Source of the DNA: a virus
Strand: one strand, 5' to 3'
Virus record (IMG/VR): IMGVR_UViG_3300045988_183505
Location: 63,428 to 127,427 of that record
Length of the DNA: 64,000 nucleotides
In this document: positions 1-64,000 of the stretch, piece by piece
Layout of the letters: the number at the start of each line of letters is the position of its first letter
How positions within the stretch are numbered: position 1 is the stretch's first letter
Notes under the pieces: generated by a model
Told to the model about the DNA's origin: nothing
Databases searched by the model: none
Seen by the model: the letters and a program-made list of their open reading frames with translations, nothing else
Translations under genes and position numbers: made by a program

Positions 1-2
1 CA

Positions 3-1379
3 TTGCCATCTGGGAAACAGCCAAGAGAACGAAAAACACGACTTGAAAGATTTCGTGACAAATATGCAAACATGGCAGAAAATCAAGACACGTTCGTCAT
101 CAGCAAGCTGTTTGAGGACAACTCATTCCGTCTGAGATACCCTGATGGAAATATGCTTGTTGTTTCCAAGAAAGCAGAAGGCGAATATCGAACCAGCCTT
201 TATCGTAACACCTCTCCTTCCCTGACAATCAATGGTGCTTCTTCTGAAATTGGTGTCTGGAAAAGCGAAAACGGCAGAATCTCTGCCAACTTTACTTTGC
301 CAAATGAGCCGTCAGTCAGCATCTTGTTCCATTCCGCAGAGATGAAAGAATATCTCCAGACTATCGGTGTGCCGAAAGATATGATTCAGCAGCTGTCTGA
401 CAATACATCTAACGGCAAATCGGAACGTGTCAACAAGGCTGATTTTGAGAAGGTGCAGAAATTATATGACACTATCAGAGATTCCTTCGATAACGGCGTA
501 AATCAAATGGGCGAGGTCGTAGCAGACCATTGCCTTTCTATGCACCACCCCACATTTGGCAAGGGACATACCTATATCAATCTCAAACCAGAAGGAGTTT
601 TGAGAGATGTGCTTTCAATTGGATTTGACAGAAATGGTACTCCTACAACTCTGAATTATAAGCCTAATGCCAATGGACGGTTTGAGCCAATATACAATTT
701 GATTACAAATGACTTTGTTGGTGAAGCTGGTGCAAAGCTGTACGGTACAAATCCTGACTTCCACAGAGCTATGCAGCGGATTATCAAATCAATAGATAAA
801 ACCAGTGCATATCAGGCAGCATCTCTGCCGAATCCGAAAGCGGAAGAAATGAAGCGTGCCGGTGATGTAGTGAGCCGTTCTTTCCAGAGCAAAAGTAAAT
901 ATTCTGCCCTCAATCAGGAACGTACCGGCGTAATGCAGGAATGGTACAAGGCAGCTATCTTAATGGGTGCTGCTACAGAACTCGGAGACACTGCGTTGAG
1001 AAATTCTGCAATGCAGATTATGCAGAATGTTGTAGAGGGACACACCGGAAGTCAAAATGGATTCAAAAACATGGTAGAGCTTATGGAGAAATCCGAAACC
1101 TACAAAATGGAGATGGCTCGTTTTCAGGCAAAAGATTTGAAGGAAATCTTTTCACAGGACTGCACACAGGAAATGCGTGGCAGCAAAGATAACAACACTC
1201 TTTTTCAGGACGCAATCCGCAATTTGGCTGGCAGAATCGGCGGTGCAGAAGCTATGACTGCTATTGCCGCTGCACAGCACTTTCAGCAGGAACAGGTTGA
1301 AAAAGAATTGCAGGCACAGAAACAGGAGCGGAAGCCGAAAAAGAGCTACGGTAAATCAGGAAGTGAGGAAAGAACATAA
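3..1379 (+). CDS. hypothetical protein, 5' end cut by window edge
   Basis: Frame is open from the window edge to TAA at 1377-1379, whose last base is shared with the next ATG (TAATG). 458 aa, no motif recognised. Confidence 0.6.
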   Translation: MPSGKQPRERKTRLERFRDKYANMAENQDTFVISKLFEDNSFRLRYPDGNMLVVSKKAEGEYRTSLYRNTSPSLTINGASSEIGVWKSENGRISANFTLPNEPSVSILFHSAEMKEYLQTIGVPKDMIQQLSDNTSNGKSERVNKADFEKVQKLYDTIRDSFDNGVNQMGEVVADHCLSMHHPTFGKGHTYINLKPEGVLRDVLSIGFDRNGTPTTLNYKPNANGRFEPIYNLITNDFVGEAGAKLYGTNPDFHRAMQRIIKSIDKTSAYQAASLPNPKAEEMKRAGDVVSRSFQSKSKYSALNQERTGVMQEWYKAAILMGAATELGDTALRNSAMQIMQNVVEGHTGSQNGFKNMVELMEKSETYKMEMARFQAKDLKEIFSQDCTQEMRGSKDNNTLFQDAIRNLAGRIGGAEAMTAIAAAQHFQQEQVEKELQAQKQERKPKKSYGKSGSEERT

Positions 1380-3103
1380 TGCCGGAAATCACACTCGATG
1401 AGCTTTTACAGGAAGTGAAAGCAAAGGAAGAAAAGATGGGTGAATCGCCGGACGTTACTGCCAAAATCAATTTGACAGCTACACGACTGGAACAAACGGC
1501 ACGGTCTGGTTCTGTAAAGATTCTGACAGACTACGATGCAGACGGTATTTGTTCCGCATTCATTATGCAAAGGACAATTCAGAGCATTGCTCCAGACACC
1601 CATGTGGAAGTACAGTGCAATGACCGCAGAGGCTCATATGGCGTTTCCAGTGAGATAGAAAGTGATGGTGTTTCAAAGTATATCGTACTGGATATGGGAA
1701 GCAACCAGCTCCAGCAGTTACAAGAAACATTAGGTGATGATGTTATTATCATTGACCATCACTTAATAGAAGAACAGATAAACATAGATGCTTTCAATTA
1801 CAATACACGTCTTTTGAATCCGCATAGTATGTCTTATGAAGAAGGCAACAGTGCAGATTATTGTGCAACAGGGCTTGTATATCGTCTCTATCAGCAAATG
1901 CAGGAACGTATCCCAGAAATGATACATAGCGAAAAGCAAGACAACACTATCGCTATTATGGCAGCAATCGGCACTGCTGCGGATATGGTCGATGTTATGG
2001 ATATGCGTTCCAACAATCGACAGATTCTGAAAGACGGCGTAGAAAAGATAAATAATGCAGACGAGAACAACATTGAATATCCGATTGGCTATATGCTTGC
2101 TACAGCTGGTATCGGGCAGGACGATGTGACCGCCCATGATGTAGCTTTCAATGTTGGTGCATTCCTGAATGCAGCTTCACGAATGAGTGAAATCCTGCAA
2201 GAAAACGGTGCTCAGAGAATGTATGATGCTATCTCCAGCGGAGACAATCCGGCAACTTATCAGCAGATTGATATACTTGCCGAAATCAACAAAGACCGGA
2301 AAGCTTACATCAGTGAACTTACCGGTACTGAAAGCTATCGTCAATTCTTAGAAGAACAGAGAAATAGCCCCAACAACATTGCCCTTTATGAATTGCCACA
2401 GGATACCCCAGCTGCCTTTGCTGGACTTGTTGCAGGCAAGTTGGCAGAAGCAACGGACAAAGCTATCATCTGTGTCACTTACAGTTCCAGCAGAGAATGC
2501 TATACCGGAAGCGGCAGAAATGTTGCATCAAACGAAACTGGCTTGAAAGATTTTTTGGACAGCCTTGATTTAAGCGATAAGATGCAGTACGGCGGTCATA
2601 CAGACGCTATCGGCATTTCACGACTAGATGATATACGCTTTCTGGAAAGTCGCTTAGAAGCCAATATAAACGCTATGGAACGCAAGTCAGGCGACAGGCT
2701 GGTATTGAAAATGTCTCCGCAGGAACTATCCTCTCCTGAGACCTTGGAAAAAATGAAAGCAATCGAACCCCTTGGCACTGGATTAAAGCTTCCACCTATG
2801 GAGATAGAGGGGAAAGAACAATATCGAAATGGTTTGTACGTCAAAAAGAATCCGTCATGGAAAAAGGTGCGTATCAAAGCGGACGATACAACATTGAATA
2901 TTCCAGACTGGTCATACTCCCCTGCCTCTTATCCGCAGGACAGCAAAGGGAACATCAAAATTCTTGCAGAAGTCGGACTGAACTCATTCAATGGGCAGAG
3001 CGTTGAACTCACTGCAAAATTTGACCGTTCTTTCCAACAAGAACGCCAGAAGGAACTCCAGCATGATAAACCAGCACCGAAAAAAGGTGCGGAAAGGGAA
3101 TAA
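1379..3103 (+). CDS. DHH/DHHA1-family phosphoesterase, RecJ-like ssDNA exonuclease
   Basis: DHH motifs occur in order: DYDADG, VLDMG, IIIDHH, GTAADMVDV. A DHHA1-type GGHTDAIG lies near the C-terminus. Confidence 0.8.
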   Translation: MPEITLDELLQEVKAKEEKMGESPDVTAKINLTATRLEQTARSGSVKILTDYDADGICSAFIMQRTIQSIAPDTHVEVQCNDRRGSYGVSSEIESDGVSKYIVLDMGSNQLQQLQETLGDDVIIIDHHLIEEQINIDAFNYNTRLLNPHSMSYEEGNSADYCATGLVYRLYQQMQERIPEMIHSEKQDNTIAIMAAIGTAADMVDVMDMRSNNRQILKDGVEKINNADENNIEYPIGYMLATAGIGQDDVTAHDVAFNVGAFLNAASRMSEILQENGAQRMYDAISSGDNPATYQQIDILAEINKDRKAYISELTGTESYRQFLEEQRNSPNNIALYELPQDTPAAFAGLVAGKLAEATDKAIICVTYSSSRECYTGSGRNVASNETGLKDFLDSLDLSDKMQYGGHTDAIGISRLDDIRFLESRLEANINAMERKSGDRLVLKMSPQELSSPETLEKMKAIEPLGTGLKLPPMEIEGKEQYRNGLYVKKNPSWKKVRIKADDTTLNIPDWSYSPASYPQDSKGNIKILAEVGLNSFNGQSVELTAKFDRSFQQERQKELQHDKPAPKKGAERE

Positions 3104-4078
3104 ATGATGGGCAGTTATATTGATAAAAAAACCAGAGAAGCTATGGCGAATGAACCGTCAATGCAGGAAGTTGCTGACGCTGCATTGAAAAAGGCTGATG
3201 CCTTGATGCACGACTTGCAAGAAATCAACCTTGACGTTTACATAGACAAAAAAGGAGCTGAACAGCATAGCAAGGCAAAAGTATCTGTTCGCCAGAGTAT
3301 GATGCGTGATGATAATGGAAAGTACACCATTCCAGAAATACACAAAGATGGTTCTCCAGCATACGTTTATGAAATCGGTATTATGCACGGTAATGAAACA
3401 GTCGCCCTTACCGGAAAAGATACAAATGATTGTAATTATATTGGTGTCCGGAAATGGGATAATGAAGCTCCAAATAAAAAAGGTACGACTGGAAATATGA
3501 CCTATTTCAGAGAAGCGGATATTTCCGGTGCAGACCTAAAGCCTACTACGAAAGCTGTTGCTGCTTATGCCAGAGAATCCGGCTTTGTAAAGGAAACGGT
3601 TTGGAAGCAGCGAAAGCAGGAACATTCTTCTCCAGAAACACCCAAGGCAACTCAGCCGCAAAAGTCCTCTCCTGCTCCAAAGGAACTTTCAATGCAGGAA
3701 AGAGCAGAAAATGTAAACGATTTTCTTCGTGCAAAAACTCCCAAAATGATTGTTCAGGGGCGGCTTGTTTCTGACGGTACAGCAGAATATCGTAATGACG
3801 AACATCACGGCGAACGGATTCTTATGGTAAGCAGAAGCTGCAATGCGGCTGTAACAGTCAGAGATACTGAACAGGGTGCATCTGTTGAAATCGGAGTTCG
3901 TAATAAGGACGGCAACATTGAACGCTTCTCCGGTAATACAAATTGGGACATAGATAAGTATATTACCGACAGCACATTTGCCACCGCTATAAAGAACGTA
4001 AAAGCTGAAATTGATAAGTCACATGGTCTGACACCGGAACACGGTTCTACCAGACCAAAAAGTAACATCGAAAGATAA
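3104..4078 (+). CDS. hypothetical protein
   Basis: ATG immediately after the previous stop. 324 aa, followed by a hairpin terminator, no motif recognised. Confidence 0.6.
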   Translation: MMGSYIDKKTREAMANEPSMQEVADAALKKADALMHDLQEINLDVYIDKKGAEQHSKAKVSVRQSMMRDDNGKYTIPEIHKDGSPAYVYEIGIMHGNETVALTGKDTNDCNYIGVRKWDNEAPNKKGTTGNMTYFREADISGADLKPTTKAVAAYARESGFVKETVWKQRKQEHSSPETPKATQPQKSSPAPKELSMQERAENVNDFLRAKTPKMIVQGRLVSDGTAEYRNDEHHGERILMVSRSCNAAVTVRDTEQGASVEIGVRNKDGNIERFSGNTNWDIDKYITDSTFATAIKNVKAEIDKSHGLTPEHGSTRPKSNIER

Positions 4079-4100
4079 GAGAATTGTATTAAAGAAACGA

Positions 4101-4132
4101 AGCCCTGCTCCAGACGGAGCAAGGCTTTTTTG
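4101..4132 (+). terminator. Rho-independent terminator between convergent genes
   Basis: AGCCCTGCTCC-agac-GGAGCAAGGCT followed by TTTTTT. It lies between the stop of 3104-4078(+) and the stop of the integrase(-). Confidence 0.7.
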
Positions 4133-4133
4133 T

Positions 4134-5261
4134 TTATATCGCATCTAACACATTGACCGCTTCTTCATACTGGTCGTTTGTCAAATGAATATAGATATTG
4201 TAAGTGGTTGTGACACTGGAGTGACCCAGCAATTTTGAAACCACTTTTATATCAATCTTCTTTGCCAGTAGCAAACTGCCAAATGTATGTCTTAATTCAT
4301 GTGTTGTCAGCATTGGCAAATTTCCTGCCTTGCACACCTGCTGCAAATGATACCGGATTATCTCTCGCTCAGGAAGATTTCCATTGCTTTGTACAAAAAC
4401 ATACTCCGAACTTTTTACTTTTCGGAAGTAAGCAATCAATTCCCTTGCCTGCCTGTCAAGCGGTATCTTACGAATACTACATTCTGTTTTTGGTGTTTTC
4501 AGAACAAAATCGCTGCCGATTGTATTAAACTTATCATCATATTCGTTTATACGGATTCTGTTGTGATTGATAAATATTGCGTCATTTCTTACATCGCACC
4601 ATCGAAGCCCCATCAGCTCTCCGACACGAACACCGGTATGTGCGATAAACAATAACATCAATCTCGTATTTGTAACTTCTTCATACGACTTTCCTTTCAT
4701 TATGGTGTTTGTAAATATTCGCATTTCTTCCTCGTCAAAAAAGACGTGTTCTTTCTGCTCCAAAAACATATTCTTCTTCAATGTCAATTTCGACACTGGA
4801 TTTATTGTCATTAGTTTCTCTGTAACCGCCAGCTCGAACATCTCCAGAAGAACCTGTTTTATTCTCTTTGCAGTTCCATACCGAATACTCTTTTTATACC
4901 CAAGAAAAAAGTCCATCAACATTTTTGTCGTAATGCACGTCACTGGTTTGTTGACAAAATCGTACTCAGAACCTTTTAATGTTGTGATATAACTTACATA
5001 AGTATCATACGTTGCAAGTCCTGTCGTATCTCTTGTTTTGGTCAAAAAATGCTTGTAATATTCCAGCACTGTTGTTCTTGTCAGCAGCCGGATTCCATTT
5101 TCTTCTCGATATGTCTGATATGCTTTGAAGCGTTCCAAACAAATCGCTTTTGTTTTTCCGGTAAACGATTTTCTCCCCTCTGGGAATGTATACCGATATG
5201 TATACAATTTCTTTGTACTAGAAAAATTCCATGACCCCTCTCCGTTTGCTCTTTTACCCAT
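4134..5261 (-). CDS. tyrosine recombinase / phage integrase
   Basis: Carries the canonical C-terminal box HELRHTFGS...LLGHSSVTTTYNIYIHL and TGVRVGEL. The ORF track starts at 5306, but the ATG at 5261 (MGKRANGEGS) follows GGAG and leaves the upstream repeats non-coding. Confidence 0.9.
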   Translation of the reverse strand: MGKRANGEGSWNFSSTKKLYTYRYTFPEGRKSFTGKTKAICLERFKAYQTYREENGIRLLTRTTVLEYYKHFLTKTRDTTGLATYDTYVSYITTLKGSEYDFVNKPVTCITTKMLMDFFLGYKKSIRYGTAKRIKQVLLEMFELAVTEKLMTINPVSKLTLKKNMFLEQKEHVFFDEEEMRIFTNTIMKGKSYEEVTNTRLMLLFIAHTGVRVGELMGLRWCDVRNDAIFINHNRIRINEYDDKFNTIGSDFVLKTPKTECSIRKIPLDRQARELIAYFRKVKSSEYVFVQSNGNLPEREIIRYHLQQVCKAGNLPMLTTHELRHTFGSLLLAKKIDIKVVSKLLGHSSVTTTYNIYIHLTNDQYEEAVNVLDAI

Positions 5262-5295
5262 ACATCTCCTGTTCCGTTGGCTTATATACTGGATT

Positions 5296-5332
5296 TGGTA
5301 GACCAAAATGGTATACCAACGGGTATGCCAAC
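5296..5332. repeat. three spaced GGTATACC-type palindromic boxes upstream of the integrase
   Basis: ggtagaccaa / ggtataccaac / ggtatgccaac at 5296, 5310 and 5322. The core GGTATACC is self-complementary. Confidence 0.6.
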
Positions 5333-5390
5333 CCTAATAAATCCCAATAAACGTTGTCATGTAATAACGGTCGTTGTTACCACACTACAA

Positions 5391-5419
5391 ATGTTATCAT
5401 CTACTATATGTCTTGTCAA
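5391..5419 (-). promoter_or_regulatory. candidate sigma-A promoter reading toward the integrase
   Basis: Minus strand reads TTGACA (5419-5414), 17 nt, TAACAT (5396-5391). Confidence 0.4.
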
Positions 5420-5575
5420 GAGAATTGCCAAAAAAGCAAGTAAAATCAAGGCTTAAAACAAAATAAAAGAGACAATCACCGAACGATTGCCTCTTTTGGA
5501 GAAGGTATTTTTGTTACTTATGGGGTGTAAGAAAAATGTCCTTTTTTCCCTTATTTTATCAGCTTTTTGAACTGT

Positions 5576-5598
5576 GGTATACCAACCAATATACCAAT
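5576..5598. repeat. second cluster of GGTATACC-type boxes
   Basis: ggtataccaac at 5576-5586 and aatataccaat at 5588-5598. Same motif as at 5296-5332. Confidence 0.55.
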
Positions 5599-5661
5599 AG
5601 TTTTTCATTACATCAGCTATACAAAGTGCAATCTCTCTGCTACTATTATACCACAGATGCA

Positions 5662-5692
5662 AAAAAAGCACCATAGCTGGGACTATGGTGCT
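5662..5692 (-). terminator. Rho-independent terminator (minus strand)
   Basis: Perfect 9-bp stem GCACCATAG / CTATGGTGC with a 6-nt loop. Followed on the minus strand by a U7 run (plus-strand aaaaaaa at 5662-5668). Confidence 0.8.
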
Positions 5693-5797
5693 TGTGAAAT
5701 AAAAGTGATACACGCACATTCTGCGTTGCTTGCAATGCCACTCCCAATATTTCATGGGAGATTTTCTTCTTTCGTGAATGGTCTGCACCATCTCACA
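5662..5797 (-). ncRNA. candidate ~135-nt small RNA bracketed by a consensus promoter and a terminator
   Basis: Lies between promoter 5804-5832 and terminator 5662-5692. Contains hairpins GATGGT/ACCATT and CTCCCA/TGGGAG. The only ORF here lacks an RBS and runs through the terminator stem. Confidence 0.3.
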
Positions 5798-5803
5798 GTT
5801 ACT

Positions 5804-5832
5804 ATTATATCAGTTTACATAATACAAGTCAA
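5804..5832 (-). promoter_or_regulatory. near-consensus sigma-A promoter
   Basis: Minus strand reads TTGACT (5832-5827), 17 nt, TATAAT (5809-5804). Confidence 0.55.
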
Positions 5833-5946
5833 TGAAACGCTGATAAAATCTACGTTTTAGCCAGATTTGCGAATTGCATTTTCAGCATAATTGCCGAAAT
5901 AAACAAAAATAAACACTTGTAAACCACATAATAATAAGGAACAAAC

Positions 5947-6264
5947 TCAGCTCATAAGCTCTAGCCAATTCGCAGCATCTTCAAATCCACCCTTGCGGAG
6001 CAGGTCTGCGATTGAATCTTCGCCTTCAACTGTACCGTTTGCATTCCTTACGAATACGCTAAGTCGTTCTACAACGCTTGTTAAAGAAGTAATCTCAGAT
6101 TGCAAAGACTGAAACGCCTCTGTCGTGTTGTCATTATCATTCATTGCTGAAAAAATCATGAATTGGCTCATATTCATGCCAAGTTTCTCGGCTTTATTCC
6201 GAATGGCTTCATACTGTGCTTCTGTCATTCGGATTTGTACCGGTTTGGTCTTGTTTTCTGCCAT
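5947..6264 (-). CDS. ribbon-helix-helix protein (MobC/CopG-like)
   Basis: MAENKTKPVQIRMTEAQYEAIRNKAEKLGMNMSQF is a typical RHH N-terminus. The ATG at 6264 is preceded by AGGAGG and abuts the upstream stop at 6267. The ORF-track start at 6423 would overlap that gene. Confidence 0.7.
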   Translation of the reverse strand: MAENKTKPVQIRMTEAQYEAIRNKAEKLGMNMSQFMIFSAMNDNDNTTEAFQSLQSEITSLTSVVERLSVFVRNANGTVEGEDSIADLLRKGGFEDAANWLELMS

Positions 6265-6266
6265 GT

Positions 6267-6734
6267 TTATTGCCTCCTGCTTTTTTTGCTGTTGAAAGTT
6301 ATCACACATAACGCAACCTCTCCTATAAAGATAGACAATGCCGGTATCATACCAAATACTACGCCAAATGCCTGAAATTCCATACCATTTAGAACACTGT
6401 CTTGATTTATTTGTATAATCCACACGTTATGCAATATTGTAAATATGATACTGTAAGTTAGCATTGCCGTCAACACCAGCCACTCTACCAAAAGTAATAG
6501 CATTTTCTGAAACGGCAAAGGCTTTCGTGTAAGAAAATACAGTACCGGAATCACAATTGGCATTCCTAATGCGTATAAGCCAAGCACAGTTGTGCTGCTT
6601 CCTTTCTGGACAGCGTAATCTAATCCCGAAAAAACTATCCAACAAATCAGCTGCACCCAAGCACATTCTGCAAGCCTTGCATAAAAGAACCTTTCCTCTG
6701 CTTTTTTATTCTTTAAGTTCATGGTTCTTTTCAC
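6267..6734 (-). CDS. integral membrane protein
   Basis: 155 aa with about four hydrophobic helices. Tightly packed in the same-strand array. Confidence 0.6.
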   Translation of the reverse strand: MKRTMNLKNKKAEERFFYARLAECAWVQLICWIVFSGLDYAVQKGSSTTVLGLYALGMPIVIPVLYFLTRKPLPFQKMLLLLVEWLVLTAMLTYSIIFTILHNVWIIQINQDSVLNGMEFQAFGVVFGMIPALSIFIGEVALCVITFNSKKSRRQ

Positions 6735-6749
6735 CTGATTCTTCTTATC

Positions 6750-6992
6750 TCATACCAAAATGGAAGACAGGGCAGCCATAGCTTTCTCCACATCTTCTTC
6801 CTCTCCAGACAAAACCAGCTCTACCGGCTCAGAAATGTTCAACGAAAAGATTCCCATAATGCTTTTGGCATCAACAACAAATCTTCCTGAACGAAGTTCT
6901 GCGTCCAGCGGCTGTTCCGAAATAACACGGACAAATTCTTTTACCTTTGCCACCGTCTCAATGTGAATGCGTGTACTTACCTTGCTCTGCAC
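6750..6992 (-). CDS. HPr-fold (PTS phosphocarrier-like) small protein
   Basis: 80 aa. VDAKSIMGIFSL matches the HPr Ser46 block (KSIMG). The His15 context GIHARP is not conserved (RIHIET). Confidence 0.65.
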   Translation of the reverse strand: MQSKVSTRIHIETVAKVKEFVRVISEQPLDAELRSGRFVVDAKSIMGIFSLNISEPVELVLSGEEEDVEKAMAALSSILV

Positions 6993-7039
6993 AAAAATCA
7001 GCTCCTAATACATTTATTCCAGCCGGATTCCGGCATGGT

Positions 7040-7258
7040 TCACTTATTGTTTTGCAAAGTCTGCAAATCCTTTGCCAATGATTTGCTCGTAATAAAATAG
7101 GATATGCCTTGAACAAAAAACAACCCTATCACAAGAAGAAATTGCCAACTCGATTCTGCTGCAATCAGTCCCATAATTAAGAACCCTTTCAGCATAAAAT
7201 CCGCAGAACGAACAAGAGTAATCTTTCTTTTCAGTTCTGCTATATTCTTATTCTGCAT
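7040..7258 (-). CDS. small membrane protein
   Basis: 72 aa with two hydrophobic segments. Same-strand array. Confidence 0.5.
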   Translation of the reverse strand: MQNKNIAELKRKITLVRSADFMLKGFLIMGLIAAESSWQFLLVIGLFFVQGISYFITSKSLAKDLQTLQNNK

Positions 7259-7272
7259 TTTATCGCCTCTTA

Positions 7273-7731
7273 TCAGACTTTCAGTTCCACCTTCTGCGAA
7301 TCATAATTCAGATGCAAATTGATGCAAATGTCCTCAGCAATATAGTTTTCTGTTTCTTGACCATAAGCACTGTAAAACTTTTTTACCGTGCTATAAGGAA
7401 CTTTTTCGCATAGTTCCTTGCTGGTATATGGAGTAATGAAATACAGCATTCGATAAATCAATCCAATAAAGCCTGCAACATCTGCTTCTTCATCATCTGC
7501 TTTTTTTACTGCATTTTCTTTTAATTTATCGTCCGCTTCTTCCAAAATGAAATCCATACATTCTACTGGGGTTTCCAACTGAAATCTGGAATACAATACA
7601 TCAAATGCTCTTGAACAAAAATCGGAACTCAGAAAGAAATTTGAAAACTGCTCTATTTCATATCCGTGTCTTGCGGCATACTCATACAACCTCTGTTGTG
7701 TTCTGCAAATTTTATAATCAATGCCGTCCAT
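7273..7731 (-). CDS. hypothetical protein
   Basis: 152-aa ORF in the same-strand array. No motif recognised. Confidence 0.55.
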   Translation of the reverse strand: MDGIDYKICRTQQRLYEYAARHGYEIEQFSNFFLSSDFCSRAFDVLYSRFQLETPVECMDFILEEADDKLKENAVKKADDEEADVAGFIGLIYRMLYFITPYTSKELCEKVPYSTVKKFYSAYGQETENYIAEDICINLHLNYDSQKVELKV

Positions 7732-7776
7732 ATCTGCTCACCTGCCTTTCTTATGAACACTACATATTTTATCATT

Positions 7777-8595
7777 TTACGCCGTTGCTCTGCAAGCAAA
7801 CAAGTGTTTCTGCTTCGCAATATACTCCAGCATAATACGATTAAATTCATCTGTACTGTCAATGTTGCAAACATGACCAGAATGCTTCAAAACCACAAGT
7901 TCTGCGTTCGTCTGCATTGCCTCAGTGGTTGCACCTTTCAAAAAGCACTTATCCCACTCCCCCAGAATGTAGCAGTTGCTCTTGTGCTTCTTTTCTGCAA
8001 ATCGTTTTACCAGCGAAAAATGCTCTTTGAAAATATTCATATAAGCCTTGAACTCATACTTGTTCAAAGCTTTTGCACACTCACAGAATAACTTTCGGCT
8101 TTTTCTGCTTACTCGCATAGGCATTAAAATTTTGCTGAATATTCGATACACAAGCTTAAAAGGCAGCTTGTCTCCTATTTTTGAGAAGACGTTGACTGCC
8201 CCTTTCAGAAACGTTCCAACATCACCAATTGCTCCTACCAAAATTCCGTTCCGCACATATTTAGGATAATACATCTCTATGTACTTGACAAACACTGTTC
8301 CCAGCGATACTCCCATAAAAACGGCTTCCCGAATATGATACTTTTCCAACACTTGAAGGATTTCTTGTGTAATCACCGCCATTCCAGCATTTTGCAATTG
8401 TGTCAATTTGACATTTCCATCATAATGGCTTGGCAAATTGATTGCCAGCACGTTTGACACTTTTTGCAGCTCTGGTATCTGTTTCTTCCAGACACGATGA
8501 TTGCCGCCAAATCCATGCAGCAGCACTGTAAACTCCATAACATCTGCACTATTGCATGGATATAGTATATGGTGTAGCACCTTTTCGATTCCCAC
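7777..8595 (-). CDS. alpha/beta-fold hydrolase
   Basis: HG box LLHGFGGN, nucleophile elbow GVSLG, and a C-terminal GH (KHSGHV). Confidence 0.8.
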   Translation of the reverse strand: MGIEKVLHHILYPCNSADVMEFTVLLHGFGGNHRVWKKQIPELQKVSNVLAINLPSHYDGNVKLTQLQNAGMAVITQEILQVLEKYHIREAVFMGVSLGTVFVKYIEMYYPKYVRNGILVGAIGDVGTFLKGAVNVFSKIGDKLPFKLVYRIFSKILMPMRVSRKSRKLFCECAKALNKYEFKAYMNIFKEHFSLVKRFAEKKHKSNCYILGEWDKCFLKGATTEAMQTNAELVVLKHSGHVCNIDSTDEFNRIMLEYIAKQKHLFACRATA

Positions 8596-8598
8596 CTT

Positions 8599-8778
8599 TC
8601 AGATTTCTCTCAGGAATCTCTGACCAACCAGCATTCCGTGGCTCGATTCGTATTCTTTGATTTCTTTATGACTAAGTGTCATGCAGCAAATATCCCAACC
8701 GTCCTGAAACATATACTGATAGTATCTTATCAGCATATCCGTTCCCTTCAAGTACCACTTGCCGTTTCTCTTTTCCAC
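8599..8778 (-). CDS. small hypothetical protein (paralog of 8782-8922)
   Basis: GTG start preceded by GGAAGGTG. 59 aa ending ...EYESSHGMLVGQRFLREI, and the stop abuts the hydrolase start. Below the ORF-track size cutoff. Confidence 0.4.
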   Translation of the reverse strand: MEKRNGKWYLKGTDMLIRYYQYMFQDGWDICCMTLSHKEIKEYESSHGMLVGQRFLREI

Positions 8779-8781
8779 TTG

Positions 8782-8922
8782 TTACACCTTCCCATAAAAC
8801 GTCTTGTAAACCAGCACCCCATGCTGTCTTTCCTTTGCCTGTTTTTCGGCTTTGCTGAACCCTCTTGCGATAACACAATAGCCGTCTGCAAATGTAAATG
8901 TATAGTAATTGTATTTTGTCAC
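8782..8922 (-). CDS. small hypothetical protein (paralog of 8599-8778)
   Basis: GTG start. 46 aa (M)TKYNYYTFTFADGYCVIARGFSKAEKQAKERQHGVLVYKTFYGKV. Shares the motif F/L-S-x-x-E-x(4-5)-HG-x-LV with the next ORF. Confidence 0.4.
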   Translation of the reverse strand: MTKYNYYTFTFADGYCVIARGFSKAEKQAKERQHGVLVYKTFYGKV

Positions 8923-8966
8923 TGCTTCATACCCTCTCTTTCCTGTGCAGTTATCTTACATTATTT

Positions 8967-8995
8967 ATTATACCACTTTGTATAGCTGTTGTCAA
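8967..8995 (-). promoter_or_regulatory. class-1 consensus promoter (copy a)
   Basis: Minus strand reads TTGACA-ACAGCTATACAAAGTGG-TATAAT, then AATGTAAG downstream. Confidence 0.75.
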
Positions 8996-9128
8996 TACAT
9001 TTTAAGGCTGATAACGGTAAAATATATGTTTCCTTATTTTTCGATTTTTGTGTATCATATACAAATGGTATAGAATAAGCACAAATAAAGAATAAATGCC
9101 TGCACCAGTATCTGATGCAAGCACTTAT

Positions 9129-9698
9129 TCAAAAGCCTATTCTTTTCACTTTTTTATGTTCTTTCTTTTCAAAGTAATTGGCAGCAAATTCGGCTTCTGT
9201 GATACTGCGAAAAGAATACTCATAATCCACATAAACCGTGCCATCGGCATCATATGCAATGACATTGTAATTGCCTGATTTATTATAGCAGCTTATTCCC
9301 TTTCGATACTCAGAAATTCCATTTCTCAAAAAATCTTTCACATTCTCTGGCACGTTTCCTGAAAAAGTAACAAAAACGCTCTGCCTTGCATCTGCAATGA
9401 AATTGCAATATTGTTTGGCAAGTACCGATTTTGGATTCCATTCGCCATCTGCCCAATACCGAACGTGTTCAAACAGCGTAAAAATCTCAACGTCCATGTG
9501 GTATTTTCTTGCCCAAAGAATCACGTTTTCCGTTGCTTTTACTTCCGTATACACAATCATGCCATGCAGTTCGGAAAATCGTTTCAGCCTCTTTCCTGTA
9601 TCGGAAAATACCAAAAATCCATAGTACAGCGTTTGTGTGTCCGGAGCATACTCTCCCAGTAAGAAAACTTGAACCTTTTGCTTTCCTATCCTTTCCAT
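9129..9698 (-). CDS. RNase H-fold protein with a non-canonical active site, plus a C-terminal extension
   Basis: HVRYWADGEWNPKSVLAKQY...PENVKDFLRNG aligns with GLQKWADGEWKAKKVATQDY...NEKADALAKQG of the intact RNase HI at 52869-53480. The positions of the first and third acidic residues are not conserved. Confidence 0.55.
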   Translation of the reverse strand: MERIGKQKVQVFLLGEYAPDTQTLYYGFLVFSDTGKRLKRFSELHGMIVYTEVKATENVILWARKYHMDVEIFTLFEHVRYWADGEWNPKSVLAKQYCNFIADARQSVFVTFSGNVPENVKDFLRNGISEYRKGISCYNKSGNYNVIAYDADGTVYVDYEYSFRSITEAEFAANYFEKKEHKKVKRIGF

Positions 9699-9711
9699 AA
9701 AGCACTCCTTG

Positions 9712-10218
9712 TCACATTGCCCATTTCAAAAATGCCACACCCTGTATGTCTTTTTTCGGAATACAGCCTACATCTGCACTTCGACTATCCCTTGAATTGT
9801 TCCGATTATCACCCATTACAAAGTAACAATCATCTGGAACAGTTATCGGATAATCCCAGCCGCCCTCATCTGTTGTTGTCAATTCCTTGATATACGGCTC
9901 TACAAGAACCTCTCCGTTTACCTTTACAGTACCGGTATCAAAGTCAATATCCACAGTATCGCCGCCCTCTGCAATCACTCTCTTTACGAGAGCCTTCTCC
10001 AGCTTGCTGTTGCAGACAATAACATCTCCTTTCTTCGGCTCTGCGTGTCTCCAGAGAAGAAGATGGTCTCCGTTCTGGTAAGTATCATTCATCGAATTAC
10101 CGCTTACCACTGCCGGTTTGATAACCACCGTAAATGTTCCAAACACCAGAGCTGCCGGAATAAGAATAAACATGGATTCTTTCAGCCAATTTTTAATGTT
10201 CCGCTTTTTCTTTGCCAT
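9712..10218 (-). CDS. signal peptidase I (S26 family)
   Basis: N-terminal TM segment, SGNSMNDT (catalytic Ser), KRVIAEGGD (Lys box), GDNRNNSRDSR. The ATG at 10218 follows AAAGGAA. The ORF-track start at 10260 overlaps the upstream gene. Confidence 0.85.
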   Translation of the reverse strand: MAKKKRNIKNWLKESMFILIPAALVFGTFTVVIKPAVVSGNSMNDTYQNGDHLLLWRHAEPKKGDVIVCNSKLEKALVKRVIAEGGDTVDIDFDTGTVKVNGEVLVEPYIKELTTTDEGGWDYPITVPDDCYFVMGDNRNNSRDSRSADVGCIPKKDIQGVAFLKWAM

Positions 10219-10219
10219 T

Positions 10220-10606
10220 TCAATTTCCTTTCTTTCGGTTGATTTTTTTGTTTCCGGCACAATTTACCCATTCAAACGGCAACCCATCATTTTCTATTAT
10301 CTCATGTAAGAAAAGCCGAACTGCTTCTGACACTGAAATATCCAACTTTTTGAATGCAGACATTACTTGTTCCTTATCCTTTCGGCTGATTTTCAACGTC
10401 ATTGTGGTTGTCAAATTCTTATTCAGGTCTTCCTTCATACAGGAATTTTCAAATGGAAATACTCCATCTTTGCTTACCTTAATCAGAAAAAAACGAATTG
10501 CTGTTGTTATAGGAAATCTTGCATTATCGAAGACTTGTTGTGCCTGTTCCTTCATGTTTTTTTGTATACGAACTGTAATCAATACATCATATTTATTCAG
10601 CATCAT
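10220..10606 (-). CDS. tandem RelB/DinJ-like antitoxin-domain protein
   Basis: Two repeats of the DinJ-type RHH pattern: ITVRIQKNMKEQAQQVFDNARFPITTAIRFFL and LKISRKDKEQVMSAFKKLDISVSEAVRLFL. Confidence 0.7.
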   Translation of the reverse strand: MMLNKYDVLITVRIQKNMKEQAQQVFDNARFPITTAIRFFLIKVSKDGVFPFENSCMKEDLNKNLTTTMTLKISRKDKEQVMSAFKKLDISVSEAVRLFLHEIIENDGLPFEWVNCAGNKKINRKKGN

Positions 10607-10874
10607 CTTTCACCGTCCTCGCTTCATACGGTTGATTCAGAATATTTTCGATTTCTTCCGTGAATCTATTCAATACATCTGTATAGCCAACTGGAATCAG
10701 TGTTTGAAACAATGAACTTGCCTCAAAAGTAGCCTTCTTTAATTTGCCATCATGCACATACAGTGTTGTTACGGTACGCTTTTCCCCTCTGGACTGTCTG
10801 CCGATAAACAGGCTCACCCTTAACGGATTATCTGCACCAGCATATGTATTCAACAAAATAGTTCCTTTTTTCAT
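10593..10874 (-). CDS. hypothetical protein
   Basis: 93 aa, overlaps the downstream gene by 14 nt. Confidence 0.5.
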   Translation of the reverse strand: MKKGTILLNTYAGADNPLRVSLFIGRQSRGEKRTVTTLYVHDGKLKKATFEASSLFQTLIPVGYTDVLNRFTEEIENILNQPYEARTVKDDAE

Positions 10875-10879
10875 ACTTT

Positions 10880-11731
10880 TCAGACCTTTCTATCCACAGT
10901 GTCGTATGTTAAATCCACCAAATGTGTTATTTTATCCACTGTATATGTTTCTTTTTGAATGCAGACGGAATCGTCTAGTCCCCAGTCACCATAAGCTATT
11001 TGGACAATGTAAGCCTCATATACATATGTTGTGCTTTCTTCATGAAAGGAACGATATACAACCGGTTCGTCACTTAGAGCAGACGATAAATCCATGCAGC
11101 GATAGACTGTTTCTGCTGTCAGCTCTCCTACAATTCCCATGCAGAGACCAGCATCACTCTGTACAGAACATTTTCTTTTGGGATATATAATGCGATACGC
11201 TCTTGGAATCTTTTTTGAAACAAGTGAATCGTTGTCATAATACTCACGATTTTCAGTATAGCGAATGCTATACATCAGATAATCTTCATTTTCTCCACAA
11301 TAAATGACTTCCGTATTAGAAAACGTATCTCCGGAAACCATGTTTTGATTGGATTCATTCACAAAGTCTTGCAGCTGTTTGTCTGTCAATGCAGCGTCCA
11401 TATCAATCGGTGCTTTCAAGCGAATTGGACATACCAGAATTTTTTCTCCATCAGCCAGCGGAACATCGAATAAGTCTATTTCTCCGCACGACAAATCAGA
11501 AATAAAATCCGTTGTCTGATAATTCTTATCTACGATTTCCATTAGTTCTGAATCCGATAACTGTTGTAGTTCTTCTACAGAACGGAAGTGCTTTGCACGT
11601 TCTACGGAACTGCTTTGTGTCGTCTGAACATTTTGCATCTCCATTTCTGAACCTGTTGTTTCCATCTGATTCATGGAGCAGGCAGTCAGTCCCAACAGGC
11701 ACATGGCAAGTAACGTGATTTTTCTACGCAT
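10880..11731 (-). CDS. lipoprotein
   Basis: Signal peptide with lipobox LLGLTAC-S. Confidence 0.7.
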   Translation of the reverse strand: MRRKITLLAMCLLGLTACSMNQMETTGSEMEMQNVQTTQSSSVERAKHFRSVEELQQLSDSELMEIVDKNYQTTDFISDLSCGEIDLFDVPLADGEKILVCPIRLKAPIDMDAALTDKQLQDFVNESNQNMVSGDTFSNTEVIYCGENEDYLMYSIRYTENREYYDNDSLVSKKIPRAYRIIYPKRKCSVQSDAGLCMGIVGELTAETVYRCMDLSSALSDEPVVYRSFHEESTTYVYEAYIVQIAYGDWGLDDSVCIQKETYTVDKITHLVDLTYDTVDRKV

Positions 11732-11771
11732 AAGTTTTCTTCTCCTTTGTGTGTATCCGTTGTATATACCT

Positions 11772-11801
11772 ATTATATCATATTTGTATATCTATCGTCA
11801 A
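11772..11801 (-). promoter_or_regulatory. class-1 promoter (copy b)
   Basis: Minus strand reads TTGACG, 18 nt (ATAGATATACAAATATGA), TATAAT. Confidence 0.6.
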
Positions 11802-11897
11802 TACATATACATTTGTACTCTATAGAACTTTTTCGTTATTTTCCCATATAAATTATGCAGAGTACACAAAAGCACCAGCTTTCGCCGGTGCTTGCAG

Positions 11898-12236
11898 CTA
11901 ATCTCTTTCCAGATTTTCTTTTGTATGCTGTTTTGATGGATTCAATCCCATATCCGCAAATGGCGGTGTGCGTTCCAATTCAATCTGCTGCCCTGTTACT
12001 TCCTGCAACCGGTCAAGCAGAATTTTTTGTCCATCTGGTTGATTTGCCAATTCAGATGCCGCACTCATTAAGTTTTGTGAATACCAACCCTCTGGGGTAT
12101 CTTCACCTGCTGAACGATATACCAGAATGTTTTGCTTATTCTGAGGGTCTTGTTGAATCTGGTCATTTGCCACCAGTGCGTCCAGAAGCTGAATGCACTG
12201 ATAAAAATTGAGTTGTTCGTCTGTACTCTTACTCAT
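11898..12236 (-). CDS. hypothetical protein
   Basis: 112 aa, overlaps the next gene by 8 nt. Confidence 0.5.
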   Translation of the reverse strand: MSKSTDEQLNFYQCIQLLDALVANDQIQQDPQNKQNILVYRSAGEDTPEGWYSQNLMSAASELANQPDGQKILLDRLQEVTGQQIELERTPPFADMGLNPSKQHTKENLERD

Positions 12237-12465
12237 TGTCTACTCCTGTTCCATTCGCCTTGTCCCACAATTTGAGTGCATCTTGAATTGACAAATACCC
12301 TCTTGCAATACTGATTGCTGTACCGTCATTCACATGATGCTTTCTTTGAAAGTCATGACAAACCGCCAATTCGTCCGCTTGCGTATGCAGTTTTCCTGCC
12401 CTCTGCACTTCCTTGTACTGTTTGTGCAGTTCATTCATGCTTCTTACAAATGCTTCAAAATCCAT
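12229..12465 (-). CDS. hypothetical protein
   Basis: 78-aa ORF in the array. Confidence 0.5.
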   Translation of the reverse strand: MDFEAFVRSMNELHKQYKEVQRAGKLHTQADELAVCHDFQRKHHVNDGTAISIARGYLSIQDALKLWDKANGTGVDNE

Positions 12466-12474
12466 AATATAATC

Positions 12475-12675
12475 TCACTTCACTTCCACAGGCACAATTT
12501 CATAGTAATCATAATTTGACCATCGTTTCTGCCGTTCCATTTCTCTTTTTGCTTTTGATTCTGTACTGAACACATTCAGCAAAAATCTTCCATCTACGCC
12601 GTATTGTTTAACACAACCAAACAACACATATACATTCACGCAATCACCATCATCTTTTTTGTGTGCAAAAGCCAT
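12475..12675 (-). CDS. hypothetical protein
   Basis: An internal ATG (MAFAHKKDDGD) is used here, because the 12759 start would overlap the upstream gene by 110 nt. RBS is weak. Confidence 0.45.
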   Translation of the reverse strand: MAFAHKKDDGDCVNVYVLFGCVKQYGVDGRFLLNVFSTESKAKREMERQKRWSNYDYYEIVPVEVK

Positions 12676-13087
12676 TGCACCGGTCTCGCTGAAAGCAGAA
12701 CACACACCTGCACTTCTGCAATTTTTGTTCCGGCAATTCTCCTGCTGTCGGAAAATCATAATCTCTTATCTTCTCAAACGTGTGTATATGCTGGATAGAA
12801 AAATCATATGTACCATTCTTTCTCCGATAAAGATACGGCTCTCCCTTTATCCGGAATTTATCCCCTTGTTTCATGGAATACTGCATTAGGTCTATCATCT
12901 TACACCCTCGGAATATCCATAAATGATGTTCCCTTCCGACAAAAGGCTTCCCATTTGCCTGCACCCCTTCTACACGAATATATCGAAACAGATAGCCAGA
13001 ACCTTCCTTGCGGTCAAATGTGCCATAAACAGTTGCCCCAAGTCCAACAAACGCTTCTGCCAGATAACTTCTACCGTCCCTCAGCAT
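12650..13087 (-). CDS. hypothetical protein
   Basis: 145-aa ORF in the array. Confidence 0.55.
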   Translation of the reverse strand: MLRDGRSYLAEAFVGLGATVYGTFDRKEGSGYLFRYIRVEGVQANGKPFVGREHHLWIFRGCKMIDLMQYSMKQGDKFRIKGEPYLYRRKNGTYDFSIQHIHTFEKIRDYDFPTAGELPEQKLQKCRCVFCFQRDRCNGFCTQKR

Positions 13088-13089
13088 AT

Positions 13090-13536
13090 TCAGCCTTCTT
13101 CCACATCACTCCACACAAGTGCTGCATTATTCGCAACACACTCTTTCAGCAATGCAGAGAAATCCTGAAAGTGCATTTCAGAGTGGTCTGCAAGTGCATA
13201 ATTCAGTTCATCTTCATATCCTTTGATTTTTTCATAAATCTCATTGCAGTTCTTCGCAGACAGTGTTCCTTTGCAATACGGCTGTCCGATAAACCGTGCC
13301 GCACCCTCAGAAATTTCTCCATTCGCCTGCATACGACACAATGCTCCTTTGAGATGCTTCATATAAAACTGCTTTCTGCCGTCTGCCATATAAGCAAACA
13401 GAGGTGTTGTAAAAGCGTCCTGTACCTTTCTCAACGCTTTTCCATGAATCTGTGCAACTTTCCACCGTAGCATTTCAAAACCGCCATAGCCCAATTCGTA
13501 TCGTGTTCCTGTCTTTTCGCATTCTAAAACCAACAT
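13090..13536 (-). CDS. hypothetical protein
   Basis: 148 aa, first gene downstream of promoter c. Confidence 0.55.
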   Translation of the reverse strand: MLVLECEKTGTRYELGYGGFEMLRWKVAQIHGKALRKVQDAFTTPLFAYMADGRKQFYMKHLKGALCRMQANGEISEGAARFIGQPYCKGTLSAKNCNEIYEKIKGYEDELNYALADHSEMHFQDFSALLKECVANNAALVWSDVEEG

Positions 13537-13627
13537 ATTTATCCTACCTTTCGTCCTTTTCAGCTTGCTTTTACACGATTTCTACCGCTGTAGTTTATTC
13601 CTGTTTATTTTGGCTTACTCTACTACT

Positions 13628-13656
13628 ATTATACGTTTTTGTATAGCCATTGTCAA
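13628..13656 (-). promoter_or_regulatory. class-1 consensus promoter (copy c)
   Basis: Minus strand reads TTGACA-ATGGCTATACAAAAACG-TATAAT. Confidence 0.75.
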
Positions 13657-13729
13657 TACATATAATATGAACAACCATTAAAATATCCGTTGCCAATTAT
13701 CGTGACAGCGAATATATGAATACAGATAC

Positions 13730-14464
13730 TTATTGCACCTGTTTTCTGGAAGCTCTATCAAAATCCGGTTTAAGTTGTTGAACTATTGTCTCACAATCTC
13801 TGCATTTCCGTATATCCTTCTCCATCATCACATAATTGAAATGGTCTGTGATAACATCACACAGAGAACAGAACGCATTGTCCAAGTGCGGCGGTGTCCA
13901 GATGTCAGAACGGCACAGGAATATGCCGTCAAACACATAGTTCTTTTCTTCTATCTTTGAGAGGTTTTTCTGAACGATACCACGAAATGCTCTGTTCTCT
14001 TTTCTGTCTTTATCCAAGCCGAACATTTCAAGTGACACCGGATTTGCAACCCAAGTAAGCCCCATATCATATTCTTGCAGAAGATGGGAAATCCAGTTGC
14101 CACAGTCCAGTTCTTCGTTATTGTTTACAATGTCATGGTGCATATCTACATTGACAAGTCGCAGTTCATCGTCTTCTGAAACTGTATCATGCACAAAATC
14201 ATACGCATGAACGTGACTTTGAGCAATCATCACAGGGCAATCCGAAGATTGTTTTCGCAGGATTCGTTTGATGCAGTTCAGTTCATCAGAAAGCACCCCA
14301 ACAGAGCGTGTCAAAGAGCCTTGCCTTTCACCCAGATAGTGTGAAGCCCATATCAGAGTAGACAGTTCTGTCGGACGGTCAACGCCGTCAGGAAAGCTTC
14401 TCACCGCTTCTTTGGTTGCTTGCAGGAAATAATCAAAATCTATGGATAAGATTCTTCTAATCAC
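13730..14464 (-). CDS. conserved hypothetical protein, paralog A (possible metal-dependent hydrolase fold)
   Basis: Colinear with 18200-18949 (LSIDFxYF, LTRSV, CPVxIAxSxVH, NxDMxHD, WVANPVSLE, IFLCRSD..PPHLD). This copy keeps more Asp/His (SIDFDYF, SHVH, DMHHD). Confidence 0.6.
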   Translation of the reverse strand: MIRRILSIDFDYFLQATKEAVRSFPDGVDRPTELSTLIWASHYLGERQGSLTRSVGVLSDELNCIKRILRKQSSDCPVMIAQSHVHAYDFVHDTVSEDDELRLVNVDMHHDIVNNNEELDCGNWISHLLQEYDMGLTWVANPVSLEMFGLDKDRKENRAFRGIVQKNLSKIEEKNYVFDGIFLCRSDIWTPPHLDNAFCSLCDVITDHFNYVMMEKDIRKCRDCETIVQQLKPDFDRASRKQVQ

Positions 14465-14801
14465 GTTCCATATCCTTTCCGGCTTTTTCTGCCTTTGGTG
14501 CTGACTTTTCTACATCTGCATACTTTGATTTCTCAAAGAACTCTGACATATAAGTTCCACGCAGGTCATGTGTTCTTCCAAATTCCAATGCTGCATTCCC
14601 TACCCAGTTTGGAATGTTTGCTTGTTCCATATCATGAAACACGCTGCTCATGGCTTCTTGTGCCTGCTGATACCCTTCCTTATCCCCTGTCTTTTCAGCA
14701 ATTTCCTTTTCAAAAGACCAGTACATAGCACCTTCCAAAATTGATTGCTCTTTCTTTCCGACTTCAAACTCCAAGTTGCCGTTTTTCAAATGATAGCTCA
14801 C
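14457..14801 (-). CDS. hypothetical protein
   Basis: 114 aa, overlaps both neighbours by 4-8 nt. Confidence 0.55.
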   Translation of the reverse strand: MSYHLKNGNLEFEVGKKEQSILEGAMYWSFEKEIAEKTGDKEGYQQAQEAMSSVFHDMEQANIPNWVGNAALEFGRTHDLRGTYMSEFFEKSKYADVEKSAPKAEKAGKDMERD

Positions 14802-15181
14802 TTTTTGTCCCCTTTCTCCGGATAAGGTCTGTAATGCCGCTTTAAGTAGGATTGCAGTTCTTTCTTCTTACCATATAAAAAATGGGAAGCAAGAATCTGT
14901 TCTCCAGCAATCTGTTTGGACAATGGCTTGATTTTTGTGCTTTCCTGCACACTCTCTGCTTTTTGTTCTTCCTCTGAGAAAAACCGGATTTCCACCGGTT
15001 CTTCTGCCGGTAAGAATTTCCCTTGTACTGGTTTGAGGATTCCGACTTTCCCTGTCCAAATCTGAATCACTTTTTCCGAAAGTCCTGTCTGCTGTAAAAT
15101 GCTTTGAAAATATGCCTGACACATTTGCTCATGTTCAGCAATGGCTTCAAGCATTTTATCTCTACTTTCTTCAATGTTCAA
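14798..15181 (-). CDS. hypothetical protein
   Basis: ORF-track frame 14798-15253. A start near 15181 (TTG after AAGAGG) or 15154 (ATG) avoids overlap with 15198-15500. Confidence 0.5.
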   Translation of the reverse strand: MNIEESRDKMLEAIAEHEQMCQAYFQSILQQTGLSEKVIQIWTGKVGILKPVQGKFLPAEEPVEIRFFSEEEQKAESVQESTKIKPLSKQIAGEQILASHFLYGKKKELQSYLKRHYRPYPEKGDKK

Positions 15182-15197
15182 TTTCTTACGCCTCTTT

Positions 15198-15500
15198 TCA
15201 AACCGTAAATTCACTGCGGTATTTGCTGTCTGATGATAGCAGCCATGCTGCACTGTCTACATGATTTACAAAGTCCAGCATAATTGCTTCAACGCTGTCA
15301 CAAGTCACGCAAATACGTTTTTGTGTGTACTTTTCATATGTGATATACACAAATTCTTCTCCGTCTTCTTCCACATAATCCATTCGCTTGATTCCGGAAA
15401 AGTAATTTGTTCCATGTGATTCGTTGAAGTCTGCCAGCAATTTTCCCAGTTCCTCAACAAATTCTTTCTTATCCATTGCTTCTTTTGTCATGGCTATCAT
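15198..15500 (-). CDS. hypothetical protein
   Basis: 100 aa, acidic, with a 4-nt overlap to the upstream gene. Confidence 0.55.
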   Translation of the reverse strand: MIAMTKEAMDKKEFVEELGKLLADFNESHGTNYFSGIKRMDYVEEDGEEFVYITYEKYTQKRICVTCDSVEAIMLDFVNHVDSAAWLLSSDSKYRSEFTV

Positions 15501-15946
15501 TCTCCTTCCTGAGATAGTTCCCTGTATACATTACACTCTTTGTCAACCAAGACCTGCTGCTTTAGTTCCATTAAGCCTTCCACGCCTCTTGTGCTGGTAA
15601 GTCGTTTCTTGCCCTCTCGTGGAATTTCTACTACACGAACAGAGCAGACACGCTTTGTTCTTTCATTCCAGCCATAATATTCCGTTTGTAATTGATGCGG
15701 AGCTTTTGCCCGATACTGATAAACCGATTCTTTACTGGCAAGGATTGCTTTGTGATGCTTTTTCAGATAGCTATATGCTCCAACGGAAATACCGTCTGTT
15801 ACTGCAAAATCATGCAACCCTTCTTTCTCCAGACAAGCTATAATTTCACCGGTGCGATTATCTTCGCCGCACAGCTCCAGCAGCTCACGGATTCTATCCG
15901 GTACATCATAGCCATTAAAAAGCAGAAACTTTGTATATCTTTCCAT
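15497..15946 (-). CDS. hypothetical protein
   Basis: 149 aa, first gene after promoter d (AAGGAG RBS). Confidence 0.6.
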   Translation of the reverse strand: MERYTKFLLFNGYDVPDRIRELLELCGEDNRTGEIIACLEKEGLHDFAVTDGISVGAYSYLKKHHKAILASKESVYQYRAKAPHQLQTEYYGWNERTKRVCSVRVVEIPREGKKRLTSTRGVEGLMELKQQVLVDKECNVYRELSQEGE

Positions 15947-16000
15947 AGCCGCATCTCCTTATGATTTATTTGCATTTATTTAGCTTTAACGACTATAACT

Positions 16001-16029
16001 ATTATATCATTTTGTATAGCTGTTGTCAA
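16001..16029 (-). promoter_or_regulatory. class-1 consensus promoter (copy d)
   Basis: Minus strand reads TTGACA-ACAGCTATACAAAATGA-TATAAT, a perfect consensus with a 17-nt spacer. Confidence 0.8.
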
Positions 16030-16101
16030 TACAAATAACTTTGCACTAATATAAATATATTCGTTATTTAACATGAAAAAAATATGAAAAATCACGAATG
16101 T

Positions 16102-16875
16102 TTACTTCAATAAAATTTCTGCTGCCTTATTGATTTTTTGAGCATACTCCTCACCCAATTCAGGGTGAACGTCAGGGTGTAACATACGCATCAATTTCTT
16201 CTGCTGTTTCTTTACTTCTTCTGCTGTGCAGTCGGTATTATCCAAAAATAAAACGCCTTTTGCCCACTCTTTTTCCTGTTCTGCTGTGGTGATTTTTCCC
16301 CTCAATCGCTGAATATCTTCCAGTTTTTTTAGAACTCGGTATCTGGCATCATCTATCATCTGATAGAAAATGCTCCGAAACATCGTCAACTTTTCCGGTT
16401 CTGTTATATCCAGCATTCCCTTTGAGGTAGGCTTACATTTACACGGTTCATTCTTCACCAGAAAATACTCCATACAGATTTTTTCTGTTTTTACTTTTGC
16501 CTTTATATCACACACAACACGATTCGTATTTGTCCCTACGTTTTTTACGTCAGTACAATAAATTCCAGTCTCCAGCAATTCATTTATGGAGAAAATATCG
16601 CCACGGTCTGTTGGCTCTCCATTCTTTTCGCCTTTGCTGAAACAGAACATTCCATGTACACTATCCAGATACATTTCGCCATATGAGTATGTGGCAGTGA
16701 ACACGGTAGCCTTTGCCTTTGCTGCTTCAATCAATCCCAAAAGATAATCTGTATCACAAGATTTCAGGTCAATTCGCATCGGCAGATAACTTCTGCAAGT
16801 CTTGCAAAGATAACCATTGTATGTTTTCTTCGCCAAAAGTCCTGCGTCTTGCTTGCAAACAACACATTCTTTCAT
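16102..16875 (-). CDS. J-domain (DnaJ-like) protein with an N-terminal zinc ribbon
   Basis: C-terminal J domain KKLMRMLHPDVHPELGEEYAQKINKAAEILL (HPD tripeptide). N-terminal CVVC...CKTC. Confidence 0.75.
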   Translation of the reverse strand: MKECVVCKQDAGLLAKKTYNGYLCKTCRSYLPMRIDLKSCDTDYLLGLIEAAKAKATVFTATYSYGEMYLDSVHGMFCFSKGEKNGEPTDRGDIFSINELLETGIYCTDVKNVGTNTNRVVCDIKAKVKTEKICMEYFLVKNEPCKCKPTSKGMLDITEPEKLTMFRSIFYQMIDDARYRVLKKLEDIQRLRGKITTAEQEKEWAKGVLFLDNTDCTAEEVKKQQKKLMRMLHPDVHPELGEEYAQKINKAAEILLK

Positions 16876-16886
16876 AGCTTTCCCCT

Positions 16887-18134
16887 TTACAGAATATTAC
16901 GGTTTACTGCTGTGCTGACATCGCAACCGCACAGGACGAACCGATTTTCTGCTCTGTCTGTAATCTGCTTTGGTTCGCCATTTTCTGTCACGGTACGAAC
17001 CAGCTGATTCTGTCCATAGTTCACAGCGTGACGGTCAATAGATTCGTCCAAGATGTTTCTGGCTGTTCTACCATTGCCAAAAGAAGATAGCTTTCGCTCT
17101 TTATCACACCGGATTTCAAAATTGTCCAATGCTTCCTGCGATACCATATATCCCTCGCTATGTGCCATTGCAGAAAAAATATCCTTCATTTCAGGAGTAG
17201 AGTAGTCAGGAAAGTTCAGATATTCTTTGATACGGCTCTTGAATCCTTCATTAGAATCCAACAACCGTTTCATATCATTTTTATATCCTGCCAGTATCAC
17301 AATCAATCTATCACGATTGTCTTCCATTTCTTTGATAAGTGTAGCCACAACTTCTTTTCCGTAGCCGCCGCTTCCGTCAACAATCGTATAAGCTTCATCA
17401 ATGAACAACACTCCACCATATGCTTTTTGAACAATCAATCGTGTTTTTGTTGCACTATCTTCTCCAGCCTTTAAGAAATTGCCATCAATTTCGATGCACT
17501 TATTTTCTTTGATATACCCATATTTGTATAGAAATCCAGTAATAATTCTGGCTACTGTAGTCTTACCTACGCCTGCACTGCCGTAGAATACCATGTGTCT
17601 TCCACTCATAGCACTGCCGGACATATTTCCACGCTTCCGCTTCTTCTTTTTCTCTTTTGCAGAATCTTGTTCAAATTGCATTCTGGCAACCATTTCGCTG
17701 GTCTTTTCTTTGACCGCATGAATGCCTATCAGACCAGCAAGGTCTTTGTCCGGATTATCGCTTCCCTTTTTTGTGATTTTCTTCAAAACACTTGACGACA
17801 GCAGACTTTCCATTTGTGCCACTTTCTGTAAGTCCATCGCCTCACGTTCCTGCCGTGTCAGATTTTCAAACTTCTTTTTTTTCGACATACCAAATTCGTC
17901 ATATTCGTTTTCCTGTACCGCCTCATGCAATTTGTGATTCAAAAAATTCCGAAGAATCAGCCATTGACCTATTGCGATAACACACGCAATGGCAGCGATG
18001 GTGCGATACTGCTTTAAGCTCTCCTGCAAATAAGTGTACAGTAAAAATCCTGCTCCAGCAAAAGGCAGAGCAATGCTTACTGTATTCAGAAGAATCATCA
18101 GCGGATAGCTTGTTTTCTTTTCTTTCTTACTCAT
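16887..18134 (-). CDS. membrane-anchored AAA+ ATPase (SpoVK/CbbX-like)
   Basis: Two N-terminal TM helices. Walker A GSAGVGKTT and Walker B VLFIDEAY. Overall CbbX/SpoVK-type layout. Confidence 0.8.
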   Translation of the reverse strand: MSKKEKKTSYPLMILLNTVSIALPFAGAGFLLYTYLQESLKQYRTIAAIACVIAIGQWLILRNFLNHKLHEAVQENEYDEFGMSKKKKFENLTRQEREAMDLQKVAQMESLLSSSVLKKITKKGSDNPDKDLAGLIGIHAVKEKTSEMVARMQFEQDSAKEKKKKRKRGNMSGSAMSGRHMVFYGSAGVGKTTVARIITGFLYKYGYIKENKCIEIDGNFLKAGEDSATKTRLIVQKAYGGVLFIDEAYTIVDGSGGYGKEVVATLIKEMEDNRDRLIVILAGYKNDMKRLLDSNEGFKSRIKEYLNFPDYSTPEMKDIFSAMAHSEGYMVSQEALDNFEIRCDKERKLSSFGNGRTARNILDESIDRHAVNYGQNQLVRTVTENGEPKQITDRAENRFVLCGCDVSTAVNRNIL

Positions 18135-18160
18135 GAATCTTTCTCCCTTTTATGCAACAA

Positions 18161-18189
18161 ATAGGAGTATCACGTTTTGACACTCCTAT
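18161..18189 (-). terminator. hairpin (terminator/attenuator) between 18200-18949 and the AAA+ gene
   Basis: 8-bp stem ATAGGAGT / ACTCCTAT with a 13-nt loop. On the minus strand it is followed by TTGTTG, a weak U tract. Confidence 0.4.
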
Positions 18190-18199
18190 TTGTTTCTGC

Positions 18200-18949
18200 T
18201 TATTTTTTCTTGTTTCTTTTACTTTTTGCACGTTTCTGAACGTCTTCCAATTCTCCGATGTATTGCCAATAATTCCGGCATTTATCAATACCTTGTTCCA
18301 TTTCTACCTGCTTGAAATGCCCTTTTATCGTATTGCAAAGCTGTGCAAAATACCGGTCAAGATGAGGCGGCGATTGCATATCAGAACGGCAAAGAAAAAT
18401 TGCATCGAAGGTTCTTCCACCAGTATAGATTTCTTCCAGCTGTTTCAGATTTGGCATCACAACTTTGGATAAGGAATCCTGCATTTTTTCTTCCGTATCG
18501 AATCCATGAAGTTCCAGCGATACCGGATTTGCTACCCAGTGAAAATTCATTCTGTATTCTGAAAAGACACGCATCACCCAATTTCTACAATTTAATACCG
18601 TCTTGCCGTCCAACAGGTCATGGTACATATCAAGGTTATATAAATTGATATGATGATTTGTCGGAATATGAGCATGGATAAAGTTATAGACGTGTACCTG
18701 ACTATTTGCAATCAAAACAGGGCAGTCTTTGGGCTGTGCCTGTAAGATTCTTTCCAGTCGCATAAATTCTTCTCCCATTATGCTCACAGAACGTGTCAGA
18801 ACGCCTTGTACAGCGTCCAAGTAATGACACGCCCATAATAATGTCGATAAGTATGTTTCTTTGTCTATGTCCTCTGGATAGCTTCTGAGGGCTTCTATTG
18901 TTGCCTTCTGGAAATAGGTGAAGTCAATGGATAAAACATTCTTACTCAT
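18200..18949 (-). CDS. conserved hypothetical protein, paralog B of 13730-14464
   Basis: Colinear similarity to paralog A. Several Asp/His positions are substituted (SIDFTYF, SQVH, DMYHD). Confidence 0.6.
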   Translation of the reverse strand: MSKNVLSIDFTYFQKATIEALRSYPEDIDKETYLSTLLWACHYLDAVQGVLTRSVSIMGEEFMRLERILQAQPKDCPVLIANSQVHVYNFIHAHIPTNHHINLYNLDMYHDLLDGKTVLNCRNWVMRVFSEYRMNFHWVANPVSLELHGFDTEEKMQDSLSKVVMPNLKQLEEIYTGGRTFDAIFLCRSDMQSPPHLDRYFAQLCNTIKGHFKQVEMEQGIDKCRNYWQYIGELEDVQKRAKSKRNKKK

Positions 18950-18962
18950 GCTTTGTGTCCTT

Positions 18963-19712
18963 TCAGTTCAGAATCAATGCCACGGTATCTGTTACATTGT
19001 CTTCATTATACACGATAAACAGAGTGTATGTCCCATTAGAATATGCAATTGTCGAATTATCCATTGCAGAACCTTCTCCAAGTTCTGCTTCCACAGTGCT
19101 TTTCGTGGTACTTCCAGCCGTGATAAATCCGCAATACACAACCGGTAAGCTGTTCTTATCACTGGCAATACCATGAATCATATAGTTCTCCGCACCACCA
19201 TCATTATACTTGCTTACCAGTTTTCCGTCTGCATCTGTCAGTTCCAGATACACCCTTGCACTGTCTTTGGAAATTTTTTCGTCTGTAGAAAATGCTTCCC
19301 CGAAAAAGTAAAGGTATTCTTTATCAACACAAAGCTTTCCGCTCTTTGCATGATTCAGCCCATTGGATTCCAAAAAATCTGCGGTATCTTCTCCAGCAAT
19401 CAGATATTCGTCTCCCAGAAAAGAAACTGTAGATAAGTTTGCATCACCGGAAACGTTGCTCGGTACTTCCTGCATGAAAATATCTTTGCTCGGTTTTTCT
19501 TCTGCAACACTTTCTTCTGTCTGCTTTTCTGAATCTTCCTGAGCAGGTGCTTCTGTTGCTTCCTCTGGCTGTCCATTGTCACTCAGCTTCGATTCCTGAA
19601 CATTGACCGCAAGAGAACTTTCTGTTATTGGGACTTCTTTCTTTGTACAGCCTGCAAATGATGCAATAGATACTGCACAAAGCAGAAGTGCCATATACTT
19701 TTGTTTACGCAT
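18963..19712 (-). CDS. lipoprotein
   Basis: MRKQKYMALLLCAVSIASFAGC-T lipobox. The ATG at 19712 lies 8 nt after AAGGAG. The ORF-track start is 19823. Confidence 0.65.
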   Translation of the reverse strand: MRKQKYMALLLCAVSIASFAGCTKKEVPITESSLAVNVQESKLSDNGQPEEATEAPAQEDSEKQTEESVAEEKPSKDIFMQEVPSNVSGDANLSTVSFLGDEYLIAGEDTADFLESNGLNHAKSGKLCVDKEYLYFFGEAFSTDEKISKDSARVYLELTDADGKLVSKYNDGGAENYMIHGIASDKNSLPVVYCGFITAGSTTKSTVEAELGEGSAMDNSTIAYSNGTYTLFIVYNEDNVTDTVALILN

Positions 19713-19794
19713 TGTCATCTCTCCTTTTATAAATTTATTGTATTTACAGCACGAATAAATATCTTCATTCGTGGAGCTGCCTTTAATGGATTTC

Positions 19795-20457
19795 TCATTC
19801 CGCTGTCTCCTCTGTACTCTCATCTACCGTACTCTGAATGCCTTGATACAACTGGAGTAGATACGGATATAATGTTCCTGCCAGTTTCCAAGTGTTGTTG
19901 TAGCAAATGACATACATCACATTAGAATCCATGTCTTTTATTCCGTAGTCACAAGTAATTTCATACGCACCAACAACCTTAAAATTATTTCCTGTTCCAT
20001 CAATGAAATAATCTGAACCCAAGAAGTTGTTGAACATCTTCACTGCGTCTTCGCTATATGAAATATCAGAGTATTCCATGCTGTCACTTTCATAATATGA
20101 AAAGGCAAGTCCGGCAGAATCGCTGTCGAACGTTTTTGAAAGTGCATCTGCCATTGTGCTGACATCTGCCAATTTCTCATATTCCTGATAATAAAAAATA
20201 TCCATGTCTGTATACGTCATGACATTCACGGAGTTTTTGTCGTGCATAGCCTGAACACCTTGCTGTGCAATTTCAAGAATGTAGTCTTCTGCTGCTTTCT
20301 GAAATGCCTCATCTGTACCGGCAGATTCGTTGACTGAATAATTGCCTATCACACCATTCCCACCAGAAATTGCATTGACAACAGTGGCTAAAGAGCCTAC
20401 CAGAATTACACCTGCCAGTGTTCCTGCTACCAGTCTTTGATTTTTTGAAAAACTCAC
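19795..20457 (-). CDS. membrane-anchored / secreted hypothetical protein
   Basis: N-terminal hydrophobic anchor LVAGTLAGVILVGSLATVV. 220 aa. Confidence 0.55.
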   Translation of the reverse strand: MSFSKNQRLVAGTLAGVILVGSLATVVNAISGGNGVIGNYSVNESAGTDEAFQKAAEDYILEIAQQGVQAMHDKNSVNVMTYTDMDIFYYQEYEKLADVSTMADALSKTFDSDSAGLAFSYYESDSMEYSDISYSEDAVKMFNNFLGSDYFIDGTGNNFKVVGAYEITCDYGIKDMDSNVMYVICYNNTWKLAGTLYPYLLQLYQGIQSTVDESTEETAE

Positions 20458-21491
20458 TCCACTTCTCCTCTCTTTCCTTCACATTTATGTATTACAACTG
20501 GCTCTTTACCATTTTTCATGCCGACAAAGCATTCGCTTATCCACTTTGCTCTGCGTACTTTATTCTCTCCGCTGCCATACCAGAAATGTGACCAGTGAGC
20601 TTTTCTACTGTGTGGTCTGACATTGTGTTTTGCTCGATGCACTCCGGACGATTCACATTCATTTTCACTTTTTTCCTTTTGCCACGTCCGATATGCAACT
20701 CCAAACCGAACACCAACGTCCCACTTTCTTATCTCAGAATATTTATTCTTTGGAGCTGCATTCGGTTGCGGCTTTCGATAAGTTTTTTGTGTTTCCTCAT
20801 TCTCTTTAATGTCCGGCTCAACAGAAGATAAATAATTCAGAATCTGGAGAAGCAATTTTGCCAACTTTTGAACATGAGATTCCAGCTCTGTGGTCACTCC
20901 ATTCAGCACAACTTTTTCGTACCGAACGTCAGGCAATTTACTTAATCCAATACTATCCGATTCGTTTCCAAACTCATAAGCATCTCCAAAAAATCTTTCT
21001 TCATTCACTCGGTATGCTCTCAGCATTACTCTTTCTTTTCCGGCACTCATAAAGAACTGTGTCTTTACAAATATTCCCTTGCATTGAAAGTCCCTGCACA
21101 GTTCGTTGCTCTCTGAAATATCTAAGTAAAAGCATTTATACGGCAGATACTTCCATGAATCTTTCTCATAAAAAATTTCATCTGTATTCAGTAATTCACG
21201 AATAAAATCATCGTCAACCTGAAAGACCTGCTTGTTGTTCCCCCACTCTGAAATCAGTGTCATTGCGTCCAGCAAATGATAAAGGTCATCGCCAGAATAA
21301 TCCTGCAACAGCTCGCTGTTTCTGGCTTCCTTATTGAAAAAACTTAATGCCCGACCTTTGCCTTTTTCTTCGTTCATCAATGCTTCTTCAATCGCTTCTA
21401 TGGTCACGTCATCTCTTAAATTACAAGAGAATAGTTCTGTCATTCTTCTGCTCCAAGCAAGCGGCAGATACGTCCCAGTTTTCTTTTTCAT
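20454..21491 (-). CDS. hypothetical protein
   Basis: 345 aa with a basic C-terminal block RPHSRKAHWSHFWYGSG. No family assigned. Confidence 0.6.
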   Translation of the reverse strand: MKKKTGTYLPLAWSRRMTELFSCNLRDDVTIEAIEEALMNEEKGKGRALSFFNKEARNSELLQDYSGDDLYHLLDAMTLISEWGNNKQVFQVDDDFIRELLNTDEIFYEKDSWKYLPYKCFYLDISESNELCRDFQCKGIFVKTQFFMSAGKERVMLRAYRVNEERFFGDAYEFGNESDSIGLSKLPDVRYEKVVLNGVTTELESHVQKLAKLLLQILNYLSSVEPDIKENEETQKTYRKPQPNAAPKNKYSEIRKWDVGVRFGVAYRTWQKEKSENECESSGVHRAKHNVRPHSRKAHWSHFWYGSGENKVRRAKWISECFVGMKNGKEPVVIHKCEGKRGEVE

Positions 21492-21506
21492 CGTGCATCA
21501 CCCATT

Positions 21507-21800
21507 TCATTTTACAGCCAGTTCTTTTTCTTCTGTGGCAATGTATGCTGTCGCATTTTCATTTACCCACTTCCGGAATGGCTCAATAGGAATGCAGTAT
21601 TTCTTTCCTACTCGTAAGCACGGAAAGCCTTTCGTATTCAGAATTTTATACACGGTATTCCTTCCACAGGAAAAAATCCGCATCATGTCTTCCAACGTGT
21701 AGTAGTACCGTGTCTGCGACCCCTGAAAAGAACAATCCGTTTCGATTTTCTTTACGTCCTTTTCCAGTTCCTCAATGCTTTTGTGATTCATTTCTGCCAT
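21507..21800 (-). CDS. excisionase/MerR-type helix-turn-helix DNA-binding protein
   Basis: YYTLEDMMRIFSCGRNTVYKILNTKGFPCLRVGKKYCIPIEPFRKWV fits the HTH_17/excisionase pattern. Confidence 0.65.
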   Translation of the reverse strand: MAEMNHKSIEELEKDVKKIETDCSFQGSQTRYYYTLEDMMRIFSCGRNTVYKILNTKGFPCLRVGKKYCIPIEPFRKWVNENATAYIATEEKELAVK

Positions 21801-21819
21801 GTCACATTTCCTTTCTCCA

Positions 21820-22668
21820 TTAGTTTATCGTTAGCAGAATCACTCTCACCAGCAGCAACAAAATAATGTGTGCTGGATAAAAAAATCTGCAAACCCACTT
21901 TGAATAATTGCTTGTCAAAAATCTTTCAGCCAAACCGTCTTGTGTTTTATCTTTGCTTTCCCAAAACAGAAAGAACAAACCACTCATTGCTGCAAGTACA
22001 CACCAGTTGTTTTCTATCAAAACAAACAGCATGATACTTACGCCGTACCAAAATACATAATGCTTTCTATTTCTGGAGAATGAGAAAAATGCTGCCAGTG
22101 CAACGCCCTTCCATGTATAATCTACCGAGAAGAAATACGCTAGCACACCTGCTGCTGCAAAGACTGTTACTCGCATACAAAAGGCAAGATACTTTCTTAC
22201 CTTTTCATTGCGATAATACTTTTCAAGACTGTTGTGTTGGAGTTTTTTCGTTATTATTAGTGCAAAAAAAATCAGAACAAATGTAAAGCACACGTTCTGC
22301 ATTGATAGTGCAATTGGCGAACCGGCAAACAATAGATTGAATGGCAGCTCGCTCACAACTGCAAGTAAAAATAATCGAAGCAGATGCTTCCATCTATGCT
22401 TTGTAAAGTGTACGCACTCCACAATTTCAAAACAAAAAAGTGGAAATGCAATTCTTCCGATTGTTCGCATTGCAATATATGTTGTGGAATCCAATCCGCA
22501 ATCGGAATGAAGCAAAAAAGCCAGATGGTCTATCAACATAGTTATCATTGCAATCCATTTAACTAAGTAATATCGCTTCGTTGTAATACCAGAAAAACGC
22601 TCTGGCTCTGCCTGCACCGGACTACTCCAGTCACTTTGCCGTTTCACTGTTCTTACTTTACTACTCAT
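21820..22668 (-). CDS. TraX-family membrane protein
   Basis: Polytopic membrane protein with KWIAMITMLIDHLAFLL, characteristic of TraX. Confidence 0.65.
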   Translation of the reverse strand: MSSKVRTVKRQSDWSSPVQAEPERFSGITTKRYYLVKWIAMITMLIDHLAFLLHSDCGLDSTTYIAMRTIGRIAFPLFCFEIVECVHFTKHRWKHLLRLFLLAVVSELPFNLLFAGSPIALSMQNVCFTFVLIFFALIITKKLQHNSLEKYYRNEKVRKYLAFCMRVTVFAAAGVLAYFFSVDYTWKGVALAAFFSFSRNRKHYVFWYGVSIMLFVLIENNWCVLAAMSGLFFLFWESKDKTQDGLAERFLTSNYSKWVCRFFYPAHIILLLLVRVILLTIN

Positions 22669-22709
22669 ATTAGACCTCTTTCCAAATAGCGTATATCCAT
22701 TGTATATCT

Positions 22710-22738
22710 ATTATACACCGTTTATTTGAGTTTGTCAA
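22710..22738 (-). promoter_or_regulatory. class-1 consensus promoter (copy e)
   Basis: Minus strand reads TTGACA-AACTCAAATAAACGGTG-TATAAT. Confidence 0.7.
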
Positions 22739-22841
22739 TCGTTGTATGGTATTATTTTTCGTTATTTCAGTGTATTTTGTAACCCTGCACAAGAAACATC
22801 GAAATATTGAGTTCCTTTTGTACAGGGTATGGGCTGTTTCT

Positions 22842-23906
22842 TTATAAAAATTTATTTTGTAAAATGTATGCAGCTCTAATATTGGAAATTGCACGCTCTG
22901 TCTTATATCCGTATCTTTTGGCAAGTTCTTTCTCTGATACACCTTTTTCCAGTTCAGAAATTATCACTGCTTGGTGAATCGTTTTAGAGATGATACCTAG
23001 TGGCATACCGAGACGATTTGTAATAGCGGTCAGTGTTCCTTTAAGTGAATTTACTGTCGGAGAATTTCCGAGTTTATTAACAAATAGCAAGTTGGTATAT
23101 CTTGTTATACCAATACTACTGTCCGTACACTCCTGAGCTGATGGCATTTCCAGTATTTTACTTTCTCTCATCTGTTCGAGCCACTGGCAACACTCCTCTG
23201 TCAGCGGAAATGGCTTATCGTCCACTACAATGATTTTCTTTTCAAGGTTGACATCATAGCTGTGAATCGTTTTCGCCTTTTGGAATCGTAATCCGGTGAA
23301 TAGGCAGAATATAAGAACCAGTTCGTTTATTCCATACATAACACAGTTCTCTTGTATGCAATAATTTCTTAACTGTACGAGTTCTTTTTCTGCCATAATA
23401 TATCCACTGGCATAAGGAATAACATCTTCTTTTTGGGGACTTGCTATATCTGATATATCTACTACTTCAAGACCTGATTCAGCTGCAAGTGCAAAAGTTT
23501 TTCTTAGTACATCAATAATATCTATTACGTCCTTAAAGCTGTACTTATGTGACAGCTTGACATAAAATTCTGCAATTTCTTCCCGTGTGATTGACTGCAC
23601 ATCTCTATTCAACGGAGTACGAGAAACTGCATTATCTACTATATTGATTAGTCTGTTAAGCCTTGTTGCGTGTATCGTCCCAACAACACTCTTAAAATAA
23701 AACATGATATATTCTCTCAGATTTGTGTTGTTCGGTTTCTGATAAGATAAGCTGTGTTTTCGTTCCTGTTCGGCAGCTTCAATTTTCTTTTTCACTTCAT
23801 CTATTGATTTTCCGTATACACGTTTTCTCTTACCGCTGCTATCCACAACAAGGTCGTACACAAAATATGTTCCACTTCCTGTAGTTACTTTACGGATTTT
23901 TCTCAT
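22842..23906 (-). CDS. integrase-like protein with a divergent catalytic region
   Basis: N-terminal arm/SAM-like region and FTGLRFQKAKTI (box I Arg). Where HxLRH is expected it reads KTIHQAVII, so the second Arg appears absent. Confidence 0.6.
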   Translation of the reverse strand: MRKIRKVTTGSGTYFVYDLVVDSSGKRKRVYGKSIDEVKKKIEAAEQERKHSLSYQKPNNTNLREYIMFYFKSVVGTIHATRLNRLINIVDNAVSRTPLNRDVQSITREEIAEFYVKLSHKYSFKDVIDIIDVLRKTFALAAESGLEVVDISDIASPQKEDVIPYASGYIMAEKELVQLRNYCIQENCVMYGINELVLIFCLFTGLRFQKAKTIHSYDVNLEKKIIVVDDKPFPLTEECCQWLEQMRESKILEMPSAQECTDSSIGITRYTNLLFVNKLGNSPTVNSLKGTLTAITNRLGMPLGIISKTIHQAVIISELEKGVSEKELAKRYGYKTERAISNIRAAYILQNKFL

Positions 23907-24015
23907 GCCATCACCTCATCTATGTTCTATGTCCTGATTCGTTGTCATGTAAGCTTTTTCATTATATCGTATTTAATTCTATTTTGCAAAGTGAATCTGT
24001 GTAGTGTACTGATAC

Positions 24016-24047
24016 AAAAAAGGAGCAGGCTTTTCTCTGCCTGCTCC
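24016..24047 (-). terminator. Rho-independent terminator after the XRE gene
   Basis: 9-bp stem GGAGCAGGC / GCCTGCTCC with an 8-nt loop. Followed by a U6 run on the minus strand. Confidence 0.75.
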
Positions 24048-24052
24048 ATCAT

Positions 24053-24343
24053 TCAACGATTCATAATCCTGCGAATTTCATCAAGTTTTCTTTCACATTC
24101 TTTCATAGAAGCTCTTGCTTCCGGATAATCGGTTAGCCCCAGAAGATAATCACTGGACACATTCAGCTCTTGTGAAATCAGCACCAGAAGGCTTGCTGGA
24201 AATTCATGTTTTCCTGTCATGTACTTTCGTAAAGACACGCACGGCATTCCAAGCTTTTTTGAAAATTCCTGAATTGAAATATCGCTTTTTTCTATCCTGT
24301 TTCCGATTCTGTCAATCGTCACCTTCGGGTTGTAAACCATCAT
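24053..24343 (-). CDS. XRE-family helix-turn-helix regulator (candidate repressor)
   Basis: ISIQEFSKKLGMPCVSLRKYMTGKHEFPASLLVLISQELNVSSDYLLGLTD is a classic XRE HTH with the DYLLG tail. Confidence 0.8.
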   Translation of the reverse strand: MMVYNPKVTIDRIGNRIEKSDISIQEFSKKLGMPCVSLRKYMTGKHEFPASLLVLISQELNVSSDYLLGLTDYPEARASMKECERKLDEIRRIMNR

Positions 24344-24503
24344 TCTTCTCCTGTTCTTTTTCTGCGTCCTCTGCCTTCTGCAAGCGATGCGGACAGCGTT
24401 TTTCGATGAAGTGCTGCTTTCCGATTTTCAGCCACCACACCAGTACAAGAAGTGTCAACGCAAATAAAATGCCACATACGATTACAATGATTTTGTCTAC
24501 CAT
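24312..24503 (-). CDS. small single-pass membrane protein
   Basis: 63 aa with one TM segment, IIVIVCGILFALTLLVLVWW. Confidence 0.5.
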   Translation of the reverse strand: MVDKIIVIVCGILFALTLLVLVWWLKIGKQHFIEKRCPHRLQKAEDAEKEQEKNDGLQPEGDD

Positions 24504-24516
24504 ATCTTTACGCTCC

Positions 24517-24762
24517 TTACCCTCTTTTCAAGGCTTTTTCCAGAATGATTTCCTGAACGATATGCTCAATCGCAAAATATCGCAGCGTGTCTTTCACACT
24601 CTTTTCTGCACTGCGGAATTGATATGCAACCAGTTCCTCTGTCGAGAATTTCTCTACCGCTTTGGTAACACTTTGATAGATACTTTCTTTCTCATCTCTT
24701 GCCTGAATTGCACTTTCAATCTGTTTCATTTCCTCATCAGAACAATCAATTATACTTGCCAT
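24517..24762 (-). CDS. hypothetical protein
   Basis: 81-aa ORF in the array. Confidence 0.5.
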   Translation of the reverse strand: MASIIDCSDEEMKQIESAIQARDEKESIYQSVTKAVEKFSTEELVAYQFRSAEKSVKDTLRYFAIEHIVQEIILEKALKRG

Positions 24763-24784
24763 TTTGCACCTGTCCTTTCTGGGA

Positions 24785-24964
24785 TTATTCCGCTCTGCTT
24801 ACGGAAGTTGCAAGCTCTGGCATCTCCGTTTCCTGCACCGAATTTTCTTCTGTCACATGGCTTGTCTGTTCTTCTCTGTAATGGATAACCGCATCTCTTG
24901 TAACGCAAGTAATGGCTGTTACCACAAGCATTGCCACAACCAAGAGAATGCTCTTTTTATTCAT
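24785..24964 (-). CDS. small secreted/membrane protein
   Basis: MNKKSILLVVAMLVVTAITCV signal/anchor sequence. An ATG lies at 24964. Confidence 0.5.
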   Translation of the reverse strand: MNKKSILLVVAMLVVTAITCVTRDAVIHYREEQTSHVTEENSVQETEMPELATSVSRAE

Positions 24965-25535
24965 TTGCATTCTCCTTCTCTTTCTTTGCAGCACGATAGC
25001 TCAGACTGTTGTCTATCCGGTTAAATCCATACATCGAAAGCACATACATTACTCCGATATAGATACCTGCAATTCCGCATACTGTCCACACCACCGTCCA
25101 TGCAATTCGATTATTTTTGCCAAAAAAGACTGCGACCACAACTGCTGTAAGCACCATCAAAACAAGCAGTACACTTCCTACCGCCAACAGCTGGATTGCC
25201 AGATTATTTTCCTTCATCTTTTCGCCCTCATGATACAACCGAAAATCTCCAGCCTGACAGCGAATGAGGTCATCTGTTTCTTCCGAAGCCAGAATGAAAG
25301 AAACATACTTTGTGACAAATCGGCTGACATCATACTCTTTCAGATTTCTTGTACTTGTGTCTGCCTGAATATCACAAATGCGAAATTTTGAACCAGCAGA
25401 ATAGACACCCTTATCACCGCTTACAGTTATGGTGTTGTACACAACATCACCCACTTCATAGACCGCTTCTTTCTTCCACTGCTCATCGCTCACATATTTT
25501 GTCAGCATCTCTCGCCACTCCTTACTTCTTATCAC
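24957..25535 (-). CDS. membrane protein
   Basis: 192 aa with two C-terminal TM helices. Confidence 0.55.
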   Translation of the reverse strand: MIRSKEWREMLTKYVSDEQWKKEAVYEVGDVVYNTITVSGDKGVYSAGSKFRICDIQADTSTRNLKEYDVSRFVTKYVSFILASEETDDLIRCQAGDFRLYHEGEKMKENNLAIQLLAVGSVLLVLMVLTAVVVAVFFGKNNRIAWTVVWTVCGIAGIYIGVMYVLSMYGFNRIDNSLSYRAAKKEKENANE

Positions 25536-26031
25536 ACAGCATCTTCAACATTGCTTCACTAAGAAGGTGATGCTGTTTCGCATACAAAAGGACTTTATCC
25601 GCAGGGAACAATTCTCCCATGCGTTTCAAAGTCATTCTTCTTGTGACAATGTATTCTACCTTGAATGCCCAATACAGCTCCTTGTGTTGCCGTTCTCGAT
25701 ACAAATATTCATACTTTTCTGAACTTCCAGCATAATGGTCAAACAGATAGATACGCCGTCCGCTTTCCTTGCTCTCTCTCAGGTCGCAGAAGCAGAGCAA
25801 GTTTTCTTCAAAGTCCGTGTGTTTTGTACCATGCAGGAACTTCCACAGGCTATCAAAAGTATCGCCGTCATATACGCCCTCGTCCAGATGGCTCTTTACG
25901 TCCGGATTGTCCATGTCCAAAAGAACATGAACCGGTTCAGCTGTCGTAAACCGCTTGCATCTCCCTTGTGTCAGGTTGTATCTGCCCTTGGCAATTTGAA
26001 AAGTGCATCTCTTGATATAAACTTCAAGCAT
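25522..26031 (-). CDS. hypothetical protein
   Basis: The ATG at 26031 (MLEVYIKR) follows GAGAGGAAA. The ORF track starts at 26097. Confidence 0.55.
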   Translation of the reverse strand: MLEVYIKRCTFQIAKGRYNLTQGRCKRFTTAEPVHVLLDMDNPDVKSHLDEGVYDGDTFDSLWKFLHGTKHTDFEENLLCFCDLRESKESGRRIYLFDHYAGSSEKYEYLYRERQHKELYWAFKVEYIVTRRMTLKRMGELFPADKVLLYAKQHHLLSEAMLKMLCDKK

Positions 26032-26125
26032 CTTTTTTCCTCTCAAAAAATTAGTTGGCACACCCGAAGCAATCCTGCTCCGAGAACCATGCCCCACATT
26101 GTAAATGCTGTGTAGGTTACTGCAT

Positions 26126-26605
26126 TCATTTCACGATTTCCTCTCTATTTCGCAACTTTTTTGCCAACGTTAGCAAGCACTCTGCCATAGTAGATTTTGA
26201 AATTACAGTGAGTTGCCACATATTGTTCCTGCAAATTTCCACGTTGTAAAAAGACTTGTCGCTTACTCTGTTTGTAGCAACCGATACCCTATAACGATTT
26301 TTCTGCAAATAGAACGGTTCGTTCACTCGCAGGGCAATGATGCCGAAATCCGTTACCACTCTGATGCTGTCACAGGTGTCTGCTCCTGAAACGGCATAAA
26401 TACTGTTCAAAGCCTGCTCTCTGCGATTCAAATACAGTTCCTTCCCCAAAGGCGTTCCGCACTTCGGACAGTAAGAAAACTGCATATCAATCTGGTGTAC
26501 ATCATCTGGGTCAAGCTCAATAATCACCCAGTCTTCTATGCGGATATTGCATACTTCACATTGAAAAATCTTTTTTGGGTTCATATCGCTTACCTTTCTG
26601 CCCAT
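26126..26605 (-). CDS. zinc-ribbon hypothetical protein
   Basis: CEVC ... CPKCG pair near the N-terminus. 159 aa. Confidence 0.55.
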   Translation of the reverse strand: MGRKVSDMNPKKIFQCEVCNIRIEDWVIIELDPDDVHQIDMQFSYCPKCGTPLGKELYLNRREQALNSIYAVSGADTCDSIRVVTDFGIIALRVNEPFYLQKNRYRVSVATNRVSDKSFYNVEICRNNMWQLTVISKSTMAECLLTLAKKLRNREEIVK

Positions 26606-26889
26606 CTATCAACTACCACATATGTACCAAAAAGTATATGCACTGTTGCCATAACAGCAGCCGTTACAGTGAATGTAATGGACTTCTCAACCCCACCAGC
26701 AACTATGCTACACACAGCAGCAATTATTCCGATTCCGTAAGCGGCAAATGTGATTCCCATAATAAAGAATGTCACATCTAACACTTTGTTCCAGCTTTTG
26801 AAGAACGTATACACCAAGGCGAACATGGTGTAAATCAGTAACATCATGTAGGGTGAACCTACTGAAAACATCTGCAAAGCTTCTCTCAT
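26590..26889 (-). CDS. membrane protein
   Basis: 99 aa with three hydrophobic helices. Confidence 0.55.
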   Translation of the reverse strand: MREALQMFSVGSPYMMLLIYTMFALVYTFFKSWNKVLDVTFFIMGITFAAYGIGIIAAVCSIVAGGVEKSITFTVTAAVMATVHILFGTYVVVDRWAER

Positions 26890-26919
26890 TGATTACATCT
26901 CACTTTCTGCTCGCCGTTG

Positions 26920-27030
26920 TTACATATAACACAGCGGAATTGGTGTTGCTGTATCACAGCCGGAGCAGGCAAGCAAGAATGCTCCAGCAATCATCATCAA
27001 AACTGTCATTTTCAACATTCTTCTTAACAT
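26920..27030 (-). CDS. micro-lipoprotein (36 aa)
   Basis: MLRRMLKMTVLMMIAGAFLLAC-SGC lipobox. The start abuts the upstream stop at 27032. Below the ORF-track cutoff. Confidence 0.45.
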   Translation of the reverse strand: MLRRMLKMTVLMMIAGAFLLACSGCDTATPIPLCYM

Positions 27031-27031
27031 T

Positions 27032-27265
27032 TCAACACCTCGGTTCGCTTTCTTTCGTTTCTTTCACTTTCTTTCTCTTTCTATGAGTTTTCCTGATACG
27101 ATTCACGACAGTCCAGAACGTAATCCACAGTATCGGAGAAACGATTACTGCTATCATCTCCACGAAGAAGTCCAATGGAGAAGTTTGTTCTTCGACAGAG
27201 TTCATGATAAAAAGTATCATCAGATTGATGAACAACCACAACAAAACAAAAAATGCAATCGTCAT
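27032..27265 (-). CDS. small membrane protein
   Basis: 77 aa, two TM helices and a basic tail. Confidence 0.55.
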   Translation of the reverse strand: MTIAFFVLLWLFINLMILFIMNSVEEQTSPLDFFVEMIAVIVSPILWITFWTVVNRIRKTHRKRKKVKETKESEPRC

Positions 27266-27356
27266 AGTTTCACCTCATGCACTTATCGGAACACTGCGAA
27301 AACAGCTCTGATAAGATGCCCTCTTGTCAAATGGTAAAATACCCAGAATAGCTTTC

Positions 27357-27761
27357 TCATGCTTCTCCCTCACATTTCAGCTGATAGCGAACGTCCTCAA
27401 TCACCCTGTCGATTTCATTTGTGCCAACAGCTCGCAGAACTGTATGCCACTCGTCATCGCCAAGAGGTTTCAGTGTTGACATCTTCAAGGAACGCTCTTT
27501 CAGCTGTTCCTGAACCATCGTCAGCACCTGCTCCGCAAGGTTCAGAGCTTCCGGAGAAATATCTCTCGGAACGACAAGTTCTCTTTTGAACGGAACATTC
27601 TTCATGCCCATCATTGTTCGCCCACAATTTGCACAAGGTTCAAGACTGTATGCAAAGAAAGTGTGTTCGTGTCCGCAGACACTGCAACGGCACAATACTC
27701 CAGTACAGTTGCCGTGGTTGCCGTTGTTTTTACCTACCCAATACGCTTCTGTTTCAATCAC
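27357..27761 (-). CDS. zinc-ribbon hypothetical protein
   Basis: CSVCGHEH ... CANCG. 134 aa. Confidence 0.55.
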   Translation of the reverse strand: MIETEAYWVGKNNGNHGNCTGVLCRCSVCGHEHTFFAYSLEPCANCGRTMMGMKNVPFKRELVVPRDISPEALNLAEQVLTMVQEQLKERSLKMSTLKPLGDDEWHTVLRAVGTNEIDRVIEDVRYQLKCEGEA

Positions 27762-28074
27762 GAATTTTCATTCCTTTCATTTTTCCACTGAGGATATTTT
27801 TGATAAGCCAGTCATATCCTGCGAATCCGGCAGAGTTCTTTCTGGCTTTCTGTGCTTCGGCAGCAGTTACGATGTCAACCCGAATGCTCGCCCTCCAGCC
27901 ATCGCCGAAGTCATGAACGAAGTAGTGCTTATCCAGCTTCTCATACTTCTCAATGTCAGCCTTTCTCCGAAATGTCTTGCAGACTGTATGGCTTCGTTCA
28001 TCACCAGACCATCTGCCATTCCAGCTTCCGCAGTTGGGCATTCTAAGTGTGAATTTCAGAACCATATCTCCCAC
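27754..28074 (-). CDS. hypothetical protein
   Basis: 106 aa, 8-nt overlap with the downstream gene. Confidence 0.55.
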   Translation of the reverse strand: MGDMVLKFTLRMPNCGSWNGRWSGDERSHTVCKTFRRKADIEKYEKLDKHYFVHDFGDGWRASIRVDIVTAAEAQKARKNSAGFAGYDWLIKNILSGKMKGMKIRD

Positions 28075-28174
28075 TCTCCTTATCTTTTAGCCTGTCAGCG
28101 GACTTGTGACCGCTTGTCAGTCGCATTACTTGCAACCGACATTCGTGTCGGTCGCAATCACTCTGCGTTGCAGG

Positions 28175-28375
28175 TTACTTTCTCAGAACAGAAACAACAT
28201 CATGCAGGCTGTCCGAAACCTTTGCAATCAGTTCCTTTGTTTCCGGTGTCATCGGAATGTCCGGTTCGCAATACTCATAGAATGAGCATTCCGTTCCATA
28301 GCTGGCACAATAGTCGATGTAGTGCTGTGCCATTCTTACAACATTCTCCCTTGCTTCCTGATATGTTTCACTCAT
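28175..28375 (-). CDS. hypothetical protein
   Basis: 66-aa ORF in the array. Confidence 0.45.
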   Translation of the reverse strand: MSETYQEARENVVRMAQHYIDYCASYGTECSFYEYCEPDIPMTPETKELIAKVSDSLHDVVSVLRK

Positions 28376-28385
28376 AAAAATCCCC

Positions 28386-28634
28386 TCACTTGCGATATTC
28401 TTTCAATTCTTTCGCTTTCCACGTTGCACTGTCACTATCACATCTCTGAATCGTCACATTAAGAATCTTTCTGATTGCATCACTTTCTGTACGTCCAAGG
28501 ACTACAGCCACTGCACCGCTTTCTTCCGGAACACTGATTACTTCATCGTAAGCTGCACAAGCATACACGATGCTTTCTATTTTTTCATTGTAACGAAATA
28601 GGTCAATTGCAAAAATTTTCATCAATAACACCAT
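28386..28634 (-). CDS. hypothetical protein
   Basis: 82 aa, first gene after cassette A. Confidence 0.5.
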   Translation of the reverse strand: MVLLMKIFAIDLFRYNEKIESIVYACAAYDEVISVPEESGAVAVVLGRTESDAIRKILNVTIQRCDSDSATWKAKELKEYRK

Positions 28635-28656
28635 ACCTTCCGGTTATTTATGTGTG

Positions 28657-28735
28657 CCTTACATTATTTATTATACAATATCTAGCGGTAGATATATTGT
28701 GGTTTATCTTTCTAGTCCGTAAACCTTTTGTAAAC
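28657..28735 (-). promoter_or_regulatory. class-2 promoter/operator cassette (copy A)
   Basis: Minus strand reads GTTTACAAAAGGTTTAC ... CACAATATATCTACCGCTAGATAT-TG-TATAAT ... AATGTAAGG. The palindrome is ATATCTA-ccgc-TAGATAT. Confidence 0.65.
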
Positions 28736-28747
28736 GATACACATAAG

Positions 28748-28775
28748 AAAAACTGCCTATCCAGAAGATAGACAG
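28748..28775 (-). terminator. Rho-independent terminator after the HEPN gene
   Basis: Minus-strand RNA reads CUGUCUAUC-uucug-GAUAGGCAG + UUUUU. One pair is G.U, so it forms only on the minus strand. Confidence 0.7.
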
Positions 28776-28812
28776 TAATAAGCCTCGGCATTATTTGTAC
28801 TAAAAAAACGGC

Positions 28813-29418
28813 TTATTTGCCGTATTCTTTATCATCTCGATGCTTTTTCTTTGAATGTTCTGTTTTATCAGGATTTTCCTTATGAGTGAATGACTTTTTC
28901 CAATTAGAGTTTTTGTCATTAAGATATATTTTGCCGGCTTCTTTCATTTGAATCTTTGCGTGTTGGTGTATTTCCTCTTTTCCAACATGATGCTCCTGCA
29001 TATACGCATTTTCCAATTCATATAATAGGTTTTTTGCGTTCTTCATCAAAATGTAGACATCAGGTTTTGAAATTGTCTTATTCCCATATCGCATACCGTT
29101 AAACGCTGACAGAGTAAAAGCATTGTCAGCAATAAAAGGGTGCTTTTGAATAAAGCCAGCAGAGAATCGCTCTGCCTGTAGCAGCAAATGCTCCATGTTG
29201 TGAGCATACATTGTATCTTGCGATACCGGCTCTGTTGCCTTTTCCCGAATCACTGCTTTTACACTTTTTTCGATTGCCTGTGAAAAATGATACGCTGCCA
29301 TGCCAATCATAATCGGATTATCCTTGTCGTGCATAGCACTAAGCCCTACGGTAATATCAGCCCTTACCAGTTCTAAATCCTTTGCACTTACCGCCATATC
29401 AGCACCGCTCCTTATCAT
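28813..29418 (-). CDS. HEPN-domain protein
   Basis: AKDLELVRADI...AAYHFSQAIEKSVKAVI...HNMEHLL...NGMRYGN fits the HEPN helix pattern. Lys/His-rich C-tail. Confidence 0.65.
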   Translation of the reverse strand: MIRSGADMAVSAKDLELVRADITVGLSAMHDKDNPIMIGMAAYHFSQAIEKSVKAVIREKATEPVSQDTMYAHNMEHLLLQAERFSAGFIQKHPFIADNAFTLSAFNGMRYGNKTISKPDVYILMKNAKNLLYELENAYMQEHHVGKEEIHQHAKIQMKEAGKIYLNDKNSNWKKSFTHKENPDKTEHSKKKHRDDKEYGK

Positions 29419-29815
29419 AAATGGTGTAGAATCGTCCTTCTTCCAACTCTCTCAGCAGCTCGTTCTGCAACCCGATAATCACATCGTCTCCGGCAATCAG
29501 GTCTTCATCAAAGTCGTATGTGACATCATTCTGGATAAATGAGAAGATTTCATCATCTGTTTCCATACGCTCCAGTGTACCTTTTGCCAGCGGAGAACGT
29601 ACTAAAATATGAGGCTTTCCAGTCTCATAGGTCAATGCCGGTAAATACCAGATACCAGTCACATTCTTCGGGTTCAGTTTATGCCGGTTCTGCTCTGTTC
29701 TGTTCAGAAGTGTTTCCTGTAAGTCAATGAATTTTTCTTCCAGCTTTTCATTCAGCTCCATTTCAGAGTAATATGGAGCTTGCAGCACTGCCAGTTTAAT
29801 AGCGATTTCGTTCAT
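29399..29815 (-). CDS. hypothetical protein overlapping the HEPN gene
   Basis: The ATG at 29815 (MNEIAIKL) follows AAAGGAA. 20-nt overlap with the HEPN start. No nucleotidyltransferase motif seen. Confidence 0.55.
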   Translation of the reverse strand: MNEIAIKLAVLQAPYYSEMELNEKLEEKFIDLQETLLNRTEQNRHKLNPKNVTGIWYLPALTYETGKPHILVRSPLAKGTLERMETDDEIFSFIQNDVTYDFDEDLIAGDDVIIGLQNELLRELEEGRFYTIYDKERC

Positions 29816-29892
29816 GCTCTTATTCCTTTCTGTGAGATACCACAACTATTTTCCACTATACAGCATTGTTCTATGCAATTTTACCACTTCAA

Positions 29893-30078
29893 TCAGTATT
29901 CCGAAATGTATACCTCATGTTCAGCTTTCGCTAAGTTCATAATGCAATAGATATTCAAGATTTCAAAAGAACCGCCGGTATCTAACGGATTATAGCCTTC
30001 GGGAAGAATATATACCTCTGCATTTTCATCACATTGCTGCAATTGCTCAATCATTTCTTTTACCTTCATTGTAAACAA
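29893..30078 (-). CDS. hypothetical protein
   Basis: 61-aa ORF in the array. Confidence 0.45.
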   Translation of the reverse strand: MFTMKVKEMIEQLQQCDENAEVYILPEGYNPLDTGGSFEILNIYCIMNLAKAEHEVYISEY

Positions 30079-30086
30079 TCCACCTT

Positions 30087-30467
30087 TCAGATTTCACGTC
30101 TTGCCCAGCACTCGAAGCACATCTTTCCCTTCGATGTACTTATCCCCAGTTCTTTATATTCTCCGCACACACAGCACTTCCCCAGCAAGCTTTCCCGATA
30201 CCATTTGCCGTCTTCTTTCTGGATAAACTTGTGCTTATAGTTCCGCATGATTTCCGGAACATTCCCGATGTATGTCACCACTCTCGCTTCATAAAGAATC
30301 CCATTGGAACAATCTACGAAAACCACGTTTTTGTTCTGTGCCTGAACATCTTCCTTCACTTTGCTCAGAAGCTGCTCCATCTCTCGTCTTGTCATTGCAG
30401 AGATGAATCTGTCATTGCTTTCGCAATTCTCATAGATGCTTCTGCCGTTGCAGCTTGACTTTTTCAT
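30087..30467 (-). CDS. hypothetical protein (Cys-rich C-terminus)
   Basis: 126 aa with CCVCGEY...CFEC. Confidence 0.55.
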   Translation of the reverse strand: MKKSSCNGRSIYENCESNDRFISAMTRREMEQLLSKVKEDVQAQNKNVVFVDCSNGILYEARVVTYIGNVPEIMRNYKHKFIQKEDGKWYRESLLGKCCVCGEYKELGISTSKGKMCFECWARREI

Positions 30468-30478
30468 AGCCGTCTCCT

Positions 30479-30991
30479 TTATCGGTCACTTTCTGCCGTG
30501 ACTTCTTCCGCAAAATCACGAACTTTTTCTCTTAATTCCCTTTGATGGCTGTTGTCACAAACCAGAATTGTGATGTCCTCATCGTTGAACACTTCGATGA
30601 TGATGGAAAGCACAACCTTCCACGGCATCTTGTCAAGTCCTGCTCCGATTTTCGGCATAGCCAACATCTTGATTCTCTGTTCTTTTGCCTGTTCTCTTAA
30701 ATCGAGCAAGGCATTTCTCATGGTTTCCTCAGTCGGCTTGTGGAAGTAGTTCCGTTTCGTTACCAGATTGAACACTCTGCCGTCCTGTACACAGAAACCC
30801 TTTGTCCAAGAGCCGTCCCATTCTGCAACCACGTTGCCGTATCTCTTTTTCAAATTTTCCTTTACATTGAAGTGCTTATTGAACTGAACCGCAATGCCTG
30901 CTCCCATAGCAAAATCAGCACTGATGCACTGCACCAGATAGTAGCTGCTTGGCACACAAAACAAGTCACATTCTTCATATTTGTAAATCAT
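30479..30991 (-). CDS. TARG1/OARD1-like macrodomain (ADP-ribose glycohydrolase)
   Basis: CDLFCVPSSYYLVQCISADFAMGAGIAVQFNKHF and NLVTKRNYFHKP...MPKIGAGLDKMPW align with human TARG1 (LAHCISEDCRMGAGIAVLF; ITKKRASHKP; MPRIGCGLDRLQW). This includes the catalytic Lys and Asp positions. Confidence 0.8.
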   Translation of the reverse strand: MIYKYEECDLFCVPSSYYLVQCISADFAMGAGIAVQFNKHFNVKENLKKRYGNVVAEWDGSWTKGFCVQDGRVFNLVTKRNYFHKPTEETMRNALLDLREQAKEQRIKMLAMPKIGAGLDKMPWKVVLSIIIEVFNDEDITILVCDNSHQRELREKVRDFAEEVTAESDR

Positions 30992-31009
30992 GTTTTCTCC
31001 TTTCAAGAA

Positions 31010-31249
31010 TCAATCGTACTTCCACTCTTTTGACAGACATCTGTACCAGTAGTAAGAGCTGCTTTCCTCTGGAATCGACTTTGGCATAGAAGTTGCAAAT
31101 CCATCGTCTGAACAATAAATTTCCGGATTGTCTGATACCTTAACAGCCAATCCGACCAGCTCCAAATCGCCCTGAATCATGTTCAGAAAATGGCACAGCT
31201 GCAAGTCGTTCAAATTTCGGATTTTATCTAAAATTGTCATAATTATCAC
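31010..31249 (-). CDS. hypothetical protein
   Basis: 79-aa ORF in the array. Confidence 0.5.
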   Translation of the reverse strand: MIIMTILDKIRNLNDLQLCHFLNMIQGDLELVGLAVKVSDNPEIYCSDDGFATSMPKSIPEESSSYYWYRCLSKEWKYD

Positions 31250-31284
31250 CTCTCATTTTTCAACAAAATCAAACTTTTTGTATG

Positions 31285-31563
31285 TCATGTAGTTTCAGGC
31301 ATATCAATCTCAATGCCATTCAATATCGTTTTTTGTTCAGCTTGAAGTGCATCATATAATTTATTGAATGCCAAAGCTGCATCGAGTGATAATTCGGATA
31401 TTGTTCTGTCCTGAGAACGACAGATTTGAGAATGAAGTTCACTGATATTGCGATACAATGTTTTTGCAGTGTACATTAACTCTGTGATTGCTTGTAAGTT
31501 CTGAAAGTCTTCGTTATCCATACCGTAAAAAATATCAAAATGTTTCATAACAAACACTTCCAA
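31285..31563 (-). CDS. hypothetical protein
   Basis: 92-aa ORF in the array. Confidence 0.5.
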   Translation of the reverse strand: MEVFVMKHFDIFYGMDNEDFQNLQAITELMYTAKTLYRNISELHSQICRSQDRTISELSLDAALAFNKLYDALQAEQKTILNGIEIDMPETT

Positions 31564-31578
31564 TCAATAATCAATGTT

Positions 31579-31941
31579 TCATACCGCTGGCTCTGCATCA
31601 ACAGGCGGTTCTGCATCAGCCACGCCCTGCATTGCCTGCTCCATCTTCTGCCGCAGATAATATCGCATATCTTCTCTGATTGCCTTTGTTGCAACGATAT
31701 GCTTTACGTCTGATGCAACCTCAGTCATCATGCTGTCCACGATTTTCTTTGCAATCAGCTGTTCGATATTTTCAGTCAGATACCGCTTGATTTTTTCCAT
31801 ATCAACGTGCTTGTAAACGTCTTCGATAACCTCGTCAGGCAGCATAAACTTTTTGAACTGCACAGTGTTATACCGTCCGATGTCATGGATAACAGCATTC
31901 TCCACTGCTTCTACGATTCTTTCTTCAAATGTCATAATCAT
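31579..31941 (-). CDS. hypothetical protein
   Basis: 120-aa ORF in the array. Confidence 0.55.
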   Translation of the reverse strand: MIMTFEERIVEAVENAVIHDIGRYNTVQFKKFMLPDEVIEDVYKHVDMEKIKRYLTENIEQLIAKKIVDSMMTEVASDVKHIVATKAIREDMRYYLRQKMEQAMQGVADAEPPVDAEPAV

Positions 31942-31953
31942 CGCTCCTTTGTT

Positions 31954-32172
31954 TTACTTCTGGTCAATGGTCGGTCTTTCTTCATAAGCGGAGCAGGTCA
32001 TCTTCATTTCTCCGCTTGTCATATCAATGTTTGTGGTCTTCGGGATTGTACAAAGGCACATTACATTGTTCTTTCCATGTTGCGAAATAACCATTCCGTT
32101 GTTCATGAGAAGAACCGTGTCGCCACTTGAAACATTCGCCCATTTACATTTTTTACAATTCACATTGAACAC
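31954..32172 (-). CDS. hypothetical protein
   Basis: 72-aa ORF in the array. Confidence 0.45.
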   Translation of the reverse strand: MFNVNCKKCKWANVSSGDTVLLMNNGMVISQHGKNNVMCLCTIPKTTNIDMTSGEMKMTCSAYEERPTIDQK

Positions 32173-32638
32173 CCCTTATATTCATTTTTGCACCGCAGTA
32201 CGGACAATACGGCGTTTTCACGATTGCAGTGAAAAAACTTCCGCAATGTCCACACACCAGAAAGTTTCCCATGAGTGTTTCACGCCGTTCCCATTTTGCA
32301 TGAATCACAGGCTGAATATCTTCCACCGCTGCATTGTCTATCTGTTCCAGTATCTCCAAATCATTGGGGTAAAACTTGCGTATCACAGCTTTCAGCTTGT
32401 CAACGTCAATATACCGGACAGTCTTGTCTTCATACGGTTCAAGGATTTTAGCAAACGGAGAATTTTCAAGAAAAGAATTGTCGTCATCTTCGTCCTCTGG
32501 TAGCACTTCACCAGAAACGACTTCATAATAGCAGTCTGCCCTGCCATAAAGGTCTGCCTTTCGTGTAATCTTGATTACATTTCCAGTGTATCGGCAGTTG
32601 CCACCAACCCTATACTTTTTGCCAACCTCAATTTTCAT
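32153..32638 (-). CDS. zinc-ribbon hypothetical protein
   Basis: The ATG at 32638 follows AAGGAGAG. C-terminal CGHCGS...CPYCGAKM. Confidence 0.55.
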   Translation of the reverse strand: MKIEVGKKYRVGGNCRYTGNVIKITRKADLYGRADCYYEVVSGEVLPEDEDDDNSFLENSPFAKILEPYEDKTVRYIDVDKLKAVIRKFYPNDLEILEQIDNAAVEDIQPVIHAKWERRETLMGNFLVCGHCGSFFTAIVKTPYCPYCGAKMNIRGVQCEL

Positions 32639-32837
32639 GTGCTTTCTCTCCTTCATCTTCCAAGGCACTTACAGCCGGAGCATTGGCAATATCATCAATC
32701 ACCTTTTCCAGAAGCTTTATTCGTGCATCTGCACACTTCGCTTCTTCTCCTGCTAAAGCATTACGGAACGCCATCAGCCGTTTCAGCAATGCCTTTTCCT
32801 TTTCCAGCAGCTTTTCTGCATCAATATACTTACTCAT
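32628..32837 (-). CDS. hypothetical coiled-coil protein
   Basis: 69-aa ORF in the array. Confidence 0.5.
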   Translation of the reverse strand: MSKYIDAEKLLEKEKALLKRLMAFRNALAGEEAKCADARIKLLEKVIDDIANAPAVSALEDEGEKAHEN

Positions 32838-32861
32838 TTTTCTTTCTCCTTTAATGTCACT

Positions 32862-33191
32862 TTACGCATTCGCTACAGCTTTCGCCCAGCTTGTCACATC
32901 TGCGATGCACAAGTTTGCTTCTCTCAGTGAGAACTCTGCATGGTATGCAGGAGCATTTGCTTTTGTTTCTCCACCGAAGAAGTGTTCCTTTGCAAGCAGG
33001 CGGTAAACGTCATCTCGCTTCTCAACGTGACACAGAAACATCTTCCTCTCTGCATCTACGTCCATGTAAATCATGATGTCCTCGCACCGTCTGACAGCAT
33101 CTTCAATCCGCTTGCTGTTGCTTTTTGTGATAACGAATTTTCCCAGAGTGTTCCGGTACATATACAATACATTTTTCACACGATTGCTCAT
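32862..33191 (-). CDS. hypothetical protein
   Basis: The ATG at 33191 (MSNRVKN) lies downstream of cassette B. The ORF-track start at 33305 would run through the promoter. Confidence 0.55.
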   Translation of the reverse strand: MSNRVKNVLYMYRNTLGKFVITKSNSKRIEDAVRRCEDIMIYMDVDAERKMFLCHVEKRDDVYRLLAKEHFFGGETKANAPAYHAEFSLREANLCIADVTSWAKAVANA

Positions 33192-33224
33192 ACGATTCAC
33201 GCCTTTCTCTCGGTGTCTTAACGA

Positions 33225-33303
33225 CCTTACATATACTATTTTATCATATCTTACAGTAGATATATTGTGCTTTACTTTTCTGATTGGTAAACCTTTTGTA
33301 AAC
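33225..33303 (-). promoter_or_regulatory. class-2 promoter/operator cassette (copy B)
   Basis: Minus strand reads TTTACAAAAGGTTTAC ... CACAATATATCTACTGTAAGATA-TGATAAAAT ... TATGTAAGG. Confidence 0.65.
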
Positions 33304-33322
33304 ATCGGAAATTGCAGTGTAA

Positions 33323-33709
33323 TTATGATTCGCTGTACCCATTGTTTTTCAAGAAAGAGTTTGCAACGTCTTCCTGATTCTCAAATAACAAATGCGGTCT
33401 TAGACAAGGCTCTGCATAAGGGACATTGAGTTCGATTGTTGTATCTTCGTCCACTTTCTTTATCTTTGAAATGATAAAATCGAAATCGTCATAACAGCAA
33501 TCTCTGAACAAAAGAGATGGTTCTCCTCGAAACAATTCCATACAGCCAACATTCACCAAGCCATAATCACTATCCATGTGTACCCCATATATCTTTGACT
33601 TTTTAATGTTTGGATATAGCAACAGAATACGATTATGCTTCTTTTCAGCATAATGCGTTTTATATCCATTTTCTCGGTAAAGGCTTTCTATTCTTCTGAA
33701 CGTATTCAT
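33323..33709 (-). CDS. hypothetical protein
   Basis: The ATG at 33709 (MNTFRRIE) follows AAAGGAA. Confidence 0.55.
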   Translation of the reverse strand: MNTFRRIESLYRENGYKTHYAEKKHNRILLLYPNIKKSKIYGVHMDSDYGLVNVGCMELFRGEPSLLFRDCCYDDFDFIISKIKKVDEDTTIELNVPYAEPCLRPHLLFENQEDVANSFLKNNGYSES

Positions 33710-33802
33710 GTTTTTCCTTTCTGAACGATGCAATGTGTGCTGGCAAATAAAAAGTGGAATAAATGCTATGTGCATCACTCCACTTCTCGTGCTTTCGTAT
33801 TC

Positions 33803-34606
33803 TCAAAAAAGTTGAATGTGTTTCAGTCCTTTTTCAATGTCAAAGTCCGGATAAGGCTCTCTCTTACTCAGATTCCGGAGCAGGTCTTCACATTCCAGAA
33901 TGTTGTTCATAAGAACCGACACATCTTCCTTCAATTCTGCCAACAGCTGATTGGGAGATGCTTCTCTCCATTCGCCCCACCGTTGGCAAGGGTTACGGTC
34001 TATTTCAGAATGGTCTTTTCTGCCGTAGGTGTCTGTCGCAATAGCGATTCTCTCAGCAATTTCAGCAACAGTCTTATCACCCTCATTGGCTACAGAATAA
34101 TTGACTGCAAAGCTATTTGTCTGTGCTGTGTTCTCCTCAGAGAATGCAAGGCGGTCTGCTGCCAGTCTGCAATTCCAGTCATCATTGTCGAAAGAACCAC
34201 GCTTTTTTGCTCTCTTAAATCGAACTTCTTCTGATGCGTTTACTCGCACTACAAAGCAATCATACTTTCCGAAGTAGGAAACATAATCCTTTGCTCCCTG
34301 CACATCTACGACAGCCACATATTCCTGCTCTGGATTCAGCTGCATTTTAGGCGTTCCATAATATCTGACATCTTCTTTACCATTCCAAATCGTGTTACAG
34401 GAGCGATACTCAAAGAATCGTCCCTCAGTGATACCTTTTTCAAATTCCTTTCTGGAGATAAAGTTGTAGTCCTTGCCGTTGACCTCTCCCTTACGCATCG
34501 GACGTGTAGTGGTTGTCACGATTTCACGGAATCCGTGATTCGCAACCAGTTCTCTCAGAATTGCATCTTTGCCACTTGCAGACATTCCTATCAGTATCGT
34601 CAACAT
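33803..34606 (-). CDS. guanylate-kinase-like nucleotide kinase with a C-terminal extension
   Basis: P-loop GMSASGKD followed by TTTTRPMRKGEVNGKDYNFISRKEFE, the GK signature TTRxxRxGExxGxDYxF. About 80 extra C-terminal residues. Confidence 0.7.
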   Translation of the reverse strand: MLTILIGMSASGKDAILRELVANHGFREIVTTTTRPMRKGEVNGKDYNFISRKEFEKGITEGRFFEYRSCNTIWNGKEDVRYYGTPKMQLNPEQEYVAVVDVQGAKDYVSYFGKYDCFVVRVNASEEVRFKRAKKRGSFDNDDWNCRLAADRLAFSEENTAQTNSFAVNYSVANEGDKTVAEIAERIAIATDTYGRKDHSEIDRNPCQRWGEWREASPNQLLAELKEDVSVLMNNILECEDLLRNLSKREPYPDFDIEKGLKHIQLF

Positions 34607-34665
34607 AAATCATTCCACCTTTTTATTTGTTCCTTACCGTTGGTTTTCGTTTGTTTTCGTTTCTT

Positions 34666-35250
34666 TCAGACATGAAATTCAGTCTTTACAAGCCAGTATG
34701 TTTCAGCCTTTTTCAAATTTTTCTCACGCTCTGCACGTTCCATGCTACGACGCTTATCAATCAAGACAATTGCTTTTTCTTTCAATGCCTTGATTCTTTT
34801 CTGTGTTGTTTCCGGTCTGAGGTCTTTTCTGCATACCGGACAAATATTCGGACAAATATTCGACCGCAGATATTTCAGTGCAATTTTTGAACCGCAGTTC
34901 TTACAGCCAACAGTTGCACTCTTATGATTTCCAAAATGAAACGCTTCGTTCAATGTACGATAAGCCACAATTGCCTGTCTTGCCTTTTCTGTAGTGTTTT
35001 CCAGAGCCTTGGAAGGCACGAAGTCATTCTGATACTTGAACTGAACCGCAACCTGTCTGTAAAAGCCACCCAGATTATTCAGATATTTCTCGGCATCTTC
35101 TCTGCTGTCAAAGCAACGATTCTGCCACTCGATGCTTGTGATTGGCTCATGGTAATCACCGTCACGTTCTGCACGAGCAGAAACCATTGCAAGAATCCGT
35201 TCTTTGCTTGTTGTCACCTTAAAATCGTCATGATGAATTTCGTGTCCCAT
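34666..35250 (-). CDS. hypothetical protein with a zinc ribbon
   Basis: 194 aa with CKNCGS...CPNICPVC. First gene after promoter f. Confidence 0.55.
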   Translation of the reverse strand: MGHEIHHDDFKVTTSKERILAMVSARAERDGDYHEPITSIEWQNRCFDSREDAEKYLNNLGGFYRQVAVQFKYQNDFVPSKALENTTEKARQAIVAYRTLNEAFHFGNHKSATVGCKNCGSKIALKYLRSNICPNICPVCRKDLRPETTQKRIKALKEKAIVLIDKRRSMERAEREKNLKKAETYWLVKTEFHV

Positions 35251-35300
35251 AATTCAAAACTCCTTATTTTTTGTTTGGTTTCTTGTACCTTACATATATT

Positions 35301-35329
35301 ATTATAGCATTCTGTATAGCCGTTGTCAA
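35301..35329 (-). promoter_or_regulatory. class-1 consensus promoter (copy f)
   Basis: Minus strand reads TTGACA-ACGGCTATACAGAATGC-TATAAT, then ATATGTAAGG. Confidence 0.75.
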
Positions 35330-35408
35330 TACATTACAAGCAAATAACGAGTTTTTCTGCATTTTTCACAAATATCAACTTTTTGATTTGTATATACATT
35401 TTTCCAAG

Positions 35409-35438
35409 AAAAAACCACCAGCAGATTTTGCCGGTGGT
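35409..35438 (-). terminator. Rho-independent terminator after the dockerin gene
   Basis: Minus-strand RNA reads ACCACCGGC-aaaaucu-GCUGGUGGU + UUUUU(U), with one G.U pair. Confidence 0.7.
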
Positions 35439-35475
35439 CTTCTCTCTATTGAATTTTTGTAGGGTATGTCTTAAA

Positions 35476-38400
35476 TCACTTCGTCACAGGCAAGGTGTCG
35501 ATGTAACGAACCAAGAACTGCAACAGTGCGGTTGCATCATTGGAATCAATCTTATCATCAGAGAAAGTGTTTGCATTGATTGCAGCCTGTCCCTTCAAAG
35601 TGATAGTGCCGATTACTGCCTTATTGAGCATAACTGCATCTGTAAGATTTACCTTTCCGTCCAAGTTCAAATCGCCATACAGCGTATTCTTCGGAACATC
35701 AGTGCCTGTTGCCGTGGTTGTTGTGCCAGAGCCTGCTCCGCTGTTGTCTGTGGAAGATGCCGTGGTGGTATCTGAACCGTTTCCAGAACCGCTTGTACCT
35801 GTTGTACCAGTGCCAGAACCATTGCCTGTTCCAGCGGTGGTCACACTGCCACTTGTGGTAGTTGCACTGCCATTGCCAGAGGATTGGTCTGTACCTGTTC
35901 CTGTAGCTGTGCTGTCGCTGTCCACAGTGGACGAAGTAACGTCAGTCGTAGAAACAGTCGTCTCTGTTCCAGAGCCGCTTACAGAGGATTCTGAACCGCC
36001 TGTGGCTGTTGTCACGGTGGTGGTTGTCTGCTTCGGAGAAGCATTGATTACCAGCGTACCAGTTACCTTGTCATAGTTATCATCATCGGGAGTATATTCC
36101 CATGTCAGAGTATTGTCGCCTTCGGTCAGCTTCTTTACCTCATCGACTACCCATGAAACAGAACCGCTCGGTGTGTCCTTACCCAGAATCAGGTCAGGCA
36201 GGTCATCTCCAGCTTCGTAGTCCTTGTCCGGAACACTTACTTCAACATTCGGGACTGCCTTTTTCACACGGAATGTCACATTCAGCTCCAGCTGAGAGCC
36301 ATTTCCGGCGGTGATTGTGATTCTTGCCTTTGTCTGTCCCACTTCTGTCGGCGTACCGGAGAGAACACCATCTTCCAATGTGATTCCCTTCGGCAGACCA
36401 GAGCCGGTTTTTGTAGTGCTTGTTGCGACCGGAACTTCCGGAGCAGGCTGATTTTCGGACAGTTCAATAGATTTGATACCGCCCACTTTACCAGCATTGC
36501 CGATATAGCTTCTCAAATCAATATCTTCCATCGGCACATTGTAGGTCAGGTCTACTGCTGCCACACCAGACTTTCCGTTTGCCCATTCCATCATCGGAGT
36601 ATCGCCGTTGTCCATATCGTCAATGTCAACATCTCTGTAGTCGCTGGTAAAAGAACCGATTGTAACATCTGTGACATCGTAGTCGTCATTACCGCCGTCC
36701 AGCTCAACCAGTGCGGTAACAGTATAATCACCTACCGGCAGCAGGACATCATAGTTTCCGTCCTTTACAGCATAGCAAGTGCCGCCGTCCGCATAAGCAT
36801 CAGCCGGAGAAGCATATTTGCTGTCGTAAAAGTATAAGATACCTCGGTTGTCGCCTTGGTCTTCTTTGAACGGCTTATATGCGTTCAGGTCTGTAAAGCT
36901 TTTCAGACGTACCCGAACAAGGTCTGTACCATCTGCCAGCTCATAAGTGCAGTCCGGAAGGAACAGCAGCTTGTCACTTCCACCTTCGGTTGTGACATCT
37001 ACGACCGGAGCATCTTTGCAATCACGCTTTTCTTCTGAAAGAACCTCGTAGTTGCCATCGCCGTCCAGATAATCCGTAGACACTTCACGAATATCCTGCA
37101 AGCCAGAATAAGACAGCAGCTTGTAGTCAGCATCGTGTGTAACAAACGCCATCTTACCGCCGACAAATTCAACAAAATAGTCGTTGCTTTCGCCATCGAA
37201 CATTTTCTTCGCTGTATCAGCTCCATATGTTCCGGTAGCATCAACTGTCAGGTCTCCAGAATCGACATTGCTGATAATCGGATATTTGTAGTCTTCCTTT
37301 GCAGTGTACAGTTCCTGCAAGCCGGTGATATAATCGCCGTTTCCCTTTGCCTTAGAAGAATCCATTTCAGAAGCAGGTGTACGGCTTGCCAGTTTATCTG
37401 TGATTGCATAGAAATTGTCAACCACATCAATCTTACCGGTATCATCACTTACCAGCTTGTCAATATCTGTAGACCGAATGATGTTGCCGTACTCTGTCTG
37501 ATTATCCGTAACAGGATTTGTCAGTCCCAGCTCACGATAATAATTATCGTAGCCAAATAAAGATACGATGTCATAAATCATTCCGGATTCATGCTGCGTA
37601 CTCGGATTCAGCTTGCTGTCAATGATACTGGACATAACAGCACCAGCAATCAAATATCCAGAGGAATCAAAAATCTGCGGCGAATGGTTCGCCGAGTAAA
37701 CCTCGCCTTCGGTTTCACCATCCATATATTCCGACTTCATCGTAAAATCCGCATTGTAATAAGTCCCCTTCGGGAGAGCGATTGCATAACCACCCTTTAC
37801 CGTATACGATGTTCCGGTAGTCGGCAAAATCTGTGTAAGTGTCATATCCTTCATCTTCGGAGAAGCATATGCCAGATTGAAGTCGTTTTCTGTCACACTT
37901 GTAACATTGCCGTTGCTGTCCGCAACATACTTGTAAAAGGTTCTGTCCCCGATTGCATGGGGCATACCCGACAGGTCAAACATATCCAGCAAAAGGCTTT
38001 TGCCGTTGATAACCGTTACAGGCTTGCCCTTATACATCTTGATGCGACAATTGGTACTCGTAGTGAAATACCCAGTCAGCTCTCTGCCTTCTTCTCCGGT
38101 AATCGCATAGAACTCATTGGTTGCAGTGCTGTCCGTGATTCCGGAAACATCGACCGGAATAATGCAGGAAGTATCAACTGTTGTCACCTGCGGTGAGTAA
38201 TTGCCGTTCTGCTTTACGATTCTTATGCTAATCAAGGGGCTGCCAACTGCTGTGCCGCCATGTGGTTCAGCATAAACCACACTGTAGCCTGCGTTGTACA
38301 TCTCGCCGAGAACCGAATTGCAGATAAGACGATTTGTAACTACCGCCTTGTACTTCTTGAAGTCTCCAGTCGTGACGAGAGAAAAGCCGATGCTCTTGGT

Positions 38401-38664
38401 GTTACCGGCTACATTCGTATCACTGTAGGAATACTTCTCCAGATTGTTGGCAAACGCCGTGTTGGGCAGTACCAGATTGATTTCCGTATCACTGAACGTA
38501 TACACGGTTTCGCTCAGCTTCTGTGTCTGCTTCTGCGAAATGTTTGTGCCTGTCACTGCACTGTTTACTGCACTCGCTGAAAGACTAGCAGTTCCAGTTG
38601 CCATACAAGCCACGGCGGTCAGTAAAGCCACATATGACTTTACCTTTCTGTGATTTGTCTTCAT
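35476..38664 (-). CDS. large secreted protein with an Ig-like repeat, a Thr/Ser/Gly linker and a C-terminal type-I dockerin
   Basis: Signal peptide after the ATG at 38664. He_PIG-like GITLEDGVLSGTPTEVG. Long TS/G-rich linker. C-terminus GDLNLDGKVNLTDAVMLNKAV ... DDKIDSNDATALLQFLV gives two dockerin Ca-binding repeats. Confidence 0.85.
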   Translation of the reverse strand: MKTNHRKVKSYVALLTAVACMATGTASLSASAVNSAVTGTNISQKQTQKLSETVYTFSDTEINLVLPNTAFANNLEKYSYSDTNVAGNTKSIGFSLVTTGDFKKYKAVVTNRLICNSVLGEMYNAGYSVVYAEPHGGTAVGSPLISIRIVKQNGNYSPQVTTVDTSCIIPVDVSGITDSTATNEFYAITGEEGRELTGYFTTSTNCRIKMYKGKPVTVINGKSLLLDMFDLSGMPHAIGDRTFYKYVADSNGNVTSVTENDFNLAYASPKMKDMTLTQILPTTGTSYTVKGGYAIALPKGTYYNADFTMKSEYMDGETEGEVYSANHSPQIFDSSGYLIAGAVMSSIIDSKLNPSTQHESGMIYDIVSLFGYDNYYRELGLTNPVTDNQTEYGNIIRSTDIDKLVSDDTGKIDVVDNFYAITDKLASRTPASEMDSSKAKGNGDYITGLQELYTAKEDYKYPIISNVDSGDLTVDATGTYGADTAKKMFDGESNDYFVEFVGGKMAFVTHDADYKLLSYSGLQDIREVSTDYLDGDGNYEVLSEEKRDCKDAPVVDVTTEGGSDKLLFLPDCTYELADGTDLVRVRLKSFTDLNAYKPFKEDQGDNRGILYFYDSKYASPADAYADGGTCYAVKDGNYDVLLPVGDYTVTALVELDGGNDDYDVTDVTIGSFTSDYRDVDIDDMDNGDTPMMEWANGKSGVAAVDLTYNVPMEDIDLRSYIGNAGKVGGIKSIELSENQPAPEVPVATSTTKTGSGLPKGITLEDGVLSGTPTEVGQTKARITITAGNGSQLELNVTFRVKKAVPNVEVSVPDKDYEAGDDLPDLILGKDTPSGSVSWVVDEVKKLTEGDNTLTWEYTPDDDNYDKVTGTLVINASPKQTTTTVTTATGGSESSVSGSGTETTVSTTDVTSSTVDSDSTATGTGTDQSSGNGSATTTSGSVTTAGTGNGSGTGTTGTSGSGNGSDTTTASSTDNSGAGSGTTTTATGTDVPKNTLYGDLNLDGKVNLTDAVMLNKAVIGTITLKGQAAINANTFSDDKIDSNDATALLQFLVRYIDTLPVTK

Positions 38665-38721
38665 TGGACATAATCTCCTTTGCAAAAAAGATTTTAGGCT
38701 TTATTCAGCCATTATTTGATT

Positions 38722-38769
38722 GGAACGCTGTGGAATTGAACCACTTTGAGGCAGCTACCCTCGCATTCC
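38722..38769 (-). ncRNA. 48-nt tRNA-like minihelix (acceptor + T-arm + one hairpin) in the leader of the dockerin gene
   Basis: Minus strand reads GGAATGC | GAGG-GTAGCTG-CCTC | AAA | GTGG-TTCAATT-CCAC | A | GCGTTCC. The T-loop TTCAATT is canonical. There is no D arm and no CCA. Confidence 0.3.
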
Positions 38770-38792
38770 GTCCTTCAAAGGAGATGTTTTCC

Positions 38793-39047
38793 TTAAAGAA
38801 TCACCGGCTGTTCCATCTGCTCCATCGTTTGTATCAAATGATTTCTTCCGTAGTGTTCTACACATTCTCTGCAAATATTATACTTGCCGAGAATCTTTAT
38901 CCAGCCTCGCTCTTTTGCAGAAATTTCCATATCTTGTCTGCTTGAACAATCTGGCATTCGAGTACCACAAGTGATAAGATAAGTTCCGCAGCTATCACAG
39001 TACAATGTTGTTTGGCACTGAAATCCCATAAACTTCACCTCACTCAT
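38793..39047 (-). CDS. small zinc-ribbon protein
   Basis: 84 aa with CDSCG ... CREC. Confidence 0.55.
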   Translation of the reverse strand: MSEVKFMGFQCQTTLYCDSCGTYLITCGTRMPDCSSRQDMEISAKERGWIKILGKYNICRECVEHYGRNHLIQTMEQMEQPVIL

Positions 39048-39060
39048 TTTTGCTGTTTTT

Positions 39061-39069
39061 ATTATAACA
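39061..39069 (-). promoter_or_regulatory. extended -10 promoter element
   Basis: Minus strand reads TGTTATAAT (TGnTATAAT), ~14 nt upstream of the start at 39047, which leaves little room for a leader. No good -35. Confidence 0.4.
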
Positions 39070-39126
39070 AGTCCAAATAAAACAAAATGTATATCCGTCC
39101 ATTCATCAAAATATTTCCGAAAAAAA

Positions 39127-39160
39127 GAAAACAGCCTATGCTTTTTCTACGCACAGACTG
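39127..39160 (-). terminator. Rho-independent terminator after the LRR-dockerin gene
   Basis: Minus-strand RNA reads CAGUCUGUGC-loop-GCAUAGGCUG + UUUUC. Two G.U pairs make it minus-strand specific. Confidence 0.7.
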
Positions 39161-39192
39161 ATTTCTTTGAAGTTATTTTAATTTATGGCTGT

Positions 39193-41307
39193 TTATTCTG
39201 TCACCGGCAAAGAAGTGATTGTGTGAACCAAGAACCGCAGCAATGTTGTTGCATCGTTGCCATCAAGATTACCGTCTGCATAGCACTCCGCATTATCCTT
39301 TGCCTGCTCATTCAACACAACAGAGCCTGCGATTGACTTGTTCAGCAGAACAGCATCAGAGATGTCCACTCTGCCGTCCAGCGTAACATCGCCCAGCAGA
39401 ATTGTACCACTGCTGCCCTGTGTGGTTACTGTAGTGGTGGTTGTGGAAGAACCCTGTCCTGTGGTGCTGGTGGTCGTTGTGCCACCGTCCAGAGCAACGA
39501 ACGGAATGTTGTTCGCAGTAGCATATGCTTCTACAGTAGAACCTGTATAACCATACAGTGTCAGGTTATCGCAACTACCAAATGCTTTGTTCTCAATCAT
39601 AATATCTGTTCTGGTAATCTTAGCTTCTCGCAATCCGGTATTCACAAATGCGTATTTTCCAATGAATGTAACATTAGAAAAATCAAAAGATTCCAGCTGT
39701 CGGCAGCTGGAAAACTGACCGCCGTTCAATCTGAGTTCTCCGTCTCCATAGGTCTTTACAGTTGTGAGATTGTACATACTTGTAAATTCTATATTTGCAG
39801 AACAGTTTACGCCCTTTTTCCCAAGCTCGAACGGTCGTTCTGTGTTGTTCATGTACAGCTCCAATGTTGAAGAAATTTTATTTCCATCTTCATCAGAAGT
39901 TGCTGTCATAATATCATCAAAAGCACCTTCATACCATTGGCTATCGTCATATACACCCAGCTTCAAGGATTCCAGTTCGGCACAATTCTTGAAAGCTTCG
40001 TTGTCAAAAAGGTGTGCAGAAGTTAAGTCCAAGCTTTTCAATTTATAGCAATTCACGAAAGCTTCTCTGCCGAAGCCAAGAGCGTTGCCAACATTGACCT
40101 TCGTCAGGTTTTCACAATAAGAGAAGTTTCCGTCACTATAATACAGCTCACCATTTCCGACTACTTCAAAAGTGTTCAGCAATCTATCTTCACGTTCAAA
40201 GTCATCAGGGAGAACATAAGCGTCCTCATTGTTGGTGTAAATCGTCATCGAATACGGCTTGACGTTTCCTTCACTTTTTTGTCTTCGTCCAAACGCATAT
40301 TCTCCTATTTCCAGCTTATCGTTCAGGGCAATTTGAATATCGTTTGCACTTGTGCAGCCAAGAAAAGCAGCATCGCCAATGTACCGCAGATTTTTGTTCT
40401 TCAACTGAATCTCTGACAGCTGTGTACAGCCTTCAAACGCATCATCAGCAACAACAACAACATGAGAGAAGTCAAAATTTCTCAGCATAGTGTTGTTCCG
40501 AAACGCCATGTTTCCGATGCCGACTTCTCCGTCACCTTCAAAGCGTACTTCACGGATTCTGTTGCTGTCATAAAATCCACTTGAAATTGTCATCATGTTG
40601 CTTTTATTCATGTTGAGTTGGAAGGTCAAAACGAATGCCGTTCCAGCAAACGAATCCCCTTCGCCAAAAATATGCTGACCTATGCCGTTAAGCTGTGCTG
40701 CTTCACAGTTTTTATCAGTAATACTGATTGTGACATCTTCCAGAGAAGAACAGCCACTGAACGCTTCGCTGCCAACACACCCCAGTTTCGTATTTGTCAG
40801 ATTTACAGTCGTCAGCTTTTCACAGCCCATAAATGCGTAATCTAACATATCTACGATTTTCTCAAAAGCCACAGTTTTCAAGCGAGAACAGCCGTGAAAT
40901 GCGTCCTTGTAGAGTACCATTTCTTCATTTTCAAAGTCTACGGACTTCAAATTAGTGCAGTTCGCAAATGCGGCTTCGCCAATAAATTTCACATCTTCTG
41001 CCAGCGTCAGACTGACGTTTTCCAGTTCACGGAATGCTTCTGTAGTGCCAGTCACAGTATAATTACCGTCACCATTATCTTCAAACGTAAAGTAATCTGT
41101 CTGACTGGTATCACACTGTACCTCTATAGGAACATTTGTAGTGGCTTCTACAAGCACAGGTGCTGTATCAGATACAGTAGTGTCACCGTCTGTTACAACA
41201 ACATCACTTGCAGTAAGGTCTACCGCCCACGCAGTCATCGGCAACGCCTGTACACACATGACACCAGCCAACAGTAAACCTGCTGCCGTTCGTTTCAACT
41301 TCTTCAT
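39193..41307 (-). CDS. BspA-type leucine-rich-repeat surface protein with a C-terminal type-I dockerin
   Basis: Signal peptide. Many repeats of the form IGxxAFxxCxxLxxV. Thr-rich linker. C-terminus GDVTLDGRVDISDAVLLNKSI ... ADGNLDGNDATTLLRFLV. The ATG at 41307 lies 9 nt after AAAGGA. Confidence 0.85.
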   Translation of the reverse strand: MKKLKRTAAGLLLAGVMCVQALPMTAWAVDLTASDVVVTDGDTTVSDTAPVLVEATTNVPIEVQCDTSQTDYFTFEDNGDGNYTVTGTTEAFRELENVSLTLAEDVKFIGEAAFANCTNLKSVDFENEEMVLYKDAFHGCSRLKTVAFEKIVDMLDYAFMGCEKLTTVNLTNTKLGCVGSEAFSGCSSLEDVTISITDKNCEAAQLNGIGQHIFGEGDSFAGTAFVLTFQLNMNKSNMMTISSGFYDSNRIREVRFEGDGEVGIGNMAFRNNTMLRNFDFSHVVVVADDAFEGCTQLSEIQLKNKNLRYIGDAAFLGCTSANDIQIALNDKLEIGEYAFGRRQKSEGNVKPYSMTIYTNNEDAYVLPDDFEREDRLLNTFEVVGNGELYYSDGNFSYCENLTKVNVGNALGFGREAFVNCYKLKSLDLTSAHLFDNEAFKNCAELESLKLGVYDDSQWYEGAFDDIMTATSDEDGNKISSTLELYMNNTERPFELGKKGVNCSANIEFTSMYNLTTVKTYGDGELRLNGGQFSSCRQLESFDFSNVTFIGKYAFVNTGLREAKITRTDIMIENKAFGSCDNLTLYGYTGSTVEAYATANNIPFVALDGGTTTTSTTGQGSSTTTTTVTTQGSSGTILLGDVTLDGRVDISDAVLLNKSIAGSVVLNEQAKDNAECYADGNLDGNDATTLLRFLVHTITSLPVTE

Positions 41308-41347
41308 GTCATCTTGTCCTTTCAAAGTATCTATCTAATTTGTTTTT

Positions 41348-41380
41348 ATAAAAGCTGGAGAATGGTGCATCATTTCCAGC
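41348..41380 (-). terminator. bidirectional hairpin terminator
   Basis: GCTGGAGAATG-gtgcat-CATTTCCAGC flanked by an A-run and a T-run. Confidence 0.6.
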
Positions 41381-41433
41381 GTTTTACCTCAGTTGATTTG
41401 TCAGTAAATATACTGACTTTTCACTGTTTTCTG

Positions 41434-41571
41434 TTACTTATTTTTGATGTCAATGCGAACACTCACATCTGCCTTTGGCTTGTAGACAATTACGCCGTCC
41501 TTTTCCAAGCGTTCAGTTTCGCCAGCCTTTACAGCTTCGATTGCTTTCATGAGCCAAACCATGTCAATCAT
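41434..41571 (-). CDS. small hypothetical protein (45 aa)
   Basis: ATGA start/stop overlap with the upstream gene. Sequence MIDMVWLMKAIEAVKAGETERLEKDGVIVYKPKADVSVRIDIKNK. Below the ORF-track cutoff. Confidence 0.45.
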   Translation of the reverse strand: MIDMVWLMKAIEAVKAGETERLEKDGVIVYKPKADVSVRIDIKNK

Positions 41572-42206
41572 ACTCCGCACTTCCTTTCCAAATAGATTGA
41601 TTGAATTTCTACGCCTTTTTCCAGCCTCGGCAGCAGGACGTTTCTCACTTCCTGCACAGCTTCTCTTGCCAGCTTTTCAGCTTCTTCCTTTCGTGAGAGT
41701 GTGTCCGTATGTTTTCCCAGCTTGCTGACAGGAAACGGAATAAGTTCTCCATTCGCCAGCTGCACATTGACAAAGAAAATGTACTGAATCGCCACGCTGT
41801 CGAAAATCATACCTTCCTGAATCTGTTCCTCAAAAGAAAGTGTTTCTCTCCAAGGAAACGATTTTACAAGGCGATATACGCCATGTTTCCAATACGATTT
41901 CGGACTGTACGGTTCAAACATGAAAATGCTTTCGCTTTTCAGCCGATGCAATTCTGCCCGAACTTTCTTCGGATTCAGACTGCTTCGAGCAGATGCGATT
42001 TTCTTGACGGTTTTGTCATCTGCATCGTCTATCAGATAAATCGTGCCGTCTTCATTTCTGGAACAATTCCGGAAAATTTCTGCTGTTACCTGAAAGCAAA
42101 ACTTGCCGTCACAGCTGTCGTGCATGGCTTCTGTAATATCCAGATAACCGCCGTCCTTCATGGCAACATACTTTCCTTCAAACCAGTTTGATGATTTCTT
42201 TTTCAT
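41568..42206 (-). CDS. hypothetical protein
   Basis: 212-aa ORF in the array. Confidence 0.6.
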   Translation of the reverse strand: MKKKSSNWFEGKYVAMKDGGYLDITEAMHDSCDGKFCFQVTAEIFRNCSRNEDGTIYLIDDADDKTVKKIASARSSLNPKKVRAELHRLKSESIFMFEPYSPKSYWKHGVYRLVKSFPWRETLSFEEQIQEGMIFDSVAIQYIFFVNVQLANGELIPFPVSKLGKHTDTLSRKEEAEKLAREAVQEVRNVLLPRLEKGVEIQSIYLERKCGV

Positions 42207-42274
42207 GCTTAACCTCTTATTTGTGTGCTTGTGGGATTTGCGAATGATTGGAGCAGTCAGACAATGTAACGTCC

Positions 42275-42330
42275 TTTGGAATTTTCATGATATAAGATAT
42301 ATAGCAAATCAATTGAACAATATGATAACT
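42275..42330 (-). promoter_or_regulatory. degenerate class-2 cassette (copy G)
   Basis: Minus strand reads TTTGCTATATATCTTATATCATGAAAAT. It resembles copies C and F, but the palindrome is shortened by ~6 nt. Confidence 0.35.
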
Positions 42331-42408
42331 CTTTGCGAACAGCAAAAACCCCTTGTAAGTTATCATTTTGCCGTTGATTATTCGCTCGTCCGCAGGAAAT
42401 GCCACGTT

Positions 42409-42867
42409 TTATTTTGCGGAATACAGCTTATGCTTGTCCGAAAAATTCATGAGCCATTCATGAGCCATTTTTTCTGCTTCATCAAACGTGTTGCCTGTTA
42501 CTTTAAGGAAAATTGCTCGCTTGTGAAGTAGTGTACTCAGCAGAACATTATCTCTGTCTGCATCGTTGCTGACAGTATACCACTGTCCGGATTTACCGAA
42601 ATACACAATGTATTCTCGCTTTTCCACTCCGTTATCAGAAGTTGTTTCCACAGAAAGAATGTCGTTCTCAAAGATTGGATTGTCGCTCCGGTCTTGAAAT
42701 CCGGTATACTGGCTCACGGTTTCTCCGCAAACCACATAATCGGTGTCGTCCTTGCCACGAATGAAGTGCTGTACAGACTTTCCGGTTAAAAAGTTCTCCT
42801 TGTAATAGTAGCCTTCTACCCATTTTCTGTTGCTTTCTCGCTTTGCCTTAAATAAAATCTCTCTCAT
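42409..42867 (-). CDS. YopX-family phage protein (paralog 1 of 3)
   Basis: MREILFKAKRESNRKWVEGYYY... N-terminus, shared with 44310-44717 and 44736-45140. Confidence 0.7.
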   Translation of the reverse strand: MREILFKAKRESNRKWVEGYYYKENFLTGKSVQHFIRGKDDTDYVVCGETVSQYTGFQDRSDNPIFENDILSVETTSDNGVEKREYIVYFGKSGQWYTVSNDADRDNVLLSTLLHKRAIFLKVTGNTFDEAEKMAHEWLMNFSDKHKLYSAK

Positions 42868-42902
42868 GACAGGTCAGCTCCTTTGGTTTCTTATTGCCTT
42901 TA

Positions 42903-42981
42903 CCTTACATATACTATTTTATCATATCCGCTGTAAGATATATTGTGCTTTGCATTTCGGAAATGAAAACAATCTGTAAAT
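42903..42981 (-). promoter_or_regulatory. class-2 promoter/operator cassette (copy C)
   Basis: Minus strand reads TTTACAG ... CACAATATATCTTACAGCGGATA-TGATAAAAT ... TATGTAAGG. Confidence 0.6.
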
Positions 42982-43424
42982 CACAATTCTTTGCCTGTTT
43001 CATTGCTGATAATCACAATCACCTTTGGATTATCACTATACCATTTTTCTACGGAAAGAGAGGTGATTTGCTTGTCGTCCGGATAAGCGATACCATTCAG
43101 ACCATCACAAATGATTTTTGCAATATTGTCTGCATCGCACTTCTTCAACGGACGGATTTTCCCTTGCAGCATTGCTTCACGTTTCACCCTGCTTGTTGAT
43201 TTGGGGATTCCAAAATGGGCAATGATTTCTACACGGATTGCATCACTCTCAGAGAACCGGAAGCCACGGCTGACCGCCTTGTAGCACCAACCAACTTGTG
43301 TTTCATAGTCCTTGGTTTCTGTCGGCGTGTAAGTGCTACCTTTACCGAATCTCGGTCTGCCTTTCCCCTTTGGTTCACCATCAATCTTAAATGAGATTTT
43401 TGTAATGAAAATACCTTCTTTCAT
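42981..43424 (-). CDS. rusA: RusA-family Holliday-junction resolvase
   Basis: PKGKGRPRF..TYTP..T..YE and CDADNIAKIICDGLNGIAYPDDKQI, the RusA catalytic Asp cluster. Confidence 0.85.
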   Translation of the reverse strand: MKEGIFITKISFKIDGEPKGKGRPRFGKGSTYTPTETKDYETQVGWCYKAVSRGFRFSESDAIRVEIIAHFGIPKSTSRVKREAMLQGKIRPLKKCDADNIAKIICDGLNGIAYPDDKQITSLSVEKWYSDNPKVIVIISNETGKEL

Positions 43425-43441
43425 TAAGAATTTTCAGAAAT

Positions 43442-43476
43442 AAAAAAACAGAATGTATTTTTCAACATTCTGTTTT
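43442..43476 (-). terminator. bidirectional Rho-independent terminator
   Basis: CAGAATGT-atttttca-ACATTCTG flanked by A7 and T4. Confidence 0.7.
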
Positions 43477-43534
43477 GAGGGGAGATGCAGTGAAGCCACT
43501 GCATTTTTATTATATCTCGCCTGACGTAGATGCG

Positions 43535-44188
43535 TCAAACGCTTCTTCGCTGCCTTGAAAAAGCGGAACGTTCAAATCCGTATTGGCAGTATGTACAAGT
43601 GAACTGCAAGAACAACTCTCGCAGCAGTGAAGCCGGAGTATCTGCAAAACCTTTTTCACGGCTCATTTTGTAAAGCGTTCTGGACAGTTCAAACAAATCG
43701 CAAGAAGCTTCTGTATCTCCCAGAATCTTTTTTGCCCAAGAAATTTTATTTCCTTCATGTCCTCTGAATGGTTCACACCATTTCAAATAAAACTCTCTGT
43801 CATCAATATTCTTTGTGGCGTGGTTATAAATGCTCACCATTCTATTGTATGCCTCGAAGCATAGCTGACTTACCAGAGCGTTCCAGTTATTGTAACTGAT
43901 AGTTTCTGTGCATTGACGCATCAGCTTATAGATGAAATCGTCCTTCGGGTTCTGAGCTGGAGCAGACTGTTCCTGATTCTTCTGATAAGAGCAGGAATCA
44001 TCGCTGGCATTCTCAAATGCCATGACCAGTTTCAGGTCGTTGCCGTCTTTCCGGTAAAATCCTGCACTGATACCCTCACAGTCCAGATAGAGCAACGGTT
44101 CACACTTAAAGCCCTTACCGTTCAGAGATTTTCTCTGATACCACTTACCACTCTCCAGCTTCACCTTGCTTGTTACTTTACAAATCAT
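43535..44188 (-). CDS. hypothetical protein
   Basis: The ATG at 44188 (MICKVTSK) follows AAAGAGG. The ORF track starts at 44266. Confidence 0.55.
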   Translation of the reverse strand: MICKVTSKVKLESGKWYQRKSLNGKGFKCEPLLYLDCEGISAGFYRKDGNDLKLVMAFENASDDSCSYQKNQEQSAPAQNPKDDFIYKLMRQCTETISYNNWNALVSQLCFEAYNRMVSIYNHATKNIDDREFYLKWCEPFRGHEGNKISWAKKILGDTEASCDLFELSRTLYKMSREKGFADTPASLLRELFLQFTCTYCQYGFERSAFSRQRRSV

Positions 44189-44309
44189 ACTGTACCTCTT
44201 TCTGCTTGTTTTGCTTCGTGATAGCTTATTGCCAAAGTTTATGCTTTTGCAGGCTGCTGCAAGCATTGGACACCACCTCTTTCAGCCTGCTGTACCTGTT
44301 GTGAAGTTT

Positions 44310-44717
44310 TTATCCTAACAATTCTGGATTATCCACAATATTTCCAAGGACTTCTACATCTTCTCCATTTATATTTGACATGAAGTCAACCACGAATGTC
44401 GATGCCTTCACGACAAAACCACCGTTCTCATATGTTATGACACCTCGTTCTTCATTTTCGGTCAATATATCTACGATGTCGCCTTCAAAAATTTTCTTTC
44501 CGGTTTCGTCAAGTACACCTGTAAACTGCTGTACAGTCTTTGAAATGACCGGATAAGCTATGCAGCTTCCGGTTTCTTTTTCTTCATCATACGATGATAC
44601 GAAAATATGAGGCTCTAAAAAGCCACTAAACTGGTTAGGATATTTGCAGAAATATCCTTCAACCCATTCTCCTGTATCAGCTCTTTTGCCTCTGAATAAA
44701 ATGGCATCAATTTTCAT
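44310..44717 (-). CDS. YopX-family phage protein (paralog 2)
   Basis: MKIDAILFRGKRADTGEWVEGYF... Confidence 0.7.
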   Translation of the reverse strand: MKIDAILFRGKRADTGEWVEGYFCKYPNQFSGFLEPHIFVSSYDEEKETGSCIAYPVISKTVQQFTGVLDETGKKIFEGDIVDILTENEERGVITYENGGFVVKASTFVVDFMSNINGEDVEVLGNIVDNPELLG

Positions 44718-44735
44718 AAATCGTGTTACACTCCT

Positions 44736-45140
44736 TTATTCTTTCCCGAATGCTTCCTCAGAGATTTTTTCCATATTATCAAATGCGTTGTCAACGACCT
44801 CATAGCGAACCGCCAGCGTCAGCTTAAACAAGTCATACACTTCCTGTTCTTTGTTTATGCTGACAGCAACCCAGTTTCCAGTAGGCTCGCAGAAATACAC
44901 AAGAAAGTCGGTGAAATCTTCTGGCTTTTCCGAGTGCCACACACGGAGAATATCGCTTTCAAAGATTCTCCGGACGTTTGCATCATAGAATCCGGTAAAT
45001 TCGCATAACGTCTCCGGATAGACGTGATAATCTGTATCGCCCTGTCGGATATAGTAGTTTTTCTCATCGTCTTTGAAGAAATACCCTTCTACCCACCGTG
45101 CATTGCTTGTTCGCTTTGCTCTGAACAAAATTTCTCTCAT
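44736..45140 (-). CDS. YopX-family phage protein (paralog 3)
   Basis: MREILFRAKRTSNARWVEGYFF... Confidence 0.7.
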   Translation of the reverse strand: MREILFRAKRTSNARWVEGYFFKDDEKNYYIRQGDTDYHVYPETLCEFTGFYDANVRRIFESDILRVWHSEKPEDFTDFLVYFCEPTGNWVAVSINKEQEVYDLFKLTLAVRYEVVDNAFDNMEKISEEAFGKE

Positions 45141-45153
45141 AAAAAAACTTCCT

Positions 45154-46077
45154 TTACAGAATTATTTTTGCAAACAAGCTTTCCAGCACTGGAACTGCAA
45201 TGCTGTTTCCTGCTTGTTTGTATAAAGCCATTCGATACCTACCAGTCTTAGGTGTAACAGCCTCAGCCCTTTTGTAATCTTCGTCATTATACCCTTGCAA
45301 TCTCCAGCATTCCAACTCAGTCAAGTAACGATACCTACCTTGTCCGCAATCAACTACCTGAGCAGGTGTTCTGTCTTGCCTTGTTGTGATTGTATACGCA
45401 TAATCCTGAATCACTGTTGCCCTTTTGATTCCTTTGCCACCAATGGCTTGCAACACACTCGGTTGCGTAACATCATATACATTCGGGACAATTCGATTAT
45501 CCAAAAGAAACTCTGATATGTTTTTCATCGGTGTATGTGCTAAGCTATCAAAATCAAACGGACTGCTGCCGAGCGTTGACACTGTAAACACTCTTTGCCG
45601 TGCTTGCGGCAAACCAAAGCTTCTTGCGTCCAGTACAGCATATGCGTTGGCATATCCTAACTTCTCCATTTCATGCAGATAACGGTTGAAATTTGCTACC
45701 ATGTATTTTGACAAAACATTCTTCACATTTTCCCAGATAACGTATCTCGGTTTCCACACACCCATGTTTTGAATAATGTGAATTGTTTCCCACATCAGAC
45801 TTGACCGTGTTTCACTGCCTTCTGTGCCACCTTTCTGATGTCCTGCGATAGAGAAGTCCTGACATGGACTGCCGTGTATCAGAATATCTGGCTTCAAGTT
45901 CCACCCTACCACTGATTGTGTCTTATATTCCAACTCTTCCTTGAACATGGCGTTGTACGACCTGACAGCCTTTTTGTCTATTTCAACGTAATCAATAGCT
46001 TTGATAGGGATTCCAAGATTTCGTAAAGCACATCTCGGCGACCCGATTCCACCGAAAAGTTCCAGAATCTGAATCAT
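45154..46077 (-). CDS. DNA (cytosine-5)-methyltransferase
   Basis: Motif I LFGGIGS, motif IV GSPCQDFS, motif VI ENVKN, motif X QAGNSIAVPV. Confidence 0.9.
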   Translation of the reverse strand: MIQILELFGGIGSPRCALRNLGIPIKAIDYVEIDKKAVRSYNAMFKEELEYKTQSVVGWNLKPDILIHGSPCQDFSIAGHQKGGTEGSETRSSLMWETIHIIQNMGVWKPRYVIWENVKNVLSKYMVANFNRYLHEMEKLGYANAYAVLDARSFGLPQARQRVFTVSTLGSSPFDFDSLAHTPMKNISEFLLDNRIVPNVYDVTQPSVLQAIGGKGIKRATVIQDYAYTITTRQDRTPAQVVDCGQGRYRYLTELECWRLQGYNDEDYKRAEAVTPKTGRYRMALYKQAGNSIAVPVLESLFAKIIL

Positions 46078-46117
46078 GTATTTCCTTTCTCCAGAAAGTT
46101 TATCTGTTTTTGAATGA

Positions 46118-46390
46118 TTAAAGAATAGACTGAATCACCTCATCTTCGACTATAAATTTACACTTGACCTTTCGCACATCTATTGCTTCGGAATCGCCAA
46201 TGTAAAAAGAATCAAAGGCAGTTAAGTCAATCACAATTCTCTCGCCGACATAGTTTTCGTCCACGCACATATAAATATGGTCTGTGAAACGATGTTCTCT
46301 ATCGCCATATCTGAATGTGAACGTCTCTCCGTCTTTGAGTTCTGAAAACGAAACGTACACCGAAGGTGGAAAATACTTATGCTCGCTCAT
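46118..46390 (-). CDS. hypothetical protein
   Basis: 90-aa ORF in the array. Confidence 0.5.
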   Translation of the reverse strand: MSEHKYFPPSVYVSFSELKDGETFTFRYGDREHRFTDHIYMCVDENYVGERIVIDLTAFDSFYIGDSEAIDVRKVKCKFIVEDEVIQSIL

Positions 46391-46418
46391 CGTGTTACTC
46401 CTCTGTATTAAGGACAGA

Positions 46419-46946
46419 TTAGTTGTCGAAGACGTGTTCTTCGCAGTAATCGTGCCATTCCTTTTTCATGTCAGCGATAGCCTGTTCGTAGTCCTCTCCG
46501 TTCAGGATTCGTTCCAGTGCTTTCTTTCCGGCAGAGGCTCTTACATCGTTGCTGGAAGAATAAACATAGCCCTCAGCCTTCATGTAAGCATTTGCTCTGG
46601 GGTATTTCCGCACCAGTTCTTCCAGACTTGCTTCCGGCTTCTTCGGTGCTTTTCCCTCTGCACCGTCTTCGATAAAGTGACGGTAATCACTGTAGTATTT
46701 CTTCCATGCGATTGAAGCGTCTTCCAGTTCCTGCAATCCTTCAATTGCATTTATCTTTTTAAGCCGTTCCAGATGCTTCTGTTCTTCGATTGCCTTCTGC
46801 TCCTCAATATAGGCAATGATTTCATCTCTGTGTTCCATGATGTACACCTTATCGTCTTCATGTTTCAGAATTTCTCTCCTTACACAAAGGCTCTTGTTCG
46901 GGTTCACCCTGATAGTGTACTTCTTAACAATTTCCGGAATAGTCAT
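46419..46946 (-). CDS. hypothetical protein
   Basis: 175 aa, first gene after cassette D. Confidence 0.55.
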   Translation of the reverse strand: MTIPEIVKKYTIRVNPNKSLCVRREILKHEDDKVYIMEHRDEIIAYIEEQKAIEEQKHLERLKKINAIEGLQELEDASIAWKKYYSDYRHFIEDGAEGKAPKKPEASLEELVRKYPRANAYMKAEGYVYSSSNDVRASAGKKALERILNGEDYEQAIADMKKEWHDYCEEHVFDN

Positions 46947-47039
46947 AACTACTTCTCCTCAGTCTTGGATTTTTAGATTTTTGGGGGATTGAAATACGAA
47001 TTAAGATTAAAGAATTTATCGGGATTCTGTTCTCCCTTT

Positions 47040-47113
47040 GATATTATCATTATAGCATATCTTACGGTAGATATATTGTCATTTACTTTGCCAACTTGTA
47101 AACCTTTTGTAAA
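47040..47113 (-). promoter_or_regulatory. class-2 promoter/operator cassette (copy D)
   Basis: Minus strand reads TTTACAAAAGGTTTACA ... ATGACAATATATCTACCGTAAGATA-TGCTATAAT. Confidence 0.65.
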
Positions 47114-47126
47114 GGTCTGAAAACGT

Positions 47127-47157
47127 AAAAATCAGCCTATACCGCAGTACAGACTGA
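47127..47157 (-). terminator. Rho-independent terminator ending the 50.3-47.2 kb operon
   Basis: Same stem family as 39127-39160 (tcagcctata...tacagactga), followed by U5 on the minus strand. Confidence 0.6.
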
Positions 47158-47178
47158 CTTGTCATCGCTTTTTTCCTT

Positions 47179-47373
47179 TCACTTCTTACCTTTGATGTGC
47201 TGTGACATCACTTGTGGAGCAAGCTTTTGAATATGGTCAAGTATCACTTTAGATTCACAAAGTTGCACAAGCCCTTTCATAAAGCTTTGAAAATCAAAAA
47301 GTGCAATATCATTCAGATGTTCCTGTAACAATTTCAAAAACTTATCTGAACAATGTTCTCCAAAAAAGCACAT
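47179..47373 (-). CDS. hypothetical protein
   Basis: 64-aa ORF in the array. Confidence 0.45.
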   Translation of the reverse strand: MCFFGEHCSDKFLKLLQEHLNDIALFDFQSFMKGLVQLCESKVILDHIQKLAPQVMSQHIKGKK

Positions 47374-47378
47374 AACAC

Positions 47379-47747
47379 TTATGAAATTTTGAATATGAAA
47401 GCCATTGGTGTCAGCAAAATATGCAGTTCGATATTTTGCAAATCATACGCCGAAATTTGCAAATTATACGCACATATTTCAATCCATTCTTTTTCATTCA
47501 TTACCACAGCATCAATCGTAGCTTTCATGAGCAAGTCAGGAATCAATTCGTGGCACATATCAGACGCTTTACAAGAACTTTCGTGTATCGCAAATTCAGC
47601 GATTTTTGTTTTCTTTTTATCTCCGCAAAAAGAAATGTAAACATTGCTCCACGGAAGTCCCATTTCGTCATATCCGTTTTTCAAAAATGTTCCAGTTATT
47701 GCATCGCTGCGATAAATCGCATTCTCTGCGATGATTTTCCGTATCAT
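47379..47747 (-). CDS. hypothetical protein
   Basis: 122 aa, 4-nt overlap with the upstream gene. Confidence 0.55.
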   Translation of the reverse strand: MIRKIIAENAIYRSDAITGTFLKNGYDEMGLPWSNVYISFCGDKKKTKIAEFAIHESSCKASDMCHELIPDLLMKATIDAVVMNEKEWIEICAYNLQISAYDLQNIELHILLTPMAFIFKIS

Positions 47748-47938
47748 TCTGTTTCCTTTCTTCGCTCATAAAGCTCTGCCTTATACACGATTTCCTCAGC
47801 CGTGTAATGGTCAAATACGGAGTGAATATCTCCTTCCTCTCCACTGTCGAATGCGTCAGCAAATCTGTCGTCAAAGCAGCCGTCTTTCAGCCACTGCACC
47901 AGTTCTGTACTGGTCATTGGAGTTTTCTTCAATTTCAT
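47744..47938 (-). CDS. hypothetical protein
   Basis: 64 aa, acidic. Confidence 0.5.
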   Translation of the reverse strand: MKLKKTPMTSTELVQWLKDGCFDDRFADAFDSGEEGDIHSVFDHYTAEEIVYKAELYERRKETE

Positions 47939-47956
47939 ACCTCTTTTTGATTTTGT

Positions 47957-48466
47957 TTAATCGCCATATTCAAACGAACTTTTCTTCGGCTTTTTTGCCT
48001 TAGATTGTTTCTGCGAAGCTTTTGAGAAAGCAGTAGACTTCTGAGCCTCTTGCATCAGATTCTTCTGTTGCTGCTGGCTCTGACCTTGCTGGGATTGATT
48101 CTGCTGTGGAAGTCCTTGTTCTTCAGCTCTCGCAGCTCTTGCAGCAGCATCAAAAGTCTCGATTTTCTTCATCATGTCATACTGCTCTCCGATATTCGTG
48201 ACATCAAACTTTTCCACACACTGAGCAAACCACGGGAAGGTTCTTGTCATATTTTGGACTAAGTAATCAACCTGTGCCTTGCTAAGCGGTTCTTTGGAAA
48301 CATATCCAGACCATTGCCTATGTAAAAAGCCTTTTGATTTCATAAAGTCTTTGATTTCTCCATAGGCTTTTAAGTATTCCAGAGGTCTATTGGTAACACA
48401 ATAAGCATCTTTCAGCTTCTTTGTGTCCAAATCAAAGTTAATCGCTTTTCTCATTTGTTTAGCCAT
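47957..48466 (-). CDS. VapD-like (Cas2-fold) endoribonuclease with a Gln-rich tail
   Basis: KAINFDLDTKKLKDAY...AYGEIKDFMKSKGFLHRQWSGYVS...WF...V..FDVT is colinear with H. pylori VapD (YALAFDL...AYDDLRQELELLGFEWTQGSVYV...WF..SV.DIRAF). Confidence 0.7.
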   Translation of the reverse strand: MAKQMRKAINFDLDTKKLKDAYCVTNRPLEYLKAYGEIKDFMKSKGFLHRQWSGYVSKEPLSKAQVDYLVQNMTRTFPWFAQCVEKFDVTNIGEQYDMMKKIETFDAAARAARAEEQGLPQQNQSQQGQSQQQQKNLMQEAQKSTAFSKASQKQSKAKKPKKSSFEYGD

Positions 48467-48468
48467 GA

Positions 48469-48798
48469 TTAGTCACCATATTTGTTCTTGAAATCTTCAA
48501 TTTCCTTGAAAATATCTTCTGTACTGTCATCACTTGCATCGTACCATTCCATTTTATTGAGGTACTTCCCAAGCCAGCTTTCACGTAGAACGCCGGTTGC
48601 AATTCCAACTTCACTGAAAGAATCCTTCCCTTTGCCGATAGTGAAGACAAGATTTCCGTTTTCCGATTCCTGTTCCTTGAAATTGCATCTGGCAAAAGTA
48701 TTTCTCACAGTTTTGTACACTGCATTCAAATCGTGCTGTCGCATACTCAGCACCTTATCGTCATCAATTCCTATTGTAATTTTGTACAAGTAATCCAT
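48469..48798 (-). CDS. hypothetical protein immediately upstream of the VapD-like gene
   Basis: 109 aa with a 2-nt gap to the VapD-like gene. Confidence 0.55.
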   Translation of the reverse strand: MDYLYKITIGIDDDKVLSMRQHDLNAVYKTVRNTFARCNFKEQESENGNLVFTIGKGKDSFSEVGIATGVLRESWLGKYLNKMEWYDASDDSTEDIFKEIEDFKNKYGD

Positions 48799-48818
48799 AG
48801 TTTTTCCTACCTTTCGTA

Positions 48819-49313
48819 TTAGTTTTCTTTTGGAGAGCTTGCATTGAACTCTGCAACTTGCAGGAGTTTTTTTGCAATCTCATAGTTCTGTTCCCAGACA
48901 CTTTTTTGAACCGGCTGCACGTCCATAATGTTCAATAGAGCCAGAAGTTTCTTCCAAAGGTCTGCCTCTGCAACAGGTCTGCCTTGCTCAGTTTCCCAGT
49001 TGTTTTGCTGCCATTGCTGATACCGTTCCTGAATCAGCACGTCTCTGACATATCCACAGTTGATGTACAAGGAAACTTTTGAACCGGATTCAACCGCTTC
49101 GGAAAGTGTACGGTTCAGAGCTGCCAATGTTGCTGTCCGCAGCATTTCTGCCTGATTGCCGTCACTCTTGCCAAATGTAAGCGATGTCATCATTCCAGTA
49201 CAGCCGCTTGCTCTATCAAGTAGATATACGGTGGAGCAAGCTTTTGAAGACGCACAATTCCATACAGATTCCACATAGATGTCATAGTGTCTTTGGTTCA
49301 CGTTGCTACACAC
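48819..49313 (-). CDS. RNase H-fold protein with substituted catalytic residues (copy 1)
   Basis: LYINCGYVRDVLIQERYQQWQQNNWETEQGRPVAEADLWKKLLALL aligns with E. coli RNase HI [46 protein letters not shown]. By this alignment D10 becomes E, E48 is kept, D70 becomes N and D134 becomes E. Confidence 0.7.
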   Translation of the reverse strand: MCSNVNQRHYDIYVESVWNCASSKACSTVYLLDRASGCTGMMTSLTFGKSDGNQAEMLRTATLAALNRTLSEAVESGSKVSLYINCGYVRDVLIQERYQQWQQNNWETEQGRPVAEADLWKKLLALLNIMDVQPVQKSVWEQNYEIAKKLLQVAEFNASSPKEN

Positions 49314-49459
49314 TCCTTTTCCAGCCCCAGCTCTGGAGCAGGTTTCTTTGCCATAATCTCATCACAGGAGCGTTCTCGCCGATATTTCTTATCCAGCTCT
49401 GCCAGCTTTGCAGCTAACTGCTCCTTGGTATAGTTCATGAGATACTGTTCTTTTGACAT
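49298..49459 (-). CDS. conserved micro-ORF (53 aa), copy 1
   Basis: MSKEQYLMNYTKEQLAAKLAELDKKYRR... after the GGAG RBS. The N-terminus matches copy 2 (MTKEEYFMNYTKEQLAEML). Overlaps the RNase H-like gene. Confidence 0.6.
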   Translation of the reverse strand: MSKEQYLMNYTKEQLAAKLAELDKKYRRERSCDEIMAKKPAPELGLEKECVAT

Positions 49460-49556
49460 TTTCTTTTTTCTCCTATCTCAGGCTTCGCTTAGGGTACGGA
49501 ACAACTTTTTGTGTTAATATAATCGCTATAAATTCTTGTTCCATACCCTGTTCCGA

Positions 49557-49683
49557 TGGTGTCCGATGCAGGATTTGCACCTGCGTAGCACATCAAAAGC
49601 AATTGAAAGAACTGCACATGATTCAATCTACGAGAGAAAGAGGTTGCTTTGGACAATGCTGTTTTCACCTAAACTACTCGGAC
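49557..49683 (-). ncRNA. tRNA-shaped RNA 1 (127 nt) with a 60-nt insertion in the anticodon loop position
   Basis: Reading the minus strand: acceptor GTCCGAG/ATCGGAC, U8-A9, D arm GTTT-AGGTGA-AAAC. Anticodon stem GCATT/GATGT closes 60 nt. Variable region GCTAC, T arm GCAGG-TGCAAAT-CCTGC, discriminator A, then CCA. Confidence 0.55.
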
Positions 49684-49751
49684 ATTGTGAGGGAAAGCTA
49701 AATCAATGAAGAAAAAGCCTTCCCTCAGAAGATATATTGGAGTGAAAATGG

Positions 49752-49876
49752 TGGTGTCTGAGACAGGGATTGCACCTGCATTCTGTATCGTCTATCACTA
49801 CACAACTTCTCTCTTACGTTGCGTTTTGCGAACAGCTTTTGCTCCAGTTACAGTGTTTTACTTAAACTACTCAGAC
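49752..49876 (-). ncRNA. tRNA-shaped RNA 2 (125 nt) with a 61-nt insertion in the anticodon loop position
   Basis: Perfect acceptor GTCTGAG/CTCAGAC, U8-A9, D arm GTTT-AAGTA-AAAC. Stem CTGTA/TACAG closes 61 nt. T arm GCAGG-TGCAATC-CCTGT, then A-CCA(CCA). Confidence 0.55.
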
Positions 49877-50054
49877 GCAAGACGGAGAAATGGAAAAACT
49901 CCGTCCTGTAAGATATATAAAAGGAGATGTTAATGGTATAACAGGCTCAAATGGGATAAAACCCTGCTATACCGAAAGGAAGCCGAATCACAGGAGCGAC
50001 CTGCTTTTCGGCGTTTGACAGGCTATCACCGCCACGCCATGAGTTTCACATATA
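49877..50054 (-). ncRNA. structured leader RNA upstream of the tRNA-like pair
   Basis: Three minus-strand hairpins: GCCGAA..CAGG-tcgct-CCTG..TTCGGC; GGTATAGCAGG/CCTGTTATACC (11 bp, one G.U, so minus-strand specific); GACGGAG/CTCCGTC just before the tRNA-like RNA. Confidence 0.35.
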
Positions 50055-50228
50055 TTACGTCTCGTTCAGTTTCAACCGTCTTCTGATTACTCCAACCACA
50101 GACGAATTGTCCTTTTCAGCCAGCTTTTTAAGCTTTTCATATTCGGAATTTGTTAAAACCAACGACACACGTTTTCTGGAAGCAATATACTTCTTCTGGG
50201 CTTTCTTCGCCGCTGCCGTCTTCGACAC
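50055..50228 (-). CDS. small ribbon-helix-helix (CopG/Arc-like) protein
   Basis: GTG start after AGGGAAG. 57 aa: ...KKYIASRKRVSLVLTNSEYEKLKKLAEKDNSSVVGVIRRRL. Below the ORF-track cutoff. Confidence 0.5.
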   Translation of the reverse strand: MSKTAAAKKAQKKYIASRKRVSLVLTNSEYEKLKKLAEKDNSSVVGVIRRRLKLNET

Positions 50229-50280
50229 TGGTACTTCCCTGCCTTTCTAAAGTCCATAGTTCACATAAACGGATAATCTA

Positions 50281-50309
50281 ATTATACACTATCTGCTGTT
50301 TGCTGTCAC
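50281..50309 (-). promoter_or_regulatory. promoter of the RHH / tRNA-like / RNase H-like / VapD operon
   Basis: Minus strand reads GTGACA-GCAAACAGCAGATAGTG-TATAAT with a 17-nt spacer. Confidence 0.55.
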
Positions 50310-50342
50310 ACTCTGTAACATCAACGGGATAGTCTCTGCAAA

Positions 50343-50687
50343 TCACGCTCCCTTTTCCCAAGTGTCTTCAAATTCACCTCTGTGAATCCAGCGTACACCT
50401 GTTACATAGTTTTCTCTGTCCATACAGCATCTGTTGTATGAGCAGTCTGCACAAGGCGAATATTTTGAATCAGGCGTAGTCGCATGACAAAGGTCTTTCA
50501 TCAGCTTTTCAATTTCATCAACAGCTGTTTTCAGCATACCTTGCATCTTCTTCACATCGTCTATTGCTTGAATCGCACTACGCAGTGTTTCCTCATCAGC
50601 ATCAGTTACATAGCAAACAGCATAATCAGTAGCTGTGGCTTCTTCGAGAATCTCCTGCAATGCCTTTCGTGTATCAGTCAGTGTCAT
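50343..50687 (-). CDS. hypothetical protein
   Basis: 114-aa ORF in the array. Confidence 0.55.
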   Translation of the reverse strand: MTLTDTRKALQEILEEATATDYAVCYVTDADEETLRSAIQAIDDVKKMQGMLKTAVDEIEKLMKDLCHATTPDSKYSPCADCSYNRCCMDRENYVTGVRWIHRGEFEDTWEKGA

Positions 50688-50751
50688 GTCAGACCAGCTC
50701 CTTCGTCAGTTCTTTTTCATATCAGCTTTTCGATTTCATCAACAACTGTTT

Positions 50752-51327
50752 TCAGTATACTTCTTCCTTCGAGAAAAGCAGCAGAGTAAAAACACCTACA
50801 ACAAATAGCGATGATGCCGAAGCAACTGCTATTTGCCAAGTGCTTTTTTCACCATCTTCAATCAGTTCCTTCTGAATTGCTGTTGTATCATAATTCTCAT
50901 CATCTGTCAGAATCACTTTTTCACCGTCAGAAAGTTTATCCAATTGACACTGAATCAGAACTGCCTGCTCCGGCTTTCTGGAAAACATTTCTTTTGATAC
51001 ATCAGCCGTTACCGTTTCATCTGGGCTTATCTGCACTTCTGCCTGATAGGTGGTTTTGTTCTTTGTTGCCTTTTCCACATAACTGATTCCGGAATCAATT
51101 TTTGTTCTGGTTTCAGTCACAGTCGTATCGAAAAGTCTGTTCATCAAAAGAGGGGACAAAAGTACAATAAGGCACATCACCAGAACTGTAGTTATATTTA
51201 TCGCAGTCATAATTTTCTTGTTTTTTCCCACTAAGTCCATCAATGGACACATGAGTATCACAACAAAAATCGAACAAAAAATAAAGAACATAAAAATTAC
51301 CAGCTGCAATCCAGCGACAGTACCCAT
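50752..51327 (-). CDS. membrane protein
   Basis: 191 aa with two N-terminal and one C-terminal TM helices. Confidence 0.6.
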   Translation of the reverse strand: MGTVAGLQLVIFMFFIFCSIFVVILMCPLMDLVGKNKKIMTAINITTVLVMCLIVLLSPLLMNRLFDTTVTETRTKIDSGISYVEKATKNKTTYQAEVQISPDETVTADVSKEMFSRKPEQAVLIQCQLDKLSDGEKVILTDDENYDTTAIQKELIEDGEKSTWQIAVASASSLFVVGVFTLLLFSKEEVY

Positions 51328-51342
51328 ACTACTTTCCCTTTC

Positions 51343-51822
51343 TTAGCAGTTCACCAAATTTTCGTTGATGAACTTCGTGATTTCCGTGTTATCCTGCATA
51401 CAGGACAAACGCAGCCCGACTGTCGGATTGTTGCGACATTCGCAACTTTTTCCAGCTTTCAAATAGAACCACCAGATTCGTTCTGTTGCTCCCACTGCGT
51501 CCTTGTAATCATCAACACTGCAACAACTGAGTTCATTCATCTGGAGCAGGTTGACAGCTCTGTGAAGCACTTCTGTGCCGTTCACTGTTTCTCTCCTGAA
51601 AAGGCATCGGTGCAAGACGGTTCTTCTGGACGCTTTGCTGACCACCAGCACTGCATCTTTCCATTCACCGTTGCTCTTATAAGAACCTTCATAAATGGCA
51701 TATGGTGCAGTTTTGGGAATCAAACCATTCCCCCACAAGACTTCTTTGACCTCATCAGCGTATTTCAGCTGAATCAGCTGAACCTTTTTCTCCAGCCGAA
51801 TCCAGTAATAATTATCAGCCAT
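51343..51822 (-). CDS. hypothetical protein
   Basis: 159-aa ORF in the array. Confidence 0.55.
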   Translation of the reverse strand: MADNYYWIRLEKKVQLIQLKYADEVKEVLWGNGLIPKTAPYAIYEGSYKSNGEWKDAVLVVSKASRRTVLHRCLFRRETVNGTEVLHRAVNLLQMNELSCCSVDDYKDAVGATERIWWFYLKAGKSCECRNNPTVGLRLSCMQDNTEITKFINENLVNC

Positions 51823-51842
51823 GTTTCTTCACCTCTGCTTTT

Positions 51843-52175
51843 TCAGGAAATGATGAATGACTGCTGCCGTACCTTTTCAGGCAACGTGTATGCGAAAGCT
51901 TTTGCATAGCCGTCAAACAACTGTATAATTGCAATAGTTTCTCCGCATTGAAAGCGAGGAACTTCCTGCTCTCTCCGTCTCCGTGCTGTCAGCATGATTG
52001 CTCCTGCTTCGAGGGAAAGCTTGCCGTTTTCGCTCATCAGCTCAAATGGAAAGCCATCAATTTTGCACTTCATGCCTACATGAAAATCATACTTTTCGTA
52101 GTCCTTGACAGGCGTAACCATGTCAATCATCAGCTGTGGCATCTGAATAGCTTCCAAAATGTTGATTTCTTTCAT
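51843..52175 (-). CDS. hypothetical protein
   Basis: 110-aa ORF in the array. Confidence 0.55.
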   Translation of the reverse strand: MKEINILEAIQMPQLMIDMVTPVKDYEKYDFHVGMKCKIDGFPFELMSENGKLSLEAGAIMLTARRRREQEVPRFQCGETIAIIQLFDGYAKAFAYTLPEKVRQQSFIIS

Positions 52176-52188
52176 GTTTCCTCGCTCC

Positions 52189-52398
52189 TTATACTCTTCT
52201 GTTCCACGCTTTATAAGCGTCCTCTTTTGAAAAATACTGTCTTCTGGGCTGGCTCAGCCCGCACTGTGTGCAATAGATTCCATACCAATGCTTATCAAGT
52301 TCTGCATCGCCATAACTGCCCAGAACATTATATTTTGCTTGTTTCAGCCTTGCTTTACCACCACAGCAAGGACAAGGCTGAATGACGCTTTTGCTCAT
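52189..52398 (-). CDS. lar: Lar-family restriction-alleviation protein
   Basis: 69 aa. PCPCCGGKARL ... YCTQCG ... SKEDAYKAWNRRV is the typical Lar zinc-ribbon pattern with the AWNRR tail. Confidence 0.75.
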   Translation of the reverse strand: MSKSVIQPCPCCGGKARLKQAKYNVLGSYGDAELDKHWYGIYCTQCGLSQPRRQYFSKEDAYKAWNRRV

Positions 52399-52411
52399 GT
52401 CGATATTCCTT

Positions 52412-52759
52412 TCATGTTACATTCCAGAACTTCGATTCGTCATCGTTCTCTTCGCTGTATTTTTCATCTATATCATCAATGTTATAGATGTCAACCTTGC
52501 CCCAAATCATTGTTGTACAGTCATTCTCGTCAAAGATGGCTTCGATGTTGATTTTCTTGAACTTTCCCTCTTCACCTTCTTCACTGATGCAATAGTGACT
52601 TCCGTCTTTGTACTGCACCCACAGCAAATCGTCTGTACGCTGCCCGATTTCGATTGCATATCTAATGCCATCAATGATGTCAGCAACGTCATGCAGGGCT
52701 TCTTTTCTGCTTTCCCATACCTCAAAAATCTGTCCACCCTTTGTTGTGAATGTTCTCAT
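52412..52759 (-). CDS. hypothetical protein
   Basis: 115 aa, acidic, first gene after cassette E. Confidence 0.55.
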   Translation of the reverse strand: MRTFTTKGGQIFEVWESRKEALHDVADIIDGIRYAIEIGQRTDDLLWVQYKDGSHYCISEEGEEGKFKKINIEAIFDENDCTTMIWGKVDIYNIDDIDEKYSEENDDESKFWNVT

Positions 52760-52782
52760 TTTTCCTCGCTCCTCTGTCTGTA

Positions 52783-52858
52783 CCTTACATTATCTATTAT
52801 ACAGTATCTAGCAGTAGATATATTGCAGTTTATTTTTCTGGTTTGTAAACCTTTTGTG
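52783..52858 (-). promoter_or_regulatory. class-2 promoter/operator cassette (copy E)
   Basis: Minus strand reads CACAAAAGGTTTACA ... TGCAATATATCTACTGCTAGATAC-TG-TATAAT ... AATGTAAGG. Confidence 0.65.
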
Positions 52859-52868
52859 AAAGCGAAAA

Positions 52869-53480
52869 TCATACCGCCGGTTCTGCTTCCAGAACGGGAG
52901 CATTTTCCATAATCCACCTTGCGAAGCCATCAGCTCCACCTACCGCATCATATTCCGCTTTTGTCAATTTGACATTCACAGTAATCATTACCGGTACTTC
53001 ATCACGCACAACAGGCTGTTTTTCAGATTGGTTATCTGCCGCCTTCAAACCTTTTTCCATTCCTTGTTTTGCAAGAGCATCTGCTTTTTCATTAAGTCTG
53101 TCACTGGAGTGAGCCTTGACTTTAACAAACTGAATCGGCAGATATTGTCTTGCCTTCGCCACTCTGTCCCGATAATCCTGTGTTGCCACCTTTTTTGCTT
53201 TCCATTCGCCATCAGCCCACTTCTGTAATCCTTCATAGTCATGGTATACAGTTACAGAATCTACATCACGACTGCTCTGATTGATTTTGAACAGCAGCCG
53301 GAGAGCTTCCAGTACGCCATAGATTTCTCCGGCAACATTACGGATTCCGTCAGCATCTTCGCCGTAAAAAGAAAGTTCCTGAACCGGATTAAATCCGAAG
53401 GGAGTTTCTTGCAGAATAACTGCACCAGCTCCCCAGATGCCGTTCTTATACGAACCATCAGAATAAATTGCGTATTTCAT
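52869..53480 (-). CDS. ribonuclease HI (catalytic residues intact) with a C-terminal extension
   Basis: IYSDGS (D), AGEIYGVLEAL (E), VYHDYEG (D), VKAHSS...NEKADALAK (H, D). This is the full DEDD-type set. Confidence 0.8.
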   Translation of the reverse strand: MKYAIYSDGSYKNGIWGAGAVILQETPFGFNPVQELSFYGEDADGIRNVAGEIYGVLEALRLLFKINQSSRDVDSVTVYHDYEGLQKWADGEWKAKKVATQDYRDRVAKARQYLPIQFVKVKAHSSDRLNEKADALAKQGMEKGLKAADNQSEKQPVVRDEVPVMITVNVKLTKAEYDAVGGADGFARWIMENAPVLEAEPAV

Positions 53481-53492
53481 ATCGCTACTCCT

Positions 53493-53744
53493 TTACCACA
53501 TCATTTCCAGCACTCTGATTGATTTACTCCGAAGTTGTTCCTCGGTGTATCGGTTATGGTTATAACCCTTCGCCAGAATGTCCTGAATCAAAGATTCCTT
53601 GTATGCTCTTGTCCGTTCTCTTTCCAGCTGAATCTTCTCAGCTTCTTCCTTGTGTCTTTTCTCCATGTGTGCGAAATAGATTTCTTTTTCCTGCGGTGTC
53701 ATTCCGGCAGTCACTTCGTTCAGTCCCATAAGCCTTCTCCTCAC
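53493..53744 (-). CDS. hypothetical protein
   Basis: 83-aa ORF in the array. Confidence 0.5.
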   Translation of the reverse strand: MRRRLMGLNEVTAGMTPQEKEIYFAHMEKRHKEEAEKIQLERERTRAYKESLIQDILAKGYNHNRYTEEQLRSKSIRVLEMMW

Positions 53745-53749
53745 TTCAC

Positions 53750-53977
53750 TTAGTCAATGACTACACCGAGAATTTCAGCAGCATGATAGATGACTTCCTC
53801 AAAAGTATCTGCATCAGCATCTTCCCAGTCAGTTTCGAGCCTTGCACGCTTGCACAGCTCTTTGCAGGCTTCCATTTCCCAATAGTTAAGGCGATTGATT
53901 TCTTCAACCAACGCTTCCAGTGACCACGCACTGTATTCCGTATGCCATGCTGTGTTTTTTACCATGATACTTACCAT
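53750..53977 (-). CDS. hypothetical protein
   Basis: 75 aa, first gene after cassette F. Confidence 0.5.
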   Translation of the reverse strand: MVSIMVKNTAWHTEYSAWSLEALVEEINRLNYWEMEACKELCKRARLETDWEDADADTFEEVIYHAAEILGVVID

Positions 53978-53998
53978 TCCTTTCGGTCGTATGTGTTT

Positions 53999-54076
53999 CT
54001 TACACTATATATTATACTATATCTACCGGTAGATATATAGCAGATTTACTGAAATATCTTGAAATAAACTGTAAAC
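53999..54076 (-). promoter_or_regulatory. class-2 promoter/operator cassette (copy F, perfect palindrome)
   Basis: Perfect 20-bp palindrome TATATCTACC|GGTAGATATA at 54018-54037, adjacent to TATAAT (54016-54011). TTTACA box at 54070-54075. Confidence 0.7.
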
Positions 54077-54127
54077 AAAATAAAGGCTCTGCTCGAAAGC
54101 AAAACCTTTATTCGTGTATTGATTCAA

Positions 54128-55777
54128 TTATCGTGTTATGTCATCTTTATGGGGAGTTTTTTCTCCAGCTGCTTTCATAAGAGATTGAAAGTGCTTTTTA
54201 TCGGATACCGGTTCTTGCAAAAGAGCTTGCATCAGTTGTTCCGGCTGTTTCAAAAATGTTTCTACATTCATATACAGCACCTTATCTTCCGGAGTGATTG
54301 CCTGAAACGGATTAAACGCACTTTTACCCTGATACAGCACAATCTTATTTTGGATTTCTGCACCGGTTTCCTTTTCAAACGCCTCACAAAGCTGCTTGTT
54401 TGTTAAATGTCGTACCTGCTTCTCGGTCTGCTTATCAGACAGTTTTACCTCTACAGCACAAGCTGTCCGGCGTTCAAGGTCGGCAAAAAACACATCAAAT
54501 TCACCAACGTATGTTTTCGGTTCATACTTTGATGCAACTACACTGCCGCCTATTTCCTTTGCGGACTGTATCGCTTGATACAACACAATGTCTTCCAGAA
54601 CGTGACCACTAATATCCTGCTCCAGCTTATCCAGAATTTCCTTCTGTTCCACCATAGAATATTCACCGTTGCGGAATACATCTGTGTTAAGTAATGCCTC
54701 TGCCTCATCTTTCGCTTGACTGTATCGCATTCCGGACTGTGTGAAAAGATAGCTCGGTTCACCGCTTTTTTCCGGCAATTCGTATAACACGTCCATTTCT
54801 TTTAGAAAATGAATGATAGCCTGTACACACTCTGGGTCTACCGGTATTGGATTTTCTTTAATGTGTAAAGCAATCCGGATTCTATCCGTCAAGTCTTCTC
54901 TTGCTTTGATAGAGGCTTCATCATTACCAGAAGGGTAAAGCAGCTCTGGGTCTGAACTGCCTGACTTCGTGAGAAGGTCAGCCAACGAGCCAATATCATG
55001 TGACTTAAAGTCACTGTTAATGATACTTGCTAAGAACTGTCGGTTGTTGTATTCCAACACTTTGTTGATATAGGACGGTAAATCGCCTCTGCGAACAGCA
55101 CCGTCCAGAATGCCATTATTTCGTCCTTGATTCCATCTTTCAAGGCTGTGCGTGATATTAAACACAATCGCTGAATTGGAATACTCTCCAGTTTGTTCTT
55201 TATTATAGAATACGCCCTCTGGAGACAGTGTGCCACCATATCGGATATAATCCATAATTCCTGTTCCTAAAAGTTCATGCTGCTCTCGGAAAGGAATATA
55301 CGTTGTGTGAATGAAATGCACCCTGTCGTACAACTCGTCTTTTCTTGCAAGGGCGAATCCTAATGAATCTGTTCCGGCAAGTATAATCTTTTTACCCTCA
55401 GCCGCATAATTATCTGACAGCACGCTGGCTGTACTGATAAAATTTTGTGCCTTTGTTGCTTCGTCTACAAAAATATACTTACTGTCCGGATAAGCTTCTA
55501 TCATTTTTCGCATCTGCATGACAGAGCTTCCACTTTCACAGTGTAAGAGCAGGCACTTGTCATAATCTCCGATACGCTCTATTTCTTGTAGCATCATCGT
55601 GGTCTTGCCTGTTCTCCGTAAACCATATAAGCAGCAAACCTTCCGGTCATTTGGTGCATTCAAATAATCACGCAGCTGACTGGCGATAAATCGCTCTTTG
55701 TCAATTCCGGTCAAAGTGTTTTCTATATGCGTTTTCAGCGATTCCCCATGGTAAATCGTCATTTCATAATTGCTCAC
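54128..55777 (-). CDS. AAA_14/DUF4143-type ATPase with a C-terminal nuclease-like block
   Basis: Walker A GLRRTGKTT, Walker B YIFVDEATK. C-terminal D...EVK block (GEFDVFFAD...CAVEVKLS). GTG start after AAGGAG. Confidence 0.75.
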   Translation of the reverse strand: MSNYEMTIYHGESLKTHIENTLTGIDKERFIASQLRDYLNAPNDRKVCCLYGLRRTGKTTMMLQEIERIGDYDKCLLLHCESGSSVMQMRKMIEAYPDSKYIFVDEATKAQNFISTASVLSDNYAAEGKKIILAGTDSLGFALARKDELYDRVHFIHTTYIPFREQHELLGTGIMDYIRYGGTLSPEGVFYNKEQTGEYSNSAIVFNITHSLERWNQGRNNGILDGAVRRGDLPSYINKVLEYNNRQFLASIINSDFKSHDIGSLADLLTKSGSSDPELLYPSGNDEASIKAREDLTDRIRIALHIKENPIPVDPECVQAIIHFLKEMDVLYELPEKSGEPSYLFTQSGMRYSQAKDEAEALLNTDVFRNGEYSMVEQKEILDKLEQDISGHVLEDIVLYQAIQSAKEIGGSVVASKYEPKTYVGEFDVFFADLERRTACAVEVKLSDKQTEKQVRHLTNKQLCEAFEKETGAEIQNKIVLYQGKSAFNPFQAITPEDKVLYMNVETFLKQPEQLMQALLQEPVSDKKHFQSLMKAAGEKTPHKDDITR

Positions 55778-55811
55778 AATACTTTCTCCTTTCCACGTTT
55801 TAATTGCTGAT

Positions 55812-55820
55812 AGTATATCA
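55812..55820 (-). promoter_or_regulatory. extended -10 element upstream of the ATPase gene
   Basis: Minus strand reads TGATATACT (TGnTATACT), 35 nt upstream of the GTG start. Confidence 0.35.
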
Positions 55821-55876
55821 TATTTATCGAAATATAGGAACAGGCTCTGCCAAACAGCAAAGCCTGCATGAAGCTT

Positions 55877-56122
55877 TTATTTTTGCACTTCCAGTCTTTT
55901 CAGTAAAATAAGAATGAGTGCATTTGTTTCTTCCTCATCGAGATAATAAATCGTTCCTTGACAGTTTGGAGCATCTTGCACCTTTTCTTCCAAAGAATCC
56001 AGATGTGTACGCAAGAATTGTTCCTGTGTTCTTTCTTTATTATCCCACGCCTGCTGAACACTCTCCTTTAACAGCGAAATATGTTCAGCCATAACGCAAA
56101 GACGAAATTTTCGCCGGAGCAT
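55877..56122 (-). CDS. hypothetical protein
   Basis: The ATG at 56122 follows AAGGGGGAG. The ORF track starts at 56188. Confidence 0.5.
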   Translation of the reverse strand: MLRRKFRLCVMAEHISLLKESVQQAWDNKERTQEQFLRTHLDSLEEKVQDAPNCQGTIYYLDEEETNALILILLKRLEVQK

Positions 56123-56135
56123 ACTTCTCCCCCTT

Positions 56136-56330
56136 TTAACGCACGCCCTTTTTCGCTTTTTCCTCTGCAATTTCCTTTCTTGCTTCATCGGTCAGTCTGA
56201 CTGCTTCTTCTGTTGTAGGATAATAACCATTTGCTTTGAAAAAATCTTCCTGTGCTTCTTCGCAAACTTCCCTCAGACTTCTTCCACTAGGCTTCATATC
56301 AGCTGGAAAATTCCAATTGAAATCACTCAT
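56136..56330 (-). CDS. hypothetical protein
   Basis: 64-aa ORF in the array. Confidence 0.5.
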   Translation of the reverse strand: MSDFNWNFPADMKPSGRSLREVCEEAQEDFFKANGYYPTTEEAVRLTDEARKEIAEEKAKKGVR

Positions 56331-56425
56331 AACTTTTCTCCTTTCAAATCGTCATAAGCATCGTATTGTATATAGATTACTTTACCGAATCTATCTCAAT
56401 TATTCAATTGGCAAATCGGCAGTTT

Positions 56426-56731
56426 TTAGAAGCCTCGGCTCTTGCGGAGCAGGAACTCCTCATTCAGCCGCTTTGAAGAATCAGAACCGAATCCTTCAAG
56501 AGCATCATAACTCTGTTCTTCCTCAACAATTTCCGAATCCAGATTTCGCAGCTCATTATATGCTCTTGTCATATCGTCTATCGCATCTTTGATTTTCATA
56601 AAAATCTGCGTATTTTTACTTTCATCTTCCGGATTCTTGATTGACTGTGCCTGCATCTGAATGTCCTTGGTCTTATCTGCCAGCACAGAAACGTATTCTT
56701 CCTTCTTTCGTTCAATTTCCCTCTGTGTCAT
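56426..56731 (-). CDS. hypothetical coiled-coil protein
   Basis: 101-aa ORF in the array. Confidence 0.5.
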   Translation of the reverse strand: MTQREIERKKEEYVSVLADKTKDIQMQAQSIKNPEDESKNTQIFMKIKDAIDDMTRAYNELRNLDSEIVEEEQSYDALEGFGSDSSKRLNEEFLLRKSRGF

Positions 56732-56754
56732 ACTTTGCTCTCCTTTAGTTTATT

Positions 56755-57129
56755 TTAATTTATTTGTGCCTGCGGTATGTATCGCAATTCCGTTTTATCC
56801 CAGTGCCAGCATTCACATTCTGCCGGATACTTATTGTGATAATGTGCAACAGCAAATTGCTCAATCGCAGAATGCACTTTGCTGTCTGGAACAGTATATA
56901 AAATTGCAAGCCGGTAAGTACCGGTGCTATCCCATACAAAAACCGTCACACACCTGTTGTGTGGCTTTGCAACGTGCTTATCAGCTCCAACAATTTCAAA
57001 ATGCCATCTTTTGCAATCTCGAACGATGCTTATACCATTTTCTGTTGTCACACAATAGCCGTATTGTTTGGGCAAATTTCCAAAGATACGCTGAAATCGT
57101 TTACTTTGCTGCTTTACTATGTCGCTCAT
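56755..57129 (-). CDS. hypothetical protein
   Basis: 124 aa, 1-nt overlap with the upstream stop. Confidence 0.55.
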   Translation of the reverse strand: MSDIVKQQSKRFQRIFGNLPKQYGYCVTTENGISIVRDCKRWHFEIVGADKHVAKPHNRCVTVFVWDSTGTYRLAILYTVPDSKVHSAIEQFAVAHYHNKYPAECECWHWDKTELRYIPQAQIN

Positions 57130-57668
57130 TACAGCACTCCGTTCAGAGCTGATACGGTATCGCCATCTGCAACGGTAAGCCCTGCTTCCTCAATCAGTTC
57201 TTCTGGTGTCTTATCCTTCGCTTCCTGCTCCGCACGCTCCAGAACCTGCTTGCATTCCTTTGCAAGGTCAACTTCCTGCTTCAAACGGAGATTGCCTTTA
57301 TTGTCCGCATGGTACAATCCCTGCTTGTAATGAAATTCACTGCATTCCATACAGAGCAGGAACGTTCTTGTCATACTGGAATATGCCATACCGCTTACAT
57401 TGCCCAAATTTTTGTCCGCAAGTTCCTCTGCAACCTTCGGCATCACTTCCGGCTTACAGGTCACAGAGAGAACCACAGCCCCTTCACTGGGAGAAAAGAC
57501 TTCCAGCTTCACAGCATTCTCACAGTGATACAGAGCAAGGTATCCTTTTACGACCTGCTCCAGACTTCCTTTCGGCAATTTGTCGCCGTCTAAATGCCAT
57601 ACCTTTTCTGTCGTCAGAGGATTGGCTTCTTCGTGAATCTGTACTTTATTTACCATGAAATCTCTCAT
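57129..57668 (-). CDS. hypothetical protein
   Basis: The ATG at 57668 follows GAAGGAG and forms an ATGA overlap with the helicase stop. Confidence 0.55.
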
Positions 57669-59158
57669 GCAGTTCTCCTTCCCCAGCCTTTTGGTTTGGT
57701 CTGTTCTTCTGCTTCCCATTCGGCAACCAGCTTTTCAATTTTGTCTACATATTTCGCCGGTACAAACACAGCTACTTTATCCTTCTGGAAAAAGCTATAA
57801 TTGTCCGGATTTTCATAGTATTTCAGCACTTCCAAAGAAGTGCGTACCATACTGCTTTTCAACGGATTGCTACTGTAGATACCTTCCACTGTCTTGCATC
57901 TGGAGAGTGCAACATACAACTGCCCATTTGCAAATATCTCCGGTTCAAGATTCATTGCCTCATAGGTCTGCCCCTGAGACTTATGAATCGTAACGGCATA
58001 GCCCAGACGCATCGGAAACTGTTCTGCATAACCTTTTTCCTCGCATTCCAGTTTCTTTTTCTTCCGTGTTTTTTCCTTGCCGTCTTTATCCAGCTTCGGT
58101 GTGCCGTCCTTGTTCAGGACAATTTCCTGCTCCTCTTTGACAACATATTCGGATTTTGTATATTTCCGGCGTTCCACTCTGACCGGAACATCATTGCCAT
58201 CTATCTTGACCACGATTTCATCGTCACCGAAAGTGGAAATTATCGTACCCATGCTGCCGTTCTGGTAAGCACCATACACATCATTTACCAGCATGACTAC
58301 TCTTGCTCCGATTTTATAAACAAACAAATCATCGCATAACCGGTCTTTTTCTGTTGTGTCATTATATTCTGCTTTAGCATATATCTTTGCTCCAGCAAGC
58401 TTATCCAAAGCTTCCATGTTCCGCTGATAAGCTGTTGCATTTTTGCCACACAGCCAGATTGCATTCGGATTTTCCTTTGTTGCCATGTGTGTATTGAAAT
58501 AAGACAAACATGACGCATTTCCTTCTTTGCACAAATCCAATGCAGCACAGAAGTTCTTATCGTCCTGCCGGACAACCTCTGTCAGTTTGCAAAGCTGTAC
58601 CTGAAACATCTTCCAGTAAGAGGACTGAAAGCAGTAGCCGTCTTGTACACTTTTCTTATAAAACTGTGTCAAATGCGGCTTATCTCCCTGTGGAATGACG
58701 GGTGCAAGCTGAAAGAAATCTCCGCAGAACACCATCTGAATCGGCTTTTTGGACTTTGGACGCTTCTCATTTGCAATCGCTACATATTGCATGATTTTGT
58801 CAAATACATCAATTCGCACCATACTGATTTCGTCAATCAGAAGTGCATCTGTTTGTTTTAACCATTCCGGCACTTTTTTCGGTTTTTCAAAGTCAAGAGT
58901 TGTTTTTAATTTGAACTGAGAATGAAGCGTTGCTCCAGAAATGTTTTGTGCCGCAATTCCTGTAGGTGCTGTCCGCACCAGTTCAATACCATGCTCCTTA
59001 CAATATGCTGTATAGGCACTCACCAAAAAGCTTTTTCCTGTGCCTGCATTGCCTGTAATGAACACATTTTCTCCTGCCTGTAGCTTCTGCATAACCGCCT
59101 TCTGCCCTGCATTCAATGCCTTATCATAGTCTGCGTAAGACATTCCCTTCTCGCTCAC
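57665..59158 (-). CDS. Pif1/RecD-like SF1B DNA helicase
   Basis: Walker A GNAGTGKS, Walker [32 protein letters not shown]. Confidence 0.85.
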
Positions 59159-59170
59159 GCCACATCACCT

Positions 59171-60265
59171 CTACTTGATTTTCTCAATCTTCTCGATATT
59201 GTTCAGTGTAAAGCCTTTCCAAGCTCCAGTACCGTAATCTCCAGTCTTCTTAACAGATGCCGGAAGGTCGGATTCCTCTGTCACAAACTTCATCAGAATG
59301 TGATACATTCCATCTGTCTCGTACTCTGCACTGCCATTTACTGCAACCTGATACACATTGAAGTCCATGCCGTTGGACAATGTAATATGGTATCTGTCAC
59401 CCACATTACCATAGAACGAACTCATAGCCACGCAATAATCGCCCAGCTCATTCCGCAGGATTCCTGTACCTGTAACCATATCAGGGAAGCATTCTGCAAT
59501 TGCATTCTGGTCTGCCACACTATCCAGAACATACGGATATTTGTTCTGTGCCTGCTCCACTTTGTATTCCTTTGATGCTGTAGGCTTATCCAGAACTACA
59601 ATGTTCTCTGCCGGAAAAATCTGTGTTGTGGATTCGCAGCCTGCCTCTTTTTCTTCATCAGACAGAAGGGGCGTTACCCGAACCGTATAAGAAATGCCAG
59701 ATTCCAGACCGGAAATCACACAAGTACCAAGCCCAAAAGAAAAGTCAAAATACGAATCATACACTGTATTTGACATACCGGACAGGTAAATCTCATACGA
59801 ACGGCTTGCATCTGCGTCCCAGCTGATAAGAATGCTGTTTCCATAAGTGTCTGTTTCAAAATTGTCTGTAGAGAGCTGCAACGGCAGTTCCACAACACTG
59901 GATTCCAGAGGTGTTTCTGTAGCTTCGGCAACTTCGCTTCTGCTGCTGCCGCTACCACTGCTGTTTCCACCGCCGCCAGAACCGCTTGAAGGATTATACG
60001 GAACACCTACTTCCTCAGATGTAAAAGTCACTTCTGTCATGGTGGTCTCTGTCGTCTCTGAGGTTTCTGTCGTTGACAGCTTTGTTGTCGCTGTTGCAAC
60101 CAGCTCATAATTTGTCGGTGTAGCCACCTTTACCTTTTCATCAGTGACCTTGACATTCAAATCGGAACTCTCCTCGGCTGAATTGTCATTTTTGGAACAG
60201 CCAGTTGCAGTTACCATAGCAAACGCCATTACAAATGCCATTACACGCCACATTTTCTTTCTCAT
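59171..60265 (-). CDS. lipoprotein (paralog of 60424-61581)
   Basis: Lipobox MVTATGC-S and a Thr/Glu-rich linker. The C-terminal domain shares VTGTGILRNELGDYCVAM...GDRYHITLSNGMDF with its neighbour. Confidence 0.65.
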   Translation of the reverse strand: MRKKMWRVMAFVMAFAMVTATGCSKNDNSAEESSDLNVKVTDEKVKVATPTNYELVATATTKLSTTETSETTETTMTEVTFTSEEVGVPYNPSSGSGGGGNSSGSGSSRSEVAEATETPLESSVVELPLQLSTDNFETDTYGNSILISWDADASRSYEIYLSGMSNTVYDSYFDFSFGLGTCVISGLESGISYTVRVTPLLSDEEKEAGCESTTQIFPAENIVVLDKPTASKEYKVEQAQNKYPYVLDSVADQNAIAECFPDMVTGTGILRNELGDYCVAMSSFYGNVGDRYHITLSNGMDFNVYQVAVNGSAEYETDGMYHILMKFVTEESDLPASVKKTGDYGTGAWKGFTLNNIEKIEKIK

Positions 60266-60283
60266 ATTGAACTCCTTTTCAAT

Positions 60284-60403
60284 TCATTTGTGATTACTTT
60301 CGTCTTTTTTATGTTTCGCCAGAAGATATTCAATGAATCCACTGGCGACAAAACACATTAAAATGATACCAATTACCAAAGCGATTGCTCCCGAACTACT
60401 CAT
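60284..60403 (-). CDS. small single-pass membrane peptide (39 aa)
   Basis: MSSSGAIALVIGIILMCFVASGFIEYLLAKHKKDESNHK. Below the ORF-track cutoff. Confidence 0.4.
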   Translation of the reverse strand: MSSSGAIALVIGIILMCFVASGFIEYLLAKHKKDESNHK

Positions 60404-60423
60404 GCCGCACACCTGCCTTATGA

Positions 60424-61581
60424 TTAGTACGAAATCGGGTCGCCGTAGTTAATCATCTGAATACACTCAATATTTGCAGTCAGATTCAGACCGCTCCAAT
60501 CAAAGTAGCCGTAATTACCAGTAAAATGTGCTTCTTCCGGCAGATAGCCATCTGCATGGATAAACTCAATCACACTTTTCCCTACACCTGCATAACTGTG
60601 ATACCGCCTGTCTCCCTTGCTGTCACATATCTTTACTGTAAACTGAATGCCATTCTCCAATGTGACAAGAAATCTGTCCCAACAGTAGCCATACCACGTT
60701 CCCATTGCTACGCAATAGTCTCCGTATTCGTCACGCATGATTCCGGTATTGGTCACTACGTCCGGTTCTGCACCATAAATCGCTGAATATGAAGGATTTG
60801 CGGTCAGCCCTTTGGCATTTTCAAAGGTAAAGCAGTTTGTCCAGCCATCTTCTTTCGGATAAGTCCAAACAACCTCTACAGTTTCCGTCTTACCGATTAC
60901 CGGTTCAGATTCAATCATCTGTGCCGAGCTTCCTTGCTCAGATTCACACTGCATCATCTGCGGTGTAATCGTGATAGAATACTCCGCATTTTCTCTCAAA
61001 CCAGTGATATAGCATACAGAATTTCCTTTGAAGCAGAATGCCATGTTTTCCGCATAGCCTGCATCGGTTTCTACATACACATAGTAGTCTCTGCCTGCAT
61101 CAGCATTCCATGTCAGCTTTAAGCATGACACCGAGATGGTACTCACCTGAATGTTTTGAACTGTCACTTCTCCTTCCAAAACCGGAATAACCTGCACAGG
61201 CTCTGCTTCTTCCTGTGCTGGGTCATTGATGACCAGATTTTCTTCCGGCACATATGGCTCTGGAGATTGTACTTCCTGCTCTGTCATCTGAGTTGTCTGC
61301 ACCATTTCAGAAGTGACCGTTGCAGCTTCTGTTGTAGTAGTCTCTGTTGTAGCAGTTGTTGTCAGCTCTGTAGTGGTCGTAGCTATCGTAGTAGTCTGTG
61401 TCGCAACTCTGGTGAGAGATGTTGCCACAGCCACATCATCAGCCGTAGACGCTTTCCGAGTTGTTTTTACCGGCAACTCTCTTTGCAGTGGCAATGTCGT
61501 ATAACCGCCGCAACCTGCACAAAGCACGCAAACTGCGGTTATCGCAGCAATTACCTTAATGTACTTTCTCTTTTTCTGCAT
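60424..61581 (-). CDS. lipoprotein (paralog of 59171-60265)
   Basis: Lipobox VLCAGC-G and a Thr-rich linker. Shared C-terminal block VTNTGIMRDEYGDYCVAM...WDRFLVTLENGIQF. The ATG at 61581 follows AAGAGG. Confidence 0.65.
   Translation of the reverse strand: MQKKRKYIKVIAAITAVCVLCAGCGGYTTLPLQRELPVKTTRKASTADDVAVATSLTRVATQTTTIATTTTELTTTATTETTTTEAATVTSEMVQTTQMTEQEVQSPEPYVPEENLVINDPAQEEAEPVQVIPVLEGEVTVQNIQVSTISVSCLKLTWNADAGRDYYVYVETDAGYAENMAFCFKGNSVCYITGLRENAEYSITITPQMMQCESEQGSSAQMIESEPVIGKTETVEVVWTYPKEDGWTNCFTFENAKGLTANPSYSAIYGAEPDVVTNTGIMRDEYGDYCVAMGTWYGYCWDRFLVTLENGIQFTVKICDSKGDRRYHSYAGVGKSVIEFIHADGYLPEEAHFTGNYGYFDWSGLNLTANIECIQMINYGDPISY

Positions 61582-64000: not shown

Follow-up and report, generated by a model that had tools for sequence, protein, structure and literature searches.

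The window analysed here, a stretch of 64,000 nucleotides of the IMG/VR virus record IMGVR_UViG_3300045988_183505, is phage DNA of a human-gut metagenome lineage, and encodes a RecJ-like exonuclease, a tyrosine integrase, ERF, a PIF1/Dda-type helicase, RusA, three YopX proteins, a Dcm methylase, Lar, RNase H and dockerin-bearing proteins. IMG/VR contains two close relatives (131 and 145 kb). A megablast search of positions 52000-56000 against 50,697 phage records gave no match, which indicates that this phage is not SPbeta-like at the nucleotide level, and tblastn of the 1069-aa protein against the phage collection gave essentially no match. To our knowledge, hardly any work has been done on the large temperate phages found in gut Clostridia. 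Some features of the surrounding genome are worth reporting in their own right. The block formed by the RecJ-like gene, a 324-aa ORF and the integrase (window 1379-5306; loci L380-L383) adjoins the host ftsH gene in other gut assemblies, so that the window probably spans the joined phage ends (attP), at ~5.3-5.45 kb. ParA and ParB genes lie upstream of the ERF operon, ~7-9 kb past the window end (L384/L385, 1139-2840), and their presence suggests possible plasmid-like maintenance. Finally, two large proteins (35476-38685 and 39193-41325, minus strand) end in dockerin type I domains, one of them also carrying BspA-type leucine-rich repeats, and such domains point to a cellulosome- or amylosome-making host, for example a Ruminococcus-like bacterium.

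The feature on which this work focuses is a cassette of ~80 bp, six copies of which can be aligned without gaps in the window, all on the minus strand and each heading an operon (Table 1). These six positions, and the minus-strand operons behind them, had been listed in a sequence-only reading that preceded our analysis, and they were borne out by the gap-free alignment and by a profile built from the six copies, which returned six window matches, on the minus strand only, with E values between 1e-21 and 1e-27 (28641-28745, 33207-33312, 42891-42985, 47019-47124, 52764-52877 and 53979-54092). The core pattern CAATATATCTACCGNNAGATAT, when up to three mismatches were allowed, marked five copies through six matches (copy F being matched on both strands), the expectation from shuffles being 0.00, and the pattern AAAGGTTTAC-N54-ATGTAAGG was matched three times in the window, with 0 matches expected. 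Two further cassettes were located just past the window end, in assemblies that encode an identical ERF protein and whose 20-kb flanks are closely similar, not identical, to the end of the window; both carry perfect ATATCTACCGGTAGATAT palindromes, and one of them is found between parB and a helicase gene. With six copies in the window and two past its end, the cassette is present at least eight times per genome.

Table 1. Cassettes and associated features of the window (positions are those of the window)
Feature	Coordinates	Strand	Direct repeats	Inverted repeat or arm	-10 element	Element after the -10	Genes served and remarks
Cassette A	28657-28735	-	28729-28735, 28718-28724	ATATCTACCGCTAGATAT, 28678-28695	TATAAT, 28670-28675	ATGTAAGG, 28657-28664	Operon from 28634 down to XRE gene ending 24053 (-)
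Cassette B	33225-33303	-	33297-33303, 33286-33292	33246-33263	TGa-TAAAAT, hexamer 33238-33243	ATGTAAGG, 33225-33232	Genes from ~33191 down to 28813
Cassette C	42903-42981	-	Variants ATTTACA and GTTTTCA	ATATCTTACAGCGGATAT, 42924-42941	TGa-TAAAAT, hexamer 42916-42921	ATGTAAGG, 42903-42910	YopX gene 42867-42409 (-); cassette overlaps RusA stop codon
Cassette D	47036-47114	-	47108-47114, 47097-47103	47057-47074	TGc-TATAAT, hexamer 47049-47054	None; long leader	Operon 46946-42981 (-): Dcm methylase, two YopX genes, RusA
Cassette E	52783-52861	-	52855-52861, 52844-52850	ATATCTACTGCTAGATAC, 52804-52821	52796-52801	ATGTAAGG, 52783-52790	Operon 52759-50343, including Lar
Cassette F	53998-54076	-	One clear repeat, 54070-54076	Perfect 20-bp palindrome, 54018-54037	TATAAT, 54011-54016	GTGTAAGA, 53998-54005	Operon 53977-52869, including RNase H
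Degenerate copy	42273-42367	-		Left arm GCTATATATCTT remains, right arm gone			Profile E 0.03
Terminator hairpin directly 5' of cassette A	28752-28776	-
Terminator hairpin directly 5' of cassette D	47129-47160	-
Isolated left arm	49910-49918	-		TTATATATCTTACAG			Hairpin follows; before first tRNA-like RNA
Isolated left arm	49729-49737	-		CAATATATCTT			Hairpin follows; before second tRNA-like RNA
Canonical relative of the cassettes	63831-63898	-			TTGACA-N17-TGcTATAAT	AGTATATGTAAGGTA	Profile E 1e-4
Candidate regulator 1	24053-24343	-					XRE/HTH_3 protein, 96 aa
Candidate regulator 2	22842-23906	-					Tyrosine-recombinase-fold protein, 354 aa, degenerate catalytic residues

When viral and genome collections were searched with the loose patterns CAATATATCT-N6-RGATAT or TTTACAAAAGGTTTAC, mostly chance matches were obtained. 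Re-scoring the viral-scan matches with the profile yielded five loci on two IMG/VR contigs, which became eight loci after a second viral scan, and the stricter AAAGGTTTAC-N54-ATGTAAGG pattern was the one that worked on metagenomes. The window and its relatives provided a total of 20 non-redundant copies, all of them without gaps. Because all known copies are confined to one narrow clade of gut phages, their conservation may be due in part to recent common descent or gene conversion. The motif strings of the cassette brought up nothing relevant in the searchable literature; the cassette sequence is new, and one operator repeated over a temperate phage genome is a known design.

In the description that follows, the -10 hexamer was set at -12 to -7, and the transcript start was predicted from the -10 spacing. 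Read along the minus strand, the cassette begins with a 7-bp sequence that is directly repeated once, at an 11-bp period (GTTTACA-AAAG-GTTTACA). This pair of repeats occupies about -72 to -55, and 3' of it lies an A-rich stretch (GAAAAnTAAA). An inverted repeat of 18-20 bp, (A/G)CAATATATCT-N6-AGATA(T/C), is then found at about -32 to -15, and its centre, at about -23.5, is 11 bp 5' of the -10 in every copy. The -10, which is TATAAT or TAAAAT and is preceded by TG in some of the copies, also has a fixed position, and five bases after it ATGTAAGG extends over the predicted transcript start. Across the 20 non-redundant copies the information content peaks at TTTACAAAAGGTTTAC, CAATATATCT, AGATAT, TAnAAT and ATGTAAGG, and the TTTAC-N19-CAATATATCT spacing is invariant, with the 6-bp centre of the inverted repeat varying freely (ACCGCT, ACTGTA, TACAGT, ACCGGT and others). 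The left arm, CAATATATCT, is both longer and better conserved than the right one, and three copies, namely F and the two in L385, have perfect ATATCTACCGGTAGATAT palindromes. Direct-repeat and palindrome variants occur mixed among the cassettes, and in C and F the direct repeats are degenerate with the rest of both cassettes intact.

Several details of this anatomy had been put forward in the sequence-only reading, and not all of them survived. The palindrome had been drawn with a single central N, a pattern that none of the copies matches, the true form being ATATCT-N6-AGATAT. Correct, on the other hand, were the perfect 20-bp palindrome of copy F (TATATCTACC followed by GGTAGATATA), the TGn before the -10 of B, C and D, and the absence of a -35 at 17 nt, where AATATA is found. 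We could in fact find no -35 hexamer 16-19 nt 5' of the -10 of any cassette, and a promoter scan did not pair any cassette -10 with a -35: what the scan listed inside the cassettes was only the upstream TTTACA, TTCACA or ATGACA paired with a different downstream hexamer. The element ATGTAAGG, described as common to the family, is indeed present in A, B, C and E, but F has GTGTAAGA in its place and D has none. Likewise, terminators directly before the copies, which had been reported for several of them, were seen for A and D, the hairpins of which have similar 3' halves and T-runs (…GGATAGGCAGTTTTT and …GTATAGGCTGATTTTT), whereas B, C and E come directly after coding sequence. The degenerate copy was recovered as well, although as a weak match in which the left arm is all that can be recognised, and it might act as a weak promoter for 42206-41568.

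Two observations on the transcribed regions can be added. ATGTAAGG corresponds to a start codon and then an immediate stop codon, an arrangement kept in the variants GTGTAAGA of copy F and ATGTGAG (L350, L375); these start-stop sites, all on the minus strand, are found after the -10 of cassettes A, B, C, E and F (Table 1) and at 35288-35295, 8954-8961 and 63849-63856. Possible explanations for such an arrangement are a leaderless start-stop, a 5' stabiliser and a mere preferred start context. Within the cassette A operon, between two small genes, we also identified a type-P5 twister ribozyme (28098-28167, minus strand), which scored 54.6 bits, the gathering score being 37.6.

Left arms were also found in isolation. 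ATATATCTW sites are 14 in number, compared to 1.0 expected, and two isolated arms precede the two tRNA-like RNAs, the one at 49910-49918 being identical over 13 bases to the cassettes with a TACAG centre. The half-sites that had been proposed before these RNAs are hence real, even though the RNAs themselves are only partly tRNA-like. They are encoded by two tandem genes of ~125 nt (49760-49880 and 49560-49683, minus strand), in which the Rfam tRNA model (29.4 bits, with a threshold of 29) accounts for the acceptor, D and T arms, but an insert of ~64 nt takes the place of the anticodon arm; neither gene was called by ARAGORN.

A clue to how these promoters might be read came from the canonical relative of the cassettes, which drives the ERF operon: its -10 and start module are those of the cassettes, but it has a true -35 and lacks the palindrome. 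Because this module is shared with a promoter carrying a perfect TTGACA-N17, the cassette module can be tied to the host primary sigma factor. Compared with sigma-A promoters, the cassettes have a -10 near TATAAT in all copies, but no -35 near TTGACA. TGn is present in 12 of the 20 non-redundant copies, and its distribution is uneven, as it precedes the -10 in nine out of nine copies with the weaker TAAAAT versus three out of 11 with TATAAT (Fisher p = 0.0014, a value that ignores the relatedness of the copies). This distribution suggests selection for recognition by the polymerase without a -35. The genes below the cassettes are of the early type, and include the ERF neighbourhood, RusA, YopX, Dcm, Lar and RNase H.

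The cassettes are not the only repeated promoters in the window. A second family, TGTATTGACAAC(A/G)GCTATACAAAnTGnTATAATA, is found on the minus strand with -35 elements starting at 35329, 16029, 13656, 11801 and 8995, with looser members at 63890 and 22738. This family has a conserved spacer as well as perfect or near-perfect -35, -10 and TG elements, and an inverted repeat in the spacer, TGTAT-N11-ATACA, lies over the -35; similar TATTGACAACG... promoters are present in the distant relatives L377 and L378. At least two classes of stereotyped promoters are thus present in this phage, in keeping with staged or differential control. We also noted a promoter with a perfect 12-of-12 match to TTGACA-N17-TATAAT (22710-22738, minus strand), immediately 3' of the recombinase-like gene described below, which drives a TraX-like gene, an HTH_17 gene, and further genes downstream. 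The sequence-only reading had missed this second canonical family, as well as the direct-repeat module of the cassettes and the degenerate recombinase-like protein.

The interpretation that we favour, with moderate confidence and on the basis of sequence comparison, is that the cassettes are early promoters of the extended -10 type, used by the host sigma-A and shut by a dimeric phage repressor bound to the palindrome. According to this model, the host primary sigma factor would read the near-consensus -10, with the TG extension where the -10 is weaker and with the A-rich stretch upstream, and the inverted repeat ATATCT-N6-AGATAT, which replaces the usual -35, would be the operator for a dimeric, phage-encoded repressor. 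Once bound, such a repressor would block RNA polymerase at all cassettes simultaneously, and the early operons devoted to recombination, nucleases, methylase and anti-restriction would be switched together. The direct repeats could represent a second, strictly spaced protein site, either an auxiliary activator site or a second contact of the same regulator, and this strict module may be a separate site.

Fixed arms and a free centre are the pattern expected of a dimer that contacts two arms, and a site at -32 to -15, inside the polymerase footprint, argues for repression, as does the SPbeta precedent discussed below. Conservation in the relative L338, with ~70-79% DNA identity to the window, also fits a protein-binding site: two cassettes there keep an intact core, and the orthologue of cassette A is 83% identical, in spite of a downstream gene with 38% protein identity. 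The fact that the cassette was kept where the gene it drives has drifted to this extent was counted as selection. The earlier suggestion of a shared regulator site built into the promoters is partly supported, as it fits the position of the putative site in the spacer, its conserved arms and variable centre, its strict spacing, the three perfect palindromes and its retention in L338. In terms of what is typical of an operator for a dimeric HTH protein, conserved arms and a tolerant centre are both present, but an adjacent repressor gene is not, and no repressor gene divergent from any of the cassettes was seen. A simple symmetric-dimer model, moreover, leaves unexplained the greater conservation of the left arm and its solitary occurrence.

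Other explanations need to be weighed against repression. The cassettes might be activator-dependent middle promoters that would become active only once a phage activator, bound to the direct repeats (in a class I position) or to the palindrome, recruits RNA polymerase, in which case canonical promoters such as those at 63890 and 35329 would fire first. The lack of a -35 in every copy is in line with this possibility, and so are the direct repeats, which recur at an 11-bp period, keep a constant distance from the -10 and rank with the most conserved blocks of the cassette, and the separate family of perfect TTGACA-N17-TGnTATAAT promoters in the genome, which fits two temporal classes. The palindrome, however, occupies a region where bound proteins normally block the polymerase, the apparent TG/-10 compensation suggests activity that is independent of a -35, cassettes C and F are intact apart from their degenerate direct repeats, and no activator-type gene was recognised among the window proteins scanned; overall, we regard activation as rather unlikely. 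An alternative sigma factor would instead make sense of the invariant TTTAC-N19-CAATATATCT spacing, and of a left arm that beats the right one in conservation and stands alone before the tRNA-like genes. The cassette would then contain a tandem promoter in which the second TTTACA is the -35 and CAATAT, 18 nt downstream, is the -10, with the right arm being secondary, and it would be read by a phage or clostridial group-5 (TcdR-like) or other sigma factor. TcdR-family sigma factors do recognise TTTACA as a -35, but with GTTATA as the -10 (PMC4031146), and the cassette, which shares the former, has CAATAT at the position of the latter and so departs from a TcdR-type promoter. Among the window proteins scanned, none had a sigma-factor domain; many small ORFs at 5.4-22 kb were covered only indirectly, through L338, where the homologues of most of them are also without a Pfam sigma-factor domain. 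In addition, TTTACA is missing at the expected distance from the solitary left arms, and the AGATAT arm, the perfect palindromes and the first direct repeat would be left without an explanation, which altogether makes this possibility improbable in our opinion.

It could also be argued that no dedicated regulator binds the palindrome at all, and that a strong promoter module was simply copied around the genome and homogenised by gene conversion. Distant relatives do have their own, different repeated terminator-promoter cassettes, and the mixing of direct-repeat and palindrome variants among the cassettes would be compatible with such a process. The variation seen here, however, is not uniform identity but is patterned, with fixed arms, a free centre and fixed spacing, the core survives beside genes that diverged to 38%, and exchanging the -35 for a palindrome would make a purely constitutive promoter weaker, so that homogenisation as the sole explanation appears quite improbable. 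Lastly, the palindrome might work as an RNA or DNA hairpin, acting as a processing site, an attenuator or a hairpin promoter, because B, C and E have no upstream terminator and read-through transcripts would therefore carry it. The predicted stems, however, range from -3.5 to -6.1 kcal/mol with z-scores mostly above -2, the changes in the centre are not compensatory, most copies forming 6-7 A/T-rich pairs with a 4-6-nt loop, and no U-run follows the stem. A role as an RNA hairpin was ruled out on folding energy, and we find the hairpin explanation as a whole hardly credible.

If repression by a palindrome-binding protein is indeed the mechanism, two proteins encoded in the window are candidates for the regulator. 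The XRE protein, which the sequence-only reading had proposed for this role, is encoded by the last gene of the cassette A operon, 4.3 kb downstream of A, and a strong terminator (24047-24022) follows its gene. Between the window and L338 there is no difference in its helix-turn-helix, PCVSLRKY(M/L)TGKHEFPA, although the whole proteins are only 65% identical, and the recognition helix is identical wherever the operator occurs; XRE homologues, in turn, were found only in the cassette-bearing clade, to which all three clusters retrieved belong. This protein is still a good candidate, although its local upstream region has no operator. Its location at the end of a cassette-driven operon may reflect a Cro-like feedback role rather than that of a lysogeny repressor.

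The second candidate, the tyrosine-recombinase-fold protein encoded by ORF 22842-23906, has a TTTGCA-18-TATAAT promoter of its own (23990-23961) and no cassette, as would be expected of a gene expressed in the lysogen. When a domain search was performed with the single sequence, the match to integrases was below threshold, but a profile of 35 homologues matched XerA (8e-19), Tn1549 Int and XerD. The alignment-based structural model, with a pLDDT of 92.5 compared to 46 for the single-sequence model, has tyrosine recombinases as its best structural matches, MrpR (8a0a_A) being 20th with an E value of 2.7e-4, and shows an extra N-terminal sheet-plus-helix domain. In this family the catalytic sites are altered: the Arg-I column is K15/P5/R4, HxxR has become K..H/Q, and the tyrosine could not be aligned. 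The family is also small, with 81 representatives in 1.84 billion proteins. A TraX-like gene adjoins the homologue in all four loci that extend past its 3' end (out of five, as L379 ends at the gene), and an HTH_17 gene then follows in three of those four relatives. More distant members of the family belong to phages without the cassette, which have their own repeated terminator-promoter cassettes. The possibility that this protein is a homologue of MrpR was rejected, as BLASTP gave an E value of 2.5 and hhalign a probability of 0.4%, and the fold is all that the two share; judging from the predicted model, it is nonetheless the closest structural analogue of SPbeta's MrpR here.

No operator was found in the promoter of either candidate's own gene. 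From the sequence data we would place the XRE protein slightly ahead of the degenerate recombinase as the regulator acting on the palindrome. It is doubtful, yet conceivable, that the recombinase-like protein is instead the master regulator, and that it binds the cassettes as an integrase binds attP. The core-binding and catalytic-fold domains would in that case clamp the ATATCT-N6-AGATAT arms, and the N-terminal sheet-plus-helix domain would hold the GTTTACA repeats ~40 bp upstream, across an A-rich bend. If this were true, the protein would be the second independent example of a recombinase turned phage repressor after MrpR, and the first with a two-part, attP-like operator, and the conversion of an integrase to a repressor would be a recurring evolutionary route and not a one-off event. 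More generally, one putative 18-bp operator in front of at least eight early operons offers a direct experimental handle on the lysis-lysogeny switch, with one probe and two candidate proteins. The cassette is also a compact and probably switchable promoter, and could be a possible genetic tool in Ruminococcaceae-like hosts if the host suggested by the dockerin domains is right.

Comparison with known systems helps place these elements. Many copies of a repressor site scattered genome-wide, with a silencing function, are also found in Cluster A mycobacteriophages as the stoperators of L5 gp71-type repressors (PMC9283540, PMC6550527), but stoperators, at 13 bp, are asymmetric and monomer-bound, and lie within transcription units where they block elongation, whereas the site described here is symmetric, fixed inside promoters, and part of an 80-bp cassette. 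Lambdoid and 434 operators, bound by proteins of the XRE/Cro family, resemble it in their short conserved arms, in the ~6-bp centre that is not contacted, in the overlap with the core promoter, and in the small HTH_3 protein encoded in the early region. Here, however, the operator is spread over at least eight promoters and not clustered at one switch, no divergent repressor/cro pair lies beside it, and the promoters are without a -35. The 6+6+6 layout and the two direct repeats 35-45 bp away also mimic the core- and arm-type sites of tyrosine-recombinase att sites, and a nearby gene codes for a protein that combines the recombinase fold with an N-terminal sheet-plus-helix domain. Unlike true att sites, those described here are in promoters and not at element ends, no recombination products were seen, and the family of the candidate protein is without the conserved catalytic Arg/His/Arg/Tyr; nor was any similarity to the cassette seen in the attP junction region (5290-5960).

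The closest parallel in layout is offered by SPbeta, a temperate phage of ~130 kb, in which SPBRE, verified by ChAP-seq and EMSA, is the operator of the master repressor MrpR (PMC10516654). In both phages a dyad element of ~15-20 bp is repeated in the -35/-10 spacer of many early promoters, as seen in the TAGACA-AATACAAATAATATGTA-TATAAT layout of the nine SPbeta promoters that we extracted, and here too a tyrosine-recombinase-fold protein with degenerate catalytic residues is encoded. The two elements show no similarity in sequence (CAAATACAAAwAATATGTAT in SPBRE, CAATATATCT-N6-AGATAT here), the SPbeta promoters retain a -35-like hexamer and have no upstream direct-repeat module, and the recombinase-like protein of our phage has an extra N-terminal domain and no detectable homology to MrpR. 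The functional analogy to the SPbeta operators drawn in the sequence-only reading therefore does not extend to the sequence, which is unrelated, or to an MrpR homologue, but it does hold for the position of the element, which in both phages is the spacer of the promoter.
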